From assembly GCA_964517625.1 (NCBI GenBank), contig CAZFBW010000001.1, positions 40,319 to 104,318 on the forward strand: a stretch of DNA of 64,000 nt, read 5' to 3'. The position numbers and the translations under genes were made by a program. This document shows, piece after piece, positions 1-64,000 of the stretch (positions within the stretch are counted from its first letter, which is position 1; the number at the start of each line of letters is the position of its first letter). This stretch comes from an uncultured Candidatus Saccharibacteria bacterium. Lineage in GTDB: Bacteria; Patescibacteriota; Minisyncoccia; Phycocordibacterales; UBA5272. The notes under the pieces are model-generated. The model was not told where the DNA came from, searched no databases, and saw nothing but the letters and a program-made list of their open reading frames with translations.

Positions 1-2
1 CT

Positions 3-1460
3 ACCCTTGAAATGGCTAAAGACAGCGGACTTACGATTATTCCGGTCATCACAAAAATTGATAGCCCGCTTGCAAACGTAAAAGAGGTGAAGGAAGAAAT
101 TGTTACGCTTCTTGGTTGTAGAGAAGAAGATATTTTGTCTGCATCAGGAAAGACAGGCGAAGGGGTGGAAGAAATTCTTGAACAAATTGTTGTACGTGTT
201 CCGCCACCAAAAAGTGAATTTGTTGATGAGAAAGGAAATCAGACTCGCGCGCTTATTTTTGATTTTGAATACAGTAACCACCAGGGAGTTATTTTGTATG
301 TTCGTGTTCTTGATGGCTCAATTAAGGCAGGGGACGATTTATTATTTATTCAAGCAGATCACCGATTCGTTGTCCGTGAGGTTGGCACATTTTCTCCAGA
401 GCGTGTAGAGGGAAAATTAATTTCTGCCGGAGAGATTGGTTACATCGTGACTGGTATAAAAGAACCAGGCATTGCACGCGTAGGTGACACCGTTACAACG
501 TTTGCCCGACCACTACACGCTTTTCCTGGGTATGCTGAACCGCTCCCGCTTGTGTTTGCGGCGGTGTATCCTGAATCTCAGGAAGAGTTTGATGATTTGC
601 GTAGTTCGCTTTCCAAACTAAAACTCTCCGATTCATCACTTACCTTTGAAGAAGAATCATCTGGTGCACTTGGTCGTGGGTTTCGTTGTGGGTTTTTGGG
701 AATGCTTCACTTGGAAATTGTGACTGAGCGATTACGACGTGAGTTTGACCAGGAACTTGTAGTGACAACACCCTCAATTACCTATGAAGTGATGATGAAA
801 AATGGGGTGAAGCAAATGGTATATACACCAATTCATTTTCCAGATCATGGACAATATATTTCTGTGCGTGAGCCGTGGGTACTACTTACGGTGATTACAC
901 CGCATGATTATGTGAGTCCTTTAATGCAGATTCTCCACAAACACGAGGGTGATATTTTGGATATGGTTGATTGGGGTCACGATCGCGTGCAGATGAAAGT
1001 GGACATGCCTCTTCGCGAGCTCATGCGTAACTTTTTTGATGAAGTGAAAGGTGGGACAAGTGGCTATGCATCTATTGCATACGAACAAGGGGAAATGAAA
1101 GATGCCCACGTAACGCGACTTGATGTCTATATTGCCGAAGAGCGTGTCGCGGCATTTTCTCGTGTGATTCCTGAATATCGCGCTAACGAAGAATCCGAAG
1201 AGGTTGTTGAAAAGTTAGAAAAGATTTTGCCGAGGGAAATGTTTCGTGTAAAAATCCAAGCTTACGTTAAGGGTCGTATTATTGCGTCGCGCTCTATTGC
1301 ACCGATGAAAAAGGACGTGACTGGATATTTGTATGGAGGAGATATTACACGAAAAATGAAATTGCGTGAAAAGCAAAAGCGCGGTAAAGATAGAATGCAG
1401 AGAGAAGGAAAGGTGCGCATTGAGCACGACACATTCTTAAAGATGATGCGACCAGAATAA
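3..1460 (+). CDS. lepA: Elongation factor 4 (LepA), C-terminal about 480 aa; the 5' end lies upstream of the window
   Basis: ORF 12..1460 is open back to the window edge. The translation shows typical LepA domains II-V and C-terminal domain (…GKTGEGVEEILE…, VPPPK, LHLEIVTERLRREF, …GGDITRKMKLREKQKRGK). Confidence 0.9.
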   Translation, partial: TLEMAKDSGLTIIPVITKIDSPLANVKEVKEEIVTLLGCREEDILSASGKTGEGVEEILEQIVVRVPPPKSEFVDEKGNQTRALIFDFEYSNHQGVILYVRVLDGSIKAGDDLLFIQADHRFVVREVGTFSPERVEGKLISAGEIGYIVTGIKEPGIARVGDTVTTFARPLHAFPGYAEPLPLVFAAVYPESQEEFDDLRSSLSKLKLSDSSLTFEEESSGALGRGFRCGFLGMLHLEIVTERLRREFDQELVVTTPSITYEVMMKNGVKQMVYTPIHFPDHGQYISVREPWVLLTVITPHDYVSPLMQILHKHEGDILDMVDWGHDRVQMKVDMPLRELMRNFFDEVKGGTSGYASIAYEQGEMKDAHVTRLDVYIAEERVAAFSRVIPEYRANEESEEVVEKLEKILPREMFRVKIQAYVKGRIIASRSIAPMKKDVTGYLYGGDITRKMKLREKQKRGKDRMQREGKVRIEHDTFLKMMRPE

Positions 1461-1490
1461 AAACGAGCACAATAAGGTGCTCGTTTTTAT
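1461..1490 (+). terminator. Rho-independent terminator after lepA
   Basis: Hairpin aaacgagcac-aataag-gtgctcgttt followed by a T-run. Confidence 0.7.
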
Positions 1491-1628
1491 TCTGAAGTGT
1501 GATTAAAATAGTGCAATCACTGAGAATCCAACCATGCCAATAATGGCGATAATGGAAACTACGGCCCAGATTCGGTGGATTATTTTTCGGTTACGTGAGC
1601 TAAATAGCATATGTGTGTGTGTTAGAAT

Positions 1629-2039
1629 GTGTTTAATACTACCAAGAATATGCGGGAATATCAACATAAGTACATCATTCGCACGCTTCTTTATTCTCCG
1701 ATAACAATTGTTATCTTGTTTTTAGTGATTATCTTGCTTTTGCGCTCTATTATGGAATTAAATGACAAACGCATTGCTGCTACCAAGCTTCGCAATGAGG
1801 CAATGGCAAAACAAGAAGAAGTGCGCGGACAACTTGCTAAGGCTGATGCACGTTTGGCGGCAATAGAGACCGAAAGAGGGTTTGAGGAATATGTTCGTAC
1901 GACGTACCCAATCGCAAAGCGTGGCGAAGGGGTAATTGTAGTCTACGACGAACCAGGAAGCCCGGTGACACCTGTGCGTGAACATATGACAATTTGGGAA
2001 CGTCTGCTTGTTTTTATTCGCCCAATACTGTTTCGTTAG
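1629..2039 (+). CDS. Septum formation initiator family protein (FtsB/DivIC-like): N-terminal TM helix plus coiled coil
   Basis: TM segment IVILFLVIILLL, then coiled coil ELNDKRIAATKLRNEAMAKQEEVRGQLAKADARLAAIETE, then an ...EEYVRTTYPIAKRGEGVIVV tail typical of the DivIC/FtsB family. Confidence 0.5.
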   Translation: MFNTTKNMREYQHKYIIRTLLYSPITIVILFLVIILLLRSIMELNDKRIAATKLRNEAMAKQEEVRGQLAKADARLAAIETERGFEEYVRTTYPIAKRGEGVIVVYDEPGSPVTPVREHMTIWERLLVFIRPILFR

Positions 2040-2085
2040 GTGCTTCGTTGCGAAAAGAGAAAAGGGCAAGTATACTGGTCCGCAT

Positions 2086-2325
2086 ATGACAACGAAAACA
2101 GTAGAAATTTATAGCACACCAACCTGCCACTTCTGTCACATGGCCAAGGATTGGTTTGCTTCACACAAGGTTTCCTTTATTGATTACAACGTGGCAACTG
2201 ATTTAGAAAAGAGAAAGGAAATGGTTGAAATGACCGGCCAGATGGGGGTACCAGTCATCAAGATTGGCAATGACGTGATTGTCGGATTCAATGAGGCGAA
2301 GATTGCAAGCTTAATTGAAGGGTAG
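2086..2325 (+). CDS. Glutaredoxin/NrdH-like redoxin
   Basis: CHFC active-site motif and thioredoxin-fold pattern (VEIYSTPTCHFCHMAKDWF…GVPVIKIGNDVIVGF). A terminator hairpin follows at 2338..2366. Confidence 0.7.
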   Translation: MTTKTVEIYSTPTCHFCHMAKDWFASHKVSFIDYNVATDLEKRKEMVEMTGQMGVPVIKIGNDVIVGFNEAKIASLIEG

Positions 2326-2435
2326 GGGGAACAATACAAAAACCTCTCACGATGAGAGGTTTTTGTATTTGATACATTGTTTGTTTTATTGTAGGATGCA
2401 AAACAGACAGTTTTTATCTTGAAAGGAATTTTCTC

Positions 2436-3239
2436 ATGAAAACATCTCCTGCTCCTTTTTCTCCCTATATCGGCATTACTGATTTCATGACACACAAACA
2501 ATCAGCGACCATGTTGTCCACTTTTCAGGCGATGACAGAGGAAACCGTTCCTCATAAGCTCATGGTTGGTGTGATGATGAGTTACAAGACCTTGAATCAT
2601 CTTGAAACTAAGTGGAGCACTGTTTTTCCAAAAGCAGAAGAGGTGAAAGATATTTTCATTGCTCACCCACTTGCTTTCAATACGCTTCACTATGCCGACT
2701 ATACCAACACGGATGTCCCCACCTCGCTCGCTAAGGCGATTTTCTATGGAGGGAAGAATCTTAATGCACTTCAGTTGGATATGGTTTGGCCGTCTCCGCA
2801 AGATATAGAAGAGGCATTTAATTTGCTTGCTGATGTTGGGCGAGTACCTGTAATCTTGCAAGTTGGTACAAAGGCAATGGAGCAGGCCGGTGACAAGGTT
2901 GCTCATGTCATAAGCCGTCTTGTAGACTATGCCGACATCATTGATGGTGTGTTGTTCGATAAGAGTATGGGTCAAGGGAAACCAATGAACCCCGAAGTTC
3001 TCATGCCTTACGTTGAAGCGGTCTACAAATACATTCCTGGAATGCGTGTCTCAGTTGCTGGCGGACTTGGTCCAACCACAACTCAGATTGTTGAACCGCT
3101 CATCTCAAAGTTTCCAGACATAAGCATTGATGCGCAGGGGAGGCTTCGTCCAAGTGGTAGCGCACTTGACCCAATCGATTGGTCTATGGCTGAAGAATAC
3201 TTGCAAAAGGCCGTCGGACTGTTCAAAAAATACAATTAG
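2436..3239 (+). CDS. Hypothetical protein (alternating beta/alpha pattern, possibly TIM-barrel-like)
   Basis: 267-aa ORF with normal composition and no motif I can name with confidence. Confidence 0.45.
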   Translation: MKTSPAPFSPYIGITDFMTHKQSATMLSTFQAMTEETVPHKLMVGVMMSYKTLNHLETKWSTVFPKAEEVKDIFIAHPLAFNTLHYADYTNTDVPTSLAKAIFYGGKNLNALQLDMVWPSPQDIEEAFNLLADVGRVPVILQVGTKAMEQAGDKVAHVISRLVDYADIIDGVLFDKSMGQGKPMNPEVLMPYVEAVYKYIPGMRVSVAGGLGPTTTQIVEPLISKFPDISIDAQGRLRPSGSALDPIDWSMAEEYLQKAVGLFKKYN

Positions 3240-3387
3240 AAATTCGGTTCAATGAACCAAAACTTCCACAGAGTCACACCTGAGTGTGAACGTGGAAGTT
3301 TTTTATTTTATGGCGGGAATCGCTTCTCCCTTCGGTCGAAACGCACTATTTTTATAGTCACTTCGTTTCTTAAAAATAGGCGCCCTC

Positions 3388-3410
3388 GGTTCGATTCCCG
3401 CCGGAGGGCA
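3388..3410 (+). repeat. Inverted copy of the tRNA-Arg 3' end (ggttcgattcccgccggagggca) lying just past the tRNA terminator
   Basis: 22/23 identical to the 3' T-loop/acceptor of the minus-strand tRNA at 3435..3506, but on the opposite strand. It is part of the composite element at 3311..3412. Confidence 0.7.
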
Positions 3411-3434
3411 AGGAAAAACACGAAGTGTTTTTAG

Positions 3435-3506
3435 TGCCCCCGGCGGGAATCGAACCTACAATGACTCCTTAGGACGGAGCAGTTATATCCATTTAACTAC
3501 AGGGGC
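3435..3506 (-). tRNA. tRNA-Arg (anticodon CCU)
   Basis: Hand-folded cloverleaf. Acceptor GCCCCUG/CGGGGGC, D-arm GUUA/UAAC, anticodon stem GCUCC/GGAGU with loop GUCCUAA, T-loop TTCGATT. There is one A:C mismatch in the T-stem. Confidence 0.7.
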
Positions 3507-3580
3507 AAATATTGTTGTATATTCGATTCTACCACATCTTGTGCACTGTTAAATCATGAGAAATTAGATATACTTACCAT

Positions 3581-3916
3581 ATGTCAGGAACCGATTTAAC
3601 TAACCAAGAAAAATTAGAAGAAGTATACAGAATTACCGTGGAGAATAATCATATTCTTCACGGCATGCGTAATCGCGAACGAGTAGCAAACGCACTACGT
3701 ATCGTTTACTGGTTGGTTATCATCCTCTCTCTTGCTGGTGCTTACTACTATATTCGCCCTGTTATTGATTTATTTACAACAAATAAGGACAAGGTTGATC
3801 AAACGCTTATGCAGTTTCAAGAACTTCAGCAACAACTTCCACAAATGAAGGTGTTCCAGCAGTTTCTCAATAATTTGAAATCCTCAGAAACGGTTAATCA
3901 AGAACCGGTGCAATAA
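3581..3916 (+). CDS. Hypothetical small membrane protein
   Basis: 111-aa ORF with one TM helix. TATACT lies 6 nt upstream of the ATG, suggesting a leaderless mRNA. Confidence 0.5.
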   Translation: MSGTDLTNQEKLEEVYRITVENNHILHGMRNRERVANALRIVYWLVIILSLAGAYYYIRPVIDLFTTNKDKVDQTLMQFQELQQQLPQMKVFQQFLNNLKSSETVNQEPVQ

Positions 3917-3990
3917 GTTCGGTCTTTTCTCTGGTATTTTTTTGTGCTATTATGGGGAAACCAAATTTGGAAAAAGCAGAATGAAAATAT

Positions 3991-4063
3991 GCTGGGATAG
4001 CTCAGTTGGTAGAGCATTTGCCTGAAGAGCAAAGGGTCCCCAGTTCGAGCCTGGGTCCCAGCA
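3991..4063 (+). tRNA. tRNA-Phe (anticodon GAA)
   Basis: GCTGGGATAGCTCAGTTGGTAGAGC…CTGAAGA…GGTCCCCAGTTCGAGCCTGGGTCCCAGCA. Canonical cloverleaf; CCA is not encoded. Confidence 0.9.
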
Positions 4064-4201
4064 CAAAAATTAAAAAACTGCGTGAAAGCAGTTTTTTAAT
4101 TTTGCTGGAGCCGGGCTTGGGAAGAGGGTCGGAGAAACGGGAGTTTCTCCGTGGCGGAAGAATCGAAACCGCAGGGTTTCGAAACAAAACTCTGTTTTGT
4201 T

Positions 4202-4224
4202 GAGCCTGGGTCCCAGCACAAAAA
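4202..4224 (+). repeat. 23-nt direct repeat of the tRNA-Phe 3' end plus flank (gagcctgggtcccagcacaaaaa)
   Basis: Identical to 4047..4069. About 137 bp separate the two copies, and the second is followed by an 11-bp-stem hairpin at 4226..4254. Confidence 0.8.
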
Positions 4225-4277
4225 ACAAAGTCACTCGCACAGAGTGACTTTGTCGTATAGTATCCTATACTTACTAT

Positions 4278-5237
4278 ATGCAATATATAAAGCCAATAGT
4301 TACACTTGTTGCGGTTGCAACCTTAATGCCAGAACTGGTGACAGGGAGTACAAGTCTTTTTAGTTTTTTTATTCCTATTAATTTCCTTATTAATTTTTTA
4401 GGGTATGGTATCACTGTTCTTCTTATTCGTGAGTTTTATGTGAGGTATAATCTGAACTTCTTCGGTTTGTTTTTACTTGGTATTGTATATGTTGGTATTA
4501 ATGAAGGATTACTTGCAAAAACAATTATTTTAGAAAATGGTATTCCGTGGAATTTGTTTGATAATTATGGTTATATTGTAGGAATTAGTATTCCGTGGGC
4601 ACTCGCAATGTCCGTTTGGCATTCGGTATTTTCAGTTATGTTTCCAATTATTGCGACACACTTCTTGTTTACAGAAGCAAGTAAAGATTCATGGCTTAAC
4701 AAGAAAACAATAGCATTATTCACGGCCCTGATTGCTTTTGTTAGCCTTGCAGCATTTTTTGGTCCGTTTAGGGGGACGGGGACAGGGGGACAACTTTTCG
4801 TTATTCTTGGAGGCATGGCCATACTTACATTGCTATCAGTTTGGTTATGTAGAAAGAAAGAAGAAGGAGAACAACAGCATCCAATTACTACAAAGCCGGT
4901 ATGGCTAGGGGTGAGCACAGTCATTTCTTGGACAGTGCTTCTTTGTATTGTTATGGTTGGACTAAAAGTCCCATTGCTATTATTCTTTGTTGTCTTCGTT
5001 GGAATTATTGCCACCTATGTTCATATCTTTAGAAAAAAAATAGGTATTACCAATGACACACTACTCTTGTTTATTCTCGGTGGTTATTTTCAGACAGCAG
5101 TTACTGGATTATTGATGGCCTTCTTTTTTATGCCAGCAACCTTTGGTGAACGACTACCCGCTGAAATTATTATTCTTATAATTTCTACAATACTATTACG
5201 AAAAGTATTTAAGAGACACAGAGTAGTTACTGCATAA
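4278..5237 (+). CDS. Hypothetical polytopic membrane protein (about 8 TM helices)
   Basis: 319-aa hydrophobic ORF. Leaderless-type promoter TATACT-tactat-ATG. Confidence 0.55.
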   Translation: MQYIKPIVTLVAVATLMPELVTGSTSLFSFFIPINFLINFLGYGITVLLIREFYVRYNLNFFGLFLLGIVYVGINEGLLAKTIILENGIPWNLFDNYGYIVGISIPWALAMSVWHSVFSVMFPIIATHFLFTEASKDSWLNKKTIALFTALIAFVSLAAFFGPFRGTGTGGQLFVILGGMAILTLLSVWLCRKKEEGEQQHPITTKPVWLGVSTVISWTVLLCIVMVGLKVPLLLFFVVFVGIIATYVHIFRKKIGITNDTLLLFILGGYFQTAVTGLLMAFFFMPATFGERLPAEIIILIISTILLRKVFKRHRVVTA

Positions 5238-5238
5238 G

Positions 5239-5276
5239 AAAACTAAAATCCGCCATCATGGCGGATTTTAGTTTTC
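5239..5276. terminator. Bidirectional terminator hairpin
   Basis: aaaactaaaatccgccat/catggcggattttagtttt, sitting between two convergent genes. Confidence 0.7.
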
Positions 5277-5804
5277 TTAAATTGACTTTACTTTCAATTT
5301 TGTCTGTCGCGCTTTGTCTAACTTTGGAAGTCTGATGATGAGTAGCCCGTGCTTCTCAACTGCTTCGGCTTCTTCAATTTCTACTTCATGAGGAAGGAGG
5401 ATGGTTCGTGAGAAACTTCCCCAGTAGAGTTCTTTGTAAAAGTAGTCATCATGAGAAACTTGTGTATTGCCATCACGGCGTCCTTTAATAGTAACCATGT
5501 CGCGCGTAATAGAAAGGTGGAGGTCTTCAGGTTTTACACCAGCAACCATGGCCTCGATGATAATTTCAGTAGGGGTCTGGTAGACATCAACTGAAAGCTC
5601 TCCCTCTTCTGGGTCATCTTCAGAACTTTCTTCAACATGAGCAACAGAACGACGAGATGGAGTTTCAACTTTTCCTCGAGATGAATGCTTAATCTGAAGC
5701 TCTTCCTCATCGTCTTGTTCTACGACACTGATTGGCTCTTCTTCATCGTCAACACTGATTGAACCAGCAAGACGTTCGAAGAAGGATTTTTTTTCTTTAA
5801 GCAT
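5277..5804 (-). CDS. Hsp20/alpha-crystallin family small heat shock protein
   Basis: Alpha-crystallin domain (…VDVYQTPTEIIIEAMVAGVKPEDLHLSITRDMVTIKGRR…) with an acidic linker. The internal Met at 5804 is taken as the start. Confidence 0.7.
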   Translation of the reverse strand: MLKEKKSFFERLAGSISVDDEEEPISVVEQDDEEELQIKHSSRGKVETPSRRSVAHVEESSEDDPEEGELSVDVYQTPTEIIIEAMVAGVKPEDLHLSITRDMVTIKGRRDGNTQVSHDDYFYKELYWGSFSRTILLPHEVEIEEAEAVEKHGLLIIRLPKLDKARQTKLKVKSI

Positions 5805-5954
5805 AATAAAAATGGTGTAAGCCTGTAAGGGTGTATGTATACAGTATACGCGCTCTATGTCAATAAATAACAAATGCTATCCACAGTCCAAGGAGGGACA
5901 GTAAAGTGTTCAAATATACAGAAAAACCGAGAGTTTGAATGATTACGAGGCAGG

Positions 5955-8099
5955 TTAATTCCAAGAAGTAACAATAAGCATTCTATCTTCAGGTGTTTTT
6001 ATGTATTTCCAAATTTCCTCAGTAATAAAAGGCATGAAGGGATGAATCACAACAAGCTGTTCACGGAGTAAGGTAAGGAGGAGTGTCTGTGCACTTTCTT
6101 TGTTGTTGTTTTCGAGAATGCGAACCTTACGAGTTTCGATGAGAACGTCGCAGAAGGTCTTCCAGAAGTAGTCGTAGATTTTTTCAGAGGCGAGGTGCAG
6201 GCGATAGTTTTCAATATCGTCAGTAATGTCCTTTTTGATTGCTTGCCAGGATTGGTATACCTCTTCATCTTCTTTTGTAAGTGGTACAGGTTTTTCAAAG
6301 TCCGCCGTTCTTTCCAAAACGAAACGTGATGCGTTCCAAATTTTGTTTGAGAAGAGCTTGTATGCCTTTACTTTATCTTCGCCAAGTTTCAAATCGTTTC
6401 CTGCTCCGTTTCCTACAATAAGCGCCATGCGAAGGGCATCGGTTCCATATTTACTGGAGAGGTCGCGTGGGTCAAGAGCGTTGTTGAGGGACTTACTCAT
6501 CTTGCGACCCTGTGCATCGCGCACAAGTCCGTGCAAGTACACCGTCTTAAATGGAACAGTGTTGAGTGCATACGTTGAAAACAAAATCATACGCGCAACC
6601 CAGAAGAACAAAATGTCATGACCAGTTTCAAGCACATCGGTTGGATGAAATGTTTTAAAGTCTTCTGTATCATGTGGCCAACCAAGTGTAGAGAATGTCC
6701 ACAGTCCAGACGAGAACCATGTGTCGAGCGTGTCCTCATCTTGTACCCACTCGTTACCAGATGGCGCTTCTAACCCACAAAAAAGTTCATCACCTTTGTA
6801 CCAAACAGGAACACGATGGCCGTACCAAATTTGTCGCGAGATGCACCAGTCTCGCAAATTATCAATCCAGTGGAAATACACTTTTTCAAATCGGTCAGGA
6901 AGAATTTGAGTGTTGTGAGATGCAACTGCGTCGCGCATTAATTGTTTTAGCGTTGTTGTTTTTCCAAAATGTTTGAACTCTTTATTAACCGCAATCCACC
7001 ATTGAAGTTTTGGAAGTGGTTCAACGATACCGCCAGTTCGTTCTGCTGTTGGTACATTTTGTTTTGATTCTTCTTCGCTTATAAGCAAATTGTTTTCACG
7101 AAGCCAATTTACGATGTATTCACGTGCGTCAGTTACCTTCTTTCCGTTAAGCTCTTCGTTTTTGAGACCGTACATTTTAGCGTACTCGTTGATAACTTGT
7201 CTGCTTTCTAGGCGGTGACGCTCTTTCATGTCCCAGTCAATTGCACTGTGCGCAGGGGTCACACCGAGCGCTCCCGTACCAAAATCTTTTTCGACGGCGG
7301 TATCCGCAATGATTTTGACTGAAATGGGGCATCCAGCAAATTGAATATCAAAGATTTTACCTACATATTGTTTGTAGCGTTCATCGTCTGGATGCACCGC
7401 CACCGCAGTGTCTCCCACTTTTGTTTCTGGGCGGGTGGTGGAGATGGCGATAGGAAAATCAGGGGAATATTTGAAGGTATAGAGCTTGGTTGTGCGCTCT
7501 TCCATGACTATTTCATCGTCGGAAATTGTGGTTTGGCCTTTTGGGTCCCAGTTTACTATGCGTTCTCCGCGGTAAATAAGGCCATCATCATACATTTTTT
7601 TAAACATGGTACGCACCGCCAAGTTTCTCTCCTCGTCCATCGTGAAAGCAAGTCTCGACCAATCAAGTGAGGCACCCATGGTGCGGAGTTGGGAAAGAAT
7701 AGTGTTTTGGCTTTCAAGTGCAAAGTCATTAACGCGCCGCAATAGTTCTTCACGACCAATGTCATGTCTGTTTTTACCTTCTTCTTTTTGAATTTTCTTT
7801 TCAACTACCGATTGTGTGGCAATTGCCGCATGGTCAGTTCCAGGAAGCCAGAGTGTTTTGTATCCGCGCATACGTTTGAAGCGAATGAGAATATCTTCAA
7901 TCACAAGCATGAGTGCATGGCCGGTGTGGAGCGTACCGGTAACATTTGGTGGAGGAAGAATAATGGTGTAGGCGCCCTTGTCAGAAGCGGGGAGGTTGTC
8001 TGGATTAAAGTACCCACTTTTCTCCCATGCTTCATAGAGCGGTTTTTCAACCGATTGAGCATCAAATGGTTTGGTTAGTTGTTCTGGCAATTGCTTCAT
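5955..8099 (-). CDS. valS: Valyl-tRNA synthetase (compact 714-aa form)
   Basis: PPPNVTGTLHTGHA (HIGH region) and GRKMSKSLNN (KMSKS); class I editing-type aaRS architecture. Confidence 0.9.
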   Translation of the reverse strand: MKQLPEQLTKPFDAQSVEKPLYEAWEKSGYFNPDNLPASDKGAYTIILPPPNVTGTLHTGHALMLVIEDILIRFKRMRGYKTLWLPGTDHAAIATQSVVEKKIQKEEGKNRHDIGREELLRRVNDFALESQNTILSQLRTMGASLDWSRLAFTMDEERNLAVRTMFKKMYDDGLIYRGERIVNWDPKGQTTISDDEIVMEERTTKLYTFKYSPDFPIAISTTRPETKVGDTAVAVHPDDERYKQYVGKIFDIQFAGCPISVKIIADTAVEKDFGTGALGVTPAHSAIDWDMKERHRLESRQVINEYAKMYGLKNEELNGKKVTDAREYIVNWLRENNLLISEEESKQNVPTAERTGGIVEPLPKLQWWIAVNKEFKHFGKTTTLKQLMRDAVASHNTQILPDRFEKVYFHWIDNLRDWCISRQIWYGHRVPVWYKGDELFCGLEAPSGNEWVQDEDTLDTWFSSGLWTFSTLGWPHDTEDFKTFHPTDVLETGHDILFFWVARMILFSTYALNTVPFKTVYLHGLVRDAQGRKMSKSLNNALDPRDLSSKYGTDALRMALIVGNGAGNDLKLGEDKVKAYKLFSNKIWNASRFVLERTADFEKPVPLTKEDEEVYQSWQAIKKDITDDIENYRLHLASEKIYDYFWKTFCDVLIETRKVRILENNNKESAQTLLLTLLREQLVVIHPFMPFITEEIWKYIKTPEDRMLIVTSWN

Positions 8100-8130
8100 A
8101 CCTATATATATGTGTATACTATCACATCAC

Positions 8131-8661
8131 ATGAAAAAATTAGAGAAGAAAAAACAATCAACTATTTTACGAAAGGGGTCAAAAAAAACACTAGGTGTAA
8201 ATAAAAAAATTTCACCTAACACAAAAAAACTTCCTGACCACCACTTTAAACTTGTAAAAGTAAAACGAGGGCTCGACGGTCTTGGGCTGTTTGCTGGAGA
8301 AGATATTAAAAAAGGGGAACTCATTATTGAATACATCGGCAATATTCTCACCAAAGAGGAAGCTGAAAAGGTGACAACTAATATGTACCTTTTTGAAGTT
8401 TCTCGCAACAGAACAATTGATGGCTCGGTAAGGTGGAATGTTGCTCGCTATGCAAACCATGCGTGTGACCCGGAAGCAAATGCAGAGAGCGATATCAAGA
8501 AAGGGAGGGTATTTGTAAAGGCAATTAAGAATATTAAAGAAGGGGAGGAGATTTTGTACGACTACGGCGAGGAATTCGTGAAAGAATACATTGCCCCAAA
8601 GGGGTGCAGGTGTCGAGCGGTTGCGCATGCGTACGGAGCAAAGGCTCACACGAGCAAATAA
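8131..8661 (+). CDS. SET-domain protein (putative protein-lysine methyltransferase)
   Basis: ARYANHACDPEAN (the NHxCxPN motif), ELxYDYG (EEILYDYGEEF), and a Cys-containing post-SET tail CRCRAV. Confidence 0.7.
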   Translation: MKKLEKKKQSTILRKGSKKTLGVNKKISPNTKKLPDHHFKLVKVKRGLDGLGLFAGEDIKKGELIIEYIGNILTKEEAEKVTTNMYLFEVSRNRTIDGSVRWNVARYANHACDPEANAESDIKKGRVFVKAIKNIKEGEEILYDYGEEFVKEYIAPKGCRCRAVAHAYGAKAHTSK

Positions 8662-8681
8662 TAGGTGCTGTTTACTACATT

Positions 8682-8713
8682 AAAAAATGAGCACACATCA
8701 GTGCTCATTTTTT
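8682..8713 (+). terminator. Terminator after the SET gene
   Basis: aaaaaatgagcac-acatca-gtgctcatttttt. Confidence 0.7.
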
Positions 8714-8750
8714 ACATCTCTATATCACGGTAAAAGTTGGTAACGTTTAT

Positions 8751-8795
8751 TTCATACATTTTTGCAAATGATTCGCATTTGCAAAAATGTATGAA
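8751..8795. repeat. Perfect 20-bp inverted repeat with a 5-nt spacer (ttcatacatttttgcaaatg-attcg-catttgcaaaaatgtatgaa)
   Basis: The arms are exact reverse complements. It is intergenic, upstream of the K-rich micro-ORF. Confidence 0.85.
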
Positions 8796-8970
8796 AGGTG
8801 ACACAGAGAGCATGTTGAAGCATAAAAAAGTTATCCACAACACAAACATGTTTTTTACTTGTGTGCGCGTGTATGAATGTCATACTTATATACAGAGAGT
8901 ACGATCATGGTCGTGATCAACAAAATCATTACGTAATAACTCTCTTTATTTGTATAACATAAACAAAATT

Positions 8971-9042
8971 ATGGCAGCAAAAAAGAAGGCAGCTAAGAAA
9001 AAGGCTGCAAAGAAGGCTCACAAGAAAGCTAAGCGTGCTTAG
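8971..9042 (+). CDS. Candidate 23-aa lysine/alanine-rich peptide (MAAKKKAAKKKAAKKAHKKAKRA)
   Basis: A short ORF followed immediately by a strong terminator at 9070..9101. It is below the ORF-track length cut-off, and its coding status is unproven. Confidence 0.3.
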   Translation: MAAKKKAAKKKAAKKAHKKAKRA

Positions 9043-9069
9043 TTAATTCTTGTGAAGAATTCTTCAAAG

Positions 9070-9101
9070 AAAAATCCGCGCTCCCACGCGGATTTTTCTT
9101 T
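9070..9101 (+). terminator. Terminator hairpin (aaaaatccgcg-ctccca-cgcggattttt)
   Basis: Perfect 11-bp stem plus a T-run. Confidence 0.7.
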
Positions 9102-9161
9102 TCCCTACTCTTTTCTAGGCTGATTGCTTTTTTATTTTTGATAGTGGTATAGTGGAATTAT

Positions 9162-11042
9162 ATGTGTGGCATTATTGGCATTCTCACAAAGGAAAAGAAG
9201 AATATTACAGGAGACTTGATAGGGGCCTTATCTCGACTTGAGTACCGAGGGTACGATAGCGCGGGAATTGCTCTATCGGATGGGCACCAGTTGCATACAC
9301 TTAAGTGTGTTGGGGCGCCAAGTCAGTATTTGTATGAAAGGGATCTTACAAAAAACAAGGCACCGGTTTTATCGTATGTAGGCATTGGTCACAATCGCTG
9401 GGCGACGCACGGTAAGCCGACAGTTGTAAACGCGCATCCACACTTTGATACGAAGAAGCGCATTGCGGTTGTACACAACGGAACGATTCTCAACTATGAA
9501 TCACTTCGCAATGAATTGAAACAGCACGGCGCACTATTTGTTTCAGACACCGACACTGAAGTGATACCCCACTTGATTGCATACTACACGGAGAAAGGAA
9601 TGTCGATGCGTGATGCATTTATAAGTGCAGTGAATCGTCTTGAAGGGGCGTTTGGTATTGTTGCATTAGATGTGCATGATGGAAACACACTGTATGTTGC
9701 AAAAGAGGGTAGTCCAATTGTGATTGGTCTCTCGCACGGCGCACTCTATGTTGCATCAAGCGTGCATGGGTTCTTACCGTTTACGGATGAGTTCGTTACA
9801 CTTCACGACGGAGAAATTGCAGTCCTCTCTTCGGAGAAAGAATTACAAACTGAAATCATCAGATACAAAGATAATAAAAAAATTAATAATCGTACTTCTC
9901 AAACCGCTCTATCCGTACAGCTTCACGATTTATCCAAAGGAGACTTTGAGACGTTCATGTTGAAGGAAATTTTTGAACAACCAGCAACGACACAGGCAAC
10001 GCTCCTTGGTCGTATCAATGACAAACAAGGAACGGCAATGCTCGGTGGACTTGTTGATTCGGAACCATTGCTACAAAAGATAACCAATATTTTATTTACT
10101 GGGTGCGGTACGGCATACCACGCCACCCTTGTAGCACAACATATTATTGAGCATATTACCGATATTACCGTACGAAGCGAAATTGCCTCGGAAGGGAAAT
10201 ATAAGACACTGCACACCAAAGAAGACCAAACCGCCGTGTTTGCAATCAGTCAATCGGGAGAAACAGCGGACACGCTCGAGTATGTGAAAGAATTGAAAAA
10301 TAAAGGGTATGAAATATTTGGCATTGTAAATGTTGTGGGGAGTGCGCTTGCAGAATTGGCTGGAAAAGGAATATACACGAAAGCTGGTTCTGAAATTGGC
10401 GTTGCATCAACGAAAGCATTCACTTCACAACTAGCGTCATTGTATTTGCTCGCACTCCATCTTGCGCGCATGCGTACCTTTAGCGCAAAAGAAGGGATGA
10501 AGTTTGCTTCGGCGCTTGAGCGCATTCCCAACCTCATGAAAGAAACACTCTTACTTAATGGAGAGGTGGAAGGGCTCGCTTCCAAGTATCAAGCGATTAC
10601 AAAAATTCAATTTTTAGGAAGAGGTGTTCATGTGCCGATTGCGCAGGAAGCATCGCTTAAATTTAAAGAAATTACATATCTCGAGACGGGAGCATATCCG
10701 CTTGGTGAGTTAAAGCATGGACCGATTGCTATCGTCGATGAAGAAACACTTTCGGTGGTTATTTTACCAAACGATGAACTCTTTGAACTTGGCGTTAACT
10801 CAATTGAGCAAATTAAATCAAAAGGCGGAAAAGTTCTTCTCATTACCGACACATCAGTTAAGAATCATCCAATTTGTAAAAAAGTCGATGATGTAATTTT
10901 TATTCCGCACATTGAGGACGACATCTTCTACCCGTTTTTGGAAATTATACCGCTTCAGTTATTTGCCTATCATTTTGCAAAATTACTTGGAAGAAATATT
11001 GATAAGCCAAGAAACTTAGCAAAATCGGTGACGGTTCAATAG
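9162..11042 (+). CDS. glmS: Glutamine--fructose-6-phosphate aminotransferase
   Basis: N-terminal MCGIIG nucleophile and two SIS domains. The 5' leader is too short for a glmS ribozyme. Confidence 0.9.
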   Translation: MCGIIGILTKEKKNITGDLIGALSRLEYRGYDSAGIALSDGHQLHTLKCVGAPSQYLYERDLTKNKAPVLSYVGIGHNRWATHGKPTVVNAHPHFDTKKRIAVVHNGTILNYESLRNELKQHGALFVSDTDTEVIPHLIAYYTEKGMSMRDAFISAVNRLEGAFGIVALDVHDGNTLYVAKEGSPIVIGLSHGALYVASSVHGFLPFTDEFVTLHDGEIAVLSSEKELQTEIIRYKDNKKINNRTSQTALSVQLHDLSKGDFETFMLKEIFEQPATTQATLLGRINDKQGTAMLGGLVDSEPLLQKITNILFTGCGTAYHATLVAQHIIEHITDITVRSEIASEGKYKTLHTKEDQTAVFAISQSGETADTLEYVKELKNKGYEIFGIVNVVGSALAELAGKGIYTKAGSEIGVASTKAFTSQLASLYLLALHLARMRTFSAKEGMKFASALERIPNLMKETLLLNGEVEGLASKYQAITKIQFLGRGVHVPIAQEASLKFKEITYLETGAYPLGELKHGPIAIVDEETLSVVILPNDELFELGVNSIEQIKSKGGKVLLITDTSVKNHPICKKVDDVIFIPHIEDDIFYPFLEIIPLQLFAYHFAKLLGRNIDKPRNLAKSVTVQ

Positions 11043-11082
11043 AGGTGCGAAATCGAAGATTTTGTGGTATGATTATCGGACT

Positions 11083-13599
11083 ATGTCGTTTATTTCCAAG
11101 GCAATTGAGTTGGTTTTCCCGCCTGAGTCGGTACGCCTCATTAAGAAACTTGAGCCCCTCGTTGATGAGGTTTTTGGATATGAAGAAGCACTAAAGGCTC
11201 TTTCAAACGACGAATTAAAAGCGCGCAGTTTGGCACTTAAAGAGCAAGTGCAAAAAGAACTTACTGGTCTTTCTGGGGAGGAACGCAAAAAAACAGAAAA
11301 GAAGGTTTTGGATGCAGTGCTTCCAGAGGCGTTTGCACTTGTGCGTGAGTCAGCTCGTCGTACGCTTAAAATGATGCACTATCGCGTGCAGGTGGTTGGA
11401 GGCATGCTTCTTAATATGGGTCATATTGCAGAAATGCGTACCGGTGAAGGAAAGACGCTTGTTGCCACGCTTCCGGCATACTTAAATGCGCTCACTGGCC
11501 GCGGTGTACACATTGTTACGGTAAACGACTATCTCTCTCGTCGCGACGCGGTGTGGATGGGGCAGGTGTATGACATGCTTGGACTCTCGGTTGCCGTCAT
11601 TAACCATCAATCATCCTACCTCTACGACAGTACCCACCTTTCACAAGAAGAGGAAAAAACTGAAGACGAGAAGCGTGATGATGTTGGTTCATATAAAGTC
11701 GTCTACGATTTTCTAAAACCGTGCACGCGCCAAGAAGCATACAAGGCAGACATTACCTATGGAACAAACAACGAGTTTGGTTTTGATTATTTGCGCGACA
11801 ATATTGGCTACGCGGTTGATTCTTTGTCTCAGCGTGAGCACCATTACGCAATTGTGGACGAAATCGACTCAATTTTGATTGACGAGGCACGTACCCCGCT
11901 TATTATTTCCGCACCAGCGCAGGAATCAAGCGATATGTATAAGAATTTTGCACGTATCGCATCCCAACTTGTGGAAGGGGATCACTATACGGTAGATGAA
12001 AAACAGCGCGCAATTGCACTCACCGAAGCAGGTATCTCCTATGCAGAAGAACTGCTCGGCGTTTCAAATATTTATTCGGTATCTGGCATGCAATACGTGC
12101 ACCATTTGGAAACCGCGGTCAAAGCAAAAGCACTTTTTATCAAGGAACGCGAATATGTTGTGCGCGATAACGAGGTAATCATTGTTGATGAATTTACGGG
12201 ACGCATGCAACCAGGACGTCGTTGGTCAGATGGGCTTCATCAAGCAGTTGAAGCAAAAGAAGGGGTAAAAATCGAACAAGAATCTCGCACTCTTGCTTCT
12301 ATTACGTTCCAAAATTATTTCCGCTTCTATGAAAAACTTTCGGGTATGACCGGTACCGCGGAAACATCTAAAGAAGAATTTTATAAAGTATATGGACTTG
12401 TTGTGTCTCCTGTACCAACACACCACCCAATTAAGCGTAAGGATCACAATGATCTCATTTTCCAAACCGAAAAAGGGAAATGGAAAGCACTTGCTCGAAA
12501 AATTAAAGAACTTCACGATAAAGGACAACCGGTACTTGTCGGTACTATTTCTATTGAAAAGAACGAAGTGCTTTCAAAGTATCTTGAACGTGAAGGAATT
12601 CCTCACGCTGTACTTAATGCGAAGAACCACGAACAGGAAGGTGAAATTATTGCAAATGCGGGAGCGCGCGGGGCAGTGACGATTGCAACTAACATGGCAG
12701 GTCGTGGAGTGGACATTAAACTTGGTGGTCCGCAAGCAACGGAAGCTGAGCGTGAAGAAGTACTTCGTCAAGGTGGTTTGTATGTGATTGGTACTGAGCG
12801 TCATGAAGCACGCCGTATCGACAATCAGTTGCGGGGTCGTTCAGGACGACAAGGGGACGTGGGTGAGACGCAGTTCTTTGTGTCGCTTGAAGATGAGCTT
12901 ATGCGTGTGTTCGGGTCAACCAACATCAAGAGTATGATGGGGCGTTTTGGTATTCCAGAAGATGAACCAATTGATTCTAAGCTCGTCTCTCGAGCACTTG
13001 AGGGTGCGCAAGAAAAAATTGAAGGATTTCACTTTGATACACGTAAACACACGCTTCAGTATGACGATGTTTTGAACCACCAGCGAAGAAGTATTTATGA
13101 TAAGCGTCGTAAAATTTTGTTCCACGACAAGGAATATTTTGAGGAATTGATGAATTCGGTTGTTGCATTCAAACCCGAAATAGCAGAGCTTATTGCGACG
13201 AAAAAGAAGGAGTACGGTGAAGAGGTTTTTATGAGTGTTGTTTCTATGATGGCGCTTCAAGTAATCGACATGCTTTGGATGGACCACCTCGACCAAATGG
13301 AGCACATGCGAAATAGTGTGAATCTTCGCTCATACGGACAACGTGATCCACTTGTTGAATACAAAAAAGAAGGGCTTCGTATGTTCAGAGGATTGGAACA
13401 AACAACGCTTCACGACCTCGTTCTCTTCATTGAAAACATTGATGGTGTTATGGCCGCACAGCATAATCGCGAACGTGTCGCGGCAGTTGCAAGCGAAAGA
13501 GATAGAGTAAAAGCTGGACGCAATGACCCATGCCCATGCGGAAGTGGAAAGAAGGTAAAGAAGTGCGATTGTGAGGAGTTTGCTTACTTGAGGAAGTAG
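11083..13599 (+). CDS. secA: Preprotein translocase ATPase SecA
   Basis: DEAD-like motor motifs and the C-terminal zinc finger CPCGSGKKVKKC. Confidence 0.9.
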   Translation: MSFISKAIELVFPPESVRLIKKLEPLVDEVFGYEEALKALSNDELKARSLALKEQVQKELTGLSGEERKKTEKKVLDAVLPEAFALVRESARRTLKMMHYRVQVVGGMLLNMGHIAEMRTGEGKTLVATLPAYLNALTGRGVHIVTVNDYLSRRDAVWMGQVYDMLGLSVAVINHQSSYLYDSTHLSQEEEKTEDEKRDDVGSYKVVYDFLKPCTRQEAYKADITYGTNNEFGFDYLRDNIGYAVDSLSQREHHYAIVDEIDSILIDEARTPLIISAPAQESSDMYKNFARIASQLVEGDHYTVDEKQRAIALTEAGISYAEELLGVSNIYSVSGMQYVHHLETAVKAKALFIKEREYVVRDNEVIIVDEFTGRMQPGRRWSDGLHQAVEAKEGVKIEQESRTLASITFQNYFRFYEKLSGMTGTAETSKEEFYKVYGLVVSPVPTHHPIKRKDHNDLIFQTEKGKWKALARKIKELHDKGQPVLVGTISIEKNEVLSKYLEREGIPHAVLNAKNHEQEGEIIANAGARGAVTIATNMAGRGVDIKLGGPQATEAEREEVLRQGGLYVIGTERHEARRIDNQLRGRSGRQGDVGETQFFVSLEDELMRVFGSTNIKSMMGRFGIPEDEPIDSKLVSRALEGAQEKIEGFHFDTRKHTLQYDDVLNHQRRSIYDKRRKILFHDKEYFEELMNSVVAFKPEIAELIATKKKEYGEEVFMSVVSMMALQVIDMLWMDHLDQMEHMRNSVNLRSYGQRDPLVEYKKEGLRMFRGLEQTTLHDLVLFIENIDGVMAAQHNRERVAAVASERDRVKAGRNDPCPCGSGKKVKKCDCEEFAYLRK

Positions 13600-13622
13600 T
13601 TTTGTGGTATTCTTTGTCTCAT

Positions 13623-14234
13623 ATGGCAAAGAAAAAAACAAAAACGAAATCTGTGAAGAAAACAGTTGCGAAAAAAGCAAAAAAAGTTGTTGCAAAAAAA
13701 TCATCACTTAAGAAAAAGGTTTTGAAAAAGAAGCAAGCAAAAAAGAAGCCGGTTGTGGTTGCTGTGTCTGGTGGATTTGATCCAGTACACATTGGGCATG
13801 TTCGCATGTTTAATGAAGCGAAAGCGCTCGGAGATAAATTAGTTGTCATTTTAAATAACGATCACTGGATTCGTAAAAAGAAGGGGCAGGAATTCATGCC
13901 TGATCATGAACGAAAAGAAATCATTGAATCATTTTCTTCAGTTGATGAAGTGTTTCTCACAGAACACGGTCCAAATACAACTGACATGAGTGTGTGTGAT
14001 GCACTTCGTAAAGTCAGACCACACATTTTTGCAAACGGCGGTGACCGTCATGCAGACAATGTACCAGAGGTTGCTGTGTGCCGCGACATTAATTGTCAGA
14101 TGGTGTACAGCGTCGGCAAGGGTGGTAAGGTTCAATCAAGTTCATGGTTGCTTAAGCGTCATGAAGAACACAAGATGCTCCGAATGGCGATACACGACAC
14201 GTTTAAAAAAGCGGTAAGTAAGAAAAAGAAATAA
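13623..14234 (+). CDS. Cytidylyl/adenylyltransferase-like nucleotidyltransferase (HxGH family) with a lysine-rich N-terminal tail
   Basis: GGFDPVHIGHVRMF (HxGH) as in RfaE domain II / glycerol-3-phosphate cytidylyltransferase. The first about 50 aa are K-rich. Confidence 0.6.
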   Translation: MAKKKTKTKSVKKTVAKKAKKVVAKKSSLKKKVLKKKQAKKKPVVVAVSGGFDPVHIGHVRMFNEAKALGDKLVVILNNDHWIRKKKGQEFMPDHERKEIIESFSSVDEVFLTEHGPNTTDMSVCDALRKVRPHIFANGGDRHADNVPEVAVCRDINCQMVYSVGKGGKVQSSSWLLKRHEEHKMLRMAIHDTFKKAVSKKKK

Positions 14235-14246
14235 GTCTTATACACA

Positions 14247-14280
14247 CAAAGCACGGAACCTTCGGTTCCGTGCTTTGTGT
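14247..14280 (+). terminator. Terminator hairpin
   Basis: caaagcacggaacc-ttcg-gttccgtgctttg. Confidence 0.7.
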
Positions 14281-14323
14281 TAAACTAGTAACTATCAACC
14301 ACTAACCAGTAACTATCCAACCC

Positions 14324-15601
14324 ATGAAAGAACTCGTAAAACCCATCATTGTCTATCTGCTCACCCTTGAAGCAAAACTCGTTCTTAAAAAGAAAAAACC
14401 GTTTATTATCGGTATCACAGGTAACCTTGGGAAGACCTCCACGAAGGATGCGGTGTATGCAGTCATGAAAGATCACTTTAATGTTCGTCGAAGTGAAAAG
14501 AGTATGAATAGTGAGTTCGGTGTTCCGCTTACTATACTTGGTGAAAAATCTGGTTGGAGTAATCCGTTTAGGTGGGCCATGACACTTGCACGCGGACTAT
14601 TTGTTCCCTTTGAAGATGATTATCCAACGCACTTAGTACTTGAAATCGGAGCAGACAGGCCGGGGGACATTAAGTCAATCACTTCGTGGCTTCATCCAGA
14701 CATTACCATTGTCACGCAGTTTGGACAGGTGCCAGTACACATTGAATTTTTTAAAAATAGAGACGCAGTGGTAGAAGAAAAGGGATACCTTGTTGAAGCA
14801 CTTAAACACACCGGTGTTTTTATTTACAATCGCGATGACCATGATGCAGAAAAACTCCTTCCTCGCACCCTCGGTAGAAAGGTGAGTGTTGGTGTTCATG
14901 AAGAAGCAGAGATTAGAGCAGAAAATATTCGCATGTATGGAAATCCGATGCAAGGCACAGAGGCTGAGGTGACTGTGTTAGGTAAAAAGCATCATCTTGT
15001 ACTTCCAGAAGTTGTTGGTAAATCTCCAGTGTATGCTGCGCTTCCCGCAATTGCTGTTGCACGTGAACTTGCAATTCCAACGGAGCTTGCATGTGCCTCA
15101 CTTCGTGACGCTGAGAAACCAAAGGGTCGCATGCGACTGCTTTCAGGTATGCAAGGCTCAGTCTTAATTGATGACACGTACAACGCATCTCCTAAAGCAA
15201 CTGAGCACGGACTAGAAACACTTGCTTCACTTGATGTGCAAAGAAAAATTGCAGTGCTTGGGGATATGCTTGAACTTGGTTCTCATACTAAAGAAGAGCA
15301 TTACAAAATTGGAAAGATTGCCGCAAAATCATGCCATAAACTTTTTACGGTTGGTATTCGTGCGCGAGGAATGGCTGAAGGAGCGCTTGATGGAAAAATG
15401 CTTGATGAAAATATTATGCAGTGTGATTCATCAATTGATGCAGGAAAAGAATTGGTGAAAATATTGCGACCAGGGGACGTGGTGTATTTGAAGGGTTCAC
15501 AAGGTGTGCGTATGGAACGTGCGGTGAAAATGATTTTAGCAGAAACACACAAAGCAGAAGAAACATTGGTTCGCCAGGAACAAGAATGGAATCATAGGTA
15601 A
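14324..15601 (+). CDS. murF: UDP-N-acetylmuramoyl-tripeptide--D-alanyl-D-alanine ligase
   Basis: Mur ligase P-loop GITGNLGKTSTK and the typical domain order. Confidence 0.85.
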   Translation: MKELVKPIIVYLLTLEAKLVLKKKKPFIIGITGNLGKTSTKDAVYAVMKDHFNVRRSEKSMNSEFGVPLTILGEKSGWSNPFRWAMTLARGLFVPFEDDYPTHLVLEIGADRPGDIKSITSWLHPDITIVTQFGQVPVHIEFFKNRDAVVEEKGYLVEALKHTGVFIYNRDDHDAEKLLPRTLGRKVSVGVHEEAEIRAENIRMYGNPMQGTEAEVTVLGKKHHLVLPEVVGKSPVYAALPAIAVARELAIPTELACASLRDAEKPKGRMRLLSGMQGSVLIDDTYNASPKATEHGLETLASLDVQRKIAVLGDMLELGSHTKEEHYKIGKIAAKSCHKLFTVGIRARGMAEGALDGKMLDENIMQCDSSIDAGKELVKILRPGDVVYLKGSQGVRMERAVKMILAETHKAEETLVRQEQEWNHR

Positions 15602-15605
15602 TACC

Positions 15606-16616
15606 ATGCAAGTACAAGAACATGTACCACTAAAAGACCACACAACCTTTCGTTTGGGTGGTGAGGCACGATATTTCATTGATTGTGTTGATGAGCAAGA
15701 GGTTCGTGAGGCGGTGTTATTTGCACAAGAAAAAGAGTTGCCGCTGTTTGTGTTAGGCGGGGGATCAAACACGGTATTTACTGATAAGGGATTCCCAGGC
15801 GTTGTACTTCGTATTTCTATACGAGGGGTACAAGTAATTCAAGGTATTGGCGATGAAGCAATTGTACTTGTGTGCGCTGGTGAGAATTGGGACGAGTTTG
15901 TTTCCCAGGCAACTGAGGAGGGGTGGTACGGACTGGAGAATCTTTCGCTTATTCCAGGAACGGTGGGTGGAGCACCTGTACAAAATATTGGTGCGTATGG
16001 TACGGAGGTGAGTACCTACATTGAAAGTGTTTCTGTATTTGATACGAAAGAAAATAAGAAAAAGAATTTTTCAAACAACGATTGTCATTTTGCCTACCGT
16101 ACAAGTGTATTTAAAGAAGAACAAGGAAGATATATTATTCTTTCGGTTATCTTTCGGTTGAAGAAAATATTCACACCCAACCTTTCATATAAGGATGTTG
16201 CACAAATATTAGAGGGGAAAGAAGTAACACCAGAGATTGTACGCGAAACAATTATTGCTATTCGTACGCGTAAGCTTCCTGATTGGAAAGCGCTTGGAAC
16301 GGCAGGTTCATTTTTTAAGAACCCAGAAGTAACTAAAGAAGAGGTTGACACATTACTTGCAAAATATCCTGAAGTACCTGTGTATCCGTATGGAGATAGA
16401 TTTAAAATTTCAGCGGGGTACTTGATTGAGCATGTGGCACACATGAAAGGGGAGAAACGCGGAGGGGTTGGCGTATACGACAAGCATGCGCTTGTTTTGG
16501 TGAATTATGGAGAGGGGACGTATGAAGAATTGCAAGCACTTGTTGAAGGAATACAAGAAAAAGTAAAAGAAAAAACTGGAATCACACTTACGCCGGAGGT
16601 GAATGTAGTTATATAA
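15606..16616 (+). CDS. murB: UDP-N-acetylenolpyruvoylglucosamine reductase
   Basis: FAD-binding domain (TFRLGGEA…LGGGSN) and a MurB C-terminal domain. Confidence 0.85.
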   Translation: MQVQEHVPLKDHTTFRLGGEARYFIDCVDEQEVREAVLFAQEKELPLFVLGGGSNTVFTDKGFPGVVLRISIRGVQVIQGIGDEAIVLVCAGENWDEFVSQATEEGWYGLENLSLIPGTVGGAPVQNIGAYGTEVSTYIESVSVFDTKENKKKNFSNNDCHFAYRTSVFKEEQGRYIILSVIFRLKKIFTPNLSYKDVAQILEGKEVTPEIVRETIIAIRTRKLPDWKALGTAGSFFKNPEVTKEEVDTLLAKYPEVPVYPYGDRFKISAGYLIEHVAHMKGEKRGGVGVYDKHALVLVNYGEGTYEELQALVEGIQEKVKEKTGITLTPEVNVVI

Positions 16617-16646
16617 AAACCCGCACGGCGTACCGTGCAGGTCTGG

Positions 16647-16865
16647 TTAATGGACAATGATTTTCGGCGGACGAAGCGAGCCATCACATAGTTCTTTTAT
16701 AACTTCGCCCGTGTTTTGGTTTACGACTCTCGTCCTCTTTTTGCCTTCAAGTGGCGCATGTTCGGGGATGAGGTAGAAACCTTCGCCCCGAAGGCCTGGT
16801 TTTTCACTGAATGTGACTGTTACAAGTTCAAAAGCTCGCTCGCAAATGTGGCATATTGTTTTCAT
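16647..16865 (-). CDS. Hypothetical small protein (72 aa; CHIC…C)
   Basis: A convergent ORF between murB and tRNA-Glu. I see no recognisable domain. Confidence 0.3.
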   Translation of the reverse strand: MKTICHICERAFELVTVTFSEKPGLRGEGFYLIPEHAPLEGKKRTRVVNQNTGEVIKELCDGSLRPPKIIVH

Positions 16866-17012
16866 GCTATTTCCTTTTACATATCGCAGTATTGCGCAGT
16901 ATTAAGCGAGCTTGCTTCTTAATCTAGAGTATTGCGGGGTACATGTCAAATGTCGTTAGTTTTATTTTTCTATTCAAAATGCTAAAAAAGTGTTACTATG
17001 TCGGCTACAAAT

Positions 17013-17084
17013 GGCCCTATCGTCTATCGGTTAGGACACATCCTTCTCAAGGATGGAAGCAGAGTTCGACTCTCTGTAGGGTCA
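17013..17084 (+). tRNA. tRNA-Glu (anticodon CUC)
   Basis: Acceptor GGCCCUA/UAGGGUC, anticodon stem CAUCC/GGAUG with loop UUCUCAA, T-arm CAGAG-TTCGACT-CTCTG. An extended -10 (TGtTACTAT) sits upstream. Confidence 0.85.
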
Positions 17085-17264
17085 CAAAAAATAAGGAGCA
17101 AAGCGACTATATTTTTGTGATGTCGGAGTACTTAGACTTTTATGAGTGAAGCGAAATAAAAGGCTTTAGTACTATCGACGCACAAATAAGACATCAAACC
17201 AAAGGATTTCTAAGGAGCGAACCGACTCGTAAGGGTCACGGGTAAAAGTGCTATAATTGAGAAA

Positions 17265-18098
17265 ATGACTATATCATATCCAAGATTAGTTGATTTATAT
17301 CAACCAAAAGAAGGGGAGGAAGTCACAGGTTTTCAGGATGGAAATGGTTTTTCTATTATAAAAAAATATAAAGATGTACATTTGTCCGAATATAGGCAAA
17401 TGATTAAGTTATTTTTAACTGATAAAGGTGAAGTTGCTGGAGGCGTTAATCTTGTAAAATACGAAGACAAAGAACTTATTAAGGGGTATGTGTGGGTTGA
17501 TTCTGGAGATTTTAAAGTAACCAACTTTATTTTTAATAAGGAAGATTTTACTTTTAAAGATAATTTTTTTTACAGCACCTTCGATATTAAAAAGGAGACA
17601 CCATTATCAGTTAACGATGTTATTAAAAATATTGAATATAACCATTTAAGCGTTAAGGTTCGTTTCTATCAAAAAACCGTGAAGTATTTTTACGAAGCTT
17701 TTCTCAAAATAATCTTTTGGTTTGGTGATGGTGAATATTCATATAAAGAGTTGATATCTGCCCGACTAACAACAGATAAATACAGAGAAAATTTATCTGA
17801 AAAAACAATTAAGGAGGATCCTTTATTTAAATATTTTCATATACATAAAAATTTACTATTTTTCTTTACGCTATGTATTTTGATTATAGTATTCACCAGT
17901 TGTGAGTACTATAATATGGACGTTACGCAACTCCCAGTCGTTTTCTCTGGTTTAGTAGCCTTATTTTTATTAGAAAAAATAAGTTCTAAAATAAAGTTTT
18001 TGCTAAGTGAAATCGATTTAGAAAACGGGTTTATACAAAAAATATTCAGAAAATCACAAAATCAGGGTTTTAAATTAATTATCAAACATAAACAATAA
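17265..18098 (+). CDS. Hypothetical protein; very AT-rich gene (about 28% GC) with C-terminal TM helices
   Basis: 277 aa, rich in K/N/F/Y/I. TATAAT lies 7 nt upstream of the ATG. Its stop overlaps the pirin start. Confidence 0.55.
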   Translation: MTISYPRLVDLYQPKEGEEVTGFQDGNGFSIIKKYKDVHLSEYRQMIKLFLTDKGEVAGGVNLVKYEDKELIKGYVWVDSGDFKVTNFIFNKEDFTFKDNFFYSTFDIKKETPLSVNDVIKNIEYNHLSVKVRFYQKTVKYFYEAFLKIIFWFGDGEYSYKELISARLTTDKYRENLSEKTIKEDPLFKYFHIHKNLLFFFTLCILIIVFTSCEYYNMDVTQLPVVFSGLVALFLLEKISSKIKFLLSEIDLENGFIQKIFRKSQNQGFKLIIKHKQ

Positions 18099-18802
18099 TG
18101 CTCCACAAAATCCCTGCAAAAGACATCTACACAAGTAAGCACGATTGGCTTACCTCTAAGTTTCTTTTTTCGTTTGCGGAATACCACGACGCAGACAACA
18201 TCTCGTGGGGGAAACTTCGTGTATGGAACGACGACGTCATCGCACCGGAAAGTGGATTTCCAATGCACTCGCATGCAAACTTTGAAATCGTGACTGTTGT
18301 TTTTGAAGGGGAACTTACTCACAAAGATAGTCTCGGAAATGAAAGCACTTTGCAACGTGGGTACATTCAACATATGTCGGCGGGTTCTGGGATTACCCAC
18401 AGCGAATACAATAATGGAAAAACACCAGTTGAACTGTATCAACTTTGGATTGCACCGAACAAGCGTGACATCAAGCCACATTATCAAGAAAAAGAAATTG
18501 GTTTTGGAACACCCGGCCTCCACATGCTCGTTTCAAAAGATTCACACTTTGAAAGTGAGCCACACTTGGCACTTCCCATTAACGCGAATGCAAAAATCTT
18601 TTACGGGTTTTTGAAAGAAGGTGAGACGGTAAACTATGCACTAGAGTCTCATGACTTTGTGGTTGTGTATATTCGTACCGGACATTTGGCGGTGGGACAC
18701 GTTGATGTTCGGGCAGGGGACGAACTTCGCATCCACAATGAGGCCGTGTTATTTGCACAAGCAAAAGAAGATACGGAATTTGTTGCGGTCGTTACCTGGT
18801 AA
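18098..18802 (+). CDS. Pirin family (cupin) protein
   Basis: N-terminal cupin His motif HSHANFEIVTVVFEGELTHKDSLGN and a C-terminal cupin repeat. Confidence 0.75.
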   Translation: MLHKIPAKDIYTSKHDWLTSKFLFSFAEYHDADNISWGKLRVWNDDVIAPESGFPMHSHANFEIVTVVFEGELTHKDSLGNESTLQRGYIQHMSAGSGITHSEYNNGKTPVELYQLWIAPNKRDIKPHYQEKEIGFGTPGLHMLVSKDSHFESEPHLALPINANAKIFYGFLKEGETVNYALESHDFVVVYIRTGHLAVGHVDVRAGDELRIHNEAVLFAQAKEDTEFVAVVTW

Positions 18803-18842
18803 ATTTACGCAAGAAAAGAACCCCACTAGCGAGTTGACGGGG

Positions 18843-19178
18843 ATGCTTTTGGTGTGTAGAGTTTGCTTAGTTGAACAATTAAAGGAAAGTGCTGTGAGAA
18901 AGACACTTCTTGTTTTGCTTGGGTTTGTATCTGGTTTTCTGCTTGTGAAACTTCTGTACACCACTGATGCCGTGTCGCTATACCTTGCGTATCGTATCAA
19001 TGGCCCAAAAGCAATTCATTTCATAGAAGACCTGTTTGCATATCAGCCAGGTATTGCCGTTTCACTTCTGTGTTTCTCCATTGCTTTCTTATACCTCATC
19101 GTAGAGAATTCACGTCTTGAGAGTGAAACAGAAGAGGAGGAGAAAAAGAGTACCAAAAAGAATCGTTACCCACCCTAA
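18843..19178 (+). CDS. Hypothetical small membrane protein (2 TM helices, acidic C-terminus)
   Basis: The ORF continues past pirin and a terminator hairpin follows at 19183..19210. The exact start is uncertain. Confidence 0.35.
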   Translation: MLLVCRVCLVEQLKESAVRKTLLVLLGFVSGFLLVKLLYTTDAVSLYLAYRINGPKAIHFIEDLFAYQPGIAVSLLCFSIAFLYLIVENSRLESETEEEEKKSTKKNRYPP

Positions 19179-19379
19179 GCAAACCCACACTTTCGGTGGG
19201 TCTTGTTTTTTTGGGAGAAAACGATTAAAAATCAAAAATAATGCTTATTTTATAAGGGTTTTTTGTTCTTAAAAACCCTTGCCCTGCAAGGTATAAATTG
19301 TCCCATAGGAAAAGTGCCTATTTTACAGTGTTTTTTGAGGAAAAATGTTGACAAATAAGGGTTTTTTGTGGTCTGGTAC

Positions 19380-19408
19380 TTGACAGCAGGTTTCTGTTGT
19401 GCTATAAT
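19380..19408 (+). promoter_or_regulatory. Consensus sigma70 promoter TTGACA-17-TATAAT
   Basis: Exact consensus hexamers with 17-nt spacing, about 110 nt upstream of the ATG at 19519. Confidence 0.7.
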
Positions 19409-19518
19409 TGACACATAATAGTGAACGTGTAAATACCCTGATTGAATGCTCGGTATTTTTAATTTTCACTCACTATTTTTCAGACCACGGGTCGTTTAGA
19501 GAGCGTAACTCTAACATC

Positions 19519-20055
19519 ATGACAAAATACATCTACAAGGTTAGTCAGGTTCTCGCGTTTGTGCCATTTATGGCCATCCCGAGCGCATCATTAATCTCAA
19601 ATATTGGTTCACTTGCACTTACATCTACTACTAAGGTTGAAATGAGTGTGGAGGATATCCGTGAGGAAAAGGCCAAAGCTATCGATACTTACTTTAAGGA
19701 GCGTAGCATGCCACTTTACGGTACCGGGATGACGTTTGTCCTCGTTGCTGAAAAGTACGGTCTTGACTGGAGACTTCTTCCTGCAATTGGCGTTCGTGAA
19801 TCTTCAGGCGGTAAAGCTGCTTGTGGTTACAACGCTTTCGGTTGGGGGTCATGCAAGCTTCACAACTTTCATAGTTATGAAGAGGCGATTAACGCTTTAG
19901 GGAAGAACTTAGGTGGCGCGAATGCTTCTACTGCAAAGTATTATGCTGGAAAGTCTACCAAGGATAAACTCTACTTCTATAACGGAACTGTTGTTCCAAC
20001 GTACCCAGACGAAGTGATTGCAATTATGAATAAAATCGAGGCTGATATGGATTAA
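19519..20055 (+). CDS. Secreted hypothetical protein (signal peptide), possibly with a glucosaminidase/muramidase-like domain
   Basis: N-terminal signal peptide (MTKYIYKVSQVLAFVPFMAIPSAS) and a VRESSGG…NAFGWG stretch. A terminator follows at 20093..20129. Confidence 0.5.
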   Translation: MTKYIYKVSQVLAFVPFMAIPSASLISNIGSLALTSTTKVEMSVEDIREEKAKAIDTYFKERSMPLYGTGMTFVLVAEKYGLDWRLLPAIGVRESSGGKAACGYNAFGWGSCKLHNFHSYEEAINALGKNLGGANASTAKYYAGKSTKDKLYFYNGTVVPTYPDEVIAIMNKIEADMD

Positions 20056-20180
20056 CACTCATACCTCCCTCGTTCTCATACCAGAGAAAAACAAAAGGGC
20101 GCGCCGTAAGGTGCGCCCTTTTGTTTTTTCGTGCTAAAGGTGATAGATTTATGCCAGACCAATCAAAGAGGAGTTCTTTA

Positions 20181-20510
20181 ATGTCACACAAAACAATTCT
20201 GATTGTTGGCGTTGGGGCAACCTGTCTTCTCTTTGAGAGTTTACAGGCTATCGCCAAAGAGGCTGGGTTTACGTTGATTGAGGCAAAAGAGGCTCCTGGA
20301 GATCCTGCTCCTGTTCAACCGTCGCCTGAGTACATCTTTGCTCTCGTTGATACCAGGCGTCCTTCGCTTGCGGAACTTGCTCAATTTTTGAAACGAGAGA
20401 ATCTTTCTTCTCGACAGTTAAAGAGAATGCATCGTAACAAGCGAGGCGTACCACGTGACATAAAAACAAAAAGTCGTGTGACCGCAATGAAAAAAAAGAG
20501 TAGGAGGTGA
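20181..20510 (+). CDS. Hypothetical protein with a basic C-terminus (109 aa)
   Basis: A Shine-Dalgarno site (aagaggag) precedes the ATG. It forms an operon with the next ORF, separated by a 3-nt gap. Confidence 0.45.
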   Translation: MSHKTILIVGVGATCLLFESLQAIAKEAGFTLIEAKEAPGDPAPVQPSPEYIFALVDTRRPSLAELAQFLKRENLSSRQLKRMHRNKRGVPRDIKTKSRVTAMKKKSRR

Positions 20511-20513
20511 ACA

Positions 20514-20834
20514 GTGTTTGAGAAATATAGGGAAAGAATTCGCCAGAGATTCTCAACTCCTTTCTGGGTTGGCTTCTTTCGTGGTTTATGCTCAGTTTCC
20601 GAAGTTCTTGGAGACGGGCTACGTCGAACCACAGGAAGCACTTTCCAAAGGACAGCTCGTTATAAACCTCTCAAACCTCTCACGGTCAAGGAAGCCTTCG
20701 AGAAAGACAGAGAGGCAATCAGGGGTGATTTCGAGAAGGTTTGTGGGGATTTGCGTCGTGTGACCAACAGAGCCACAGCAAATTGTGCCAACGTAACCCC
20801 ATTCCCGAAGAAGGAAAAAAATGAAAAGCGGTAG
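20514..20834 (+). CDS. Hypothetical basic protein (106 aa, GTG start)
   Basis: Strong Shine-Dalgarno site AGGAGG 5 nt upstream of GTG. A terminator follows at 20828..20855. Confidence 0.45.
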   Translation: MFEKYRERIRQRFSTPFWVGFFRGLCSVSEVLGDGLRRTTGSTFQRTARYKPLKPLTVKEAFEKDREAIRGDFEKVCGDLRRVTNRATANCANVTPFPKKEKNEKR

Positions 20835-20876
20835 CCTAAAGGCTACCGCTTTTTTCTTTTTCCCGCTCAAGTGCAA

Positions 20877-21176
20877 TTAATCTTTCTTGTCCAATTTATC
20901 TAACCCCAAACTTTTTACACCGAAGTAGACGACACAAGCAATGACGATAAAGTTAATACAAGCGGCGAGCAAACTCCCGTATTTGATGGTTGCTGTTCCA
21001 ATCATAAGTGTTGCTTCCATTAACCCCTCTGCTTTTCCAAGCAAAAGCCCAAGTATTGGATTCACAACATCATCTACAATTGACTTTACAACACTGCTCA
21101 CCGCACCACCTAAAATGAAACCAACCGCGAGTCCCACAACGCCCTGCGTACGAACAAAATCAATAAATCCTTTCAT
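20877..21176 (-). CDS. mscL: Large-conductance mechanosensitive channel
   Basis: MKGFIDFVRTQGVVGLAVGFILGGA… MscL TM1 signature; 99 aa. Confidence 0.85.
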   Translation of the reverse strand: MKGFIDFVRTQGVVGLAVGFILGGAVSSVVKSIVDDVVNPILGLLLGKAEGLMEATLMIGTATIKYGSLLAACINFIVIACVVYFGVKSLGLDKLDKKD

Positions 21177-21204
21177 ATATATTTAGATTATAAAAATAAG
21201 TATA

Positions 21205-21891
21205 TCACTTGTACTTTCGTGCTATGTAGCGTTTCGTGTAGTGGCTGATTGCAAGAAGTGCAATAAAAATAAACAGTGCGCTTAGGAGGTACTCAGTATG
21301 CACGAGTGAATATCCAAGGAAAATATATGATGAGAGGCCAGGGATGACGCCAACCATGGTTGCTAGGATGTAGTCTTTAAAAGGCAATCTAGCAATTCCG
21401 GAGGCATAGTTTACGACATCGAAAGGGAAAATTGGCACTAAGCGTAACATAAAAACAGACATGAAAGCATTTCCGGAAAGGTATTTTCCAACTCGCGTAT
21501 GTGCAATTTTTTCAGCAATGCCAAAATTTTTTCCGAAGTATTTTCCGATAGCAAAGGCAATCACAGCAGAAAACAATTCCCCAATGTAACTAATGACAAG
21601 ACCACCAGTTACACCAAACAAAAAGACGGATGTAAGTGTCATGACTGACGCCGGAAACATCACCAGCGGTCGCACAGCATAGAGAATCATAAACAACAAC
21701 GGAGAGTATATGCCAAAACCCATGAGTCTGCGTTGCAATTCTTCACCAAACATCATGAGTGCCGGTTGGAGCCCCATGTCTTCTATGAAGGCATACTGGT
21801 AGAGTTCATACAGAAAAAAAGATATTGCGAGAAGCCAAACCGTCGCTACGCCATACTTAACATAGATTCGCATCGTGCGCTTAGTATACAC
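21205..21891 (-). CDS. DedA/TVP38/TMEM64 family membrane protein
   Basis: Conserved DedA core (…LRLVPIFPFDVVNYASGIARLPFKDYILATMVG…). Confidence 0.75.
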   Translation of the reverse strand: MYTKRTMRIYVKYGVATVWLLAISFFLYELYQYAFIEDMGLQPALMMFGEELQRRLMGFGIYSPLLFMILYAVRPLVMFPASVMTLTSVFLFGVTGGLVISYIGELFSAVIAFAIGKYFGKNFGIAEKIAHTRVGKYLSGNAFMSVFMLRLVPIFPFDVVNYASGIARLPFKDYILATMVGVIPGLSSYIFLGYSLVHTEYLLSALFIFIALLAISHYTKRYIARKYK

Positions 21892-21902
21892 CGCTTCTTT
21901 CT

Positions 21903-22754
21903 TTATTGTTCTGTGACGTTTACGCTACCGTTTTTCTGGTTAATGGTAATCGTAAGAGACGAAAAATCTGCCGGGATGGTCACAAAACGTTCTTTGATTA
22001 AAGCTTCTACTGATTTTGGGTACGTTTTGAATTTCGCTTTGTATGCAAGTACCGCATTTTCAAGCATCATTGTAAATTCTTCGGTGGCGATTCCTTTTTC
22101 CGCAAGTTTTTTGATGGTTTCACTTTTGGTGGTGTCACGGATGACGCGCATGAGTTCACGAGAGACATTTTTACCAAGAATTTTTTTCGCAGTAATTGAT
22201 GAATAGGTGAGAGGAACAACAGGAGGTGCTCCTTCTACGTTTGCTGCAATTTCAAGGTAGTGAAGGGCTCGCGTTTCGTTTCTGTCAAAATGGTTGTACA
22301 TTGTGCCCATGTAAAAAGGAATTTCCCAGTTGTTTGGCATGGTTGCAATGCCAATATCTGCAATGCTTGCAACTTTAGTAATTGATTCTCTATCTTTCTC
22401 TGTCGGCACAGTAAAAATAGCAAACAGGTATGGATAGGAAAAACGAGGGTCGAGTGCGGAAATGTTTCGGAAATAGTTGAGATAAAATTCTTCTTCATGG
22501 TCCCATCCGGTAAAATCTTGCACGGCAGAAATCCAATAGTAATCCGCAAGAACATTGTTGAAACCAAAACTTAAGTGCTTTACGATTTTTGGTTCGATGA
22601 TGCTTCGATGTTTAACGGTAAAACGAAATGATTCAACCGCAAACGAGCCCGAGGCTTTGTCATGGAATGATTGTAGGGTTGCAACGATAGAAAGAAAAAG
22701 GACAAGTGTAATGCCGGAAAGTAGTGGCGCGTATGTTTTGAGGTGGTTACTCAT
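21903..22754 (-). CDS. Hypothetical membrane-anchored protein (lies downstream of the ABC-2 transporter on the same strand)
   Basis: 283 aa with an N-terminal TM helix. It sits in an apparent operon between the ABC permease and DedA. Confidence 0.45.
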   Translation of the reverse strand: MSNHLKTYAPLLSGITLVLFLSIVATLQSFHDKASGSFAVESFRFTVKHRSIIEPKIVKHLSFGFNNVLADYYWISAVQDFTGWDHEEEFYLNYFRNISALDPRFSYPYLFAIFTVPTEKDRESITKVASIADIGIATMPNNWEIPFYMGTMYNHFDRNETRALHYLEIAANVEGAPPVVPLTYSSITAKKILGKNVSRELMRVIRDTTKSETIKKLAEKGIATEEFTMMLENAVLAYKAKFKTYPKSVEALIKERFVTIPADFSSLTITINQKNGSVNVTEQ

Positions 22755-22765
22755 AGGAAAAAATA

Positions 22766-23536
22766 TTAGAACTCTTTTTTCTTAAAGCTAAGGTTGGCAA
22801 GATAGAAAAGAAGGCCTGAACAAAAGATTGCATACAGGAACGCGACAAAAAGTGTCATCATGCTTGGAATTTCCCCAAAGACAATGTCATTTCTGATGTT
22901 GAATTTTTCAAGATTTGGCAATAGATAGTAGATACCACGCGCTACGACTTCACTTGCTGTTGAGATGGGAAAAGCAATGAGTGGGCGGAGTGAATCTCCA
23001 GAATGTCCTGCTAAGAAAAAGACGACGGTGTAGATAGCGGAAAGAATTGGAGAGGTGAATCCAGAAAAAAGAATTGAAATAAAAATGAGAATCATTGCTT
23101 CAAGCGTACTTAAAAATACCGAGACAAGAATAGGGACGAAAAAGGAAACTCCACCTTTTAAGAAAAGAATAACAAAGAGCGCAAGGGAGGAAAGCAGGGT
23201 AACGGCAAGTGTTGTAAAGGTAAGTCCGAACGCTTTTCCGAGAATGATTTCATATCGGTGGATTGGCTTTGGCAGGATGAGGAAAAATGTTTTCTGTTCA
23301 ATTTCCTTGTACATGAGCATACTTCCAATGAAGATAGCAACAAAGATTTGTAGGATGTAAATTGCTGAAACGCCGAAGTCCACAATCATGCGCAAGTTTT
23401 GTTCAAGTGAAATGCTTCCGATGAAGAGGGTAAACGCGATGATGACAAGGACAACGGCGAGTGCGGCGAGTAAAATGCGGTCGCGCATGGTTTCGCGAAA
23501 GGTGTTGTGGGCGATGGTGAAAATATTACGAAACAT
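22766..23536 (-). CDS. ABC-2 family transporter permease
   Basis: Six-TM ABC-2 permease pattern. The internal Met start overlaps the upstream ATPase stop. Confidence 0.7.
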   Translation of the reverse strand: MFRNIFTIAHNTFRETMRDRILLAALAVVLVIIAFTLFIGSISLEQNLRMIVDFGVSAIYILQIFVAIFIGSMLMYKEIEQKTFFLILPKPIHRYEIILGKAFGLTFTTLAVTLLSSLALFVILFLKGGVSFFVPILVSVFLSTLEAMILIFISILFSGFTSPILSAIYTVVFFLAGHSGDSLRPLIAFPISTASEVVARGIYYLLPNLEKFNIRNDIVFGEIPSMMTLFVAFLYAIFCSGLLFYLANLSFKKKEF

Positions 23537-24260
23537 GGTATTGGCGTGAAGTTTCAATAATGTGCACAAATGCATCTTCCAAGTCACGGTGGCCGATAGA
23601 TAAACTTTGTGGTGTGTCGTGTGCAATGAGTATGCCTTTATCGATAATACCGACCACGTCGCAGATTTCTTCGACGTCTGCCAAAATGTGTGAGTTAAAG
23701 AATATGGTTTTACCTTGTTCTTTAAGGGCAAGAATAATTTTTTTTACTTCAGCGCGACCAAGTGGGTCAAGGCCGTCTAGTGGTTCGTCTAAGAAAAGAA
23801 TATCTGGATTGTTGATGAGCGCTTGGGCAAGACCAAGACGCTGAAGCATGCCTTTTGAGTAGGTGCGAATTTGTTTGTTTTTGGCATGGCTCAAATCAAC
23901 ACTCATTAAGATGTCTTCAATGTGGTGGTTGGGGTGTGCTTGTTTAAAAATTTTTGCAATGAATTCCAAAAATTCTTTGCCCGTTAAATATCCGTAGAAC
24001 GCAGGGGATTCTGGCATGAAGCCGATTTTTGCGCGAACAGAAATGTCATCTGGAGTTCCGCCTAAAAGTGAAATGGACCCTTCCGTTGGTTTAGAAAGTC
24101 CGACGAGCATTTTTATGGTTGAGGTTTTACCAGCGCCGTTTGGTCCAAGGAAACCAAAAACGGTCCCCATGGGTATTTCTAGAGTGAGATTTTTTACAAC
24201 GCTGTGCTCACCGTTCGTGAAGTACGTCTTGGTGACATTTTGAAGGGTTATCCCGTGCAT
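23526..24260 (-). CDS. ABC transporter ATP-binding protein
   Basis: Walker A GPNGAGKTST, the LSGGM signature and Walker B ILFLDEP. Confidence 0.85.
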   Translation of the reverse strand: MHGITLQNVTKTYFTNGEHSVVKNLTLEIPMGTVFGFLGPNGAGKTSTIKMLVGLSKPTEGSISLLGGTPDDISVRAKIGFMPESPAFYGYLTGKEFLEFIAKIFKQAHPNHHIEDILMSVDLSHAKNKQIRTYSKGMLQRLGLAQALINNPDILFLDEPLDGLDPLGRAEVKKIILALKEQGKTIFFNSHILADVEEICDVVGIIDKGILIAHDTPQSLSIGHRDLEDAFVHIIETSRQYHVS

Positions 24261-24328
24261 AGGAAAATAGTACCAGAATAGGGGGAAAGCGCAATGAGGG
24301 GGAGAGAAACATGGTCGTCATTATGTTG

Positions 24329-24415
24329 CGGAGAGAGCGAGATTCGAACTCGCGGACCCAATAAAGGGTCGACAGTTTAGTAAACTGTTGATTTAAACCA
24401 CTCATCCATCTCTCC
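24329..24415 (-). tRNA. Type-II (long variable arm) tRNA, Ser-like, with apparent anticodon ACU (unusual A34)
   Basis: GGAGAGAUGGAUGAGUGGUUUAAAUCA-ACAGU-UUACUAA-ACUGU-variable arm-GCGAG-TTCGAAT-CTCGC-UCUCUCC-G. G73 discriminator. A TATAAT promoter lies about 30 nt upstream. The anticodon is read from a hand fold. Confidence 0.6.
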
Positions 24416-24441
24416 GATTTTTCCACACAGACACCTATTTT

Positions 24442-24465
24442 GCGGCGCAGAATTATAGTCGCTTT
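24442..24465 (-). promoter_or_regulatory. tRNA promoter -10 region (minus strand aaagcgacTATAATtctgcgccgc); 24-nt motif repeated at 26223..26246
   Basis: Exact TATAAT positioned correctly for the tRNA at 24415. The same 24-mer recurs 1.78 kb away. Confidence 0.55.
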
Positions 24466-24595
24466 GCTCCTTAATTCTGCATCCTGCAAAAATATGGTTG
24501 CCCCACTCCTTCTTGTGTTGCTAGACGCAACACGTGCGAAGTGATTTGAAGCTTTTTTGTATGGAACGCTTCGCTTGCAAAAAACTTAAAATCAG

Positions 24596-24682
24596 CGGAG
24601 ACGATGGGATTTGAACCCATGAAGGGCGTAAACCCTTGCCTCGTTAGCAGTGAGGTGCCTTCGACCACTCAGCCACGTCTCC
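24596..24682 (-). tRNA. tRNA-Ser (anticodon GCU)
   Basis: Type-II tRNA. Acceptor GGAGACG/CGUCUCC, G73, anticodon loop CUGCUAA, long variable arm, T-arm ATGGG-TTCAAAT-CCCAT. Confidence 0.8.
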
Positions 24683-24801
24683 GAATCGTCATATTCTAGC
24701 ATGATATTCATATCATTTCTAATGGTTGATTAATACCAATATTTTCACAATACGTTTGCTATACTCAAACCAAGTTGATCTTTTACAGGAAAGGGTAAAT
24801 C

Positions 24802-25707
24802 ATGAAAATGTTTTTTTCATTCATGGACCGCGTGGCGCGAGTGCCATGGTGGTTGTACATCGTAACTGTAGTTGTTCTTGCTGGTGTCGTTAAATATTTT
24901 CATCTCTGGGATGGATTGATTCAAAATCCATTTTGGTCGGTGATTGTTACCACGGTTGTGCTCACCCAAATCACGATTGCGGGGGTGACAATCTATTTGC
25001 ATCGCAACCAAGCTCACAGTTCACTCGTACTTCATCCTATCGTCAGCCATTTTTTCCGTTTTTGGATGTGGCTAACAACCGGCATGAAAACGAAAGAGTG
25101 GGCAGCGATTCATCGCAAACATCACGCTAAAGTTGAAACAAAAGACGACCCGCACAGTCCGAAGACGTACGGTATTTTGCGTATTGTGTTTGCTGGGGTG
25201 TTTCTGTATGTGTGCGAATCGCATAACAAAGAGACACTTAAGCGTTACGGACACGGAACCCCAGATGATGAACTTGAGAGGAAGGTATACACGCCGTATC
25301 ACAAGTATGGCATTGTGCTTATGCTCCTTTTTGATTTTTTCGTGTTTGGTTTTCTGTTTGGACCAATTATCGGTCTTGCAATTTGGCTTGTGCAGATAGC
25401 TTGGATACCTTTCTGGGCCGCTGGTTTTATCAATGGTGTCGGACACTATTTCGGCTACCGAAACTACCCTAGCTTAAACAGGAAAACGGGGGAGCTAGAT
25501 TGGTCGAGGAACATTGTTGCTTGGGCTTTCTGGATTGGTGGGGAAGAGCTTCACAACAACCATCACGCCTATCCTACAAGTGCCAAACTTTCGGCGAAGT
25601 GGTACGAGTTCGATATTGGTTGGATGTATATCCGCATCTTGGAAACACTCGGATTGGCAAGGGTGAAGTTTGCTTACGGCCGTACGAAAGGGCCCTTCGA
25701 CATCTGA
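24802..25707 (+). CDS. Fatty-acid desaturase (membrane acyl-CoA/acyl-lipid delta-9-like)
   Basis: Three His boxes: HRNQAH, HRKHHAKVE and HNNHHAYP. Confidence 0.8.
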   Translation: MKMFFSFMDRVARVPWWLYIVTVVVLAGVVKYFHLWDGLIQNPFWSVIVTTVVLTQITIAGVTIYLHRNQAHSSLVLHPIVSHFFRFWMWLTTGMKTKEWAAIHRKHHAKVETKDDPHSPKTYGILRIVFAGVFLYVCESHNKETLKRYGHGTPDDELERKVYTPYHKYGIVLMLLFDFFVFGFLFGPIIGLAIWLVQIAWIPFWAAGFINGVGHYFGYRNYPSLNRKTGELDWSRNIVAWAFWIGGEELHNNHHAYPTSAKLSAKWYEFDIGWMYIRILETLGLARVKFAYGRTKGPFDI

Positions 25708-25824
25708 TTTCTTTAGACGCGTAAACGAAAGTTCACGCGTTTTTTATTTTGTGATTTGTTGTGGTAGTATCAAAAATAGAATCCGCGCTTGTGCGGGTAT
25801 GTTCTATAGAAGGAGGGTATTATC

Positions 25825-26172
25825 ATGAAAGAGGGCCTGATTCGCCTCGGCACACCCGTCGAGGTAACAGCACCTGGTGGCTTGATTCGTAGAGGGTACG
25901 TATCAGCGTTTGATACGGTTGTCATCCACAAGAAAAGTGATATCAGTGCAGAACGCGTCAGTGTTTTTTACATTGACGACACAATGAAGCCCAAGCACGA
26001 ATCCTTTCTTTTCGAGGGAGAGTACTGGGTTGACTTTGCGGTGTACAATGCGAAAAAACACACATGTCTTCCGGTCTACAAGATTCGTGCTGTGCCGTTC
26101 GCGGGGCTTGCTCCACACGTTGAGCAAGAAGGGGCTGTGCCGAAATCAGGCGAAGTCGACTTCGAGCTCTAA
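25825..26172 (+). CDS. Hypothetical protein (115 aa)
   Basis: Normal composition; terminator hairpin at 26184..26220. Confidence 0.45.
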   Translation: MKEGLIRLGTPVEVTAPGGLIRRGYVSAFDTVVIHKKSDISAERVSVFYIDDTMKPKHESFLFEGEYWVDFAVYNAKKHTCLPVYKIRAVPFAGLAPHVEQEGAVPKSGEVDFEL

Positions 26173-26222
26173 AGTTTTTCTTTAGCCGGTTGTTGTAAGA
26201 ACAGCCGGCTTTCGTTTTTTTG

Positions 26223-26246
26223 GCGGCGCAGAATTATAGTCGCTTT
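26223..26246 (-). repeat. Second copy of the 24-nt tRNA-promoter motif (gcggcgcagaattatagtcgcttt), with no tRNA downstream
   Basis: Identical to 24442..24465 and directly adjacent to the 3'-fragment copy of tRNA-Ser(CGA). Confidence 0.8.
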
Positions 26247-26255
26247 ACGCCTTGT

Positions 26256-26278
26256 TTTTGCGGAAATGGTGGGATTTG
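26256..26278 (-). repeat. Orphan copy of the tRNA-Ser(CGA) 3' end (23 nt), about 180 bp from the intact tRNA
   Basis: ttttgcggaaatggtgggatttg is identical to 26454..26476. Confidence 0.8.
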
Positions 26279-26458
26279 GTCACCAAACATATCTTTTTAT
26301 TTCATGACTACATTCATAAAAAGATTGTTTCGCGACCCCGACTTCACCCTCGCTGTTTTTGATTACAAAATCAGACTTCGTCTCGGGTTCAGTTCAAATC
26401 TACTCATTTCTCGCAAAATACAATTGCACAAAGCTCACGCTTCGTGCTCATTATTTTG

Positions 26459-26545
26459 CGGAAATGGTGGGATTTGAACCCACGAACAGATTACTCCGTT
26501 GCCTGATTTCGAGTCAGGTGCCTTCAACCACTCAGCCACATTTCC
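26459..26545 (-). tRNA. tRNA-Ser (anticodon CGA)
   Basis: Type-II tRNA. Acceptor GGAAAUG/CAUUUCC, G73, anticodon stem CCUGA/UCAGG with loop CUCGAAA, T-loop TTCAAAT. Confidence 0.8.
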
Positions 26546-26603
26546 AAACATAAGTCCTCACATTATTTTTTTGGACTATTTATCGATAGGTAGTATATCA
26601 AAA

Positions 26604-27395
26604 TTATTTCCCGCTCATTTCTTTCTCCCACTGTTCCAATTTCTTTGCAACTGCGTATCTACGTGAAGGAATCCATTCACGAAGCAAAACGTTACGACTT
26701 CCTTTCGTGTGTTGTGGGGTTGCTTCCAAATCTTTTCCTTTCCACAGTTCAAGCGCGATGCGCAAGAGCTCAACCTCAGCACGGTTATTCAAATCTTGGA
26801 AACATTCTTTTGGTGGAATCGTTATGTCCGCATGAAGTGTGGCAAGCATGTCGCCCGTGTCCACTTTTTCGTGCAAATAGTGAATAGTTGCACCAATATT
26901 CTCTCTTTCATCATGAAGCACGGCAAAGTGGTTCGCAACTGCTCCTCGGTAGTGTTCTCCCAAGCCCATGTGCAAATTGATTGCATGTCTTGCCAGTCTA
27001 AAAATACGTGGTTCAATCACAGCTGTTCCCCAGATAACAAGTAGGCGAGGTTTTAGTTTTTTTAACAGTTCGTACACTTCCTCGCTATTTACGGAATCCA
27101 CCTCAAGAACTTTTGGAATGTATTGAAGACCTCGTTCTTTTTTATCGCGAATGCGGAAGTATTGCAGGTAGTGTTTTGCTTTTTTGCTTAAACGAAGGAG
27201 AAGGGCGTACAGCAGTTCGCGTGGAACACATTTCCAACCAACCGTTTTTGCAATATTGGAAAGTGTCTTTGTTAAGGGTACTTGTTTTGGTTTTTGAATG
27301 ATGACGTATGATACCCCATTCTGGGTTTGTTTGTGGAGGAGGTTGCCGAATTCTATTTTTTGGCTTCCAGGAATGGTTATAAAGACGATACTCAT
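26604..27395 (-). CDS. Formyltransferase family protein (Fmt/ArnA N-domain-like)
   Basis: Formyl_trans_N pattern: …AINLHMGLGEHYRGAV…HYLHEKVDTGDMLA (catalytic N/H/D). Confidence 0.6.
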   Translation of the reverse strand: MSIVFITIPGSQKIEFGNLLHKQTQNGVSYVIIQKPKQVPLTKTLSNIAKTVGWKCVPRELLYALLLRLSKKAKHYLQYFRIRDKKERGLQYIPKVLEVDSVNSEEVYELLKKLKPRLLVIWGTAVIEPRIFRLARHAINLHMGLGEHYRGAVANHFAVLHDERENIGATIHYLHEKVDTGDMLATLHADITIPPKECFQDLNNRAEVELLRIALELWKGKDLEATPQHTKGSRNVLLREWIPSRRYAVAKKLEQWEKEMSGK

Positions 27396-27517
27396 AGGGT
27401 TTCGGTTGGGAAGATATAGAATCAGTCCAAAACAAGTCTGTGTTGGCTTGATAGTTTTTAGTATACAGTACGAAGGGAAATCGGGAAGTATTTACTTTTT
27501 CTAAACTGGTCTGTATT

Positions 27518-27826
27518 ATGGCTGTAATGTTGCCTTTTTCTACTGCGCGAGCAGTTTTATTTTTTTTCTTTCTTTGGCACGCTTTTCGGGTGTTTGTATT
27601 TTCTCTTACGACATTCATATTTTGGCTCATATCGTTTTCTTATGTAAAGATGCTCTTTTGGAGACTTCTTGTAGCGGGGATTGTGGCATTGTTCGGATTT
27701 ATCCTTACACCGGTTGCGTGGTGGATTATTTTTGCAATTGCTTTTTTTATTCCGAACCTAGCCTTAGGCATTGCTCTACCTCTTTATTTTCTAGCACTCG
27801 TCATCAACCTCACCCACTTCGGGTAA
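27518..27826 (+). CDS. Hypothetical small membrane protein (3 TM helices)
   Basis: 102-aa hydrophobic ORF. Confidence 0.4.
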   Translation: MAVMLPFSTARAVLFFFFLWHAFRVFVFSLTTFIFWLISFSYVKMLFWRLLVAGIVALFGFILTPVAWWIIFAIAFFIPNLALGIALPLYFLALVINLTHFG

Positions 27827-27837
27827 AGTAAAAATCC

Positions 27838-27866
27838 TTGACAGGAAAGGAAATTTCTGCTATACT
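27838..27866 (+). promoter_or_regulatory. Sigma70 promoter TTGACA-17-TATACT with a 100-nt leader for the DEAD-box helicase gene
   Basis: Consensus hexamers. The long 5' UTR is typical of cold-shock helicase genes. Confidence 0.6.
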
Positions 27867-27972
27867 TGTACTATTATTCTCGTGTTGTTTGTATATCATG
27901 CTATTGCCTGACATCTTGTAGGCGCTTATGTGTGGTAAACAAAACGCCACAAATAAGTAAAAAATAAACATA

Positions 27973-29334
27973 ATGTACACCATTACAACTGGTGGGTCAG
28001 GTACTGACTCACACCAATCATCTCGTTTTCGTTCACGTGCACCAAAAGGAGGCTCTTCAGGGGGTTCTTCACGCCAGGCAACTTCTGGTCGTTCTTTTTC
28101 ATCATCACCACGAAGTGGTGGGTATTCTTCACGCGGTAGATTTAGCCGTGGCGGAGGGGGAGGAGCTCCAAAGCCATTTAATGCTAAGCGTTCATTTAAA
28201 AAAGATTACATCGATGAAAATCTTTTCGTTAATAAGCAAGTAACTGTTGCTGAAGCAATTGACTACAAGCCATCAAATACGTTTTCAGATTTCAATGTTG
28301 CACCACAACTTCTTGCTAATCTCATCGCAAAAGGACTCAATAACCCATCTCCTGTTCAAGACCAAGCAATTCCTGTTGCTCTCGAAGGCAAAGACGTTAT
28401 TGGTATTGCATCAACAGGAACCGGAAAGACGGCGGCATTTCTCATTCCACTCATTAACAAACTTGTTGCGAATAATGACCACAAGATTTTAATTCTTACT
28501 CCAACGCGTGAACTCGCGCTTCAAGTAGAAGCGGAATTCATGGCGTTTACTCGTGGCATGAAACTTTTCTCTGTTGCGTGTGTTGGTGGAGCACCAATTA
28601 TGCGCCAAATTAAAGAACTTGAACTCGGTGTTCATGCTGTCATTGGTACGCCAGGACGCGTGAAGGACTTAGTAGAACGAGGAAAAATAAAACTTGCTTT
28701 CTTTGATAGTGTTGTGCTCGACGAAGCAGACCGTATGCTTGATATGGGATTCATTGACGACATGCGTAGCATTTTGTCTAAAATGCCACAATCAAAGCAA
28801 AGTCTCTTCTTCTCTGCGACATTTTCAAAAGAAATTAAGGCACTTTGTTCTGATTTCATGAACAATCCAGTGACTGTTTCTATCAAAACTCGTGACACAG
28901 CGTCATCTGTTTCTCAAGATGTTGTACGCGCAGGAACTGATGCTGAAAAAATTGAAGCGCTTCACGAAATTCTTCTTCGTCCTGAGGCAAAGAAAGTTCT
29001 TATCTTCCGCGAAATGAAGCGTCACACTGATAAGCTTGCTGAAGAATTAACTGCTCGTGGTTTCAAGGCGCTCGCTCTTCATGGTGACATGCACAACCGC
29101 GAACGTGAACGTGCTGTAAAAGCACTTACCACAGGAAGAGTACAAGTTGTGATTGCAACAGACGTTGCTGCGCGCGGTATTGATATTCCAGATATTTCAC
29201 TCGTGATTAATTACGATATTCCAAATAATTACGAAACGTACATTCACCGCATTGGCCGAACAGGTCGTGGAACCAAGCTTGGTTTTGCGCTCACGTTTGT
29301 ACCAAACAAAGGAGGATACGGAAGAAGGGGATAG
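27973..29334 (+). CDS. DEAD-box ATP-dependent RNA helicase with an N-terminal Ser/Gly/Arg-rich low-complexity region
   Basis: Q-motif, AxTGTGKT, DEAD and SAT motifs; the first about 70 aa are SGR-rich. Confidence 0.85.
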   Translation: MYTITTGGSGTDSHQSSRFRSRAPKGGSSGGSSRQATSGRSFSSSPRSGGYSSRGRFSRGGGGGAPKPFNAKRSFKKDYIDENLFVNKQVTVAEAIDYKPSNTFSDFNVAPQLLANLIAKGLNNPSPVQDQAIPVALEGKDVIGIASTGTGKTAAFLIPLINKLVANNDHKILILTPTRELALQVEAEFMAFTRGMKLFSVACVGGAPIMRQIKELELGVHAVIGTPGRVKDLVERGKIKLAFFDSVVLDEADRMLDMGFIDDMRSILSKMPQSKQSLFFSATFSKEIKALCSDFMNNPVTVSIKTRDTASSVSQDVVRAGTDAEKIEALHEILLRPEAKKVLIFREMKRHTDKLAEELTARGFKALALHGDMHNRERERAVKALTTGRVQVVIATDVAARGIDIPDISLVINYDIPNNYETYIHRIGRTGRGTKLGFALTFVPNKGGYGRRG

Positions 29335-29592
29335 ATACACAGAAAAAAGCAAGAAAAACGGCGCCGAAAGTGCCGTTTTTCTGTTGTTCCTTTGCAAAAA
29401 TAAATGATTGCGGTATAGTAAAAATATTCGAGAGCAAGGCAGTTTTGGTTGTCACAATTTTATGTGTTGTTTGTATGGTGCGATTTGTGTTTATTTTGAT
29501 TTTTTGTGTTCCTGTATTGAAGTGTTTAACTAATTATGAATAACTCCCGCCAGAGGCGGGTCCGCCCCCGGCGGAAATTGTTACCTACCATG

Positions 29593-30129
29593 TCACACCT
29601 TAAAGAAAATGACCGATTACCAGATGTAGTATTTAAGACTCGCGTTCGCGATGAATCAATTAAAGATGAAAATCCATTTCGTTGGCAAGACAGAACAACA
29701 GCCGAACTTTTTGGTGGAAAGAAAGTTGTTGTGTTTTCTCTTCCCGGCGCATTCACACCAACGTGTTCTTCAACACACTTGCCAGGATATGAATCAAAGT
29801 ATGAAGAATTGAAGGCACTTGGTGTTGATTCCGTGATTTGTCTTTCTGTAAATGATGCATTCGTTATGTTCCAGTGGGCAAAGAATTTGGGTGTAAGTAA
29901 GGTATTCATGCTTCCGGATGGAAATGCAGAATTTACAAAAGGCATGGGTATGCTTGTGAAGAAAGAAAATCTTGGCTTCGGCGACCGCTCATGGCGCTAC
30001 TCAATGTATGTTGAAGATGGCGTTATCAAAAAAATGTTTGTTGAACCGGGAATGATGGACAACTGTCCAGATGATCCGTTTGAAGTGTCTGATGTTGATA
30101 CGATGCTTGCGTATCTAAAGAGTAAGTAA
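29593..30129 (+). CDS. Peroxiredoxin (Prx5-like)
   Basis: PGAFTPTCS peroxidatic-cysteine motif on a thioredoxin fold; terminator at 30135..30172. Confidence 0.8.
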
Positions 30130-30194
30130 ATGATTATAAAAAATATGCACCAAAATGGTGCATATTTTTTATGTGCTACACTTAGCCGATTGTT

Positions 30195-30917
30195 ATGCTT
30201 GCTCTTGATATTAAAAATCTTCATAAGAAATACAGGGATGGACCAGTTGCTGTCCATAATGTAACCCTTCAAATTAATAAGGGTGATTTTTTTGCTCTCC
30301 TTGGTCCAAACGGCGCTGGTAAATCTTCACTTATTGGTATGGTGTGCGGTCTTGTGCAAAAAACCTCAGGAACAGTTATTGTGCAAGGGCACAATATCGA
30401 TACTGATGGTGATAATGCGAAACTCACCGTTGGACTGGTTCCGCAAGAATTTAATTTTAGTATTTTTGAAGCAGTTGAAGATATTTTGTTTACACAAGCA
30501 GGGTACTATGGACTTTCACGAAAAGAAGTTGGCGCACATATTGAAATGCTTTTGAAGAAGCTTGGTCTTTATGAAAAAAGAAAAGTAAAAGCCATGACGC
30601 TTTCTGGTGGGATGAAAAGACGCCTCATGATTGCTCGCGCCTTAGTTCACAAACCAACACTTCTTTTTTTGGACGAACCTACTGCGGGGGTGGATGTTGA
30701 ACTTCGTCTTGAGATGTACGAATTTTTACGCGACCTTAATGCAAGTGGTGTGACAATTATTCTCACAACTCATTACTTAGAAGAAGCGGAGAAATTGTGT
30801 AAACGTGTTGCTATTATTCACAAAGGAAATATTGCAAACATCGGAACGCTTGCAGAAATAACCGGAGGGAGGGGACTGGAAGAGGTTTATTTGGAATTAA
30901 CAAATACAAAACAATAA
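30195..30917 (+). CDS. ABC transporter ATP-binding protein
   Basis: Walker A GPNGAGKSS, signature LSGGMKRR and Walker B LLFLDEPT. Confidence 0.85.
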   Translation: MLALDIKNLHKKYRDGPVAVHNVTLQINKGDFFALLGPNGAGKSSLIGMVCGLVQKTSGTVIVQGHNIDTDGDNAKLTVGLVPQEFNFSIFEAVEDILFTQAGYYGLSRKEVGAHIEMLLKKLGLYEKRKVKAMTLSGGMKRRLMIARALVHKPTLLFLDEPTAGVDVELRLEMYEFLRDLNASGVTIILTTHYLEEAEKLCKRVAIIHKGNIANIGTLAEITGGRGLEEVYLELTNTKQ

Positions 30918-30918
30918 T

Positions 30919-31692
30919 ATGAACGGACGACAACTCTTCACCGCATATATGACCATTGTAAGAAAAGAGGTGGTTCGTTTTTTGCGCATTTGGCCACAAA
31001 CATTTCTTCCTTCAGTAATTACAACCGTTCTCTACTTTTTAATTTTTGGAACATTTATCGGTTCTCAAATTGGAGCAATTGGCGGTGTATCGTATATGGC
31101 CTTCATTGTGCCTGGTCTTGTGATGATGGCGATTTTAAACGGAGCGTTTCAAAATATTGCATTCTCATTCTTTCAACTTAAGTTTATGAAAACAATAGAA
31201 GAAATTCTTGTTTCTCCGATGCCTGCATGGACGGTGGTGCTCGGGTATGTAACAGGGGCGCTTCTACGTGGTTTGGTTATAGGGTTACTTGTATTTCTCT
31301 CAGCATTTATCTTTGAAGTAATTCCTGTTGTACATCCATTTCTTGCAATTTTGATTGCTTCCACTACTGCAATTCTGTTTGCGTTAGCTGGGCTCATTAA
31401 CGCAATTTATGCAAAAGGGTTTGATGGTATTAATATTGTTCCGACGTTTGTGATTATGCCACTTACCTATTTGGGGGGTGTGTTTTATTCGCTTTCACTT
31501 CTTCCGCCGGTGTGGCAAGTGATTTCTCATTTTAATCCTGTGCTCTACATGATTAGTGCCTTTAGATACAGTATTTTAGGATTTTCTGATGTTCCATTTG
31601 CAACAGCAATAACTGTATTGTTTGGTTGCGCTGCTTTTCTTTTTGGTTGGGTACTGTATCTTTTTAAAACAGGAAGAGGTTTGAAAAATTAA
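30919..31692 (+). CDS. ABC-2 type transporter permease
   Basis: Six-TM permease immediately downstream of the ATPase. Confidence 0.75.
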   Translation: MNGRQLFTAYMTIVRKEVVRFLRIWPQTFLPSVITTVLYFLIFGTFIGSQIGAIGGVSYMAFIVPGLVMMAILNGAFQNIAFSFFQLKFMKTIEEILVSPMPAWTVVLGYVTGALLRGLVIGLLVFLSAFIFEVIPVVHPFLAILIASTTAILFALAGLINAIYAKGFDGINIVPTFVIMPLTYLGGVFYSLSLLPPVWQVISHFNPVLYMISAFRYSILGFSDVPFATAITVLFGCAAFLFGWVLYLFKTGRGLKN

Positions 31693-31730
31693 GAAATTGT
31701 AAGGTGGCATATTTTGGTATACTCCACCTC

Positions 31731-32324
31731 ATGAACAAGAAAGAGGAGATTAAGAAAATCCGGCATGAAATCATTAATCTGAAAGAGTCTCCTTTATATA
31801 TCTATCGCACAGAAAACAAGTATTTTTCTGTTATCGGTGAGGGGTCGTATGATGCCCACATTATTTTTGTAGGTGAAGCACCAGGAAAGAAAGAAGCAGA
31901 GACTGGGAAACCATTTTGCGGACGTTCGGGTAAATTTTTAGATGAAATGCTTGCTTCTATTTCACTTACCCGAGAAAACGTGTATATAACGAATCTCGTA
32001 CATGATCGCCCGCAAGAGAATCGTGATCCGACGAAGGAAGAAATCGCACTCTATGCACCGTTTTTGGATAGACAGATTGAAATCATTAAACCGCGTGTAA
32101 TTGTCATGCTCGGTCGTCATAGTATGAATTATCTTTTTAAGCGTGCAGGTATTGAAGAAAAATTATTACCGATTAGCAAGATGCATGGACAATTGTTTGA
32201 AGGGGATTTTGGATACGGAAAGGTAAAACTTCTGCCACTGTATCATCCAGCGGTAGCTCTCTATAACGGAGGAATGAAAAAAACACTGCTTGATGACTTT
32301 CAGAAATTAAAAATTTTTAGCTAA
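31731..32324 (+). CDS. Uracil-DNA glycosylase, family 4-like
   Basis: GEAPG…E…GKPFCGRSGKFL motif. Confidence 0.7.
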   Translation: MNKKEEIKKIRHEIINLKESPLYIYRTENKYFSVIGEGSYDAHIIFVGEAPGKKEAETGKPFCGRSGKFLDEMLASISLTRENVYITNLVHDRPQENRDPTKEEIALYAPFLDRQIEIIKPRVIVMLGRHSMNYLFKRAGIEEKLLPISKMHGQLFEGDFGYGKVKLLPLYHPAVALYNGGMKKTLLDDFQKLKIFS

Positions 32325-32353
32325 AAAACCAAGTAAAATCAATGTAAAATACA

Positions 32354-32382
32354 TTGACAAATAAACATTTTTATGATATAAT
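32354..32382 (+). promoter_or_regulatory. Consensus sigma70 promoter TTGACA-17-TATAAT
   Basis: Perfect hexamers. About 110-nt leader with a hairpin (tcctga/tcagga) and a Shine-Dalgarno site (AAGGAGAA) before the ATG at 32502. Confidence 0.7.
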
Positions 32383-32501
32383 ACGCTTGTTTCCAAGTAA
32401 TTGATTAGGGAACACGCAGTTCGTTGTAAGTAAGAGTTGGTTTGATAATCCTGAAATTTCTCAGGACTCTGCCAATCCTTGCACCCAAAAAGGAGAAGTT
32501 T

Positions 32502-33380
32502 ATGAACAAGGACATGCCGAAGCTTAACCACTTCACGGAGCGTCGATCCTTCCTGCTTGCGCAGGTCAACGCAACGGAGACGAGCGGTGATGTCACCATC
32601 GACATCCCGCAAGATGCACTCGTTGCCACCAACAAGGAGGGTCGTAAGTTTTTCGAAGCTGACCCGATGAACAAAGGAATCTATCGCTGGCCAGCTGGTG
32701 GCGTGGGGCTCATCCTGGAACTGAACGACGCCAACATCCTTCTTGCAATTTATCGCGACAAGGATGCGCCGAGTTACGGTGGACACGATACGCTGTCCTC
32801 GGGTCTTGGTTCGAGTGTCCGCGAACTTCTCTACCCCCTGGAAACAGCGTGGAGAGAAGGAGCGGAAGAGCTCTGCATCACGACCCCGGACTCCGTCATC
32901 TGTCCAATTCCCGAAAACGACCACTTCGGTTTTGGAATTGAACTGTCGGAGGTGGTGCGCGGAACGGCAAACCTTTTCCCGGAACTCATCGAGAAGAAGG
33001 TCGTCGATGTTGCCACCACATTCCTTCCGCTTCGCGGGGAACGTGAAATCATCATCAACTACGCCGGCAAGCAACGTCGGTCCCGTGGTCTTGTGGTGTT
33101 TGATGCTGGATGCAATGGCATCGATATCATCAAGGCTGTCGTGGTCCCGGTCAACTGCTCGCTTTCCGAGCTCAAGGTGTACGATGGTGAGCTCGGTTCT
33201 GGAAGCAAGCCTGAGCCACTCAACAGGCGTGTGAATGCATACGCGCTTGACGGCAACTTCCGACCCTTGGGAGGCGGCATCATCGCTTCATGGATTCGCG
33301 GAGAACGGGTTGAAACGGAAACGAAACAAAACCCGATGACCCCGGTCCTCAAGGTTTTCTACGAAGCCCTTAATTGCTAA
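32502..33380 (+). CDS. Hypothetical protein encoded by a GC-rich gene (about 56% GC versus about 40% background)
   Basis: 292 aa with normal amino-acid composition. A Shine-Dalgarno site and a consensus promoter are present. The antisense strand carries long spurious ORFs, as expected for GC-rich DNA. Terminator at 33383..33428. Confidence 0.6.
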   Translation: MNKDMPKLNHFTERRSFLLAQVNATETSGDVTIDIPQDALVATNKEGRKFFEADPMNKGIYRWPAGGVGLILELNDANILLAIYRDKDAPSYGGHDTLSSGLGSSVRELLYPLETAWREGAEELCITTPDSVICPIPENDHFGFGIELSEVVRGTANLFPELIEKKVVDVATTFLPLRGEREIIINYAGKQRRSRGLVVFDAGCNGIDIIKAVVVPVNCSLSELKVYDGELGSGSKPEPLNRRVNAYALDGNFRPLGGGIIASWIRGERVETETKQNPMTPVLKVFYEALNC

Positions 33381-33419
33381 GGGCTTTCATGCACCCAACC
33401 AATTTCGGTTGGGTGTTTT

Positions 33420-33998
33420 TTATTTAGAAGCGCTTTTTTTCACTTTCTTCAAAAATTTTTCAAACATCTTGTCTGCTTTTTCTCCGCGGTATTTATCCAT
33501 CCATCCGCATACTTTAATATCGGTAACGTCAGCACCCGAGAATCCAAATACAGATATTTTCCAAAACGAGGCAAGGGGCATGAAGAACCATTCATTAATC
33601 CATCCTGGTCCGCCTGAAGTTGCAAAAACTTTTGCAGTTTTTCCTTCAAGATATTTTTGCAACTTTCCTTCAGGTGTGTATTTGTAGGTAATGCCTGGCC
33701 AGAAGGTTTGCTCAACCCAATTTTTCATAATAGAAGGAGGGGTTCCCCACCACACAGGATGAACGACAATAATTTCATCTGCCCATGTGATTTGTTCGTG
33801 GAATTTTTTCTGTACTTTATCAATCGGCCTATCTTTAATGAATTCAAAACGCATAAACGATGATTCATATTCTTTGTCGTAGAGATTAACAATTTGGACG
33901 TCGTGTTTTTTAGCGCGTTTTGTTTCCGCGTAGACTTCAGCAATGCGATGCGTGCGCCCCTTCGATGAAGGATGCGCTGTAACAATAAGAATGTTCAT
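33420..33998 (-). CDS. Flavodoxin-like fold NAD(P)H dehydrogenase (quinone)/FMN reductase family protein
   Basis: MNILIVTAHPS… N-terminal flavodoxin_2 signature plus the WW…GTPP motif. Confidence 0.7.
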   Translation of the reverse strand: MNILIVTAHPSSKGRTHRIAEVYAETKRAKKHDVQIVNLYDKEYESSFMRFEFIKDRPIDKVQKKFHEQITWADEIIVVHPVWWGTPPSIMKNWVEQTFWPGITYKYTPEGKLQKYLEGKTAKVFATSGGPGWINEWFFMPLASFWKISVFGFSGADVTDIKVCGWMDKYRGEKADKMFEKFLKKVKKSASK

Positions 33999-34102
33999 AG
34001 GAACAGTATATAGGTGTTAGGGACTAGGGACTAGTGGAAAAACGGTTGTTTTTCAATTAGCAGAAGGCTCGTACACCCCCACTTTACTAAAAAGTAGTCT
34101 TA

Positions 34103-34111
34103 TGGTATAAT
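34103..34111 (+). promoter_or_regulatory. Extended -10 promoter (TGgTATAAT) upstream of rpoB
   Basis: tggtataat with a weak -35 (tttact) 17 nt upstream. Confidence 0.5.
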
Positions 34112-34250
34112 CTCTCCCACATTGACCTCCGATTGAGTTTCGAAAGACAGGACAATAGTTTGGCCACTATTATCAAGGTTTGTAGGTATAACATATAATT
34201 TTTTCCAAAGAGATACGAGAGATCTCTCTGGGGAAGTCTTTCATTTTGAT

Positions 34251-37200
34251 ATGTCAAAAAACGCACGCAGTTTGCCCGTGAAAACGTTTGCAAAGTATCG
34301 GGAGCCGCTTACTAAATTACCAAATCTCGTCGAAAATCAAATTATTTCTTACAAGAACCTCGTTGGAGAGGGTATTGGAGAAATCTTCAAAGAATTTTCA
34401 CCAATCCGTGACTATTCAGAAAAGAAATTTGACCTCGAATTTCTATCATTCGAACTTTCTGCTCCAAAGTTTGATGAAGTGTATGCAAAGGAAAACAAGC
34501 TTACCTATGAAGCACCAATCCGCGCTCGTGTTAAGCTTTCCAACAAAATTTTAGGAACAGTTAAGGAACAGGAAATCTTTATGGCTGATTTTCCAGTCAT
34601 GACGGTTCACGGTACGTTCATCATCAACGGTGTTGAACGTGTGGTTGTTCCACAGCTTGCTCGTTCCTTCGGCGTTTTCTTTGATTCAGAAGAAAACAAA
34701 GGCAAGCGCTACTTCGGCGCGAAAATCATTCCTGCACGTGGTGTTTGGATTGAGCTTGGCAGTGAATCTGACGGTGGTATCTATGTGCGTATCGACAAAA
34801 AGCGTAAATTCTCAGCAATTGCGCTTCTTCGTGTTCTTGGACTCTCATCAGACGACCAAATCAAAAATGCATTCAAAGGCCATGCGACTGCAGAAGCTCT
34901 CATGACGACACTCGTTGATCGTGATGACATCAAGTCGCTTCACGATGCATATGTAGAAATTTATAAGCGTCTTCGTGACGGTGATTTAGCTACGCCTGAA
35001 AACGCAAAGGAATACATTGACTCGATTATTTCACCAGAACGTTACGACCTTTCTCCTGTTGGACGTTTTCGTTTTAACAAACGTTTCGGAAAGACACTCG
35101 AAGGAAAAGAAGCTCAGCGCCGAACACTCTCGAAAGAAGATTTGGTGGACATCATTACGCACATCATTGAATTAAACAACAACCCTAATGCACAGGAAGA
35201 CGATATTGACCACTTAGGTTCTCGTCGTGTGCGTTATGTGGGTGAAATGATGGGTGCTAAAATTCGTACCGGTATGATGCAGATGAAGCGCAACATTCAG
35301 GACAAAATGTCGGTTATCGATACTGATACGACACTCCCAATCTCAATCATTAACCAGCGTCCGCTTCAGGCTCGTATTAAAGAATTCTTTACGACCAACC
35401 AGCTTTCACAGTTTATGAACCAGGAAAACTTGCTTGCGGAAGTTGAACACTTGCGTACGCTTTCAGCTCTTGGTCCCGGAGGCCTTACTCGTGAACGCGC
35501 CGGTTTTGAAGTTCGTGACGTGCACACTTCACACTACGGTCGCGTGTGTCCAATCCACACTCCAGAAGGTCCAAACATTGGTCTTATTTTGCGTCTCTCG
35601 GTATATGCTCGTATCAACAGCTTCGGTATTATTGAAACACCGTACGTAAAAGTTGAGAAAGGAAAAATCACTAAAGAAATCGTGTACATGAACGCACTTG
35701 AAGAAGAGCGTTACATTATTGCGCACTCTGGAAACGATTATGACGAAGCAGGAAAGTTTACAAGCAAGCTCGTTGAAGCGCGCCGTGCAGGACAGCCAGC
35801 TCTTGTTACTCGCGAGGAAGTACAGTTTATTGATGTTGCTTCTAATCAAGCATTCTCTGTTGCAACGTCAATGATTCCATTCCTTGAACACGACGACGCA
35901 TCACGCGCGCTCATGGGTTCAAACATGCAGAAGCAAGCCGTTCCACTTATGCAACCAGAAGCACCTGTTGTAGCAACAGGTATGGAAGCAGAAGCGGCTC
36001 GTCACATTGGACGTCTCGTTATTGCAGAAGAAGCAGGTCTTGTGAAGTATGTAGATGCAAAGAAGATTATTATTAAAGGAGAAAAGAAGGAATATGAATA
36101 TCCTCTCCTTAATTTCATTAAGCCAAACGAATTTTCTGTTTTCCACCAGCGCCCAACCGTTTCAATCGGGGACAAGGTAAAGAAAGGACAGGTACTCGCT
36201 GATGCTGCAACCACAGCAAACGGACAAGTAGCACTTGGTCACAACATTCGCGTAGCGTTCATGGCATGGAATGGTGCGAACTATGAAGACGCCATCATTG
36301 TTTCAGAACGTCTTGTTCGTGAAAGTAAATTCTCATCGATTCACATCGAAGAGTTTGTTTGTAATGTGCGCGACACAAAGCTTGGGCCTGAAGTAACAAC
36401 ACACGACATTCCAAACGTTGGTGAATCAAAGCTTAAGAATCTCGACGAAGACGGTATCATTCGCATCGGTGCGGAAGTTCGTCCAGGTGACATTCTTGTA
36501 GGTAAAATTACACCAAAAGGTGAAACTGAACTTACTCCAGAAGAAAGACTTCTCCGTTCAATCTTCGGTGAAAAGGTTCGTGATGTGAAGGACTCTTCAC
36601 TTCGCCTTGATCACGGAAAGCGTGGTCGTATCATCGGTGTGAAAGTGTTCTCACGTGAACGTGGAGACAAACTCGAATCAGGTATCATCAAGCGCGTACA
36701 TATTGAAGTTGCACAAATCAGAAACATTTCTGTTGGTGACAAGCTTGCTGGTCGTCACGGTAACAAGGGTGTTATTTCAACCATCCTTCCAGTAGAAGAA
36801 ATGCCATACGATGAAAACGGTGAACCAATCGACATCATTCTGACACCACTTGGTGTTCCATCACGTATGAACCTAGGACAAATTCTTGAAATGCACCTAG
36901 GACTTGCGGCACACACGCTTGGCTATCAAGCAGTGGTCCCATCATTCCAGGGAGCATCTGAAACAGAAATTAAAGAAGAACTCGTTAAAGCGGGATTCGA
37001 CGCATCCGGAACCATGCAACTCTTTGATGGTCGTACTGGCGAAGCGTTTAATCAGAAGTCAGCCGTTGGTGTTATGTACATTATGAAACTTCACCACATG
37101 GTTGAAGATAAGATTCACATGCGTTCTATCGGTCCGTACTCACTCATTACGCAACAGCCACTTGGTGGAAAGGCGCAAGGCGGAGGTCAGCGTTTTGGAG

Positions 37201-37454
37201 AAATGGAAGTATGGGCACTCGAAGGATACGGTGCGTCGCATATTTTGCGAGAAATGCTTACGGTAAAGTCCGACGATATCGTTGGTCGTTCCGCTGCGTT
37301 TGATTCAATTATCAAGGGTGAGGACGTGAGTGAACCAAATACACCGGCATCATTTACGGTGATGTTAAACACACTCCGTGGACTCTCGCTTGACGTTATT
37401 CCACGAAAGGTCGAAGGAACAAACGAAGAGATTCTAGGAGAATCATCCATCTAA
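34251..37454 (+). CDS. rpoB: DNA-directed RNA polymerase subunit beta
   Basis: 1067 aa with conserved beta-subunit regions throughout. Confidence 0.95.
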   Translation: MSKNARSLPVKTFAKYREPLTKLPNLVENQIISYKNLVGEGIGEIFKEFSPIRDYSEKKFDLEFLSFELSAPKFDEVYAKENKLTYEAPIRARVKLSNKILGTVKEQEIFMADFPVMTVHGTFIINGVERVVVPQLARSFGVFFDSEENKGKRYFGAKIIPARGVWIELGSESDGGIYVRIDKKRKFSAIALLRVLGLSSDDQIKNAFKGHATAEALMTTLVDRDDIKSLHDAYVEIYKRLRDGDLATPENAKEYIDSIISPERYDLSPVGRFRFNKRFGKTLEGKEAQRRTLSKEDLVDIITHIIELNNNPNAQEDDIDHLGSRRVRYVGEMMGAKIRTGMMQMKRNIQDKMSVIDTDTTLPISIINQRPLQARIKEFFTTNQLSQFMNQENLLAEVEHLRTLSALGPGGLTRERAGFEVRDVHTSHYGRVCPIHTPEGPNIGLILRLSVYARINSFGIIETPYVKVEKGKITKEIVYMNALEEERYIIAHSGNDYDEAGKFTSKLVEARRAGQPALVTREEVQFIDVASNQAFSVATSMIPFLEHDDASRALMGSNMQKQAVPLMQPEAPVVATGMEAEAARHIGRLVIAEEAGLVKYVDAKKIIIKGEKKEYEYPLLNFIKPNEFSVFHQRPTVSIGDKVKKGQVLADAATTANGQVALGHNIRVAFMAWNGANYEDAIIVSERLVRESKFSSIHIEEFVCNVRDTKLGPEVTTHDIPNVGESKLKNLDEDGIIRIGAEVRPGDILVGKITPKGETELTPEERLLRSIFGEKVRDVKDSSLRLDHGKRGRIIGVKVFSRERGDKLESGIIKRVHIEVAQIRNISVGDKLAGRHGNKGVISTILPVEEMPYDENGEPIDIILTPLGVPSRMNLGQILEMHLGLAAHTLGYQAVVPSFQGASETEIKEELVKAGFDASGTMQLFDGRTGEAFNQKSAVGVMYIMKLHHMVEDKIHMRSIGPYSLITQQPLGGKAQGGGQRFGEMEVWALEGYGASHILREMLTVKSDDIVGRSAAFDSIIKGEDVSEPNTPASFTVMLNTLRGLSLDVIPRKVEGTNEEILGESSI

Positions 37455-37484
37455 TCCATTAGCGCAACACCTAAAACAACTACT

Positions 37485-40400
37485 ATGAAAACAATTGATA
37501 CAAATAACTTTGACGGACTCACGATTAAAGTCGCATCACCTGAAGCGATTCGTGCGTGGTCATTTGGTGAAGTAACAAAACCAGAAACGATTAACTATCG
37601 TACTGGACGCAGTGAACGCTATGGTTTGTTTGATGAACGAATCTTCGGTCCAGAAAAAGATTACGAATGTTACTGTGGAAAGTACAAGCGTATTCGTTAC
37701 AAGGGGATTGTGTGTGAAAAATGTGGCGTAGAAGTCACTAAGTCTATCGTTCGTCGTGAACGCATGGGTCACATTGAGCTTGCATCTCCTGTTGCGCACA
37801 TCTGGTTCCTTCGTACTGTTCCTTCTCGTATTTCTACCATTCTCGCTCAACCGGTTTCTGATGTTGAAAAAGTTGTGTACTTTGCCGGATACGTTGTTAA
37901 ATCAGTAAACGAAGACACAAAGAAAGAAATTCTTGCAAACATTGACAGTGAATTTAAGGCAAAGGTAAAGTCAGCAAACGATGAAAAGACACAAGACAAA
38001 CTCAAGGAACTTCTCACTGCTGCGAAAAAAGAAATTGAAGAAATTAAGCCATGGAAAATTTTCGATGAGCTTACCTACCACCGCTACTCAATGAAGTACG
38101 GAACATGTTTTGAAGCAGGGATTGGTGCTGATGCATTGTACGAAATCTTCAAGACTATCGATTTGCGAGAGTTGGAAGCAAAGATTGTAAAGCAACTTGA
38201 AAAAGCAGGTGCACTTGAACGTGAAAAAGCTGAGAAGCGTCTTTCACTTGTTCGTTCGTTTATTAACGCCGGTATTCGTCCAGAATGGATGTTTATGACC
38301 GTAATTCCAGTGATTCCAGCAGGCATTCGTCCAATGGTTGCACTCGAAGGTGGTCGTTATGCAGCATCTGATGTGAACGATTTGTATCGTCGCGTGATTA
38401 ACCGAAACAATCGTTTGAAGAAACTTATGGAAATTGGTGCGCCAGATGTAATCTTGCGAAACGAAAAGCGTATTTTGCAAGAAGCATGTGATGCGCTCAT
38501 TGATAACTCAGCTCGCCACGGACAAGACGCGGTAATGAGTCAGTCACAGAAGCGCCAGCTTAAGTCACTTTCTGACAACCTTAAAGGAAAGCAAGGCCTT
38601 CTTCGTGGAAACCTTCTCGGTAAGCGTGTGGACTACTCAGCTCGTTCGGTAATTGTGGTTGGTCCGTCACTTGCTCTTAATGAGTGTGGTCTTCCAAAGC
38701 ACATGGCACTTGAATTGTTCAAGCCATTTGTTATTTCAAAACTTCTTGAACGTGAACACGCGTTTAACATTCGCGGTGCGAACAAGTTGATTGAAGATGG
38801 AATCCCAGAAGTATGGGCAATTCTTGAAGAGTGTATTGAAGGAAAGTATGTGCTCTTAAACCGTGCACCAACACTTCACCGCCTTGGTATTCAAGCGTTT
38901 AATCCTAAACTTATCGAAGGTAATGCTATTTCACTTCACCCACTCGTTTGTCAGGCCTTCAACGCGGACTTCGACGGTGACCAAATGGCTGTTCACTTAC
39001 CACTCTCCGTTGCTGCACAAGAAGAAGCGCGCACGCTCATGGCTGCAAACAGAAACTTGCTTAAGCCGGGTTCTGGAGATTCAATTGTAAACCCACGCAT
39101 GGACATGGTCCTTGGTGCGTATTGGATGACAAAAGAAATTGACGGAGAAAAGGGCGAAGGAAAGTATTTTGCTTCACCAAACGAAGCGATTACTGCGTAC
39201 GATTTTGGTATCGTATCATTCCGCGCGAAGATTTTGGCTATGCCATCTGACAAGGAGAAGTATTCAAAGTTTGAAGGACGTCCATTTGAAACAACGGTCG
39301 GACGCCTTCTCTTTAACTCAGTGTTCCCAAGTGACTTCCCATACATTAATGATGAAGTTACTGGTAAGAAGATGAACACGATTGTTGATGAAGTGATTGC
39401 AAAATATGGACTTGAACGCGCTCCAACAATTATCGACAAGATTAAATCATTCGGATACAAGTATGCGACGGTGTCTGGTACAACCTGGAGTATTGATGCA
39501 ATCAAGGTGCCAAAAGAAAAGAAGGCAATGATTGCTGAAGGATGGACCAGTATCTCTGCAATCGACGCTGACTTCGAAGAAGGTCTTCTCTCTGCAGAAG
39601 AGCGATACGAAAAGAAGATTCAAACATGGAAAAATATTCGTATTCGTCTCGAGAAGCTTATGCCAGAAGCGTTCGAAAAGCACGGTTCTGTGTATGACTT
39701 GATTACATCCGGTGCCCGCGGTTCTATCGCCCAAGTGATTCAGATGGCGGGTATGAAGGGTATTATTGTGAACAACTCAGGTCGTGAAATTGACTTCCCT
39801 GCGATTTCTTCATACAAGGAAGGACTTTCTCCACTTGAATACTTCATTACCACTTATGGTGCTCGTAAGGGTAACTCAGACACCGCGCTTAAAACTGCGC
39901 AAGCTGGATACCTTACACGCCGTCTCGTGGATGTGGCACAGGATGCTATCATCACCGAACTTGATTGTGGTACTAAAGAAAGCAAGGTAGTTCGTACAGA
40001 TAATATTCTTGGTATTACTGTTCCAATTTCAAAATCAATTCGTGGACGCGTTCTTGCAGAAGATATTGTAGTTGACGGAGCGGTGGTGTTTAAGAAGAAT
40101 CATCTCATCACAAAAGATGACGCGATGACTATCGAAAAAGCGGGAGCAACAGAAGTGCGAGTATTTTCTCCACTCATGTGTGAATCGCTTCATGGTATTT
40201 GTCAGAAGTGTTACGGACTCGATATGGGTCGGAACAAGAAGGTGGACTTGGGAGAAGCGGTTGGTATTGTTGCTGCACAAGCCATCGGTGAACCAGGAAC
40301 ACAGCTAACTATGCGTACGTTCCACGCCGGAGGTGTAGCAGGTACTGACATTACTCAAGGTCTTCCTCGTGTTGAAGAAATCTTTGAACGTCGCGCACCA

Positions 40401-41081
40401 AAGAATCCTGCGATTATTGCTCACGATGCAGGAGATGTTGTTGCAATCAGGGATGAAGGTAAGGAAAAGATTCTTGTACTTGCTGTTGATGATGATGCAA
40501 AGGGTAACAAAGCAGGCAAGCGCGTTGAGTACACGATTCCATTCCGTCGCCAACCAATTGTAAAAGTCGGAGAACATGTGAAGCGTGGCCAATTCTTGAC
40601 TGATGGTTCAGCAGATATTGAAGAACTCTTTACCTATGCTGGTAAGGAAATTGCTGAAGAATATATTGTTTCAGAAATTAACAAGGTATACGAACTTCAA
40701 GGTGCTGCAATTTCACGTAAGCACGTGGAAATCATCATCAAGCAAATGTTTGGACGTATCAAGATTACTGCTCCAGGAGATTCACGCTTCACGCAGTCAG
40801 ATGTTGTTGAAGTCGCGACATTCCGTGGAGAAAATATGAAGGTTAAAGCAAACGGGGGGACAGAAGCAAAAGGTAGATACCTTATCTTAGGTATTACCGA
40901 AGTTGCTCTCTCAACGGATTCATGGCTCTCATCTGCGTCATTCCAAAATACAACTCGCGTTCTTATCACTGCTGCAACTCGCGGACAGACTGATGAACTA
41001 CGAGGGCTTAAGGAAAACGTAATCATCGGACGCTTGATTCCAGCAGGAACAGGACTCCGAGAAAAAGAAGAAGATAAATAG
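37485..41081 (+). CDS. rpoC: DNA-directed RNA polymerase subunit beta'
   Basis: Zinc-binding CYCGKY…C, the NADFDGD catalytic motif; 1198 aa. Confidence 0.95.
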
Positions 41082-41105
41082 CAATTTACAAAGAGGGGAT
41101 ACAAA

Positions 41106-41135
41106 AGAGCGACGCCTACGGCGTCGCTCTTTTGA
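41106..41135 (+). terminator. Terminator after rpoC
   Basis: agagcgacgcc-tac-ggcgtcgctct plus a T-run. Confidence 0.75.
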
Positions 41136-41166
41136 TTTTAGTCTTGCAAAACAAAGAGTTTTTATA

Positions 41167-41194
41167 TTGACAAAATATGTAAAAATGATATAAT
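41167..41194 (+). promoter_or_regulatory. Sigma70 promoter TTGACA-16-TATAAT
   Basis: Consensus hexamers upstream of the small tandem ORFs. Confidence 0.6.
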
Positions 41195-41237
41195 AAAAAT
41201 TGGTAACTTCGTTCAACTCTCAAATGAAAGGAAGGTT

Positions 41238-41309
41238 ATGCATACGCTTATCCTGGTTTTTTCAAAAACCAGTGGTAGTAACACTGGTGGCGTCGCAGTT
41301 CACAGTTAG
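41238..41309 (+). pseudogene. Truncated or frameshifted paralog of the downstream small secreted protein (MHTLILVFS… stopping after 23 codons)
   Basis: Its N-terminus MHTLILVFS matches MYTLILVFS of the next gene, and a Shine-Dalgarno site (GGAAGG) is present. A different frame (ORF 41200..41415) continues through the rest. Confidence 0.3.
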
Positions 41310-41426
41310 CAAGTGTCAGGCTTCAGTAGTAAGGAAGAAGCAGATGCGGCGGGTCAAGAGGCGATGCATGGGATGCAAGGAGGCACCAGCCTCAGTGTTT
41401 CCTTCGTTTCCGTAGAGGTGAAGTAA

Positions 41427-41633
41427 ATGTATACGCTCATTTTGGTTTTCTCTCTTTCGCTCAGTGCCCAACATGGTGCGCTTGCGAGCGAGAAAGTGGA
41501 GGGGTTCCAGTCGTTCGACACGTGCGAAATCGCCGGCAGGAAGGCGGAAAGGGATCTGGTCCATTCGCCGAATCCTCGGTGGGCCAAAGAAACCCCCATC
41601 ATCGTCAAGTATTCGTGTGTGAAGGTGAAGTAA
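41427..41633 (+). CDS. Small secreted protein (68 aa, signal peptide, 2 Cys)
   Basis: Shine-Dalgarno site GAGGTG, signal peptide MYTLILVFSLSLSAQHGALA, terminator at 41640..41670. Confidence 0.45.
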   Translation: MYTLILVFSLSLSAQHGALASEKVEGFQSFDTCEIAGRKAERDLVHSPNPRWAKETPIIVKYSCVKVK

Positions 41634-41766
41634 CCCTACCTAGCACACAAAAAGGCCAACTCTCGAGTTGGTCTTTTTTCTTACAAAATTTGATTTTTCA
41701 AAAGTTGATTTGCTTCGTCATTACTATGTGTGATAGGATAAATTTGTTTTGTCCTTTGGGGGATTT

Positions 41767-42024
41767 ATGAATAGTCTCGGAAATGTAACACTCAGGAATA
41801 ACACTGACGAAAAGCAACATGTAGTCGCTGTTTATCCGAGAGAGGTAAAGCCCGGTGAGGTCCCACGCCTTCATCCCGAGTGGCCGGAAGAATTTTTTGC
41901 AATCGCTGGTGTTGAAGAAAAAGGATTAATTACTGCACATCTTTTCAAGTTTGGGCAACAAGCGGGGGTTGGGGTTGCTGTTCTTAAAAAGAACGAAAAA
42001 GGAGAACTGGAACCCGCTTGCTAA
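41767..42024 (+). CDS. Hypothetical small protein (85 aa)
   Basis: ORF with a terminator at 42035..42066. Confidence 0.4.
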   Translation: MNSLGNVTLRNNTDEKQHVVAVYPREVKPGEVPRLHPEWPEEFFAIAGVEEKGLITAHLFKFGQQAGVGVAVLKKNEKGELEPAC

Positions 42025-42106
42025 AAATCGTTGTTTTAAAAGACCCCACGAAAGGGGTCTTTTTTCTTACAAAAATTGCTTTTTCAAAAATGGTATAATG
42101 ATGGTC

Positions 42107-43720
42107 ATGAACCCCAAAGACCAGGTCAAGGAAGCGCTTTCGATTGTTGATGTGGTCTCCACCTACATTCGTTTGGAAAAGTCAGGCAATCAATTTCGCG
42201 CACGGTGCCCATTCCATAATGAGAAGACACCGTCCTTTTATGTGTCGCTTGAACGAAGAAGTTTTCACTGTTTTGGGTGTCAGGAGCACGGCGACATTTT
42301 TACCTTCGTTGAAAAAATTGAAAACATTCCTTTTTATGATGCGCTTAAAATTTTAGCAGACCGTGCTGGTGTTTCCCTTAAAGATTCACAAAGAAATAAA
42401 GAAGACTCGCGACTGGTTGCACTCTTGAAAGACGCAACAGAACATTTGGAGAAAAATCTAAGTAGTAGCGCTGAAGCAAAAGAATATTTAATGTCGCGCG
42501 GGTTATCTCAAGAAACACTCAAAACATTTCATGTTGGCTACGCAAAAAACGAATGGCGTGACATGTTTGTCTACTTGGCGAGCAAGGGATACACCCCAGA
42601 AGAAATGGAACAAGCAGGACTTGTCATTAAAACTGAGAAAGGATTCTATGACCGTTTTCGCGGACGCATTATGTTTCCAATACGAAATGTTTCCGGTGCA
42701 ACAGTCGGGTACTCGGGGAGAATCTTGCCATCTTTGGTTGATCCAACTGTTGCGCAAGGAAAATATGTAAACACACCAGAGACACCGCTGTATCACAAAT
42801 CAAAAATTCTCTTTGGTTATGACACCGCGAAAAAGACGATGAATGAAACTAAAGAAGTAGTTGTGGTTGAGGGTCAGATGGATTTGTGTATGAGCTATCA
42901 AGCGGGCGTGCACAACACCGTTGCAGTGTCTGGCACTGCATTTACCGATGAGCACATTCATTTGATTAAACGTTTTTGTGACAAAGTGATTTTGTCATTC
43001 GACACTGACCAAGCGGGGCAAAACGCGCTTAAAAAAACCGCACTCCTTTGTTTGCTTGGGGGTTTGGATGTATACGTCGTTTCGGCAATTGGCACCAAAG
43101 ACCCAGCAGATTTAATTATGGAGAATCCTACGCTTTGGCTTACAGCAATTAAAGAGAAGAAGCACATCATTGAAACCACGGTGGATGCAATTCTTGCACA
43201 AAAACTCGATGAACGAGAACAGGGTAGACGTATTGTGCTTGAAGTGCTTCCACTTATTCGCGCGCTTCAATCATCCGTTGACCGTGTGCACTTCATCAAA
43301 CGCGTTGCTAAAAAATCAGGGCTCACCGAAGAATCGCTCCAGGAAGAATTAGTGCGAGGGTTGATTACGCATCCAGATGACGCAGAAACAGAGCCACGCG
43401 CTTCTGTCTCAGTACTTGAGAAACTTTCTCGTGAACTGTTGGCTTTTGCTCGACTGTATAAAAAAGAAAAAGAAATCAAATCGCTCGGCATTGATGTACA
43501 TATGTTTCCAGACGCAATCATTGAAGAAACAATGTTTACGTTAGAAGAACAGTTGCTTGGTGATAAGGAAACATACTTTACAGATATTGTTGCGCGCTTC
43601 AAAGATGAAACTCGTAAGCAGTCGCTTAAGGAGTTGCACGCAAAACTAAAAGATCCAAGTGCCGACCACGATAGTATTATGAAAGAAATGCACTCAATTG
43701 CAAAAGGGACTGAAAAGTAA
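42107..43720 (+). CDS. dnaG: DNA primase
   Basis: CHC2 zinc finger CPFHNEKTPSF…HCFGC and the Toprim EGQMD motif. TGgTATAAT ends 7 nt before the ATG, so the mRNA is probably leaderless. Confidence 0.85.
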   Translation: MNPKDQVKEALSIVDVVSTYIRLEKSGNQFRARCPFHNEKTPSFYVSLERRSFHCFGCQEHGDIFTFVEKIENIPFYDALKILADRAGVSLKDSQRNKEDSRLVALLKDATEHLEKNLSSSAEAKEYLMSRGLSQETLKTFHVGYAKNEWRDMFVYLASKGYTPEEMEQAGLVIKTEKGFYDRFRGRIMFPIRNVSGATVGYSGRILPSLVDPTVAQGKYVNTPETPLYHKSKILFGYDTAKKTMNETKEVVVVEGQMDLCMSYQAGVHNTVAVSGTAFTDEHIHLIKRFCDKVILSFDTDQAGQNALKKTALLCLLGGLDVYVVSAIGTKDPADLIMENPTLWLTAIKEKKHIIETTVDAILAQKLDEREQGRRIVLEVLPLIRALQSSVDRVHFIKRVAKKSGLTEESLQEELVRGLITHPDDAETEPRASVSVLEKLSRELLAFARLYKKEKEIKSLGIDVHMFPDAIIEETMFTLEEQLLGDKETYFTDIVARFKDETRKQSLKELHAKLKDPSADHDSIMKEMHSIAKGTEK

Positions 43721-43807
43721 AGGCTTTGCTTATCCACTTTGTCCCCAGATAACGCTTGACTAGACCAAAAGTGCTTTTTGTGTTAGAATTGCGCTTACCA
43801 TTTACAT

Positions 43808-45172
43808 ATGGCCAAATCAAAAGGATCTTCACAAAAAAAGAGTGCACAGAAAAAATCTGCGACCAAAAACGCAGCAAAAAAAGTAAAAAACAAAAAGGTT
43901 GCCACACATAAAAAGAAGGCACCTCTCAAAAAGAAATCTGCGAAGAAAACCGTAAAGAAAGTCATACCAAAACCTAAGAAGCAAGCGCACAGTGTAAGTA
44001 AGAAAGCGCAAGGGAAGTCAAAAGTAAAACTTCCAGAGAAACCAAAGTACAAGCCAAAGGCATTCACCATTAAAACTGGTCCGAACAAGCCAAAGGCAGA
44101 AGTTAAAACAAAAAAAGTTCTCACGCGAGAACAAAACGAAGAAGAGTTGCTTTCCAAAGGAAAGGAACGCGGTTTCATTACGTATGATGAAATCATTAAG
44201 TATTTCCCAACGATTGAAACTGACATTTTATATCTTGAGGAACTCTATGAAAAAATAAGTGCAGCGGGCATTGATATTTTGGAAGGGGGAAACATCTTGG
44301 ACATGGATGATGACCTTGCTAAATTGGGAAGCGATAGTACGCACGACAGTATTCAAATGTATCTTCGTGAAATTGGACAATACCCACTTATTTCCGGTGA
44401 AAACGAACGAGAACTTGCAAAGCGCATTGAAAAAGGAGACAAGGAAGCGGCGGCTTTGCTTGCTAAAGCAAACTTGCGTCTCGTGGTTTCGATCGCTAAG
44501 AAATATGTCGGTCGCTCATCTGATTTGACACTCCTTGATCTTATTCAGGAAGGGAATCTTGGTTTGTTTAAGGCAGTTGAGAAATTCGATTACTCGAAAG
44601 GATTTAAGTTTTCAACCTATGCAACCTGGTGGATTCGTCAGGCAATCACGAGAGCACTTGCTGATCAGTCTCGCACCATTCGTATTCCTGTGCACATGGT
44701 AGAAACCATTGCGAAGTATAAGCAAGTTGTTCGTCGTTTGTCACAAGACCTAGGTCGTGACCCACTCGCTGAAGAAGTGGCAGTTGAAATGGGGCTTGAT
44801 GTTGAAAAAATCCACGTGATTGAAAACATTAACCAAGACACCGTGTCACTTGAAAAACCAATTGGTGATGATGATGATAAATCAACGCTTGGTGAATTTA
44901 TTGCGGACGATAAAATTCTATCACCAGATGCTGAAAGCTCACACAGAATTTTGGCTGACCAAATTAACGAAATTCTTGATGACCTTTCTCCAAAGGAACG
45001 CAAGATTGTTGAGATGCGAAATGGATTAGGTGAGTACGACGGTGTGATGCATACGCTTGAAGAAGTGGGGGCAGAGTTTGGGGTGACGCGTGAGCGTATT
45101 CGTCAAATTGAAGCAAAAGTGCATGAAAAGATTAGAAGTCACGAGAAGGCAGAACGTTTAAGAAACTACTAA
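43808..45172 (+). CDS. rpoD: RNA polymerase sigma-70 factor RpoD with a lysine-rich (histone H1-like) N-terminal extension
   Basis: Sigma70 regions 1.2-4 (…YLREIG…, [10 protein letters not shown]…). The first about 100 aa are K/A/P-rich. A terminator follows at 45175..45204. Confidence 0.9.
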
Positions 45173-45212
45173 ACAAAAAACCGCCGAATGGCGGTTTTTT
45201 TTGTTTTCCTAT

Positions 45213-45725
45213 TTAGTAGCACATGTAGTATCCACTGACATAGATGCAACTATTGCGTGGGTTGTATTGATAGTTGAAATAATGATGTCTGCCGTAATAG
45301 CTGTAATTTACGGATGGATAGTAACTGTTGTAGTAGCTTCCGTAATAGGATGGGTATGAGTACGTATTGTAGTAGTTGTACGGGTAGGTGTAGTTACTAT
45401 ACGAGTAGTTGTACGGGTAGGTGTAGTTGCTGTAGGTATAGTCGTAGGTGTATGGGTATGTATACGAGTATGAGTTGTTATATGGATAACTGTAATTGTA
45501 ATAATTGCTGTACGTATTGTTGTAGTACGGATAGTATCCGTAGTTGTAGCCGTACTGGTTATAGCAATCGTAATTGTAGCCTACGGCATAGGCGCAATTA
45601 TTATAATTTGCATAGCCATATCCAGTTGTTGGATATCCGTAATTGTATGTTTGTGCAGAAGTAAAAAGCACGCTACTTATAAAAAGTGAAGAGGACACAA
45701 TGGCAAGTGAAAGTATCTTTTTCAT
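45213..45725 (-). CDS. Secreted tyrosine/asparagine-rich low-complexity repeat protein (170 aa, about 35% Tyr, 4 Cys)
   Basis: Signal peptide MKKILSLAIVSSSLFISSVLFTSA, followed by YNY/YTYPY/SNYTYPYNYSY repeats. Promoter TTGACG-17-TAGGAT on the minus strand. Confidence 0.6.
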   Translation of the reverse strand: MKKILSLAIVSSSLFISSVLFTSAQTYNYGYPTTGYGYANYNNCAYAVGYNYDCYNQYGYNYGYYPYYNNTYSNYYNYSYPYNNSYSYTYPYTYDYTYSNYTYPYNYSYSNYTYPYNYYNTYSYPSYYGSYYNSYYPSVNYSYYGRHHYFNYQYNPRNSCIYVSGYYMCY

Positions 45726-45808
45726 ACCCGTATCCTATTCCAAAAAAATGGGGTCGTCAAGAAAGGGTGAATAGACAAAATCGCTTTTTTGTGGTAGAAT
45801 TGCTACTT

Positions 45809-46780
45809 ATGTTAATCGACCACATTACACTCTCAATTAAGGCTGGAAAAGGCGGTGACGGCGTTGTTCGTTGGCGTCGCGAGAAAGGTATTCCTTATGG
45901 TGGACCAGCAGGAGGGGATGGTGGAAAGGGTGGTGATGTGTATTTCCGTGTTGTGCGCGACATTCAAGCGCTTTCAACGTATAAGCATAAAACTGAATGG
46001 GAAGCAGAAGGTGGTGAATCTGGTAAAAAGCGAAGTATGCACGGCAGAGGTGCCGAGGATTTGTATATGAATGTTCCTGTTGGAGCTGTGATTCATAATC
46101 GCGAATACGATATTGATTACGAGTGCATAGAAGATGGGCAAGAAATTTTAGTGCTTCGTGGTGGAAAAGGAGGACTTGGAAATGAAAATTTTAAGACATC
46201 AACGAATCGCGCACCAATGGAATTTACAAAAGGTGAGAAGGGTGAATTTGCGACATTTGATATTGAACTTCGTTTGATTGCTGATGTTGGATTAATTGGT
46301 CTTCCAAATGCAGGCAAGTCATCTCTCCTTAATGCGCTCACTCGAGCGGGTGCAAAGGTTGGTGCGTATGCGTTCACGACGCTTGAACCTAACTTGGGCG
46401 CATATTTCGGATACGTCCTTGCGGATGTTCCAGGTCTTATTGAAGGAGCAAGTGAAGGCAAGGGGTTGGGACACAAGTTTTTGCGCCACATCAAGCGCAC
46501 CTCCATGCTTGTGCACCTTGTTTCTGCGGAAAACGAAGACGTTGCACTTGCATATACCACAATTCGAAAAGAACTTGGCAAATATGATGATGAACTTTTA
46601 ACAAAACGTGAAATCGTTGTGCTTTCAAAAACCGACACGGTTCCTGATGATGTGCTTCTAAAAAAGCAGAAGGCGCTACAAAAAGCATGTGGGAAGGACG
46701 TTGTACTCCTTTCTCTTTTTCAAGATGAAACAGTTAAAGCATTTGGTGATATTTTAGTGAAAGAATTGAAAGCGAAATAA
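45809..46780 (+). CDS. obg: GTPase Obg
   Basis: Glycine-rich Obg fold (GGDGGKGGDV) and a GLPNAGKSS G-domain. Extended -10 TGgTAGAAT lies 8 nt before the ATG. Confidence 0.85.
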   Translation: MLIDHITLSIKAGKGGDGVVRWRREKGIPYGGPAGGDGGKGGDVYFRVVRDIQALSTYKHKTEWEAEGGESGKKRSMHGRGAEDLYMNVPVGAVIHNREYDIDYECIEDGQEILVLRGGKGGLGNENFKTSTNRAPMEFTKGEKGEFATFDIELRLIADVGLIGLPNAGKSSLLNALTRAGAKVGAYAFTTLEPNLGAYFGYVLADVPGLIEGASEGKGLGHKFLRHIKRTSMLVHLVSAENEDVALAYTTIRKELGKYDDELLTKREIVVLSKTDTVPDDVLLKKQKALQKACGKDVVLLSLFQDETVKAFGDILVKELKAK

Positions 46781-46782
46781 GA

Positions 46783-47376
46783 TTACTCTCCATTCAAAAT
46801 ATCTTTCTTTGCTCCTGGTGTAAAAATACCGAGATGGCGCGTGTTTAACCCCATGCAACGAATAAGAGTGTACGCAACAGAGTTGGAATTGATTGTTTCT
46901 CCGGTCACCTTTACGCCAAGTGGTGGGTAGAGGAGTTTTTTTTCATTGATTTTTTCTTTACAGGTGCGCGCTTTTTCCCAAAGCATAAGCATGTCCTCCT
47001 TACTTCCTGTGGTGAGAACAAAACCAGGGTCATTGTTCGAGGAAAAATAGTTTCGTGAACCGTTAAATTCCCACACGACAAGCTTATCGGTGTCGCTTGC
47101 CCCGACATATTTCCATATTCCCGTTAGGGCGTCCGTTGCAAGTCCGTGCAGTTCGTAAACAACGTTGTTTTTTTCGTCACGCAAAACAAGATAGTTGTGG
47201 CCAGCAAGCCCTAAGAGAAGTGGGTACTGAATTTTTTGAATACTCCATTTGCCAAATGCAGGGGTTGGTGTCGGGTGGGTGATTTCGTTGTTAGTGAGAA
47301 TGTATAAAAATAGAACAAAGAAAACACTGAGGAGTGCATCGCGAATGTGTTTATGAGAAGAGAAATAGGCAAACAT
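46783..47376 (-). CDS. Hypothetical protein with an N-terminal TM anchor
   Basis: 197-aa ORF. Confidence 0.4.
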   Translation of the reverse strand: MFAYFSSHKHIRDALLSVFFVLFLYILTNNEITHPTPTPAFGKWSIQKIQYPLLLGLAGHNYLVLRDEKNNVVYELHGLATDALTGIWKYVGASDTDKLVVWEFNGSRNYFSSNNDPGFVLTTGSKEDMLMLWEKARTCKEKINEKKLLYPPLGVKVTGETINSNSVAYTLIRCMGLNTRHLGIFTPGAKKDILNGE

Positions 47377-47416
47377 ACTTCACCAAGAAGTATAGCAAGA
47401 AAAAATATAGGAAATA

Positions 47417-48844
47417 TTATTTGAGAGCCTCTTTTAAGAGTTCTTGGAAGAGTTGCGGGTTGCCTGCACCTTTGGACTTTTTCATACACTGCCCAACGAA
47501 GTACATAAACATTGATTCTTTTCCGCTCTTGTAATCGGCAACCTGTTTTGCGCTTTCTGCGAGGACTTCTGCAACAATTGCTTTGAGTGCCTCGGGATCA
47601 TTCTTTTGGATGAGACCTTTTTCTTCGGCGAGCGTTTTCGGGTCAGCATTTTTATCCGCAAGAATTAGTGGAAGCAAATCCTTTGCACCACGCGAAGAAA
47701 GTTCATTTGCGGAAATCATAACAAGAAGCGTGGAGAATGATTTGTGTGAAGGGAAGTTTTCTGGGGTGAGGGTTTTACCTTCTTTTTTAAGGAGTCCAAA
47801 GATGTCCACAACAAGGTAGTTAGCAACCAAATTTGCATATGCGCTATCTTTTCCAGATACAAGCGTATCAAAATATTCCGCAGTGCCTCTATCATTTACA
47901 ATAATTTCAACAATATCTGATTTAAGTGCATAATCTGCAACAAGACGCTTTGCACGTTCAAATGCAAGTTCGGGAATCTCTTTTTTCATTGCTTCCAAGT
48001 CAAACACTTCATGAAGATACATCTTTGGAAGGTCGGGGTCAGGGAAGTAGCGATAGTCGTGCGCATTTTCTTTTTTACGCTGACTAAATGTTTCTTGTTT
48101 AACTTCATCCCACCCGCGGGTTTCTTGTACAACCTTTCCACCTTCTTCAATGAGTGCAATGTGGCGCTCCACCTCAAAACGAATTGCATCCTCAACTGAC
48201 TTGAATGAGTTTAAGTTTTTTACTTCACACTTAGTGCCAAACGTTTTGTCTTTTGAAACAGAGATGTTTGCTTCTACGCGCATTTGTCCCATTTCCATGT
48301 TTGCTTCACTCGCGCCAACATAGCGCAAGATTCGTTGGAGTTCGCGTGCAAACGCACCCGCTTCTTCAGCTGAGTGAATCACTGGTTCCGTCACAAGTTC
48401 CATAAGTGGAACACCCGCACGATTGTAGTTAACAAGCGTATAGCCTTCGTTATCATGAGACGAACTTGCCGTATCCTCTTCCAAGTGTACGCGTGTGATT
48501 TCAACACCGTTAATTGCTCCACCTGAAACAATAGGGTAGAGGTACTGAGAGATTTGATAGCCTTTTGGAATGTCGGGGTAGAAATAATTTTTTCGGTCAA
48601 ATTCAGTAAAATCAGCAATGTTTGAGCCGAGTGCAAGACCCACTTGGATTACTTTTCGTACCGCCTCTTTGTTTGGGACAGGAAGCGTTCCAGGGTGAGC
48701 CATACACACTTCGCAGACGTTTGCATTTGGTTTTTCCTCGTAGGGGTCGTTTTTGCAACCGCACCACATTTTCGATTTGGTGTTTAATTCGGCGTGAATT
48801 TCAAGGCCGATTGTTGTTGAGTATCCGGAAGACATGTAGAGCAT
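47417..48844 (-). CDS. gatB: Asp/Glu-tRNA amidotransferase subunit B
   Basis: GLEIHAELNTKSKMWCGC… GatB N-terminal signature and a C-terminal GatB/YqeY domain. Confidence 0.9.
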   Translation of the reverse strand: MLYMSSGYSTTIGLEIHAELNTKSKMWCGCKNDPYEEKPNANVCEVCMAHPGTLPVPNKEAVRKVIQVGLALGSNIADFTEFDRKNYFYPDIPKGYQISQYLYPIVSGGAINGVEITRVHLEEDTASSSHDNEGYTLVNYNRAGVPLMELVTEPVIHSAEEAGAFARELQRILRYVGASEANMEMGQMRVEANISVSKDKTFGTKCEVKNLNSFKSVEDAIRFEVERHIALIEEGGKVVQETRGWDEVKQETFSQRKKENAHDYRYFPDPDLPKMYLHEVFDLEAMKKEIPELAFERAKRLVADYALKSDIVEIIVNDRGTAEYFDTLVSGKDSAYANLVANYLVVDIFGLLKKEGKTLTPENFPSHKSFSTLLVMISANELSSRGAKDLLPLILADKNADPKTLAEEKGLIQKNDPEALKAIVAEVLAESAKQVADYKSGKESMFMYFVGQCMKKSKGAGNPQLFQELLKEALK

Positions 48845-48960
48845 TATAGCAAAAAAAGAGGATTATTAAAGAAAAATGAATAGAATAGAATCATTGACCC
48901 TTGTATTATTTTGTGGTATAATTTTTTTGAAAGTTTTTTCAATTCTTATGTGGAGGAATA

Positions 48961-49671
48961 ATGAACCACAGCGTACATGAAGGAAAACCGGCTCTACAGG
49001 CCAAACATTGGCGGGGGGAATATTTTGGCTCGAATGGCGCCATTGAAGATTCGTTGCGTGCATACAATCGCGCAAACATGGACTACATCAGGTGTTACGA
49101 TGATGAGCACAAGAAGGAATATCTAAAGGCTCTCATGGGATACTTGAGCACACTCTATTCTGCACTCCATCATTCCATTTGTCAGGTTATGAAATTTAAG
49201 CTGACCTATGTGCAATATGTTTTTGAAATTATCGATGAACTTAACGATAATCTAATGTTTGCGCTGGAACATCGTGAAGCACTGGATGCGGGACAAAAAG
49301 AAGTTCTCATGGCTGTGCTCTTGTCTATGAGATTCGTACCTCCTTTCCCTGAAGGATATCGTAAACTTGCTATTGAACTCGGTAAGGAAATTGTCACTGG
49401 GTATGTGTCTGGTCGGATGTCTGGTCGTGGCGAGGTTTTTATAAGTACATATTTGCTCGCGTGTGCTCGACTGTCTCGAGTCCTCAAAGGTCATGAAGCC
49501 CGGGCATATCGCGACAATGTTCTTACCTATATCAATATAAGGAATATTCAACGCAAGCTTGGTTGGAAAACTATCAACCGTTTGGCGCGCATGGTTGGTG
49601 ACAAGAAACTTGTTCACGAGTCGGCCATCCTTGATGGCTCGCCCGACATTAAACTGAAATCGGGGATGTAA
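48961..49671 (+). CDS. Hypothetical protein (236 aa)
   Basis: ORF with a terminator at 49690..49735. Confidence 0.4.
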   Translation: MNHSVHEGKPALQAKHWRGEYFGSNGAIEDSLRAYNRANMDYIRCYDDEHKKEYLKALMGYLSTLYSALHHSICQVMKFKLTYVQYVFEIIDELNDNLMFALEHREALDAGQKEVLMAVLLSMRFVPPFPEGYRKLAIELGKEIVTGYVSGRMSGRGEVFISTYLLACARLSRVLKGHEARAYRDNVLTYINIRNIQRKLGWKTINRLARMVGDKKLVHESAILDGSPDIKLKSGM

Positions 49672-49722
49672 GTGTCCCCAAAGAAAGATAAACGGCATTC
49701 GCGCTTCGCGCGAATGCCGTTT

Positions 49723-50583
49723 TTAGTTTTTTATTTCCACAATTTCTGCTTCTGGAAAATATTTTTTATTCCATGTCTTTTGTCGTTTTGCATAATGATA
49801 AATTTTATATATAAGACTTTGCTTTGCTTCATCTAAACTGCAGTCATCACGGAAATATTTTCCAAATTCCACATACTCAATACCACAACGCGCAAGTTCT
49901 AACGTTGAGAGGTTCATTGCAAGTACTTTTCCAACCTCCTCAAGCATTCCGTCACCCAATCTTTTTTCTACACGCTTGATGATGCGCTCTTTAATAATTT
50001 CATTGCTAGGGTTTAAATTGTAGATATGAAAAGAAAAACGTGGAATAGGGGTCTCTAGTTTTGGTACCTCGCTTAATTCGGAGAGAATTTCAAGGGCGCG
50101 AATGAGACGAACTTTATTGTATTTGTCAATTGATTGCGCGCGAGCGGGGTCTTTTATTTCGAGCATTGTAAAAAGCTCACTTGTTGATTTTTGTTCTAAG
50201 TTGTTGCGCAGATTTTCATTTGCAAGTACTTTTGGAAACGATTGTTTGTATAAAACAGCATAGACGTATTGCCCAGTACCACCACAGAGAATCGGTGTTT
50301 TGCCACGCGCAATAATATCTGAAATGATGGGGAGTACCATTTCCACATATTCCACAACCGAAAACGGTTCTCCAGGGTTTTTAATATTGAGCATGTGGTG
50401 GGGGACACCCTTCATTTCTTCGTGGGTTATTTTTCCAGTACCGATATCAAGCCCACGATAAATTTGTCGCGAGTCCGCAGAAAGGATTTCGCCGTTTTCG
50501 CGTAACGCAAGTTCCACCGCAAAATCACTTTTTCCAGATGCTGTGGGACCGACGACGGCGATAAGGTGAGGGAGTTGTTCCAT
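49723..50583 (-). CDS. miaA: tRNA dimethylallyltransferase
   Basis: P-loop GPTASGKS and DSRQIYRGLDIGTGK. Confidence 0.85.
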   Translation of the reverse strand: MEQLPHLIAVVGPTASGKSDFAVELALRENGEILSADSRQIYRGLDIGTGKITHEEMKGVPHHMLNIKNPGEPFSVVEYVEMVLPIISDIIARGKTPILCGGTGQYVYAVLYKQSFPKVLANENLRNNLEQKSTSELFTMLEIKDPARAQSIDKYNKVRLIRALEILSELSEVPKLETPIPRFSFHIYNLNPSNEIIKERIIKRVEKRLGDGMLEEVGKVLAMNLSTLELARCGIEYVEFGKYFRDDCSLDEAKQSLIYKIYHYAKRQKTWNKKYFPEAEIVEIKN

Positions 50584-50612
50584 ATTTGTTATACTACTAT
50601 ATACTATTTTTT

Positions 50613-50843
50613 ATGCTAATTCTTTATACAAAAGATAATTGTTCATACTGTGAGAAGGTAAAACGAGCCTTTGCTGAACACCACATTACATACGAAGAGA
50701 GAAATATTGGTGATGCAAAACATTTGGAAGAGGCAAGAGAAAAAGGCGCCCGCACCATGCCTTTTTTGGTAGATACTTCAGCCAACGTTGCAATGGGGGA
50801 GTCTGATGAAATTATCGCGTATGCGCTTGAGGGGAGTTTCTAA
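50613..50843 (+). CDS. Glutaredoxin/NrdH-like redoxin (CSYC)
   Basis: …LYTKDNCSYCEKVKRAF…MPFLV…. Confidence 0.6.
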   Translation: MLILYTKDNCSYCEKVKRAFAEHHITYEERNIGDAKHLEEAREKGARTMPFLVDTSANVAMGESDEIIAYALEGSF

Positions 50844-50919
50844 ATTTATTTTTAAAAAACGCAAATGAAAAAGCGCCTCCCTTTGTAGGGGTTGGCGCTT
50901 CGCACGGGGCGTGCGTTGG

Positions 50920-51312
50920 TTAGGTTGTTTGCTTCACGTTTGGTGAAGTTGTTGGTTTGAAGAGTTCGGGACGACTTACAAGCAGATACGAGAGGAGTCT
51001 CTCTCCCTCTTCTGTGATGAAGAGTAGTCTCTTGCTTACTCCGCGCATGACGTATTTGGAACGGACGAGGTTTTCGATGGCTTCGTCGAACTTACCGCTT
51101 AAGCGAGGACGAAGTCCGGAATAGCTTTTGCCGAAACGTTTCGCAATGTGAGCGATGAGGTCATCCAGTCGGACAAGTGCTCGATCTCCTTTCTCATCAT
51201 GAAGATCTTTAAGGCCGGAGAGGATGCGTGCTTCTCGATGACACATGACATCGACAGGGGCACGCACGACCAGTTTCGGGGTGAGTACTTCACATGTTAC
51301 GGTTTGGGCCAT
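50920..51312 (-). CDS. Hypothetical protein in a moderately GC-enriched segment
   Basis: A Shine-Dalgarno site (gaaagg) precedes the internal ATG at 51312; the longer ORF would start at a TTG. Confidence 0.4.
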   Translation of the reverse strand: MAQTVTCEVLTPKLVVRAPVDVMCHREARILSGLKDLHDEKGDRALVRLDDLIAHIAKRFGKSYSGLRPRLSGKFDEAIENLVRSKYVMRGVSKRLLFITEEGERLLSYLLVSRPELFKPTTSPNVKQTT

Positions 51313-51709
51313 CAGATTACCTTTCACGGTTGCTGTGTTAGACCAAAATTTCTTGACCGTTTTCAAGGATAAATGGAATCATTGGAAAATCGGCGCATGT
51401 GCGAGGTGGTTTTTCTTCTGGTGTTTCTTCGGGTGGAGGAGACGGTAGATTTTCTCTGGTGTCCATGGTCAAATCCCTTTTAGTTGAAAGAGCAACACAA
51501 TACACCTTACCACGTGAAAAGTTACTCGTAAAGATGGTGTTTTTATGATAGTATTGTTATTTATAAGCAATGCCGGAGTGGCTCAAGTAGCTTGGCTACG
51601 CAGACGTCTGTAGCTAGCAAGCGAAAGACGCTGAATGGTTTCCATTCCGAGCATGTGTAATGTGTTTATTATATTTTTTGTAGAAAGATATAAACAATAA
51701 GAGAATTAT

Positions 51710-51790
51710 GCCGGAGTGGCGGAATGGTAGACGCGCGCGACTCAAAATCGCGTATCGCAAGGTGTGGAGGTTCAAGTCCTCTCTCCGGCA
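51710..51790 (+). tRNA. tRNA-Leu (anticodon CAA)
   Basis: Type-II tRNA. Acceptor GCCGGAG/CUCCGGC, anticodon stem CGCGA/UCGCG with loop CUCAAAA, T-arm GGAGG-TTCAAGT-CCTCT. Terminator at 51801..51835. Confidence 0.85.
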
Positions 51791-51851
51791 CTATAAATAT
51801 AAAATGACCACATACACGAAGTGTGGTTATTTTATATTTACTGTACCTGGT

Positions 51852-51955
51852 GGAGAGAGGACTTGAACCGAAGGCGACATATTTTCTTAGACTGTAATCA
51901 GTCTGTTGAAAATACAAGTCTCGACTGAAAGGAGAAACAAGTCCTCTCTCCGGCA
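51852..51955 (+). repeat. Composite tRNA-associated element (Leu copy): inverted 18-nt copy of the tRNA-Leu 3' end, a conserved about 55-bp core with a hairpin, then a direct 18-nt copy of the tRNA 3' end
   Basis: 51852..51869 is the reverse complement of GGTTCAAGTCCTCTCTCC. The core gaaccgaaggcgacatattttcttagactgtaatcagtctgttgaaaatacaagtctcga is shared with 63107..63166. 51938..51955 (caagtcctctctccggca) is identical to the tRNA 3' end. Confidence 0.8.
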
Positions 51956-51981
51956 TAGCAATTGCGCTATACTTACTCCAT

Positions 51982-52584
51982 ATGACCTTCATTTCAAAAT
52001 ATCTTCCCCACCTTTTACTTGCTGTCTATGCAATCGAGTTTGGGATATTAAGTATCAATCCATACGCGCGCGATGTGTGGTTTGTAGAGAATCTCACGGT
52101 TCTTGTGATTGTTGTTTTACTTGTGATTTTGTATGCAAAAGGAATTCGTTTTTCAAATACAGCGTATGTGCTCATGTTTATTTTGCCATTTCTACACACC
52201 ATAGGGGGACACTATACGTTTGAGAAAGTTCCATTTGATTGGTTCAATGATATGTTTGGATTTGAAAGAAATATGTATGATCGAGTTGCACACGCAACCG
52301 TGGGGCTCTATGCTTTCCCACTTGCTGAATACTTGCTTTCTAAGAAAAAAGTAGCGAGCGCTTTTTGGGCAACATTTACCTCACTTTGTTTTATTGTAAC
52401 CGTTGCGGCGGTGTATGAATTATTTGAATGGCAATATGCGGTGAACGCTGACCCAACTGCTGGTATTGCCGTGCTTGGTGCACAAGGGGACATTTGGGAT
52501 GCACAGAAAGACATGCTCATGGATACACTGGGTGCTGTAACCGCACTTGTCATATTTAATGTGCGGAGACTTTTTTCGAAGTAG
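51982..52584 (+). CDS. Membrane protein (YjdF/DUF2238-like, 5-6 TM helices)
   Basis: 200 aa with GGHYTFEKVPFDW… pattern. Confidence 0.5.
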   Translation: MTFISKYLPHLLLAVYAIEFGILSINPYARDVWFVENLTVLVIVVLLVILYAKGIRFSNTAYVLMFILPFLHTIGGHYTFEKVPFDWFNDMFGFERNMYDRVAHATVGLYAFPLAEYLLSKKKVASAFWATFTSLCFIVTVAAVYELFEWQYAVNADPTAGIAVLGAQGDIWDAQKDMLMDTLGAVTALVIFNVRRLFSK

Positions 52585-52708
52585 ATTTTATATTTAGTAA
52601 AAGAAAAACGGCTTAGCGCTTTGAAAGCCGCTAAGCCGTTGTTGTTTCGGGTCGCGTTGCACGACTCGAATGTTGTTTGGGTTTGCGTTGCGCAAACCCG
52701 TAGAGCCC

Positions 52709-54376
52709 TTAGAACGCCTCGAGCTCCTTCGTGCGGAGGACCTCTTCGATCCTGTCGGCGAACACTTGGTTGATGACCGTGTTGCCGTCCGTTTCGTCGA
52801 GGTAGGCGACATACGCGCCACCGTTCATGCCTTGCGCACGCAGGGTCACGACCGCCTGACGGTCGGGAACCAGCGCGATTTCCTGGACGCCGTGCACGTC
52901 GTTGACGTACACCATCTTCTTGGCCAGGACCTTGGCCTTGCCCTCGAACGTGGGGCGTTCGAAGGTGACCTTCTCGCCGTCGACGAGGTACTTGTGACCG
53001 CTGGCCGAACGGCGCACCACCTTGTGGGCGGGGCTACCACCCTTGTTCCGGATCACCACGTGGATGCCCGGATTGAACAGCTTGGCCACGTGGTCGTTGT
53101 CGACCTCCAGCACCTCGAGACCTTCCCCGCGCTCGTTGTAGACGACCACCGGGTTTTCTTCGATGCTGGCCATCAGCTTGGCCTGGCGTTCGCCCGCCTC
53201 ACGCGCCTTGCGTTCGGCTTCATCAGCCTTGCGCTTGGCGCTCATCTTGCTCTGGGCCGCGTTCAGCTTGGCCCTGATCACGTCCTCCTCCGCGGTGAAG
53301 CGGGGGTTGGCGCTGAGCAACTTGGCGACCTTCTGCTTGAAGATCACCGCCTGCACGGCGTTCATGCCACCGTGCAGGATGAGGATGTCGTCGTTGCCGA
53401 CGACCTCCACTTTCTCCGTCTCGCTCTTGAGCGAGACGGTGGTGAACAGCATCTGGTCCTTCCCGGACCTGCCCTTCGTGCCGATGACGATGAAACCGTC
53501 GTCGGCCGTCTGGATCAGGTTGTAGAAGAACTCGAGCGACTTGTCCTGCTGGTGGATGTCCCAGAGGCAGCGGTTGCCGCCGTCGGGCATGTGCAGGTAG
53601 GCGTTCGTGGGCACGTAGCCCCAGTCCTTCCCGCCGTACTTGGCGGAGCGGAACAGGGTAATGACCACCTTGCCAGCCTTGACCTCGAAGGAGATCTGGC
53701 CGGTCTTGCCCTTGTCGGTCGTCGCCTCGTTCTCGAGGACGAATTCCGTGACCACGCTCGCCGACTTGGCGGGCGCGGTGTTGGAGTTCGTCTTGGCGCT
53801 GACGCGCTCGTCCTTCTCGATGTCGATCAGGGTGTTCTGCACCACGACTTCACCGCCGAAGTACTCGCGCAGGTAGCCGATGATGGCGTCCTGGGCTTTC
53901 TTCACCTGCGGGTTGGGGGCGGTCGACTGGAAGCCGGGCTTCGAGAGCCAGGCAGCCTTCACGAACGTCTCCTTCCGGAGACCCATCAGGGGGTGGTCCT
54001 CGAAGGTGTACCCTTCGTGGGTGTACCCTTCGTGGGCGTGCAGGTAGACCACCGTGAGCTCGCGCTTCGTGCCGTCCTTGTTGGGACGGTACTCCAGGTC
54101 GAGGTGCACGGAGGGCTTGTCGCCGCCCGGGAACGTGTACGGTCCGGGCAGGCCAGCGATGAAGGACTCCTTGTCGGAGCTCTTCCCCGCGTTCTGCTCG
54201 ATGTACCAGGCCGGACCGGCCGCACTGCGAGCCTTGTCCTTCTGGGCCTTGACGGCCCTCTTGTTGTCCGCGACGGCCTTGGCGGCGGTTTGCCGCTCCG
54301 CGATCGTCTTGGGCGAACCCTTGCCGTTGCCACCCTTGTTGCTGTTGCCTTTGTTGCCGGATTTGGCCTGGGCCAT
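52709..54376 (-). CDS. Hypothetical 556-aa protein on a GC-rich island (about 64% GC), with a Gly/Lys-rich N-terminus and a HEGYTHEGYT repeat
   Basis: Normal amino-acid composition on the minus strand only; the plus-strand 575-aa ORF is the usual L/V/G/R-rich antisense artefact. A Shine-Dalgarno site (AAGGAGAA) lies 7 nt before the ATG at 54376. A TTGACA -35 is at 54518..54523 on the minus strand. Confidence 0.65.
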   Translation of the reverse strand: MAQAKSGNKGNSNKGGNGKGSPKTIAERQTAAKAVADNKRAVKAQKDKARSAAGPAWYIEQNAGKSSDKESFIAGLPGPYTFPGGDKPSVHLDLEYRPNKDGTKRELTVVYLHAHEGYTHEGYTFEDHPLMGLRKETFVKAAWLSKPGFQSTAPNPQVKKAQDAIIGYLREYFGGEVVVQNTLIDIEKDERVSAKTNSNTAPAKSASVVTEFVLENEATTDKGKTGQISFEVKAGKVVITLFRSAKYGGKDWGYVPTNAYLHMPDGGNRCLWDIHQQDKSLEFFYNLIQTADDGFIVIGTKGRSGKDQMLFTTVSLKSETEKVEVVGNDDILILHGGMNAVQAVIFKQKVAKLLSANPRFTAEEDVIRAKLNAAQSKMSAKRKADEAERKAREAGERQAKLMASIEENPVVVYNERGEGLEVLEVDNDHVAKLFNPGIHVVIRNKGGSPAHKVVRRSASGHKYLVDGEKVTFERPTFEGKAKVLAKKMVYVNDVHGVQEIALVPDRQAVVTLRAQGMNGGAYVAYLDETDGNTVINQVFADRIEEVLRTKELEAF

Positions 54377-54566
54377 GTGATTCTCCTTGTGTCGTAAGTA
54401 GCGGGGGCCGAAATTGGCCTCCCGCATGGTGCTATGGGTTGCTTGCGGTGTTCAAAGTACTGCTACTACAAGGGCCTGGCAAGAACCGTAGTTCTCCCAA
54501 GCCTCGTACTTCTACCCTATATTATTGCATATTTTAACACTTTTGTCAATACCACACACACACTCC

Positions 54567-54932
54567 TTATTTTAAGCCTTTTTCTTGCTTTTTTGATTCA
54601 CGAAGGAGGGAATCTATATGTTGACGGTTCTTTTCTCCGTAATCAATTTCAACCTCAAGAAAAGGAATCACTTTTACAGGAAGTCTTTTCATGATGGTGT
54701 GGCGAAGATCGGTTCGCATGCGTTTTGCAAAATCAAGCGCGGCATCTTCTTTGTCTTCTGGAAGTATGGTTATGAAAATAGTTCCTTGGCGCATATCAGG
54801 AGAAACTTCAGCACGCGTGACGGTGATAAGTGAAGCGCCGGAAGATTCACGTTGAAAAAAATCTTGAGCAATGGAGCGAATCTCAAGTCCGATTTGTATT
54901 TGTCGTTGTGATTGTGGTTTGTTGGCGTCCAT
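54567..54932 (-). CDS. rbfA: Ribosome-binding factor A
   Basis: RbfA KH-like fold (…ITVTRAEVSPDMRQGTIFI…), located downstream of infB. Confidence 0.75.
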   Translation of the reverse strand: MDANKPQSQRQIQIGLEIRSIAQDFFQRESSGASLITVTRAEVSPDMRQGTIFITILPEDKEDAALDFAKRMRTDLRHTIMKRLPVKVIPFLEVEIDYGEKNRQHIDSLLRESKKQEKGLK

Positions 54933-54984
54933 GGTTGGGGAGGTTATTAGTAATTCGTAATTAGTTATTAGTTAAATACAAATA

Positions 54985-56496
54985 CTAGATGCGGAGTTTT
55001 TCAACAACAACTGCTTCGAGGATGTCGCTTGGAATCATTTCAATCTTTGTTTCAACCATGAGACCACACTCGTTGCCTTCCATGACAGTCTGCGTTTTAA
55101 TTTTTTGTGATTGAAGTTCTACAATGCGTCCACGACCAAGTTCTGTTCCACGACGAACAATTTTTACCACACTTTGCAATTCAATTTTTCCAGTTTCAAC
55201 GCGACCACCGATAACATGCTTGTCTTTTTGTGAAGAAAAAATCTTGAGCACCTTAAGTGTACCGGTAATAGTTTCTTTTTCTTCGTACGGAAGGCGAGAC
55301 TCGACAAGGGTATCGAACCACTCAGAGAGTTTATAGATAATATCAAACAGTTGTGGTTCAATTCTGAAGCGCTCCATTTGTTCACGAGCTTTGCCTTCAA
55401 GTTTTACACCAAAGCCAAGCACGATTGCTTTTTCATCAGACCCCGCAAGCATGATGTCGCCTTCACCGATTGCGCCAACACCTTCACCGATAATTTTTAC
55501 CTTAATGTCGTCAGTCTCTTTCTTTTTAAGTTCACGTTTCACTGCATCAAGCGTCCCAAGTGAGTCGGCTTTAACAATAATTGGAATGACAACTTTTGCG
55601 TTGCGATAAACACGAGGGTCAACTGCTGTGCTTATTGCGCCAGCCTTGGCTTCTTCTTGAAGTTTTTCAATCATCTTTTTATCAGATGATGAAACAAAGG
55701 TACTTCCAGTTTCTGGTACGCCATCAAATCCGGTTACTTTGACTGGTTGTCCTGCACGAGGGTTCTTTATTGGCTTTCCAACGAAGTCTTCAATGATGCG
55801 AATTGGAGAGTATGCAGTGCCGGCCAAAATTGCACCCGATGAAGGGAGTGTTCCGTCTTTCAAGATAAGTGTTGCGGAGATACCGCGTTTTGCGTCAACA
55901 AAACTTTCAAGAATGTATCCCGTTGCATCGGTTGCTAAGTTTGTTTTAAGGTCGGCCATATCAGAGACAAGTAAGATCGTCTCAAGGAGAGAGTCAACAC
56001 CGGTACCTTTCTTTGCAGAAATTTCTACACAAGGGATGTCGCCACCGTAGCCTTCAATGTAGATTCCATTTTCAACGAGTGAATTTTTTGTTTTTTGAAT
56101 ATCAGCTCCCGGTTTGTCGATTTTGTTGATGGCAACGACGTAGGGGAGTTTGCGCGCATCGATCGTCTTCCATGCTTCAAGGGTTTGCGCTTTCACGCCG
56201 TCTTCTGCAGAGACAACGAGAATGGCAACATCGGCAATTTCAACACCGCGTTCGCGCATTGATTGAAATGCTTCGTGGCCGGGTGTGTCTAAAAAGGTGA
56301 TGGCCTTAACCTCACCGCTTGCAAGCTTGTGTTTAACTTCATATGCAGAGATACGCTGGGTAATACCACCAGCTTCACCTTCAACAACGTTTGATTTGCG
56401 GATGAAATCAAGCAGAGATGATTTGCCGTGGTCAACATGCCCCAAAACGGCGATGATCGGTTGGCGCGTAGAAAGAGATTGAGATTGTTGCTTAGG
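54985..56496 (-). CDS. infB: Translation initiation factor IF-2 (short form, no N-terminal extension)
   Basis: G-domain GHVDHGKSSLLD, DTPGHEAF, NKID; C-terminal beta-barrels. Confidence 0.9.
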   Translation of the reverse strand, partial: PKQQSQSLSTRQPIIAVLGHVDHGKSSLLDFIRKSNVVEGEAGGITQRISAYEVKHKLASGEVKAITFLDTPGHEAFQSMRERGVEIADVAILVVSAEDGVKAQTLEAWKTIDARKLPYVVAINKIDKPGADIQKTKNSLVENGIYIEGYGGDIPCVEISAKKGTGVDSLLETILLVSDMADLKTNLATDATGYILESFVDAKRGISATLILKDGTLPSSGAILAGTAYSPIRIIEDFVGKPIKNPRAGQPVKVTGFDGVPETGSTFVSSSDKKMIEKLQEEAKAGAISTAVDPRVYRNAKVVIPIIVKADSLGTLDAVKRELKKKETDDIKVKIIGEGVGAIGEGDIMLAGSDEKAIVLGFGVKLEGKAREQMERFRIEPQLFDIIYKLSEWFDTLVESRLPYEEKETITGTLKVLKIFSSQKDKHVIGGRVETGKIELQSVVKIVRRGTELGRGRIVELQSQKIKTQTVMEGNECGLMVETKIEMIPSDILEAVVVEKLRI

Positions 56497-56559
56497 CATA
56501 AAAATACCAATCAATAATACCACAAAAACAAGAACATCGCTAGGGTCTTATTTTTAAAA

Positions 56560-57060
56560 TTACTTTCCTCTGTGTGCTTTTTCTGATTCGGCGAGTACTT
56601 GTTTTTCTTCTTCAGATAAATCGTATTCGCTTTTGTAATGTGCGATTGGCTTAGCGTAGGTGACAACACGGTCGCGATGGTGAAGGGAAGAGATGATTGC
56701 ACCGTTACCTTGTTCATTAACAAGTGCGATTGAAAAGCTTTGATTGGATGTTCCGCTATCGAATGCTTTGAAACGAAGAAGAGAAACATTACGCACAGCA
56801 TGTGTTAATCGTTCATCTAACTTAACTGCATGGTCACCGAGTAGTTCATCATGTTTTTCTAGTTCTTCTATTTTGTTGATGCATTCGCGGATGAGTGGTT
56901 CAAGCGATTCTGCTTTTGAACCTTTAAATAGTTTGCGAAGTTTTATGATAAGGAAAATGTTAGCGATAAGAAGGAAAACCGTTGTCAGTAAAAGGCTAAG
57001 CGGGAGATACGGTGAGGAAATATAAGGGAGAATCACTTGCATGAAAAGAGTGTACCACAA
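56560..57060 (-). CDS. Hypothetical membrane-anchored coiled-coil protein sitting upstream of infB where nusA usually lies
   Basis: 166 aa, with an N-terminal TM helix. Confidence 0.45.
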   Translation of the reverse strand: MWYTLFMQVILPYISSPYLPLSLLLTTVFLLIANIFLIIKLRKLFKGSKAESLEPLIRECINKIEELEKHDELLGDHAVKLDERLTHAVRNVSLLRFKAFDSGTSNQSFSIALVNEQGNGAIISSLHHRDRVVTYAKPIAHYKSEYDLSEEEKQVLAESEKAHRGK

Positions 57061-57103
57061 AAAAATGCTGTTATCCCCAGTAATTAAAGGGTATATAGGG
57101 GTA

Positions 57104-57131
57104 TTGACAAAAGTTTCATATGTGCTATACT
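57104..57131 (+). promoter_or_regulatory. Sigma70 promoter TTGACA-16-TATACT driving the GC-rich micro-ORF island
   Basis: Consensus hexamers; the transcript would start at about 57138. Confidence 0.6.
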
Positions 57132-57180
57132 GGTCTTTGTATCACCCGTGTCCAACTACCAAACAAGGAGGTAAACACCA

Positions 57181-57264
57181 GTGAATCCCCGTTCGTTCAA
57201 CCGGGCCACGATGCCCAAATACATGTCGAATACCTCGTCGCCGGCCGCCGGCTTCGCCGCCTAG
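57181..57264 (+). CDS. Candidate micro-ORF A (27 aa, GTG start: MNPRSFNRATMPKYMSNTSSPAAGFAA)
   Basis: Strong Shine-Dalgarno site AGGAGGT 8 nt upstream, inside an island of about 65% GC. Confidence 0.25.
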   Translation: MNPRSFNRATMPKYMSNTSSPAAGFAA

Positions 57265-57301
57265 GTCCAGGACCGCGGCGTCGCCAACAAAGGAGGTGCA
57301 C

Positions 57302-57388
57302 ATGCACCGCAACCCGCCCATCCGGAGCAACCGCGCCGTTACGGTCGGCGTATGGGGCTCCGGAAGCCAACCGACCAAGTGGGGCTAA
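57302..57388 (+). CDS. Candidate micro-ORF B (28 aa: MHRNPPIRSNRAVTVGVWGSGSQPTKWG)
   Basis: Strong Shine-Dalgarno site AGGAGGT 4 nt upstream of the ATG. It is followed by about 170 nt of GC-rich hairpins and a terminator (gcgctatt-aaaaa-atagcgc) at about 57540..57565. Confidence 0.25.
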   Translation: MHRNPPIRSNRAVTVGVWGSGSQPTKWG

Positions 57389-57838
57389 GGACGCCCTAAG
57401 TTCGCCCTCAACGCCCCGGCTCGCCAGAGCCCGCGTCCCGCGTCAACGGCAGCCGCGCACAGTTGCGCGACCGCCACGCCAGGCAAGGTGCGAGCACGAC
57501 GCTCGCCCTTCGGGATTGCCGGCCAATCGCCGGGCTTCATCGCGCTATTAAAAAATAGCGCAAAAGAAAGGAGTCGAAAAGAACGACTGACAACCTACCC
57601 TCTAACCTTCTAGGTACTGAGGAAGGCTGGTGGGGCGAAAGCCCTTTACGCGAAACGCTTGCAGCGTACTGCACCCGCCTGAGGGTGAACAGGTACTTAG
57701 AAATGACGACGACATGTCTCAAACACCGCCCCCGGTTCCGCAAGGACCCGGGGGCTAAATATTTCTATACCAAGTATTTATATTTTCTAAAGTCTGAAAT
57801 CTAATGTCTAACTTTTATTTTCATGCTAGAGTTTAGGT

Positions 57839-59092
57839 ATGATTTCTTTTCTTAAAGACTTTCTCAAAAAAGAAAAACGCGTCTACCTTGATTACGCAGG
57901 AGCAACACCGATAAGTGAGAATGTATCGCGTGCGCTTGCTTCATCGCTTTTATTGTATGGTAATCCGTCCGCCATTCACCACGAAGGTGATGTTGCCTCG
58001 CGGGTTTTAGGTAAGGCGCGCGCCATGTGTGCCGGCACGCTTAATGCGCACGCGTATGAGATATATTTTGTTGGAAGCGGAACTGAGAGTTGTAATCTCG
58101 CTGTTTTGGGTACCTATGCAGGGTATGAAGGAAAAATTATTCCACACATTATAACAACAGTGATTGAACATCCGGCCGTTCTTGAACCAATTCGCAAACT
58201 TGAGAAAGAGGGGAAGATTCGTGTGACATATTTACCGGTGTATGAAGACGGGATTGTAAAACTGCATGACCTACGTGATGCGCTGTGCGAAGAAACAATT
58301 CTCGTAAGTGTGATGTATGCAAATAACGAAATCGGAACCATTCAACCAGTGAAAGAAATTGGGCGCGCACTTGATGAATGGAAAGACAACTGCGGGCGTG
58401 CTCACACCGAGTATCCGTATTTTCATATTGACGCATGCCAAGCAGTAAATTACTGTAACCTTGACGTTGTGCGACTTCGTGCGCACATGATGACGGTAAA
58501 TAGTAGTAAATGTTATGGTCCAAAAGGAATTGCGCTGTTGTATAAAAAAGAAGGATGTCGCATTGGGCCAGTGTCGTTTGGTGGAGGACAGGAACGTGGC
58601 CTTCGAAGTGGAACTGAATCTGTAGCGCTTGCGTATGCATTTGCGGTTGCACTTACCGAAGCATTTGAAATAAAAGAAAAAGAAGCTACTCGTTTACGCG
58701 AGATTCGCGACTATTGTCGTGATGAACTTGTGAAAGAAATTCCCGAAGTGACAATCTACGGAGCGTGGGACACGTACAAGCAACAAGCAAATAGCAACAA
58801 GCAAATAAAGGAAGAGAAGAGGTTGCCAAACAATATCAATTGTCGTGTACCAGGGATTCCAAGCGATGAAATGATTTTACGATTGGATGCTAAAGGATTT
58901 GCGGTGTCGCATAAGTCCGCATGCGCATCATCAGAAACCGATGGAAGCTATGTGATTGAATCACTCGGTGCTAGTAAACAAGAAGCATTAGAGAATGTGC
59001 GTATCACGCTTGGGCGAGAAACAACAAAGTCGGATATACTGGGTCTTATCTCTGCAATGAAAGATATTAAAGAACGATTTGCAACAAAATAA
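57839..59092 (+). CDS. Cysteine desulfurase (class V aminotransferase, NifS/IscS-like)
   Basis: PLP-dependent fold with the catalytic lysine region (…MTVNSSKCYGPKG…). Confidence 0.8.
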   Translation: MISFLKDFLKKEKRVYLDYAGATPISENVSRALASSLLLYGNPSAIHHEGDVASRVLGKARAMCAGTLNAHAYEIYFVGSGTESCNLAVLGTYAGYEGKIIPHIITTVIEHPAVLEPIRKLEKEGKIRVTYLPVYEDGIVKLHDLRDALCEETILVSVMYANNEIGTIQPVKEIGRALDEWKDNCGRAHTEYPYFHIDACQAVNYCNLDVVRLRAHMMTVNSSKCYGPKGIALLYKKEGCRIGPVSFGGGQERGLRSGTESVALAYAFAVALTEAFEIKEKEATRLREIRDYCRDELVKEIPEVTIYGAWDTYKQQANSNKQIKEEKRLPNNINCRVPGIPSDEMILRLDAKGFAVSHKSACASSETDGSYVIESLGASKQEALENVRITLGRETTKSDILGLISAMKDIKERFATK

Positions 59093-59124
59093 TCAACAAT
59101 TACTAAATCAAAAACCAACTATAT

Positions 59125-59712
59125 ATGTACGAACCAAATTACAAAGCACAGGATTTTAGCCGATTGCTAGGCACGGAAGGGATGAGCGATACGCTTTTAA
59201 ATAATCACTTTACCCTCTATCAAGGATACGTGGCCCAAACTAACAAATTGATTTCTGAGATGAAGACAAAAGAGGTAGGCACACCAGAGTTCAATGAACT
59301 TCATCGTCGGTTTGGTTGGGAGTGGAACGGCATGCGACTTCATGAGCTCTATTTTGAAAATATAACAAAAGGAGGACATGCACTGTCAGATGGTGAAATG
59401 AAAAAGATTTTAGACGCAGTGTGGGGAAGCGTTGAAAACTGGCAGAAAGATTTTGTAGGAATTGGTGCGATGCGCGGAATTGGTTGGGCAGTGCTCGCAC
59501 TTGATATGAAATCGCATATGGTGTTTAACACGTGGATTAATGAACATGATGCGGGGCACTTGGCGGGTGCTGTTCCGCTTTTGGTGATGGATGTATTTGA
59601 ACATGCATACATTACGGATTACGGCATCAAGCGCGCAGACTACATTGCAAGCTTCATGAAAGCTCTTGATTGGTCTGTTGTCGAAAAAAGACTCGCAGAC
59701 GCGATGAAATAG
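59125..59712 (+). CDS. sod: Fe/Mn-family superoxide dismutase
   Basis: C-terminal DVFEHAYITDY motif (metal ligands D/H) and an N-terminal alpha-hairpin domain. Confidence 0.7.
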   Translation: MYEPNYKAQDFSRLLGTEGMSDTLLNNHFTLYQGYVAQTNKLISEMKTKEVGTPEFNELHRRFGWEWNGMRLHELYFENITKGGHALSDGEMKKILDAVWGSVENWQKDFVGIGAMRGIGWAVLALDMKSHMVFNTWINEHDAGHLAGAVPLLVMDVFEHAYITDYGIKRADYIASFMKALDWSVVEKRLADAMK

Positions 59713-59754
59713 GGGGGAGATTGCTCCATGAGATGGTTCACCTATCTCATGGGG

Positions 59755-59782
59755 TTGACAAAATCTGTGGAACTGCTATACT
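59755..59782 (+). promoter_or_regulatory. Sigma70 promoter TTGACA-16-TATACT for a non-coding RNA
   Basis: Consensus hexamers with no ORF downstream. Confidence 0.6.
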
Positions 59783-59788
59783 GAACTT

Positions 59789-60023
59789 CCTCCCTGAACA
59801 TTTGTTCTTAAAGTTTTAGTTCAGGCGCGGGAAGGGTTGCTAGCAGAATATCGCTAGTTAACGCGAGTAGCATCAACCCTTCGGGGAGTCCTCCTTTGAA
59901 ACAGGTTGGAGGTCTCACCCTTTGAGAGAGTAATCACAAAGCGGCCGGGGTCATCAGCAGAAACACGCTGCGCCAGACCCCAACAGCAACACCCCCTCGA
60001 CCTTCACCGGCCGAGGGGTTTTT
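59789..60023 (+). ncRNA. Structured non-coding RNA of about 235 nt (unclassified; SRP RNA is one candidate)
   Basis: It has its own promoter and an intrinsic terminator (cccctcg…cgagggg plus T-run at about 59993..60023). It is GC-rich with multiple hairpins, including a UUCG tetraloop (cccttcgggg), a ctagc/gctag stem, and a GGAAGG…AGCAG motif reminiscent of SRP RNA helix 8. Confidence 0.45.
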
Positions 60024-60189
60024 CATTTGACAAGGTGCGCTATTTTATATAGAACTTATATATACCGTAGCGATTGATTATCCACCACGATTGAACGACC
60101 GAATTCCTGCTACACTGTTAATGTATTTGAACATATTTTGGTTTCGTATTTACTAGTCCCTAGTTACTAATTCCTATCAACCTATCTAC

Positions 60190-62889
60190 ATGCCTCCAGC
60201 ATTTAATAATTTCACCACCAAAGCCAAAGAAGTAATCCGTCGCGCACACGAACTCGCAATTGAACGCGGACAAAATCAGGTAAGCCCGCTTCATCTTTTG
60301 GGCGCGCTTTTGACGCAAGAAGATTCAATCGTTTTAGCACTTTTGGAAAAACTTGATATTGATATCACACACCTTACTGACACAGTTGCGGATGCAATTG
60401 AAATTCCTGGTGCGACTTCCACCATGGCACCGTCATATCAGATGTATTTGACGCCAGAGCTTGCACAAGTTTTGGAACATTCACTTGTTGTTGCAAAACA
60501 GTTGAATGAAGAATTTGTTTCAACAGAGCACCTCTTTTTGTCACTCATTGAAACCTCTGGTCCTGCACGCGAAGTGCTCGCGCGATTTAGAATTGACAAA
60601 GGTGAAGCAATTCACGTCTTGGAAGAATTGCGTGCAAATAATATTACAGAGTCGCAGGGTCCAAAGAAAAACAAAGCGCTCGTTAAATATACACGCAACT
60701 TTACTGACCTTGCTCGGGCTGATAAGTTAGATCCAGTAATTGGTCGCGACACAGAAATCATGCGCCTCATGCAAATTCTTTCTCGTCGCACAAAAAACAA
60801 TCCGATTTTAATTGGAGAAGCAGGAACCGGTAAAACAGCAGTAGTAGAAGGACTCGCAATTCGTATGGCAAAGGGAGATGTGCCAGAGAGTTTGAAAGGA
60901 AAGGAACTCGTGTCGCTTGATCTTGGCATGCTCATTGCCGGAACGAAATTCCGTGGAGAATTTGAAGAGAGACTTAAAGCAATCATGAAGGAAATTGAAC
61001 GTTCCGAAGGCGGTATCATTCTTTTCATTGATGAAATTCACACCATTGTTGGTGCAGGACAAGCAGAAGGCTCAGCTGATGCGGCAAATCTACTCAAGCC
61101 TGCACTTTCACGCGGAGAACTTCGCGCAATCGGCGCAACAACCATTAAGGAATATCAGAAACACATTGAAAAAGACCCAGCACTTGCTCGTCGTTTCCAA
61201 CCAGTACTCATTGAAGAGCCATCTGAAGAAGACGCGCTTGCAATTATGCGTGGACTTAAGGAAAAATACGAACTCTTCCACGGTGTGCGCATCACCGATG
61301 ATGCACTCGTTGCGTCCGTGCACCTCTCAACACGTTACATTACGTCACGTTACTTGCCGGATAAGGCAATTGACTTGATGGATGAAGCGGCGTCGTCACT
61401 TCGCATCTCACTTGAAAACAAGCCACCGGTCTTGGATGAAGCGCATCGTAAGATTATGCGTCTTGAAATTGAGAAAGAAGCAGTCAGTAAAGATTTGATT
61501 GCAAATGAAGATACAGGAGAAGTTGCGTCTGCGAAAAAGCGTATTAAAGCAATTGAAGAAGAGATTGCAAACGTGAAAGAACGTACGCATGAACTTGAAC
61601 TCAAGTGGGAAAATGAAAAGAAAATCTTAAGTGACATCGGTGAAATTAAAAAGTCGCTCGAATCACTTCGTACCGAAGCAGACAATGCTGAACTTCGCGC
61701 TGATTTGACCAAAGTTGCAGAAATTCGTTATGGTCAAATTCCAGAACTCACCAAGCAGTTAAATGAACGCCTTGAAAAGTTGCGTAAGATTCAAAAATCT
61801 CGTCGCATTTTACGTGAAGAAATTACCGAAGAAGATATCGCTTCCGTGGTTTCTCGCTGGACCGGTATTCCTGTAATGAGAATGCTTGAAGAAGAACAGG
61901 ACAAATTAACGCGTATGGAAGAAGAACTCGGTAAACGCGTGATTGGTCAGCGACAAGCAATTGAGAAAGTCTCCGATGCTGTTCGTCGTTCTCGTGCTGG
62001 TATTAATGATCCAAGTCGACCGATTGGTTCTTTTATGTTTCTTGGTCCAACAGGTGTTGGTAAGACAGAACTCACTAAAGCACTTGCCGAGTTTATGTTT
62101 AATGACGATAAGGCGCTCATTAAAGTTGATATGAGTGAATACATGGAGAAGCATAGTATCTCTAAACTTATTGGTTCACCCCCAGGATATGTTGGCTATG
62201 ATGAATCCGGGCAGTTGTCAGAAGCGGTACGTCATCGACCGTATGCGGTGATTTTGTTCGACGAGGTTGAAAAAGCGCATCCCGAAGTATTTAACTTGCT
62301 TCTCCAGGTGCTTGATGAAGGACGTTTAACTGACAGTAAGGGGCGCGTTGTTAACTTCAAGAATACGATTATCATTATGACGTCAAACATTGGTAGTCAG
62401 TACATTCAGAAGATGGAACAAATCGGTTTTGGTAATAATGAAACTGATAGTGAGTACATGCAAGTGAAAGAACGTGTCATGGAAGCGCTCAAAGATTTCT
62501 TTAAGCCAGAATTTTTGAATCGTTTGGACGATACGATTATCTTCGACGTGCTCTCAAAGAGTGAAATCAAACACATCGTTTCACTTCAAATTGAAATTCT
62601 TGCAAAGCGTCTTTTGGAAAAAGAAATCACGCTTAAGGTGACTGATGATGTGCTCGCACTTGTTGCAGACAAGTCATTTGATCCACACTATGGCGCTCGT
62701 CCAATTAAGCGCTATGTACAAACAACAATCTTAAACAAAATTGCAACGCTTATGCTTGCAAAGAAGTTCGTAAAAGGTGGTATTGCAGAAGTTTCGGTGA
62801 ACAAGAAAGGGGAGATTGAAGTGGTTGCAAAGCGCCCAGAAAAAATCCCAAGCCTGCTCACTAAACGGGAAGTTGTAGCGAAGAAATAA
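60190..62889 (+). CDS. clpB: Chaperone ClpB (Hsp100)
   Basis: Two AAA+ modules ([18 protein letters not shown]) and the middle coiled-coil domain; 899 aa. Terminator at 62907..62936. Confidence 0.9.
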
Positions 62890-62975
62890 TGAAAAAGAAT
62901 TAGAACAAAAGTGGTGCCTACGGCGCCACTTTTGTATTCACAAACAAGTAATTTTATGGTAAGATACCGTAATTC

Positions 62976-63059
62976 GCGTCGGTGGTGGAGTGGTCAATCA
63001 CAACAGACTGTAAATCTGTCGCCCTTAGGGCTTCGAAGGTTCAAATCCTTCCCGGCGCA
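62976..63059 (+). tRNA. tRNA-Tyr (anticodon GUA), type II, with an encoded CCA
   Basis: Acceptor GCGUCGG/CCGGCGC, A73 then CCA, anticodon stem ACAGA/UCUGU with loop CUGUAAA, long variable arm, T-arm GAAGG-TTCAAAT-CCTTC. Terminator at 63063..63090. Confidence 0.85.
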
Positions 63060-63092
63060 CCAAGAAAAATACCCATCAGGGTATTTTTTAAT

Positions 63093-63198
63093 GCCGGGAA
63101 GGATTTGAACCGAAGGCGACATATTTTCTTAACCTGTAATCAGGTTGTAGAAAATACAAGTCTCGAGCGTAGCAACGCGAGAGGCAAATCTTTCCCCC
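63093..63198 (+). repeat. Composite tRNA-associated element (Tyr copy): inverted 19-nt copy of the tRNA-Tyr 3' end, the conserved core with a covarying hairpin, then a degenerate direct copy of the tRNA 3' end
   Basis: 63093..63111 is the reverse complement of GGTTCAAATCCTTCCCGGC. The core is 52/57 identical to the Leu copy. The hairpin taacctg-taat-caggttg covaries with Leu's tagactg-taat-cagtctg. 63185..63198 (caaatctttccccc) resembles CAAATCCTTCCCGG. Confidence 0.8.
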
Positions 63199-63249
63199 AC
63201 AAACTTTTCTCTTTTTTGGTATACTAAATTTACTTGTAAAGCACAGGTT

Positions 63250-64000
63250 ATGGCCCACGTAGAAACTTCTATTTATTGGATTGAGACTGACAAAATTGTT
63301 CCGAATCCGTTTCAACCACGGCGCGAATTTGACGAGCAACGACTTCGCGAATTAGCCGAGAGTATTCGCCAGTACGGCGTGCTTCAACCACTCGTCGTTT
63401 CTCGTGTTGAAAAAGAACTTCCCGATGGTGGTATTAGGGTTGAATATGAATTGATTGCGGGTGAGCGCAGACTCCGTGCGTCAAAACTTGCAGGCGTTCT
63501 TTCTGTGCCGGTTGTTGTGCGTACAGGGGACGATAGTCGCACTAAACTTGAACTGGCTATTATTGAAAACCTCCAACGAGAAAACTTAAACCCAGTTGAA
63601 CGTGCACGTTCATTTCAGCGCTTGGCGGATGAATTTAAATTAAGTTGGGCAGAAGTGGGAAGAAAAATGGGAAAGTCGCGCGAATATGTTTCTAATACCG
63701 TTCGCATCCTTATGCTTCCGCAGGATATTTTGGACGCTCTTTCTCGTGGAGAAATAAGCGAAGGCCACACACGCCCGCTTCTTATGCTCATTGATAAGCC
63801 TGCTGAGCAAATGACACTGTTTAAGGAAATGATGGTGCGCAAGATGACAGTGCGCGAAGCAGAACAAATTGCGCGCAGAATCGCGTTTGAAAAAGTTCGT
63901 AAAAAGGATCATTTTATGACACCGGAAGTGGTGGAAATGGAAGAAAAAATTGCAGAAACACTCGGTACGCGTGTGCAGATTGAACCACGCGAACGAGGGG
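63250..64000 (+). CDS. parB: Chromosome partitioning protein ParB (Spo0J), N-terminal 250 aa; continues beyond the window
   Basis: ParB box GERRLRAS and HTH region; the ORF is open to the window end. Not in the ORF track because no stop falls inside the window. Confidence 0.85.
   Translation, partial: MAHVETSIYWIETDKIVPNPFQPRREFDEQRLRELAESIRQYGVLQPLVVSRVEKELPDGGIRVEYELIAGERRLRASKLAGVLSVPVVVRTGDDSRTKLELAIIENLQRENLNPVERARSFQRLADEFKLSWAEVGRKMGKSREYVSNTVRILMLPQDILDALSRGEISEGHTRPLLMLIDKPAEQMTLFKEMMVRKMTVREAEQIARRIAFEKVRKKDHFMTPEVVEMEEKIAETLGTRVQIEPRERG

Follow-up and report, generated by a model that had tools for sequence, protein, structure and literature searches.

The element that lies beside tRNA-Arg(CCU), at positions 3311-3412 on the minus strand of the window (the whole stretch of 64,000 nucleotides that was analysed), is one copy of a set of short structured units flanking tRNA genes, which we take, with a confidence somewhat short of even, for a family of non-autonomous mobile elements residing at tRNA gene ends, whose core would be joined to each gene via T-loop sequence. 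Two observations carry this reading: the same core families stand beside different tRNAs with arms that match the local tRNA throughout, and a given tRNA may carry an element, lack it or bear another one in its place from one close strain to the next. The data comprise the 64-kb window and about 20 related loci. ClpB and further proteins assign the window to Candidatus Paceibacterota (Parcubacteria) within the Patescibacteria, and its gene content is that of an ordinary chromosome (lepA, secA, murB, murC, rpoB/C-like, dnaG, rpoD, clpB, parB).

Anatomy of the Arg copy and of its relatives in the window

In a complete copy of the element, which measures ~100-150 nt, the order of the parts is the tRNA gene, an AT-rich palindrome, an arm D' that is an imperfect inverted copy of the last ~18-23 nt of the tRNA, a structured core, and a second arm D that is a direct copy of its last 11-23 nt. 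All the parts that a preliminary description had assigned to the Arg copy are found by direct reading (Table 1), and beyond D lies the terminator of the convergent upstream gene.

Table 1. Position of the Arg copy, its parts and the other elements in the 64-kb window
Feature	Position	Strand	Description
tRNA-Arg(CCU)	3435-3506	minus	ARAGORN; Rfam tRNA model 50.2 bits; its 3' end is the copied segment
Palindrome AAAAACAC-TTC-GTGTTTTT	3414-3432	minus	A-run, short hairpin, T-run; spacer between tRNA and element; direct reading
D' TGCCCTCCGGCGGGAATCGAACC	3388-3410	minus	inverted, imperfect copy of the last 22 nt of tRNA-Arg (T-loop to discriminator)
Box 1 GAACCGAGGGCGCC	3379-3392	minus	3 exact matches in the window against 0.00 expected; pairing predicted
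P2, Arg subtype (CUAUUUUUA ... UAAAAAUAG)	3342-3383	minus	long A/U-rich hairpin; RNAfold
Box 2 TTCGACCGAAGGGAGAAG	3323-3340	minus	holds the small hairpin P3 (CC-GAA-GG)
D CGATTCCCGCC	3312-3322	minus	exact 11-nt direct copy of tRNA-Arg positions 56-66; 3' arm of P1
tRNA-Leu(CAA) sister copy	51848-51955	+	D' 51848-51869, type A core, D 51938-51955 (18 nt, exact)
tRNA-Tyr(GUA) sister copy	63092-63199	+	D' 63092-63111, type A core, degenerate D 63185-63199
tRNA-Phe element	4103-4224	+	type B core, same layout; D is a 23-nt exact copy (4202-4224); degenerate D'
tRNA-Ser(CGA) element	26256-26412	minus	type C core; D is a 23-nt exact copy (26256-26278); degenerate D'
Mirrored element 5' of tRNA-Leu	51570-51709	+	direct copy of the tRNA start 51570-51582, core, inverted copy 51642-51654, AT-rich palindrome, tRNA
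Module after tRNA-Ser(GCU)	24506-24593	minus	resembles the two internal modules of L123; no clear arms

Aligned with the end of tRNA-Arg, the inverted copy shows 22 matches and one inserted base, with an exact run of 17 nt, and it constitutes the 5' arm of the closing stem P1. In box 1, the segment GAACC is complementary to the T-loop and the remainder pairs with box 2. The palindrome which separates the tRNA from the element looks like a terminator in both directions, with a visible hairpin followed by T5; its stem, of only 4-5 bp, contains too few G-C pairs and was for that reason passed over by the consensus terminator scan. The inverted copy had also been credited with a 6-bp hairpin of its own (GCCCTC/GAGGGC). 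This pairing does exist, but a fold of greater stability, with the arms paired as P1 and box 1 paired with box 2, competes with it, and we treat the hairpin as unproven because its register is not kept in the other copies.

The similarity of the boxes is significant against shuffled controls. The box pattern GAACCGARGGCGMC has three exact matches in the 64-kb window, each lying just 3' of a tRNA (Arg, Leu and Tyr) and on the strand of that tRNA, and 100 dinucleotide shuffles of the window gave a mean of 0.00, no shuffle containing any match. The Arg, Leu and Tyr elements align over their full length and share a three-way junction fold, in which D' and D together make up P1, box 1 pairs with box 2 at the foot of the long hairpin P2, and P3 is small and variable; the z-scores of the three folds against shuffled sequences are -3.4, -6.3 and -5.7. 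The Arg copy is indeed a divergent relative of the Leu and Tyr copies, with which it shares its boxes, its fold and the sequence of its parts. The different central hairpin that had been ascribed to it is real as well: the same core subtype (TGACTATAAAAAT) is found in a metagenome contig (L124), 170 nt downstream of tRNA-Lys and with a Lys-like D', and the Arg hairpin is therefore a subtype and no accident. Between the P2 stems of the Arg copy and of L124, a U-A pair is exchanged for an A-U pair by a compensatory change.

The retention of the stem by two-sided changes is a property of the Leu-subtype P2, in which 97% of the cells are paired, six pairs are changed on both sides and none on one side only; its covariation score was reached by none of 500 shuffles, and slid controls stayed near zero. 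Compensatory changes in a palindrome can also be produced by DNA template switching, with no need for selection. A covariance model trained on five cores, the Arg copy included, returns its training members with 54-93 bits by construction (67 bits and E about 7e-17 for the Arg copy, likewise as a training member), and its independent matches are one copy of L134 at a non-tRNA site (54 bits) and weak partial ones in L122 and L123.

Further copies beyond the three of the preliminary description therefore exist, since they are found both by the covariance-model match in L134 and by a metagenome scan with a tighter box pattern, which yielded the relatives L122, L123 and L124. L122 is a fragment at a contig end. 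In L123/L131 the element measures 265 nt, contains two internal modules and has no tRNA nearer than 4.2 kb. A loose gapped pattern of the boxes, applied to genome contigs, gave 120 matches, mainly in G+C-rich genomes; its lone match in Saccharibacteria (L114) has neither a tRNA nor repeats and was discarded as chance.

In the window itself, the 450 nt downstream of each tRNA were searched for copies of the tRNA's own end. Complete elements, with three core types, were found at five of the eight tRNAs and degenerate ones at two more, so that at least two further complete elements (Phe and Ser-CGA), the degenerate ones (Ser-GCT and Glu) and one on the 5' side of a tRNA (Leu) had been overlooked. 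The D arm is exact in four of the five complete copies (23 nt at Phe and Ser, 18 nt at Leu, 11 nt at Arg) and degenerate at tRNA-Tyr; at tRNA-Phe it lies 139 nt downstream of the gene. The region following tRNA-Glu contains hairpins and a degenerate D. In the mirrored element of tRNA-Leu, which is also present in L134, the direct copy corresponds to tRNA nt -2..11.

That the boxes resemble each other by chance, or that this region encodes the 60-residue protein of the ORF at 3252-3434 (+ strand), seems to us hardly credible. A 60-codon ORF does exist, but the boxes are far beyond chance, and the ORF has no Pfam match at E<=0.01, runs antisense across the element and the palindrome, and abuts the end of the tRNA. 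Moreover, the variation between copies follows base pairing, being confined to paired stem positions and not to codon third positions, and no counterpart of this ORF is conserved in the homologous Leu and Tyr copies. The ORF is very probably spurious, as had been supposed.

Other identities were considered for the element. With Rfam 15 (including the small ribozymes, T-box, tmRNA and tRNA-like families), only tRNAs reach the gathering scores in the window and in eight related loci, and permissive scans of the Leu and Arg copies returned noise (E above 0.04, bits far below thresholds). Neither ARAGORN nor the Rfam tRNA model calls a tRNA or a tmRNA within the elements, whichever strand is read. 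The opposite strand was also considered as the site of a tRNA, a tmRNA or a split tRNA, and this was rejected: although a tRNA-like 3' end is present there, no detector calls it and that strand folds worse in all eight elements. A hammerhead ribozyme, compared by eye with the three-way junction through its core motifs (CUGAUGA / GAAA), does not fit. The group I introns of Patescibacteria tRNAs (PMC13011429) are anticodon-loop introns, much larger and unrelated.

Portable cores, local arms and strain-to-strain turnover

The core type does not depend on the tRNA. Type A is found beside Arg, Leu, Tyr and Lys, and type B beside Phe in the window, Leu in L134 and Tyr in L150. On the other hand, each of the ten D' segments aligns to the end of its own tRNA, with a good match in the T-loop/T-stem part and indels of 1-4 nt or mismatches in the acceptor part. 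D begins near C56, within the T-loop, and extends to the discriminator base or up to 6 nt past it, the Arg D covering positions 56-66. In all copies, the joints between arms and core fall within T-loop sequence on both sides, and read ...TTGAAC(C)/core and core/C(A/G)AnTCC....

The cores themselves may keep traces of earlier arms. The inner hairpin of type B, GGCGGAAGAATCGAAACC-GCAG-GGTTTCGAAAC, resembles an Arg-type D' with box 1 and box 2 from which P2 has been removed, and this likeness suggests that old arms may be carried over while the core gains new ones. In addition, tRNA-Tyr came out best of 22 comparisons for the type A cores of Leu and Tyr (p 0.00-0.007 each), a signal which is absent for the Arg, B and C cores; after correction, it does no more than hint that a type A core descends from tRNA-Tyr as a decayed inverted-plus-direct copy.

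The comparison of related strains brings out an insertion polymorphism which the preliminary description had also overlooked. At the tRNA-Tyr site, four states are encountered among strains whose ClpB proteins are 92-97% identical. The window carries a type A element; L134, a strain with 97% identical ClpB and syntenic with the window, has the same tRNA, the same palindrome and the first 9 nt of D', the core and D being missing (85-nt gap); L149 (96% ClpB) has no element; and in L150 (92% ClpB) a Tyr-specific D' is followed by a type B core. At the same site, L135 and L155 (82-84% ClpB) harbour yet other cores in the same layout. The tRNA-Phe site is empty in L141, whose neighbouring protein is 78% identical: the tRNA is followed directly by a single terminator, which resembles the one that follows D in the window, and the Phe site of the window therefore carries an insertion of ~156 nt bounded by the repeat.

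The situation at tRNA-Leu is more intricate. In L134, this tRNA is flanked by a type B element, the T-stem of the tRNA is altered by compensatory changes, the older T-arm and acceptor strand are displaced downstream, and a type A element is represented there as well by its 3' two-thirds, in which several compensatory changes are seen. The D' of the type B element fits the present T-stem of the tRNA and its D fits the older one. The import of a ready-made allele by recombination would fit this arrangement better than a local templating. L134 also contains, at 9.8 kb, an insertion of ~101 nt made of a type A core and a palindrome, located upstream of clpB on the 5' edge of a non-coding region that is conserved; it has no arms and no target duplication, and the window has no element at that place.

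Two other observations concern the flanks of these tRNAs. In L154, an element of more than 9 kb with a serine recombinase/Prim-Pol starts 3 nt after tRNA-Tyr. An empty tRNA-Arg site was sought by synteny in L144-L148 and L151-L153; these relatives are non-syntenic and lack a tRNA at that place. Two assemblies are interrupted at one and the same base of tRNA-Arg, perhaps because of a polymorphic flank.

A model for the origin of the arms and its alternatives

In the model we favour, the mobile unit would be the core, which would become joined on both sides, via the universally conserved sequence of the T-loop, to the tRNA locus that it enters. The insertion would re-create the arms from the end of the target tRNA, in direct orientation as D and in inverted orientation as D'. 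Template switching or recombination guided by microhomology could achieve this, as could an enzyme provided in trans; template switching without any enzyme would receive, as a specific version, at most about half of the confidence that we place in the model as a whole. The filled allele would then persist and spread within the species by ordinary homologous recombination through the tRNA and its flank, the tRNA-Leu locus of L134 being an apparent case of such an import. Transcription of the element probably occurs by read-through from the tRNA, on the tRNA strand, and we regard the element as a passenger, selfish or neutral, and not as a part of tRNA biology. A simple copy-at-insertion mechanism does not predict one feature of the arms: D' is imperfect even beside the perfect 23-mer D of Phe, and no insertion with a perfect D' occurs among the copies seen. 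Furthermore, the palindrome appears to be inserted at Phe and native at Tyr. Two other routes to the arms were set aside. An A-specific mutagenesis of the type used by diversity-generating retroelements would not account for the imperfection of D', as the differences are not adenine-specific, and a tRNA-primed reverse transcription of both strands would, by reasoning, give a direct...inverted order of the arms, opposite to the one observed.

Could the element be an RNA that is useful to the host? It would then be a structured 3' trailer or a small RNA co-transcribed with the tRNA, whose arms must match the tRNA: D' would pair with the 3' half of the tRNA, or P1 would mimic the acceptor/T-stem helix for an excision by processing enzymes, and the cores would be homogenised between loci through gene conversion. 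The strict orientation of the elements, which is that of the tRNA in all the examined flanking copies, agrees with this explanation, as do the better folding of the tRNA-sense strand in eight of eight elements (by 5-22 kcal/mol), the conservation on that strand of a G.U pair at the base of P2 and of a U.G pair within P2, the exact termination of D at the discriminator base in Leu and in L135, and an A-to-G change in the D' of Phe that preserves the pairing through G.U. However, the element is dispensable, since close relatives lack it at Phe and Tyr, and the cores can be wholly different at the same tRNA in related strains. Some copies lie away from tRNAs (L123 and the 9.8-kb site of L134), the arm mismatches of Ser(CGA) are A.C on the sense strand, a promoter scan, in itself uninformative, predicted none, and a terminator-like palindrome precedes the element. 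We consider a host function of this kind unlikely.

Site-specific integration offers another interpretation, which we also judge improbable. The elements would be miniature satellites or remnants of elements of the T-loop integrase class, whose tyrosine integrase is encoded elsewhere; D0 and D would represent attL and attR, and the core with D' the leftover attP arms. To our knowledge, an inverted copy such as D' is no feature of known attP sites, and integration of this kind leaves it unexplained. The filled and empty Phe sites match the Campbell pattern, and the T-arm of tRNA-Leu in L134 is replaced, with the old T-arm and acceptor strand pushed downstream. The 3' flanks of tRNAs are real integration hot spots in this clade, as witnessed by the large L154 element, and direct repeats extending from the T-loop to the tRNA's 3' terminus are the hallmark of T-loop-class integration (PMC1762012). 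Nevertheless, integrases of this class require a near-perfect core identity (PMC1762012), whereas a single core is found here with at least three to four tRNA specificities. No integrase is present in the window, where none of the ~50 scanned ORFs corresponds to a recombinase, a transposase, a reverse transcriptase or an integrase, nor inside any copy, the elements having no credible coding capacity. The inserted unit is only ~150 bp, and the Tyr insertion took place after the native terminator, outside the tRNA. Finally, viral contigs contain no exact match to the element and phage genomes no blastn match, which also rules against a phage or plasmid origin.

Significance and comparison with known systems

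The set of tRNA-flanking elements is apparently wider than three copies and undescribed: the element was not mentioned in the literature searched on Patescibacteria tRNA introns and prokaryotic MITEs. We class it as akin to the miniature non-autonomous elements and to the integration at tRNA ends. It is possible, if somewhat doubtful, that it represents an undescribed kind of mobile element of candidate-phyla-radiation bacteria, whose arms of ~18 nt are written from the end of the target RNA gene, once inverted and once direct. If this were true, the mechanism of insertion would be new, the core gaining target-specific inverted ends at each hop; it could use the T-loop as its anchor, or follow a guide, of RNA or DNA, that is complementary to the end of the tRNA, perhaps via an RNA intermediate transcribed with the tRNA. 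Arms that are rewritten from the target at each insertion would give mobile elements a novel means of recognising or marking their sites, and would be a natural case of programmable targeting of tRNA gene ends.

The Patescibacteria have tiny genomes, whose intergenic bases are usually thought to be under pressure. Most tRNA genes in these 64 kb nevertheless bear a structured passenger of 100-150 nt, which turns over between near-identical strains. Even under a mundane reading, such elements generate spurious ORFs, their duplicated tRNA ends mimic the att sites of prophages, and they can serve as strain-level markers.

Among the known systems, the integrative elements of the Ms6 type share several of these features. 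The mycobacteriophage Ms6 integrates at tRNA-Ala through a 26-bp core, with an attachment site extending from the T-loop to the 3' end (PMC1762012). The elements described here likewise occupy the 3' end of tRNAs, possess a direct repeat that begins in the T-loop and extends to the gene end (11-23 nt against 26 bp), leave the tRNA intact and have relatives with empty sites. They differ by their size of ~150 nt, by the absence of an integrase or any other gene, by the occurrence of the same core at many tRNAs and by the additional inverted copy of the tRNA end; furthermore, some copies lie after the native terminator, 5' of the tRNA or off tRNAs. With MITEs, they have in common a small size, the lack of coding capacity, the presence of several copies within 64 kb, an intergenic location, a polymorphism between strains and inverted ends that fold into a stem, and a mobilisation in trans is presumed in both cases. 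In contrast to those of MITEs, the inverted ends here differ from locus to locus and correspond to the local tRNA end, there is no parent IS with matching ends, and the duplicated segment, instead of being short and of fixed length, is variable and reaches 11-23 nt or more.

The casposons, which are driven by Cas1, integrate next to the part of tRNA genes that encodes the T-psi-C loop and generate a 15-bp duplication, 5 bp of which overlap the tRNA end (PMC5137440). The likeness goes no further than a target adjacent to the T-psi-C loop and a long direct duplication. Casposons are large elements with constant inverted ends and genes for Cas1 and a polymerase, and they are mostly archaeal; none of this is true of the present elements. 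Inverted triplications, for their part, arise by template switching at palindromes, according to the quasi-palindrome and the fork-stalling and microhomology-mediated replication models. The order observed here (segment, palindrome, inverted copy, direct copy) is that expected from two switches, one at the hairpin and one at a microhomology, and the two-sided changes in the stems are a further likeness. Such triplications are normally unique accidents, whereas the elements beside the tRNAs form a recurrent family with portable cores, at most tRNAs of the genome.

A possible alternative helix at the D' edge

The 5' edge of D', the inverted copy of the tRNA end, can pair with box 1, the conserved motif that follows it, to form an alternative helix in the Arg element and at two metagenome loci with related cores, L123 and L124. 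This pairing would place the tRNA-complementary D' in a loop and rule out P1 (the closing stem between D' and the direct copy D) together with P2a. The helix is unproven, because its register is not constant and varies from copy to copy.

Coordinates of the features discussed
Feature	Locus	Position	Sequence or context
Alternative helix, Arg copy	window	3388-3410 with 3382-3387	GCCCTC/GAGGGC
Alternative helix	L124		GTCTTTCG/CGAAGGC
Alternative helix	L123		CCTTTCG/CGAAGG
Mirror-image element	window	51570-51709	5' side of tRNA-Leu
Large element	L154	13759 onward	tRNA-Tyr
Contig breaks	L139, L141	1 in each (~window 3480)	within tRNA-Arg
tRNA-Tyr 3' end	window	63060-63062	CCA
tRNA-Tyr 3' end	L134	12945-12947	CTA
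tRNA-Phe 3' end	L141	565-567	CCA
tRNA-Phe 3' end	window	4064	no CCA
Non-coding stretch	window	59750-60060, minus strand	between sod-like gene and clpB
Insertion	L134	9731-9831	5' edge of the non-coding stretch
24-nt repeat	window	24442-24465, 26223-26246	AAAGCGACTATAATTCTGCGCCGC (minus-strand sense)
Shorter motif	window	17092-17111	AAGGAGCAAAGCGACTATA
Tandem duplication	window	45371-45428	AGTAGTTGTACGGGTAGGTGTAGTT…
tRNA-Ser(ACU)	window	24328-24415

Variation at tRNA sites

The mirror-image element, also present in the syntenic strain L134, runs from a direct copy of the first 11-13 nt of the tRNA, directly after a promoter-like TAGTAT, through a structured core to an inverted copy (CCATTCCGAGCAT), which is followed by an AT-rich palindrome and the tRNA itself. 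At tRNA-Tyr, the occupants of two related loci differ between strains with identical ClpB: in L154, an element longer than 9 kb, with genes for a large serine recombinase and for a Prim-Pol protein, starts 3 nt past the discriminator, and in L155 a small D'-core-D element lies there instead. The encoded 3' CCA of tRNA-Tyr and tRNA-Phe also varies among close strains. Two independent short-read assemblies, L139 and L141, break at the same base within tRNA-Arg, on the side towards the Arg element; these breaks may reflect an assembly-graph branch generated by a polymorphic or repeated flank.

Non-coding stretch and other features of the window

The interval between the sod-like gene and clpB holds a conserved, G+C-rich non-coding stretch of ~330 nt with a promoter-like TATAAAAT and a terminator of its own. 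No Rfam family matched this stretch, not even with the cutoff at E<=1, and it may be a structured RNA that has so far gone unrecognised. The insertion in L134 (~101 nt) consists of a palindrome and a type A core, the family of the Arg, Leu and Tyr copies.

The tandem duplication (period 33 nt) lies within ORF 45213-45725, for which no Pfam match was found. ARAGORN called the tRNA-Ser with anticodon ACU, and tRNA-Ser(GCU) lies 180 nt upstream; a bacterial serine tRNA with an unmodified A34 would be unusual. One copy of the 24-nt repeat follows the Ser(GCU) element and the other the Ser(CGA) element, and the shorter form follows tRNA-Glu; this motif looks like a promoter (TATAAT).

Follow-up and report, generated by a model that had tools for sequence, protein, structure and literature searches.

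Predicted palindromic units with arms copying adjacent tRNA genes, and a desaturase probably inherited in place, at a rearranged tRNA-Ser locus of a Parcubacteria-type chromosome

REP, BIME and REPIN sequences and bacterial MITEs are short, intergenic, non-coding sequences that occur in multiple copies, form hairpins with covarying stems and often double as terminators. Folded single-stranded recombination sites are represented by the integron attC site and the attP(+) hairpin of the CTX phage, and in plastid genomes partial tRNA pseudogenes lie at inversion endpoints. Sublocation classes of integration within tRNA genes were reportedly distinguished by Williams in 2002. The commonest crossover site of tDNA-integrating elements is the T-stem region (PMC4383910).

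Here we describe a 64-kb stretch of DNA (hereafter 'the window', which refers to the whole stretch analyzed). The reading that we favor, with a probability of roughly 60%, is that it carries a tRNA-linked family of palindromic units, whose arms copy the neighboring tRNA and which we infer to be mobile, and that the desaturase gene lying in its tRNA-Ser cluster was acquired earlier, once, and has been inherited in place. As in tDNA islands and prophages with tyrosine integrases (Islander, PMC4383910), a regenerated tRNA is accompanied by a displaced direct 3′ fragment (for Ser(CGA), Phe and Leu), the repeat runs from the T-loop/T-stem to a few bases past the tRNA end, and the insert supplies a new terminator. 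Unlike those islands, the inserts in the window measure only 110–200 bp and hold neither integrase nor cargo, an extra inverted copy of the tRNA end makes them palindromic, and their cores are common to inserts at different tRNAs and conserved across species. The units resemble REP/BIME/REPIN sequences and MITEs in copy number (at least six in 64 kb), terminal inverted repeats and hairpin fold; however, their terminal repeats are not constant within the family but copy the 3′ end of the adjacent tRNA, they are tied to tRNA genes, and no RAYT or transposase partner was seen for them within the 64-kb window. With attC and attP(+) they share two inverted target-like copies, 60–110 nt apart, that can fold into a duplex target site, whereas they have no integron integrase and no sign of Xer involvement, and are fixed behind tRNA genes rather than being associated with gene cassettes or dif. 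Finally, as in plastids, tRNA genes or fragments mark inversion endpoints and tRNA paralogues act as recombination substrates, but here the chromosome is bacterial (Parcubacteria-type) and the fragments are organized in regular palindromic units.

The tRNA-Ser cluster contains three type-II tRNA genes, all on the minus strand, with the anticodons ACU, GCU and CGA (ARAGORN and Rfam; Table 1). The original prediction for this locus had described these genes together with an exact 24-mer repeat, a 23-nt exact copy of the tRNA-Ser(CGA) 3′ end and a degenerate inverted copy of that end, and all of them were recovered at the coordinates given. The 24-mer GCGGCGCAGAATTATAGTCGCTTT occurs exactly twice, at 24442–24465 and 26223–26246, which is not expected by chance: none of the shuffles matched it, even at 3 mismatches. 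Over a longer stretch of 43 nt, the two regions are 86% identical (24438–24480 versus 26219–26261). Between the two copies lie, as had been stated, tRNA-Ser(GCU), a fatty-acid desaturase gene and a 115-aa ORF. The 23-mer TTTTGCGGAAATGGTGGGATTTG, consisting of the last 17 nt of tRNA-Ser(CGA) and 6 nt of trailer, also occurs exactly twice (26256–26278 and 26454–26476; 0 expected), and the degenerate inverted copy (26392–26414) is 79% complementary. A remnant resembling a tRNA 3′ end was noted behind tRNA-Ser(GCU); its 86% identity over 14 nt could be due to chance.

Table 1. Features of the tRNA-Ser cluster and of the units behind other tRNA genes, in window coordinates
Feature	Position	Strand	Basis or remark
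Unit behind tRNA-Arg(CCU): terminator, inverted copy 3407–3388 (95%), S-type hairpin 3371–3350, partial direct copy 3322–3312	3312–3433	−	
Unit behind tRNA-Phe (3991–4064): terminator, degenerate inverted 3′ end (about 4103–4122), B-core 4119–4185, direct copy 4200–4224, then second terminator	4065–4224	+	
S-type hairpin forming the tRNA-Glu trailer	17083–17119	+	Loop identical to copy B over 19 nt; conserved in L033
Block of tRNA-Ser(ACU), S and tRNA-Ser(GCU) with promoter	24296–24723		BLAST; inverted relative to L002
tRNA-Ser(ACU), type II, A34	24328–24415	−	ARAGORN; Rfam tRNA 56.3 bits
S copy B, intact	24438–24491	−	Hairpin fold z = −4.25
Spacer behind tRNA-Ser(GCU) with weak tRNA-3′-end-like remnant (24537–24550) and small hairpin	24492–24594	−	
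tRNA-Ser(GCU)	24595–24682	−	ARAGORN, Rfam
Delta-9-type membrane fatty-acid desaturase, 301 aa	24802–25707	+	PF00487
115-aa ORFan downstream of desaturase	25825–26172	+	
Intrinsic terminator of desaturase/115-aa unit	26184–26210	+	Conserved in L001, L007
S copy A, truncated	26219–26261	−	No hairpin fold, z = −0.76
Direct orphan copy, tRNA-Ser(CGA) T-loop to 3′ end plus 6 nt trailer (predicted distal arm)	26256–26278	−	Exact 23-mer
Core of tRNA-Ser(CGA) element	26279–26391	−	
Degenerate inverted copy of tRNA-Ser(CGA) 3′ end (predicted proximal arm)	26392–26414	−	79%
Terminator hairpin directly behind intact tRNA-Ser(CGA)	26426–26447	−	
Intact tRNA-Ser(CGA)	26458–26545	−	ARAGORN, Rfam
Unit behind tRNA-Leu(CAA): terminator, inverted copy 51852–51869 (18/18), A-core, direct copy 51931–51955	51792–51956	+	
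Unit behind tRNA-Tyr: terminator, inverted copy 63093–63111 (19/19), A-core 91% identical to Leu copy, degenerate direct copy	63063–63205	+	

Judged from sequence and from a predicted fold in which they pair, the degenerate inverted copy and the orphan tRNA-Ser(CGA) fragment form the proximal and distal arms of one palindromic unit. In this unit of about 200 nt, the tRNA is followed by a bidirectional terminator, then by the inverted 3′ end of the tRNA, the hairpin core and the direct 3′ end. The core has a hairpin with a TGTAATCA loop (about 26374–26353), a motif that is also present in the Leu and Tyr elements, and carries the motif GGGGTCGCGA at 26339–26330; relatives have its GGGGTCG motif in their Phe, Arg and Ser(ACU) elements. 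The orphan fragment had been proposed to bracket the desaturase segment, but what it brackets is a palindromic insert, the 175 bp without ORFs that separate it from the intact tRNA, and the same architecture is seen at other tRNAs. A 198-bp tandem duplication was rejected as the source of the fragment, as the sequences after the two 23-mers are unrelated. The unit is missing from the related contigs L002, L001 and L007, but their flanks are likewise rearranged.

Elsewhere in the window, units of this layout stand behind tRNA-Phe, Leu, Tyr and Arg and, weakly, behind tRNA-Glu; the layout is also found behind orthologous tRNAs in related Parcubacteria contigs. In the orientation of the tRNA, the general unit consists of the tRNA, a terminator (A-run, hairpin and T-run), an inverted copy of the last 17–22 nt of the tRNA, from the discriminator back into the T-loop, a core of one to three hairpins, and the same tRNA segment again in direct orientation, with the two copies pairing to close a long stem. 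The T-loop is where the direct repeats start (Ser(CGA), CAAATCC; Leu, CAAGTCC; Phe, GAGCC). By strict criteria, a direct and/or inverted copy of the tRNA's own 3′ end lies no more than 350 nt downstream of five of the eight window tRNAs (direct in Phe, Ser(CGA) and Leu; inverted in Arg, Leu and Tyr, the last with 19/19 matches), compared with a shuffled-query rate of 0.002. When low-complexity sequence and simple terminator palindromes were excluded, most of the long repeats in the whole window were located at tRNA genes. For every unit, the predicted fold has a terminal stem that encloses internal hairpins (z = −3.6 to −7.9). The family is defined on a small sample (the window, L001, L002, L033 and L035), and the units are absent from 14 tRNAs in more distant Parcubacteria contigs. 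We also considered whether they are decayed, inverted duplicates of whole tRNAs, and rejected this: only the Tyr-type core is significantly similar to a tRNA body, and the similarity is short.

The Leu and Tyr cores share 67 nt at 91% identity, the window Phe core is 89.6% identical over 67 nt to the core behind tRNA-Ser(ACU) in L002, and the Leu core includes a segment resembling the tRNA-Tyr anticodon arm. These cores common to different tRNAs and the tRNA-Tyr-like segment suggest movement between tRNA loci. The units may arise and move by recombination centered on the conserved T-loop, which would regenerate the tRNA 3′ end and displace the old one, as tRNA-targeting integrative elements do; the substrates would be non-autonomous inserts of 110–200 bp, and gene conversion from the neighboring tRNA may follow later. 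We infer this mobility rather than observe it, as the sites compared yielded no unambiguous filled/empty pair in the same flanking sequence. Pfam analysis of 21 predicted window proteins, mostly neighbors of the tRNA elements within these 64 kb of the genome, identified no recombinase, transposase, integrase or HUH enzyme, and scans of viral contigs for the B-core and A-core gave no matches.

Given the resemblance to tDNA islands, each unit might instead be the eroded stump of an integrase-encoding island or prophage that once integrated in the T-loop region of the tRNA and has since lost all its genes. An intact tRNA together with a displaced direct 3′ fragment starting in the T-loop is what integration into tDNA characteristically leaves behind (PMC4383910), a new terminator stands beside the regenerated tRNA and, at tRNA-Phe, the original terminator follows the fragment, and L002 shows extra cargo, with a ligase gene, behind its tRNA-Ser(ACU) fragments. 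However, no integrase was found in the window or in L002, and erosion to 110–200 bp would have been needed at six or more tRNAs. Moreover, an inverted tRNA-end copy is foreign to a normal att site, the cores are common to elements at different tRNAs and covary, and the same unit is kept behind tRNA-Phe in three species. We therefore regard this origin as unlikely.

Another explanation is that the units are not mobile but serve tRNA operons as selected modules, acting in cis or as RNA. Palindrome extension (template switching) would have created them on the spot, and gene conversion would have kept them matched to the tRNA. They could then act as extended bidirectional terminators or insulators, as processing signals, or as small RNAs with a terminal helix copying the neighboring acceptor/T-arm. 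The unit behind the orthologous tRNA-Phe is conserved in three genomes (GlmS 81% and 68% identical), with orthologous elements in L033 and L035, and 8 of its 29 pairs show compensatory changes, a covariation that is based on 4–8 sequences; the tRNA-Arg unit has an L033 orthologue with a covarying stem and an extra insert of ~150 nt. Along with this conserved position, the strong folding, the location of the terminator at the center of the palindrome made by the tRNA end and the inverted copy (Arg, Tyr and Leu), and the match of both L035 arms to that contig's own tRNA-Phe variant all favor modules built in place. On the other hand, the tRNA-Tyr-derived core behind tRNA-Leu, and the single core that serves both Phe and Ser(ACU), indicate transfer between loci, arms are often decayed (inverted in Phe, direct in Tyr), and the direct arm in L033 matches a tRNA-Phe variant other than its own. 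No Rfam family covers the units: in the window, only the eight tRNAs reach the gathering score of Rfam 15, and permissive scans of four element regions gave nothing meaningful. On balance, we consider non-mobile modules somewhat unlikely, and prefer the reading as mobile units. Nevertheless, for the conservation at orthologous tRNAs and the hairpin covariation taken by themselves, a selected function in place would fit as well as a selfish repeat.

The 24-mer had been interpreted as a duplicated tRNA promoter. It is, rather, the 3′ arm of a conserved hairpin, here called S, with the loop AGGAGCAAAGCGAC and the TATAAT in the stem. The intact copy B has an outer stem TTTTGC/GCAAAA, an inner stem GCAGAATTA (24480–24472) / TAATTCTGC (24455–24447) and the loop AGGAGCAAAGCGACTA, and its TATAAT (24457–24452) straddles the loop and the 3′ arm; it is identical at 65 of 66 positions to L002 7946–8011, behind tRNA-Ser(CGA). 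Copy A keeps the 3′ arm and loop, comprising the exact 24-mer and a TATAAT at 26238–26233, and its 5′ arm is replaced by the tRNA trailer GCAAAA. It occupies the place of the single L002 S, just behind tRNA-Ser(CGA), and copy B stands before tRNA-Ser(ACU). Altogether, S copies number four in the window, two in L002 and two in L033, and every one adjoins a tRNA in the same orientation; GACTATA is unchanged across the eight, and the stems covary by inspection only, as indels shift the stem register between family members. In a metagenome collection, the 21-mer core of S was found in two contigs of an unrelated high-GC organism that had nothing else in common with the window, and these were rejected as chance matches. 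Scans of viral contigs found no S 21-mer, and a degenerate S-loop pattern gave nine matches, none in a hairpin context and about the chance level.

S might still be a real promoter that was duplicated; transcription from copy A would then run antisense into the 115-aa/desaturase unit. This would be in keeping with the perfect TATAAT of copy A, copy B and the L002 S, with the invariant GACTATA, and with the position of S ahead of tRNA-Ser(ACU) in the window and ahead of a 221-aa protein gene in L002. However, a search for a sigma-70-type −35 box found none (best match 3/6), a consensus promoter scan does not call the site, and the TATAAT, which is 36 nt away from the 5′ end of the tRNA, overlaps in part with a 9-bp stem. 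Furthermore, copy A faces a terminator, tRNA-Ser(ACU) of L002 has a different hairpin upstream instead of S, and other members lie in the tRNA-Glu trailer and inside the tRNA-Arg element. Since the S of the relative lies behind tRNA-Ser(CGA) and ahead of a protein gene, a role as tRNA promoter is doubtful, and the duplication of a genuine promoter seems improbable to us.

Comparison with relatives supports the description of the locus as a rearranged tRNA-Ser cluster with tRNA 3′ ends as scars, since the relatives differ by tRNA-Ser inversions. In L001 and L007, tRNA-Ser(CGA) is identical in sequence to the window copy and inverted in orientation. The GCU/ACU pair, whose adjacency is conserved in L002, is inverted there: L002 12284–12373 (tRNA-Ser(ACU), 96.7% identical, with a compensatory change in the variable arm) and 12506–12635 match in the opposite sense to the flanking 12645–14771 (BLAST). 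The end of the L001 contig suggests the L002-type orientation of this block. In addition, the identity between L007 and the window falls from 97.6% across the formyltransferase to 69% beyond tRNA-Ser(CGA). These inverted tRNA genes and the divergence jump indicate that the locus is recombination-prone. The inverted tRNA-end repeats would make tRNA genes prone to inversion and allelic exchange, and we propose that they account for the differing tRNA orders and orientations in relatives. A search of a genome collection with the formyltransferase profile returned only distant Parcubacteria (35–51% identity) with no synteny at the locus. Separately, we observed in L002 an ATP-dependent DNA ligase gene and small ORFs behind tandem tRNA-Ser(ACU) fragments.

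The desaturase matches PF00487 (E = 1e-16, 61.8 bits against a cut-off of 29.7), and its translation contains the His boxes HRNQAH, HRKHH and HNNHH. It is 62–67% identical to Burkholderiales-type enzymes. The membrane-bound acyl-lipid/acyl-CoA delta-9 desaturases of Betaproteobacteria (PF00487) are alike at 62–67% identity over about 85% of the length and in the three His boxes; however, the window enzyme has 301 aa versus about 389 aa, lacks the N-terminal extension, and appears to be resident and vertically inherited in a small Parcubacteria clade. Its GC3 of 0.51 is the highest in the window outside the GC-rich 52.7–54.4 kb region, and the exact gene is not on record. L032 confirms that tRNA-Ser(GCU) adjoins it. 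The enzymes of the window, L001 and L002 form one clade (70–73% amino acid identity) nested among Burkholderiales-type enzymes (63–68%), and they branch in the same order as the flanking formyltransferase ranks by identity. The next clade (P0004; L045 and L046) has a tRNA-free context, and the P0129 loci (L004–L006) are not syntenic with the window locus. The 115-aa ORF has no Pfam match and falls in one cluster among 1.84 billion representatives; its homologues are in L001 (73% amino acid identity) and L007 (partial, 54%), and in L007 the gene occupies the same place, with the contig ending before the point where a desaturase would come.

These data bear on the proposal that an ancestral Ser(CGA)-promoter-Ser(xCU) array was split by an insertion or recombination at tRNA 3′ ends, with the promoter duplicated and a 1.78-kb segment (tRNA-Ser(GCU), desaturase and 115-aa gene) brought in. 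The segment is indeed flanked by direct repeats, exact over 24 nt and 86% identical over 43 nt, the desaturase is of foreign, proteobacterial-type origin, and the predicted order is met in part, with S directly behind tRNA-Ser(CGA) in L002; however, no relative has Ser(CGA)-promoter-Ser(xCU) without the intervening segment. Likewise, the suggested phylogeny does place the desaturase within a foreign group, but the transfer is not specific to this genome. L001 and L002 carry the orthologous gene between the same tRNA-Ser genes without the duplicated 24-mer, and this monophyly and synteny indicate that it was not captured by the event that formed the repeat. The agreement in branching order, the conserved GCU/ACU adjacency, the lineage-restricted rather than proteobacterial nature of the 115-aa ORFan and the extent of the insert bounded by the orphan fragment also argue against capture, which is thus largely refuted and, in our estimation, very improbable. 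One old transfer from a proteobacterial source, earlier than the repeat, followed by vertical descent at the site, would fit the data. The interpretation originally offered for the locus is thus partly supported.

We also considered the possibility that the arrangement around 26183–26300 is an assembly chimera. Independent Logan contigs match the window at 24638–25840 (98.3%) and 25187–26182 (100%), and the junction of copy A and the fragment (26183–26300) is outside their cover; the only window-type contig approaching from the desaturase side stops at 26182, and the nearly identical strain L007 is arranged differently. However, the repeats (23–24 nt) are shorter than usual assembly k-mers, the same architecture occurs at five other window tRNA loci, and L002 and L047 are collinear with the window in the formyltransferase C-terminus, the spacer and the orientation of the tRNA. 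Hence, we consider a chimera extremely improbable.

Part of this picture is ordinary, namely that tRNA genes act as hotspots of recombination and that the desaturase, acquired horizontally long ago, has been passed on vertically ever since. Less ordinary is a regular palindromic unit behind most tRNA genes, in spite of the strong pressure to shed spare DNA that would be expected in so small a genome. If the units are mobile, they would represent compact, tRNA-targeted, non-autonomous DNA in bacteria of the candidate phyla radiation, and would provide a mechanism for inversions and allelic exchange at tRNA genes. Units that instead function as RNAs or terminators would be a new tRNA-linked regulatory feature. 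In practice, orphan tRNA fragments in such genomes should be checked for a palindromic architecture before they are called boundaries of gene-carrying islands. We tentatively raise the possibility, less probable than the reading given at the outset, that the units belong to an undescribed class of tRNA-templated foldback elements. If this speculation is true, such elements would either make tRNA genes in this Parcubacteria lineage portable as cassettes that can also be inverted, or specify small RNAs with a closing helix that imitates the acceptor/T-arm of the cognate tRNA.

The tRNA-Ser cluster carries two pairs of exact repeats. The 24-mer GCGGCGCAGAATTATAGTCGCTTT occurs twice in the window (24442-24465 and 26223-26246), with similarity reaching 43 nt at 86% identity, and so does the 23-mer TTTTGCGGAAATGGTGGGATTTG (26256-26278 and 26454-26476), which is composed of the final 17 nt of tRNA-Ser(CGA) and 6 nt of trailer. 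No match to either was obtained in 100 shuffles each, with up to three mismatches permitted. An inverted copy of the same tRNA 3' end, 79% complementary, lies at 26392-26414, and tRNA-Ser(GCU) is also included in the segment bounded by the 24-mers. The original prediction was that a duplicated tRNA promoter and an orphan tRNA 3' fragment bracket a captured desaturase segment; the repeats and the content of this segment were confirmed, with both exact pairs, the inverted copy, the desaturase and the 115-aa ORF in place.

Features of the tRNA-Ser locus, tRNA-linked units and orphan tRNA fragments (window coordinates unless a contig is named; unit parts in tRNA orientation)
Feature	Position	Strand	Remark
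ABC-transporter ATPase	23526-24260	-	flanking gene
tRNA-Ser(ACU), type II	24328-24415	-	ARAGORN and Rfam agree
tRNA-Ser(GCU), type II	24595-24682	-	ARAGORN and Rfam agree
Desaturase	24802-25707		PF00487, three His boxes; between the 24-mers
115-aa ORF	25825-26172	+	between the 24-mers, downstream of desaturase
Terminator	26184-26210		between the 24-mers
tRNA-Ser(CGA), type II	26458-26545	-	ARAGORN and Rfam agree
Formyl_trans_N-family gene	26604-27395	-	flanking gene
tRNA-Ser(CGA) unit, part 1	26447-26426		terminator hairpin
tRNA-Ser(CGA) unit, part 2	26414-26392		degenerate inverted tRNA 3' end
tRNA-Ser(CGA) unit, part 3	about 26374-26353 (hairpin)		core: hairpin with loop TGTAATCA, plus motif GGGGTCGCGA
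tRNA-Ser(CGA) unit, part 4	26278-26256		exact direct tRNA 3' end
tRNA-Phe unit	4200-4224		direct copy at this position, then original terminator
tRNA-Leu(CAA) unit			inverted copy 18/18; direct copy 18/18
tRNA-Tyr unit			inverted copy 19/19
tRNA-Arg(CCU) unit			inverted copy 95%, 20 nt
Orphan tRNA-Leu(CAA) 5' fragment	51572-51590
Orphan tRNA-Ser(CGA) 5' fragment	L002 7796-7807
Orphan tRNA-Ser 5' fragment	L047 about 3703-3720

The formyltransferase-like gene (F) belongs to a family so small (37 proteins among 5.8 billion) that it is a good synteny anchor. The named genome records with this gene are all Parcubacteria, Paceibacteria or Kaiserbacteria-type metagenome-assembled genomes (35-51% identity), which places the window in a bacterium of the candidate phyla radiation. 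Closer relatives were taken from metagenome contigs: L007 (sample SRR14932687; 97.6% nucleotide identity to the window in this gene), L001 (88% amino acid identity), L002 and L003 (both 82%) and L047 (65%). With F drawn left to right, the order in the window is F> CGA> (175-bp insert) fragment> S_A> <115aa <desaturase GCU> S_B> ACU> ABC>, where S is a hairpin containing the 24-mer, truncated in copy A (S_A, 26219-26261) and intact in copy B (S_B, 24438-24491). In L002 it is F> CGA> terminator S> 221aa> <89aa <desaturase <DNA ligase <108aa (tandem tRNA-Ser(ACU) fragments) <ACU <GCU ABC>. In L001 it is F> <CGA terminator <115aa <desaturase, and an element with a tRNA-Ser(ACU) fragment closes the contig; L007 shares the L001 order.

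Wherever a relative's contig is long enough, the desaturase has tRNA-Ser(CGA) on one side and the GCU/ACU pair on the other, and the duplicated 24-mer is absent from these relatives. Capture of the desaturase by the repeat-forming event was therefore not borne out. In a neighbour-joining tree, the desaturases of the window, L001 and L002 formed a single clade (70-73% amino acid identity) among Burkholderiales-type enzymes (63-68% identity), and the branching order (L002,(window,L001)) matched the ranking of formyltransferase identities. The simplest reading of these sequences is that the gene came once, long ago, from a proteobacterium and has been inherited vertically at the site ever since; the enzyme is an older resident of the locus, not a newcomer that arrived with the repeats. 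For the 115-aa gene, 1.84 billion representative proteins yielded one cluster; it is a lineage-specific ORFan and so did not come together with the desaturase. It adjoins the desaturase in L001 too, and L007 has a partial copy at the matching position on a contig that stops before any desaturase. An ATP-dependent DNA ligase (PF01068) lies beside or near the desaturase in L002 (10310-11296) and in another related contig, L045 (5994-6983), and has no counterpart at the window locus.

The desaturase GC3 of 0.51 is the maximum of the window, except for a GC-rich region at 52.7-54.4 kb. This region holds a 572-aa ORF (52709-54427, minus strand) with 63% GC against about 43% for the genome, an open reading frame on the opposite strand over the same span and no Pfam match, and may have been acquired recently. 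GC also rises to 51-55% at 32400-33000, a second such patch.

The tRNA genes themselves are inverted among the relatives, which bears out the predicted rearrangement of the cluster with tRNA 3' ends as scars. A 98-nt tRNA-Ser(CGA) block is identical in the window, L001 and L007, and inverted in the latter two, while the ACU-S-GCU block (window 24296-24723) is inverted in L002. The F> Ser> orientation is probably ancestral, because it is common to L047, L002 and the window. Between L007 and the window, identity falls from 97.6% across the formyltransferase to 69% past the tRNA, and the C-terminus of the 115-aa protein is 54% identical (73% in L001). Sequence comparison thus places a recombination breakpoint at tRNA-Ser(CGA) inside what is otherwise one species, and the tRNA-Ser locus is recombination-prone.

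The tRNA-Ser(ACU), which has A34, coexists with tRNA-Ser(GCU). It is 96.7% identical to its counterpart in L002 (12286-12373), and a variable-arm pair shows a compensatory change from C:G to U:A; because of this conservation it is probably functional. According to PMC8266599, bacterial A34 tRNAs are normally only Arg(ACG) and, in some, also Leu(AAG). AGT codons number 109 and AGC codons 58 in 27 long ORFs, and I34 in this tRNA, if present, would read AGA too.

Behind tRNA-Ser(CGA), the repeats form parts of a palindromic unit in which the inverted copy pairs with the direct copy; the 207-nt stretch has a predicted fold of -71.7 kcal/mol (z = -7.9). A like order of parts was found behind tRNA-Phe, Leu(CAA), Tyr and Arg(CCU) in the window, and weakly behind Glu, against a hit rate of 0.002 in a control with shuffled queries. 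These units all fold (z = -3.6 to -6.5), and a survey of the whole window, low-complexity and simple terminator palindromes excepted, showed that tRNA genes host most long repeats. The scars at the tRNA-Ser cluster belong to a recurrent family of tRNA-linked palindromic repeats. The units matched no family in Rfam and were absent at 14/14 tRNAs of more distant Parcubacteria contigs. Three orphan 5'-end tRNA fragments, each with its intact gene 35-120 nt downstream, are not accounted for by the 3'-end unit. Elsewhere in the window, a 26-nt inverted repeat with TAGGGACTAGGGACTAG (34010-34035 and 60152-60177) lies just 5' of an rpoB-like gene (34251) and an 899-aa gene (60190), and may be a shared regulatory site; a 34-nt direct repeat, GGTCTTTTTTCTTACAAAATTTGATTTTTCAAAA (41670-41703 and 42056-42089, 94% identity), lies between an rpoC-like gene and its neighbour.

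The cores of the units are shared between tRNA loci. The Leu and Tyr units have a common core of 67 nt (91% identity), part of which resembles the tRNA-Tyr anticodon arm and variable junction; thus, a Tyr-derived core stands behind tRNA-Leu, joined at the conserved T-loop. The Phe core (4119-4185) shares 89.6% identity with that of the L002 tRNA-Ser(ACU) and matches the end of L001 as well. Judged by these similarities, the cores form families and have probably moved between tRNA loci. The Phe unit is also conserved across species, behind the orthologous tRNA-Phe of L033 (which shares sample JGI 3300043411 with L002) and L035 (part of NCBI assembly GCA_964467185.1), two contigs spanning the chromosome part with tRNA-Arg, Phe and Glu. 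The RNAalifold consensus of the Phe-type copies folds into a terminal stem plus two hairpins, with 8/29 pairs kept via two-sided changes among only four sequences, a number with low statistical power. Such folding bears on the possibility that the units are selected terminator or RNA modules made by palindrome extension, which we consider unlikely. In L033, the tRNA-Phe unit is followed by another core, this one of Leu/Tyr type (5982-6040, loop CGTAATCG), so that core types can be nested or in tandem. A 178-nt block of tRNA-Glu and its trailer hairpin (window 17013-17190, plus strand; L033 19313-19136; 93.8% identity) is inverted in L033 and lies between other genes.

Copy B of S has an inner stem GCAGAATTA/TAATTCTGC, an outer stem TTTTGC/GCAAAA and a 16-nt loop that starts with AGGAGCAAAGCGAC, its last TA being the first TA of TATAAT, which spans the border of loop and 3' arm (predicted fold z = -4.25). 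Copy A retains the loop and 3' arm, with tRNA trailer in place of the 5' arm, and no hairpin was predicted for it (z = -0.76). The L002 S is identical to copy B at 65/66 positions and occupies the site of copy A, directly behind the tRNA-Ser(CGA) terminator and about 50 nt ahead of the 221-aa gene. An identical copy of the loop motif AAGGAGCAAAGCGACTATA lies in the tRNA-Glu trailer hairpin (17093-17111), and a variant of it within the tRNA-Arg unit. Every S-type copy (four in the window, two in L002, two in L033) adjoins a tRNA in uniform orientation, and GACTATA is invariant in 8/8. By inspection, stems covary, with GCAGAATTA/TAATTCTGC against GCAGAAATA/TATTTCTGC in the inner stem and CTATTTTTA/TAAAAATAG against CAATTTTTA/TAAAAATTG in a second pair. 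The spacers of the L002 tRNA-Ser pair hold mini-versions, ATATTTTGCGAGAT-hairpin-GCCGCAAA, whose ends mimic the inverted and direct tRNA-Ser 3' end. That S is a duplicated promoter is improbable, despite its TATAAT: a -35 box is absent, the location relative to tRNA-Ser(ACU) differs among relatives, and the remaining family members are located behind tRNAs. The promoter label of the 24-mer is therefore doubtful.

The direct repeats of the units begin in the T-loop. We propose that recombination centred there would regenerate the tRNA 3' end and displace the old one, creating the unit; the substrate would be non-autonomous hairpin inserts, and the adjacent tRNA may later convert the unit arms by gene conversion. 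Regeneration and displacement of this kind characterize tDNA-integrating elements, whose attP most commonly lies in the T-stem region (PMC4383910). Given this likeness, the units might be eroded classical islands, which seems quite unlikely to us; no recombinase was found among the 21 predicted proteins of the window, and none in viral collections. The specific claim of the original prediction is in itself ordinary. The repeat architecture around it, not matched to any described family, is unusual for a reduced genome.

Follow-up and report, generated by a model that had tools for sequence, protein, structure and literature searches.

A conserved class-II serine tRNA with the anticodon ACU in Patescibacteria and phages, a probable reader of AGU codons

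The window (the whole stretch of 64,000 nucleotides that was analyzed) contains a gene for a serine tRNA with the anticodon ACU. The usual reasoning for the missing adenosine at wobble position 34 (A34) is that inosine, or loose pairing of A34, would misread the codons of the neighboring amino acid. In a review of 2021 (PMC8007984), A34 was described as "universally missing" from the Ser/Arg split box, with no CPR phyla among those sampled. In a full-text literature search, no account of a natural tRNA-Ser(ACU) came up, an earlier mention in genomic surveys being possible, and automatic annotation certainly already labels Ser(ACU) genes.

The tRNA-Ser(ACU) gene and its surroundings

Eight tRNAs, including tRNA-Ser(ACU), were found in the window using ARAGORN. 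The features of the locus are as follows (window coordinates, with the evidence in brackets):

24328–24415, minus strand: tRNA-Ser(ACU) gene (ARAGORN, Rfam RF00005, fold z = -4.5, family covariation)
24377–24383, minus strand: anticodon loop UUACUAA, i.e. U32 U33 A34 C35 U36 A37 A38 (sequence, ARAGORN)
24452–24457, minus strand: TATAAT hexamer, a possible -10 element, ending 36 nt upstream of tRNA-Ser(ACU) (sequence)
24595–24682, minus strand: canonical AGY isoacceptor tRNA-Ser(GCU), located upstream of the ACU gene at a distance of 179 nt (ARAGORN, Rfam)
24693–24721, minus strand: promoter-like TAGAAA-17-TAGAAT (with TG) upstream of tRNA-Ser(GCU) (promoter scan)
26458–26545, minus strand: tRNA-Ser(CGA), a third Ser isoacceptor nearby (ARAGORN, Rfam)

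The anticodon act was assigned by ARAGORN to a tRNA-Ser at 24328–24415 on the minus strand. The Rfam model RF00005 matched the gene over its full length (model positions 1–71) at 24329–24415 with 56.3 bits and E = 1.9e-9, the gathering score being 29, which bears out the coordinates 24329–24415 given in an earlier sequence-only reading of this DNA, with the gene lying on the minus strand. The minus-strand sequence is GGAGAGAUGGAUGAGUGGUUUAAAUCAACAGUUUACUAAACUGUCGACCCUUUAUUGGGUCCGCGAGUUCGAAUCUCGCUCUCUCCGC. Its acceptor stem GGAGAGA/UCUCUCC has 7 bp and is followed by U8 and G9. The D stem consists of 3 bp (G10-C25, A11-U24 and U12-A23) closed by a G13/A22 mismatch, and G18G19 are present in the D loop. 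The variable region of 18 nt contains a 4-bp stem (ACCC/GGGU), the T arm GCGAG-UUCGAAU-CUCGC with its 5-bp stem is canonical, and the 3' end is formed by G73 followed by C74, CCA not being encoded.

The 5-bp anticodon stem ACAGU/ACUGU encloses the loop, with the ACT anticodon at 24381–24379 on the minus strand (AGT on the plus strand), which is position 35 of the gene according to ARAGORN. In the minimum-energy fold (z = -4.5), the stem is lengthened by U32-A38 and U33-A37 around ACU. Since the loop is symmetric around ACU, no other anticodon results from a register shift, and the shifted registers (CUA, UUA and 9-nt loops) were ruled out. The sequence-only reading had placed ACU at tRNA positions 34–36, within the loop UUACUAA, and proposed an automated fold as a check; ARAGORN, which reads act, keeps the same loop register.

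Alignment of the window tRNAs showed that Ser(ACU), Ser(GCU) and Ser(CGA) all start with GGA and end with ...CCGC. The three also share the acceptor pairs G1-C72, G2-C71 and A3-U70 together with G73, unlike the class-II Leu and Tyr tRNAs of the window, which have A73. The earlier assignment to class II, with a Ser-type body, a long variable arm, G73 and a GGAGAGA acceptor, agrees with ARAGORN, Rfam, the fold and the alignment, and it is confirmed that tRNA-Ser(ACU) is a true, well-folded class-II serine tRNA. A34 in place of G34 sets it apart from the tRNA-Ser(GCU) isoacceptor. A tRNA-Sec or allo-tRNA was ruled out, as the gene has a 7-bp acceptor and a 5-bp T stem and not the combinations 8/5, 9/4, 8/4 or 9/3, and its anticodon is ACU and not the UCA of tRNA-Sec. 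Note that the three Ser tRNAs and the Leu tRNA of the window do not encode CCA, and tRNA-Tyr (62976–63062) is followed by CCA.

The spacer of 179 nt between the two AGY isoacceptors is in line with the distance of 180 bp stated before. An own TATAAT promoter had also been claimed for the ACU gene. The hexamer is indeed present, but no -35 partner was recognizable for the site at 24457–24452 and the promoter scan did not call it, so that this promoter is weakly supported. Across the ACU family, -10-like hexamers were only mildly enriched, 8–19 nt upstream of the tRNA start. Because no terminator was predicted between tRNA-Ser(GCU) and tRNA-Ser(ACU), read-through into the ACU gene from the promoter-like site at 24693–24721 is conceivable. 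The TATAAT hexamer is overlapped by an inverted repeat of 9 bp, GCAGAATTA...TAATTCTGC, whose loop has 16 nt (24447–24480, minus strand); the repeat has no T-run after it, unlike an intrinsic terminator. In seven other loci (L021, L018, L216, L117, L015, L136 and L145), the GCU-to-ACU spacer contains a stretch resembling a Ser-tRNA 3' end (GACCGAATCCC..TCTCCGC). These stretches may derive from a tRNA 3' half that was once duplicated, e.g., as old integration scars. The spacer of the window contains at most a faint trace of a Ser-tRNA 3' end, TTCAAATC.

The window is an ordinary chromosome segment with a G+C content of about 42%. It contains genes for a class I aminoacyl-tRNA synthetase, glmS, secA, rpoC, dnaG, rpoD, obg, gatB and clpB; rpoB (1067 aa) and infB are both short. 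Next to the tRNAs, genes for an ABC transporter, a fatty-acid desaturase, a formyltransferase and a DEAD-box helicase are located, and no integrase or phage genes were found flanking the tRNAs of the window. The segment is syntenic with a Candidatus Paceibacterota MAG (L021) at 70–75% nucleotide identity, and this MAG carries the same tandem GCU-then-ACU order. The lineage of the window was deduced from this synteny, as look-ups of identical proteins for the desaturase and ClpB gave no record. An ORF of 572 aa (52709–54427, minus strand) has a local G+C content of 51% against about 42%, a Lys/Gly/Asn-rich N-terminus and no Pfam match; an ORF of 575 aa that runs antisense to it, on the plus strand, is spurious.

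The ACU family in Patescibacteria and in phage tRNA arrays

One genome per GTDB species was scanned with a pattern consisting of a Ser-type D loop followed by YTACTAA, which gave at least 120 matches. Among the matches listed, tRNA-Ser(ACU) was called by ARAGORN in 114 of the 120 fetched loci (115 with the window), and these contained 105 distinct ACU sequences, that of the window included. Nearly all of the listed genome matches belong to Patescibacteria, and the groups found among them are Saccharibacteria, Paceibacteria/Parcubacteria, Nomura-, Adler-, Taylor-, Lloyd-, Magasanik- and Pacebacteria. Together with the metagenome matches, the family comprises more than 200 distinct ACU sequences, with the same A34 in more than 200 independent assemblies.

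The alignment of the 105 listed sequences revealed cloverleaf pairing in 95.8% of cells. Changes on both sides occurred in 18 of the 23 pairs (394 compensatory cells); the observed covariation was reached by 0 of 500 shuffles, and slid-partner controls paired in 32–58%. The acceptor, D, anticodon and T stems were each 99.5–100% paired with freely varying sequence, and pair 7-66, for example, was U-A in 37 sequences, A-U in 35 and G-C in 32. In the same sequences, G1-C72 was present in 105/105, A3-U70 in 104/105 and G2-C71 in 103/105. The variable arm is retained across the family, and MAFFT aligns it poorly (67% paired). The T loop GTTCGAATC, which was not fixed by the search pattern, was invariant or near-invariant; G17, G18 and T19 were invariant as well, the G18G19 region being fixed by the pattern. 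Because YTACTAA and the D loop were set by the pattern of the first scan, conservation at these places in the 105-sequence alignment is partly by construction. Encoded CCA was present in some members of the family and absent in others. Judged from the alignment, the covariation pattern is characteristic of a tRNA that is kept by purifying selection, and by comparative criteria the ACU gene is functional.

In the metagenome scan, the D and anticodon arms of the family were used with the anticodon left as NNN, and at least 120 matches were obtained. The anticodon was ACT in 110 and GCT in 10 of the 120 matches listed, and no other anticodon occurred. The ten GCT matches were located in dense tRNA arrays and had different T arms, so they were attributed to other lineages that share the arm sequence only. 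The loop UUACUAA was found in 219 of the 220 cellular family members among the matches listed (genome and metagenome sets). On this comparison, A34 is effectively invariant within the Patescibacteria-type body and the ACU anticodon is under selection.

The relation to tRNA-Ser(GCU) was evaluated from sequence identity, which was 80.6% among ACU tRNAs. ACU and GCU tRNAs from this set of loci shared 60.5% identity, and the two tRNAs of one locus shared 61.8%. In the listed genome set, the nearest neighbor of an ACU tRNA was another ACU tRNA in 104 of 105 cases. The sole exception was L029, a MAG labelled "uncultured archaeon", where adjacent ACU and GCU tRNAs (5398–5657, minus strand) have acceptor and T arms in common, most of their differences lying in the anticodon arm; this pair suggests an independent duplication or origin, or concerted evolution. 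By these identities, the ACU tRNA is an old paralog of the GCU tRNA with its own sequence cluster. Among the matches listed, the fetched locus also contained GCU in 70 of 115 cases from the genome set and in 60 of 105 from the metagenomes. The pairs were divergent in 38 and 46 of the listed loci and tandem (GCU-then-ACU) in 28 and 13, for genomes and metagenomes, respectively, with a median gap of 107–193 nt. When only loci with enough flank were considered, GCU was found within 3 kb of ACU in 15/19 genome and 8/10 metagenome loci (about 80%).

The same pattern scan of IMG/VR viral contigs (L241–L360) gave at least 120 matches. Among those listed, at least 119 viral Ser(ACU) genes with 86 distinct sequences were found, most of them in arrays of up to 27 tRNAs in which U34 species are dominant. 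The Patescibacteria-type arm was present in 4 of the 119 listed viral copies, and GCU accompanied ACU in 1 of the 35 viral loci with 3 kb flanks. Taken together, the genome, metagenome and viral ACU tRNAs form at least 18 clusters at 25% distance; a few MAG matches labelled Planctomycetota, Verrucomicrobiota, etc., cluster with viral sequences. A Ser(ACU) gene is also present in a phage in culture, Ralstonia phage RP13 (LC554890.1, 138609–138698; L363:302–391). Other cultured phages of similar sequence had mostly Ser(UGA) or Ser(GCU), and ACU was found in RP13 only. Ser(ACU) is frequent in the tRNA arrays of phages. The copy in the window, in contrast, is located on a chromosome among secA, rpoBC, infB and clpB; it has the Patescibacteria-type body and is paired with GCU, which the viral copies almost never are.

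From these distributions, tRNA-Ser(ACU) belongs to an old, conserved isoacceptor family typical of Patescibacteria chromosomes and usually located beside GCU, and it recurs independently in phage arrays, a spread that the sequence-only reading had not foreseen. That ACU has arisen repeatedly and independently speaks for an advantage in decoding and leaves room for escape from a nuclease.

Decoding by tRNA-Ser(ACU) and the state of A34

To evaluate the meaning of the AGN codons, all ORFs with 120 codons or more were taken from the window and from 240 loci and compared by an all-against-all BLASTP search (7,799 alignments at 30–70% identity). AGT aligned to Ser with a frequency of 0.38, TCN with 0.38–0.44 and AGC with 0.35, and the top partner codons of AGT included TCT and TCA. 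AGA aligned to Arg (0.53), Lys (0.20) and Ser (0.03). The AGN box has the standard meaning, namely AGU = Ser and AGA = Arg. Consequently, the reading of AGA by an ICU anticodon would be mis-sense and not a reassignment.

SerRS does not read the anticodon, so a tRNA with a Ser-type body should carry serine, and SerRS is most likely the enzyme that charges tRNA-Ser(ACU). Because the enzyme would use the long variable arm and the acceptor end, the replacement of G34 by A34 would be tolerated; in other NNY two-codon families the synthetases read position 34 and A34 would presumably not be tolerated. Our preferred reading, to which we give a probability of about 0.7, is that tRNA-Ser(ACU) is a functional elongator charged by SerRS and dedicated to AGU by Watson–Crick pairing, with A34 probably unmodified; we infer its expression, serylation and selective benefit. 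The tRNA most likely reads AGU through a full Watson–Crick A34-U3 pair, alongside tRNA-Ser(GCU), which covers AGC and, by G-U wobble only, AGU. An unmodified A34, which appears most likely, would make it a narrow AGU-only reader that does not invade the arginine codons AGA and AGG.

Confidence is high, on comparative grounds, that this is a conserved serine tRNA which would decode AGU. It is moderate for the unmodified state of A34, which is suggested by the UACU loop, by an engineered ACU tRNA and by the misreading of AGA that I34 would bring. In the work of Schmitt et al. 2024 (PMC11066159), where unmodified A34 tRNAs are called "extremely rare", an engineered tRNA with the ACU anticodon decoded AGU in E. 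coli at 9.4% and AGG at 0.36%, with AGC and AGA below detection, and carried no inosine modification. Against the preferred reading, the tRNA is formally redundant with GCU by wobble rules, and it is kept in Patescibacteria but not in other AT-biased bacteria.

Deamination of A34 by TadA or a relaxed paralog would instead give Ser(ICU), which would read AGU and AGC and weakly AGA and would serve as a broader or back-up AGY decoder. The editing enzyme itself may well be available. Arg(ACG) was found in 5 loci which also carry tRNA-Ser(ACU), its loop there being CUACGGA, and this implies TadA in those genomes. One metagenome contig (L195) encodes a TadA-like CDA-fold deaminase (HAE...PCxxC; 5929–6498, minus strand) adjoining tRNA-Ser(GCU) (6508–6599, minus strand) and tRNA-Ser(ACU) (6802–6890, plus strand); its identity to E. 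coli TadA is 37%, and it matches NF008113 with 73.5 bits, below the cut-off of 150. Because of these two observations, a deaminase is probably present in some ACU-bearing cells. The reported widening of TadA to tRNA-Leu(AAG) in some bacteria also speaks for this alternative. However, TadA editing requires the motif UACG (PMC13170351), i.e. U33 A34 C35 G36, which tRNA-Ser(ACU) misses: its loop contains UACU with U at position 36, and U32 and A37 also distinguish it from the local Arg(ACG) loop CUACGGA. E. coli TadA left the ACU tRNA unmodified (PMC11066159), and we infer from E. coli that TadA would refuse UACU here as well. In addition, a TadA-like gene beside the tRNA was found in only 1 of about 360 fetched loci (tblastn with an approximate E. 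coli TadA query), and ICU would pair with AGA, which still means Arg here (Arg 0.53, Ser 0.03) and occurs 76 times in the window. Inosine at position 34 is thus improbable in our estimation.

Phage tRNAs are reported to evade tRNA-targeting defenses through anticodon-loop changes, and by the same token an A34 isoacceptor could survive a nuclease or toxin aimed at tRNA-Ser(GCU), or the tRNA could be a non-ribosomal serine donor. Insurance of this kind would explain the presence of the gene in phages as well as in episymbiotic bacteria. It is compatible with the high prevalence in phage arrays, where GCU stands alongside in only 1 of 35 loci with 3 kb flanks, with the existence of at least 18 sequence clusters and with the formal redundancy with GCU. 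On the other hand, to our knowledge there is no nuclease specific for tRNA-Ser(GCU), and none was linked to the tRNA in the fetched loci. The anticodon is strictly ACU, with no other escape variant, and in Patescibacteria the supposedly vulnerable GCU gene is kept right beside the ACU gene. A non-ribosomal donor would need no fixed anticodon; known cell-wall tRNAs lose G18G19 and the T-loop marks, whereas these elongator marks are conserved in tRNA-Ser(ACU), and a cell-wall donor tRNA was ruled out. Both the escape and the donor role therefore seem doubtful.

We have similarly little confidence in a wider proposal in which Ser(ACU) with unmodified A34 would be a standard, selected component of the translation machinery of the whole superphylum, repeatedly reinvented by phages, whose AGU decoding would resist, as that of the GCU tRNA could not, an anticodon-directed attack on the GCU tRNA by a nuclease, a toxin or a host defense. 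If true, tRNA-Ser(ACU) would be a natural escape isoacceptor and the only tolerated A34 tRNA of a split box, possible as SerRS ignores the anticodon.

Patescibacteria genomes are known for extreme streamlining. A neutral duplicate that drifted to A34, a pseudogene or an assembly or sequencing error would fit the formal redundancy with GCU, the lack of a detected -35 element and the unremarkable AGU usage, but is highly improbable given A34 in more than 200 independent assemblies (which rules out an error at this position), strong compensatory covariation, an anticodon kept despite ancient divergence from GCU and retention of the gene in extremely streamlined genomes. A recently mutated paralog, a specialized decoder and a pseudogene had all been considered in the sequence-only reading. 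The recently mutated paralog and the pseudogene are both rejected, as the family of more than 200 distinct sequences has strong compensatory covariation, forms a cluster separate from GCU (about 60% identity) and keeps ACU in the body-only search. The specialized decoder is supported by the conservation, the covariation and the kept ACU anticodon.

Comparison with known tRNAs and codon usage

A dedicated AGU reader with A34 was compared with the tRNAs closest to it in body or anticodon. Bacterial tRNA-Ser(GCU) likewise belongs to class II and has a long variable arm, G73 and a GGA... acceptor stem, it has the same C35 U36 A37 A38 and serves the same codon family, and it adjoins tRNA-Ser(ACU) in most Patescibacteria loci. 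The latter differs in having A34 instead of G34 and a body that clusters separately, with an identity of only about 60%; its expected reading is AGU only, whereas that of tRNA-Ser(GCU) is AGC plus AGU. tRNA-Arg(ACG), the TadA substrate converted to ICG, also has an encoded A34 in the context U33-A34-C35. Unlike it, tRNA-Ser(ACU) has U36 and a class-II body, with UACU in place of UACG (UUACUAA against the local CUACGGA). Mycoplasma tRNA-Thr(AGU) is another tRNA of reduced-genome bacteria with an encoded A34 that is probably unmodified. It belongs to a four-codon box, where misreading is harmless, whereas tRNA-Ser(ACU) belongs to the split Ser/Arg box and, unlike the Mycoplasma tRNA, supplements the G34 tRNA rather than replacing it. 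Among the engineered A34 tRNAs of Schmitt et al. 2024 (PMC11066159), the ACU version read AGU selectively.

Being conserved in Patescibacteria and recurring in phages, Ser(ACU) can be considered a natural counter-example to the "universally missing" A34. It makes two subjects testable in real organisms, namely in vivo decoding by an unmodified wobble adenosine and the avoidance of non-cognate A34 tRNAs by TadA. Models of codon adaptation and tRNA supply for CPR bacteria and phages should give AGU its own Watson–Crick reader, and attempts to reassign AGU specifically could use Ser(ACU) as a natural scaffold.

Codon usage in the window was also considered (AGT 127, AGC 69, AGA 76 and AGG 24 of 14,409 codons). 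An imbalance between AGU and AGC had been suggested as a check, and the ratio of 127:69 (1.84) falls inside the range of other codon boxes. AGY codons are scarce in rpoC (37485–41081, plus strand), with 6 AGT and 1 AGC against 56 TCN, i.e. 7 of the 63 Ser codons of this gene, whereas AGY makes up 24% across the window. In a comparison of rpoC with 150 homologs, which covers only these 6 AGT and 1 AGC together with 2 AGA, one AGT falls in a column with at least 80% proline, the counts being too low for a conclusion. Given the depletion of AGY in rpoC, no strong demand for the decoding of AGU is apparent.

Two further observations concern the tRNA sets that accompany Ser(ACU). Two tRNA-Asp(AUC) genes, another case of A34 in a split codon box, were called by ARAGORN in the viral tRNA arrays. 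A tRNA-Ile(UAU) was found in 15 of the 220 cellular ACU-bearing loci (e.g., L005:7689–7764, L023:1780–1854, L039:508–581 and L074:931–1005), which suggests that these genomes read AUA by a U34 tRNA and not by the usual tRNA-Ile2(CAU)/TilS route.

Follow-up and report, generated by a model that had tools for sequence, protein, structure and literature searches.

Secreted low-complexity proteins rich in tyrosine are already known as wall or adhesive proteins in plants, apicomplexans, diatoms and animals, and the spore coats of Bacillus likewise contain Tyr-rich proteins. In Bacillus subtilis, CotC, CotU and CotG are small proteins with ~30% Tyr that are located in an insoluble, cross-linked protective layer (PMC7944565), while the oocyst-wall proteins GAM56 and GAM82 of Eimeria are Tyr-rich and cross-linked via dityrosine (PMC2726925). 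Further, the diatom Amphora coffeaeformis, an attaching microbe, has a Tyr-rich protein, AC3362, that is secreted to the cell surface (PMC4220933).

Here, we focused on a gene for a Tyr-rich protein (the window protein) in a stretch of 64,000 nucleotides of Patescibacteria DNA, which is referred to as the window. The Cot proteins and the window protein are all small, bacterial and Tyr-rich. However, the Cot proteins are made in the mother-cell cytoplasm, lack a signal peptide as well as Cys loops, and contain much Lys and Asp. A phmmer search of 5.8 billion proteins gave no match to CotC, CotU or CotG, and profile searches returned Patescibacteria-type sequences only. Extensins and GAM56/GAM82 are secreted like the window protein, and their YxY-type tyrosines form iso-dityrosine or dityrosine cross-links. 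In contrast to the window protein, they are eukaryotic, and the Ser-Hyp4 glycomodules and basic residues of the extensins and the proteolytic processing of the GAM proteins are absent here; the window protein contains no SPPP, the hallmark of Ser-Pro(3-5) extensin glycomodules, and its prolines are single only (YPY). AC3362 is likewise eukaryotic, and no relation to the window protein was detected.

A different kind of comparison is offered by cohesive low-complexity domains. GLFG nucleoporin domains, FUS-like prion-like domains and the mussel foot proteins mfp-3/5 consist of aromatic stickers with Gly/Ser/Asn/Gln/Thr spacers, and they are disordered alone but strongly self-associating or adhesive; the GLFG-type domains have few or no charges. 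The family described below is similar, with 24-40% Y and less than 0.5% K+E, a resemblance of composition only and not homology. Moreover, the GLFG and FUS domains are intracellular and eukaryotic and the mussel foot proteins are cationic and DOPA-modified, whereas the window protein is bacterial, Sec-exported and disulfide-capped, judging from its sequence.

A Tyr-rich gene between rpoD and obg

The gene and its elements are as follows.

45213..45725, minus strand: coding sequence of the Tyr-rich secreted protein, stop codon included (ORF, family matches, identical protein on metagenome contigs)
45654..45725, minus strand: signal peptide (residues 1-24, MKKILSLAIVSSSLFISSVLFTSA) that signal peptidase I is predicted to cut after TSA (-3/-1 rule, AlphaFold2, Ala24)
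45558..45596, minus strand: N-terminal Cys loop C44-x8-C53 (CAYAVGYNYDC), common to the closest orthologue L004 (NNCAYTTWYNYDC)
45249..45557, minus strand: Tyr-rich low-complexity region, about residues 57-159, with degenerate YTYPYNY-type repeats (composition, TRF repeat at 45372-45442, AlphaFold2)
45216..45248, minus strand: C-terminal Cys hairpin C160-x8-C169-Y (CIYVSGYYMCY), which 114 of 123 family sequences have and which AlphaFold2 models as a beta hairpin
45732..45760, minus strand: sigma-70-type promoter TTGACG-17-TAGGAT (scan and comparison of 22 loci)
45171..45206, no single strand: bidirectional intrinsic terminator common to the convergent rpoD and Tyr-rich genes (plus-strand scan, minus-strand folding)

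The ORF comprises 170 codons from ATG to TAA and is flanked by rpoD (43808-45172, +) and obg (ATG at 45809, +). The mature part of 146 aa (~18 kDa, pI ~6.6) contains 58 Y (39.7%), 23 N, 15 S, 10 T, 9 G, 9 P and 4 C, while charged residues and His amount to 2 D, 2 R and 2 H, with no K and no E. A preliminary description of the locus had given about 35% Tyr, which corresponds to the value for the whole protein (34%), and had placed two Cys pairs near both ends, where we also found them (NNCAYAVGYNYDC and SCIYVSGYYMCY, each C-x8-C). Compared with the Tyr background of 3.5% in the 38 other long ORFs of the window, the protein is 11-fold enriched, and no other ORF of the window has a stretch with at least 10 Tyr per 40 residues.

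Adjacent tyrosines are rarer in the window protein than in shuffled sequences (z = -4.8), so that the tyrosines are spaced as YxY or YxxY. The 9-mer SNYTYPYNY is present twice, followed by SY in one copy and by YN in the other; thus, the recurrence of SNYTYPYNYSY reported in the preliminary description holds for the 9-mer but not for the full 11-mer. At the DNA level, TRF detected a degenerate repeat of 18 nt with 3.4 copies and 67% matches. The Tyr codons are TAC in 67% of cases, compared with 45% in other genes (p = 0.0013). This bias is consistent with, though no proof of, selection for efficient decoding by tRNA-Tyr(GUA), and homogenisation of the repeats could have produced it without any role of expression level.

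The reading frame is conserved in place and under constraint

Syntenic ORFs were collected through the neighbouring Obg, for which 80 genome loci were fetched. At the corresponding position and in the same direction, 21 of the closest loci carry an ORF for a Tyr-rich protein with a signal peptide. All of these loci are from MAGs of Patescibacteria, under the labels Paceibacteria, Nomurabacteria, Parcubacteria or, as a (mis)label, Saccharibacteria. The gene order dnaG-rpoD> <Tyr-rich obg> <hyp197 <gatB is conserved. In every fetched locus, including the window, the family gene occupies a slot that is convergent with rpoD and divergent from obg. A metagenome scan with a smaller family alignment added 10 loci with identical synteny in all of them, and the arrangement dnaG-rpoD> <gene obg> was found in all of the loci with the gene, at least 31 including these 10. 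The family HMM identified one copy per locus and one copy in the window.

The membership of the window protein was supported by hmmsearch with the family profile (E = 1.6e-14), by composition-adjusted BLASTP against L004 (E = 4e-22, 54% identity over 105 aa), and by hhalign against A4, the profile of typical members (probability 97.5%, E = 6e-12, residues 1-170), in which the C-terminal hairpin CIYVSGYYMCY aligned to the consensus CYYxxGYYxCQ.

An antisense Cys/Ser/Arg-rich ORF (45314-45664, +) was considered and rejected as the gene. It exists because runs of TAC/TAT codons leave two antisense frames without stops. In 22 of 22 loci, the sense frame can be read from end to end, whereas every orthologue has interrupted antisense frames. 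Moreover, within the gene, the only positions at which the strain variants L001 and L003 depart from the window are 45417 and 45420, and both differences fall on third codon positions of the minus frame, where they are synonymous, but on second positions of the antisense ORF, where they are non-silent. These results bear out the choice of the Tyr frame over an antisense artefact in the preliminary description. Three independent metagenome contigs with matching neighbours carry a called protein identical to that of the window, and the protein is identical in four independent samples whose flanking genes differ by 1-2%. The preliminary description had also proposed looking for repeat-length variation between strains, and none was seen in the Tyr repeats of three other samples. 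An RNA element was also considered, and an Rfam scan of 44.5-46.5 kb produced sub-threshold noise alone. On the comparison of these sequences, the Tyr-rich gene is real and under constraint.

The protein carries a conserved signal peptide and paired cysteines

The N-terminus, MKKILSLAIVSSSLFISSVLFTSA followed by QTYNY..., consists of Lys-Lys, an 18-residue hydrophobic core and T-S-A, which is the n/h/c organisation of Sec signal peptides. Residues 2-19 were modelled by AlphaFold2 as a helix, and the Ala at position -1 (Ala24 in the window protein) is invariant across 54 family sequences. Signal peptidase I would thus be expected to cleave after Ala24. These features agree with the secretion and the clear signal peptide proposed in the preliminary description.

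The number of Cys residues is even in 53 of the 54 family sequences, as is expected for disulfides in an exported protein, and we infer from these even counts that the Cys loops of the window protein form disulfides. No lipobox Cys, LPXTG motif or C-terminal TM segment is present in the window protein, which ends in ...GYYMCY without a hydrophobic tail; it therefore does not resemble a covalently anchored surface protein, either as a lipoprotein or as a sortase substrate. Taken together, the conserved signal peptide, the paired Cys residues and the lack of a lipoprotein or sortase retention signal strongly indicate that the window protein is exported.

A conserved promoter lies directly upstream of the start codon

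The promoter TTGACG-17-TAGGAT, which the preliminary description had placed 6 nt from the ATG, is present, with the -10 box TAGGAT ending 6 nt upstream of the ATG. A promoter that matches at least 9 of 12 consensus positions and has its -10 end 6-9 nt from the ATG was found in 16 of 22 orthologous loci, while the same arrangement occurred at only 1.5% of random ATGs of the same loci, which served as the control. The promoter of a typical orthologue is TTGACC-16-TAGAAT.

Transcription usually starts ~7 nt downstream of a -10 box. Given that the -10 box lies directly beside the ATG, the Tyr-rich mRNA is predicted to be leaderless or to carry a leader of at most 2 nt, with a start site deduced from the position of the box. 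TAGGAT was also considered as a Shine-Dalgarno sequence (AGGA), but orthologues carry TAGAAT, TATAAT or TACAAT at this position, with a matching -35 box 16-17 nt upstream, and a ribosome-binding site is therefore unlikely. The conserved geometry implies that the transcript is leaderless and that the promoter is not of the ordinary kind with a leader. A strict search for the same promoter-to-ATG geometry within the window returned the Tyr-rich gene alone, and a looser search added obg and one other ORF; the geometry being confined to these, leaderless starts are not general in the window.

At the other end of the gene, the minus-strand terminator RNA forms a GC-rich hairpin on folding (-16.9 kcal/mol, z = -5.0), with the U-run UUUUUUGUUU after it. 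The hairpin starts 9 nt past the Tyr-rich stop codon, and the same palindrome terminates rpoD on the other strand.

A family of secreted Tyr-rich proteins in Paceibacteria-type MAGs

A family profile was built from 22 syntenic proteins and searched against 5.8 billion proteins. The search returned at least 58 clusters of 137-233 aa, with no Pfam domains and either unnamed or called 'hypothetical protein', all of them confined to Paceibacteria/Nomurabacteria-like MAGs. About 123 distinct family sequences were obtained in total. An exhaustive HMM search of 1.84 billion representatives yielded about 55 full-length members, and the remaining matches covered only an optional 4-Cys module, CTxDAxxCPxGTxVGRxGxxCxFxCP, which occurs widely among further secreted proteins of Patescibacteria but not in the window protein.

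Searches with single sequences gave no relatives. With the window protein as query, phmmer found no match at E <= 0.01 among the 5.8 billion proteins, an exact-sequence cluster look-up did not find it, and a metagenome scan returned no relative. Pfam-A gave no match at E <= 10 for the window protein and none for the typical members P0003 and P0036, NCBIfam gave no match at E <= 1, and no relative was present among PDB sequences. The family became visible through the syntenic ORFs gathered via the Obg neighbour and not through single-sequence search. A literature search on Tyr-rich proteins in Patescibacteria/CPR, or on this family, found nothing. The view that no bacterial family like this one is known thus held with respect to curated families, but not with respect to the at least 58 clusters with hypothetical labels in Paceibacteria-type Patescibacteria.

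A typical member starts with the signal peptide, followed by a variable stretch rich in Tyr, in which extra Cys loops may or may not occur. The core, YxYTxGCYTYYYNGxTRxxSxxSYNC, is followed by Tyr-rich linkers of the YTYP- or YQY-type, the motif YYTYxYSNGSWYP, a Tyr/Asn/Gly-rich stretch and the terminal CYWQNGYQVC[YQ]. The pooled mature composition is 24% Y, 14% T, 14% N, 11% S, 8% G, 5.5% Q, 4.7% P, 4.2% C, 0.2% K and 0.1% E, and the median D+E+K+R of the mature proteins is 2.9%. No catalytic domain or enzyme fusion was found among the about 123 members. As far as these searches show, the sequences represent an undescribed bacterial family of nearly charge-free, putatively Sec-exported and disulfide-capped proteins with 24-40% Tyr.

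The window protein is a derived member

Among the 123 family sequences, 116 carry the core Cys loop, 114 the C-terminal hairpin (defined as C-x(7-12)-C within 2 residues of the end) and 90 the G-x-W motif. The window protein has the C-terminal hairpin but lacks both the central Cys-loop core (G-C-Y-T-Y-Y-Y-N-G...C), as do only about 7 of the 123 members, and the Y-x-Y-S-N-G-S-W-Y-P hairpin, and it is therefore a divergent orthologue and not a typical member. Its Tyr-rich region (45249..45557) aligns to the place of the core and the NGSW hairpin in other members, and its core-aligned stretch reads YGYNYGYYPYYNNTYSNYY, with Tyr replacing Cys. The Tyr fraction is the highest in the family, 0.40, followed by 0.34 in the next member and compared with a median of 0.24.

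L004 shares the N-terminal 60 residues with the window protein, including the C-x8-C loop, and keeps the core. Where L004 has YQYTEGCYVYNYD, the window protein has YSYT---YPYTYD or YGYNYGYYPYY, in which the Cys residues are replaced, followed by the YTYPYNY repeats. The wider hypothetical family of Paceibacteria (e.g. KBC21_00045 and RLZZ308_476; clusters P0002-P0059) is homologous to the window protein and orthologous to it by position. It shares the signal peptide, the charge-free Tyr/Asn/Thr/Ser-rich composition, the C-x8-C hairpin, the leaderless-type promoter and the slot between rpoD and obg, while the window protein differs in lacking the core, the best-conserved part of the family, and YYTYxYSNGSWYP, in its extra YTYPYNY repeats, and in its 40% versus 24% Tyr. 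The comparison indicates that the window lineage has lost the folded core, and that its low-complexity part has grown.

This could mean that the gene of the window lineage is a decaying remnant which lost its core, drifted into low-complexity repeats and no longer has a function. The absence of both the core Cys loop and the NGSW hairpin fits such a process, and the repeats resemble slippage products. However, the 170-codon frame, the signal peptide, both terminal Cys loops, the promoter and the terminator are all kept intact, with no frameshift or stop, and the sequence identity across the four samples, against 1-2% difference in the flanking genes and with two synonymous changes only, also argues against decay, which we regard as highly improbable. 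The loss of the core together with the expansion of the repeats rather suggests that the composition and the terminal hairpin, and not a core fold, carry the function.

Structure models predict small hairpins joined by disordered linkers

In the AlphaFold2 model of the window protein, just the signal-peptide helix and a C-terminal beta hairpin (160-169, pLDDT ~79) were formed. Residues 40-155 had pLDDT below 50, which is weak evidence of disorder for a low-complexity sequence with a shallow alignment. For the typical member P0003, the model contains a three-stranded sheet for the core (residues 60-83, pLDDT ~90) and one hairpin each for the NGSW motif (114-125) and the C-terminus (158-167), the rest being low-confidence coil. 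The models thus predict small disulfide-stapled beta hairpins joined by disordered Tyr-rich linkers.

Such modules raise the question of glycan binding. In this reading, the protein would be an adhesin in which flat aromatic-polar faces, formed by the disulfide-stapled beta modules and by strands rich in Tyr, Asn, Gln and Thr, stack on polysaccharide in the manner of small carbohydrate-binding modules such as CBM1; the target would be the organism's own or the host's peptidoglycan, capsule or EPS, and the adhesin would either hold the episymbiont on its host or be anchored in the wall. The modelled elements of the family resemble CBM1-type modules, which are three-stranded sheets or hairpins of ~25-36 residues with Tyr/Trp/Gln/Asn faces and a Cys-X end: the typical core is modelled as a 25-residue three-stranded sheet with pLDDT ~90, the C-terminus of typical members as a Tyr/Trp/Gln/Asn hairpin ending in Cys-X, and the composition of the family fits sugar-binding surfaces. 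Patescibacteria are mostly surface-attached symbionts, a lifestyle in keeping with an adhesin. However, no match to Pfam CBM_1, to any other CBM or to a lectin appeared even at E = 10, and Foldseek against the PDB gave no significant match (best E = 2.6, pacifastin-type inhibitors). The window protein itself is without the core module, so that in this organism only the terminal loops could bind a glycan. Glycan binding is therefore a possible but doubtful function.

The same hairpins could instead be the active parts of a secreted peptide or protein, such as a bacteriocin-like toxin, a protease inhibitor or a signal, with the Tyr-rich stretch as spacer or pro-region. The protein is small, secreted and disulfide-stapled, its top structural matches, although non-significant, are 35-residue pacifastin-type inhibitors, and Kazal inhibitor domains occur in some proteins that bear the associated 4-Cys module (P0119). 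On the other hand, these structural matches are at chance level, no immunity, transporter or processing gene lies nearby, and the protein has neither the charge nor the amphipathicity typical of membrane-active peptides. Moreover, unlike toxin loci, the gene is present in one copy, inherited strictly vertically and kept in synteny among housekeeping genes. We consider this reading very unlikely.

A proposed role as an exported material protein

The genomic context is uninformative about function, given that the neighbours rpoD, obg and gatB are housekeeping genes and that the inserted genes which separate the family gene from obg in some loci are mutually unrelated. For the same reason, the inserted genes were rejected as functional partners. 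With uninformative neighbours, nothing catalytic and no enzyme fusion, the function has to be deduced from the anatomy of the protein. By analogy with the sticker-and-spacer low-complexity domains introduced above, the sequence should be strongly cohesive and adhesive, since it contains many spaced Tyr 'stickers' without charge repulsion, and a cohesive protein would be expected to self-associate or to stick to polymers of the envelope or the host surface. We therefore favour, with a probability of about 50%, an exported, non-enzymatic material protein with a structural or adhesive role in the envelope or on the cell surface of Paceibacteria.

In the proposed mechanism, the gene would be transcribed from its own near-consensus sigma-70 promoter into an mRNA that is leaderless or has a leader of at most 2 nt, and transcription would end at the terminator common with rpoD. 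The product would be exported via Sec and cut after Ala24. In the mature protein, Asn, Ser, Thr, Gly and Pro would serve as spacers, the C-x8-C disulfide loops would hold both ends, and the long middle part would be intrinsically disordered on its own. Outside the membrane, the protein may self-associate, or stick to other polymers of the envelope or the host surface, and thereby form a coat, glue or matrix. It may instead have a specific ligand, or a signalling or antimicrobial role.

The preliminary description had regarded the protein as a candidate surface, adhesion or matrix protein and had named dityrosine cross-links as an analogy. Under the cross-linking alternative, the protein would be an oxidatively cross-linked wall or coat protein, in which the exported YxY tyrosines are converted to dityrosine or isodityrosine by a peroxidase, laccase, tyrosinase or ambient oxidants to give an insoluble protective layer, as in extensins, CotC/CotU/CotG of Bacillus and GAM56/82 of Eimeria. 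The extreme Tyr content and the dominance of YxY spacing over adjacent YY speak for it, and the MAGs of the family come from oxic fresh and ground waters, judged by record titles. Extensins are likewise cross-linked through Tyr. Cross-linking is also how known Tyr-rich wall proteins work (PMC2726925, PMC7944565). However, no oxidase adjoins the gene in any locus and none was found among the window ORFs scanned, and neither Pfam nor phmmer detected sequence similarity to any known cross-linked protein. To our knowledge, Patescibacteria generally have very small repertoires of redox enzymes. Cross-linking as the main role thus appears unlikely.

The reading as a material protein can be extended to a more specific and still speculative picture, which we put forward with considerable reserve: one Patescibacteria clade would possess a strongly expressed, leaderless-translated and Sec-exported 'tyrosine glue' that forms a cohesive extracellular gel or coat. 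If so, a charge-free sticker-and-spacer protein with disulfide-hairpin caps would condense outside the cell, and the resulting coat could be cross-linked or glycan-bound and could serve in host attachment or in the protection of ultra-small cells. Among bacteria, such a protein would correspond, outside the cell, to Tyr materials of the FG-nucleoporin, prion-like and mussel types, and the window organism would be an extreme case in which the folded core is dispensed with entirely.

Significance

Patescibacteria account for a large share of bacterial diversity. Little is understood of how they build their envelopes and attach to hosts, and most of the proteins that they secrete lack annotation. 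They are also thought to scavenge amino acids, for which a Tyr-rich protein is costly, and it therefore likely matters for the cell surface. The family is real, unusual and experimentally tractable, and limited to one clade. The conserved -10 box beside the ATG offers a testable case of leaderless expression in this phylum, and a nearly charge-free extracellular low-complexity protein based on Tyr may be of interest for protein materials and phase separation. Overall, the family is single-copy, vertically inherited, exported according to its sequence features and extreme in composition, which makes its members easily synthesised candidates for studies of attachment, envelope structure or oxidative protection.

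Surroundings of the Tyr-rich gene

The Tyr-rich gene lies between rpoD and obg, and in some relatives small genes, mutually unrelated, are found between it and obg. Two such insertions, at loci fetched via the neighbour Obg, are:

L012 2853-3332, (-), inserted gene
L015 2925-3407, (-), inserted gene

An example of an inserted gene is a NUDIX-like ORF with the N-terminus MAHIHTLPGQID. At the loci with insertions, the Tyr-rich gene still adjoins the rpoD terminator. The slot is thus tolerant of insertions on the obg side, with the side of the rpoD terminator unchanged.

Directly downstream of obg, we observed a gene for a protein with an N-terminal membrane anchor:

46783-47376, (-), 197-aa protein

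No Pfam family was found for this protein, which is kept in most genomes of the clade at 45-56% identity.

Leaderless-type starts and serine codons

The divergent obg looks likewise leaderless from its sequence, because its -10 box ends 8 nt upstream of the ATG (45809) and no Shine-Dalgarno is present between them:

45772-45811, (+), obg promoter, TAGACA-17-(TG)TAGAAT

In the region of about 4240-4280, a -10 box was also observed 6 nt upstream of an ORF with its start at 4278 (+), and the remaining genes of the window have ordinary leaders.

AGT and AGC are preferred among the Ser codons of the Tyr-rich gene (50%, versus 26% in the background). Two tRNA-Ser genes, 180 nt apart, were observed in the window:

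24328-24415, (-), tRNA-Ser predicted by ARAGORN, anticodon ACT (A at position 34)
24595-24682, canonical tRNA-Ser(GCT)

The stems of the two differ throughout. In bacteria, A34 tRNAs are unusual, with the exception of tRNA-Arg(ACG).

A high-GC stretch

Directly downstream of infB and rbfA, the GC content of window 52600-54430 is 0.556, versus about 0.42 in the remainder, and the stretch contains:

52709-54427, (-), 572-aa ORF

The Pfam search with this ORF gave no match, and a 575-aa frame without stops runs antisense to it. The stretch may be horizontally acquired DNA.

The 4-Cys module

A module of about 27 residues, C-T-x-[DE]-A-x-x-C-P-[DN]-G-[ST]-x-V-G-R-x-G-x-x-C-x-F-x-x-C-P, for which Pfam holds no model, is optional in the Tyr-rich family; its carriers there include the database protein clusters P0007 and P0015-P0026. 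Module proteins listed beside the family members are P0073, P0078, P0107, P0141 and P0185, and P0119 combines the module with Kazal and Hint domains. Beyond the family, it was observed in hundreds of secreted or membrane-anchored Patescibacteria proteins, and tandem arrays in such other proteins reach up to 11 matched stretches.
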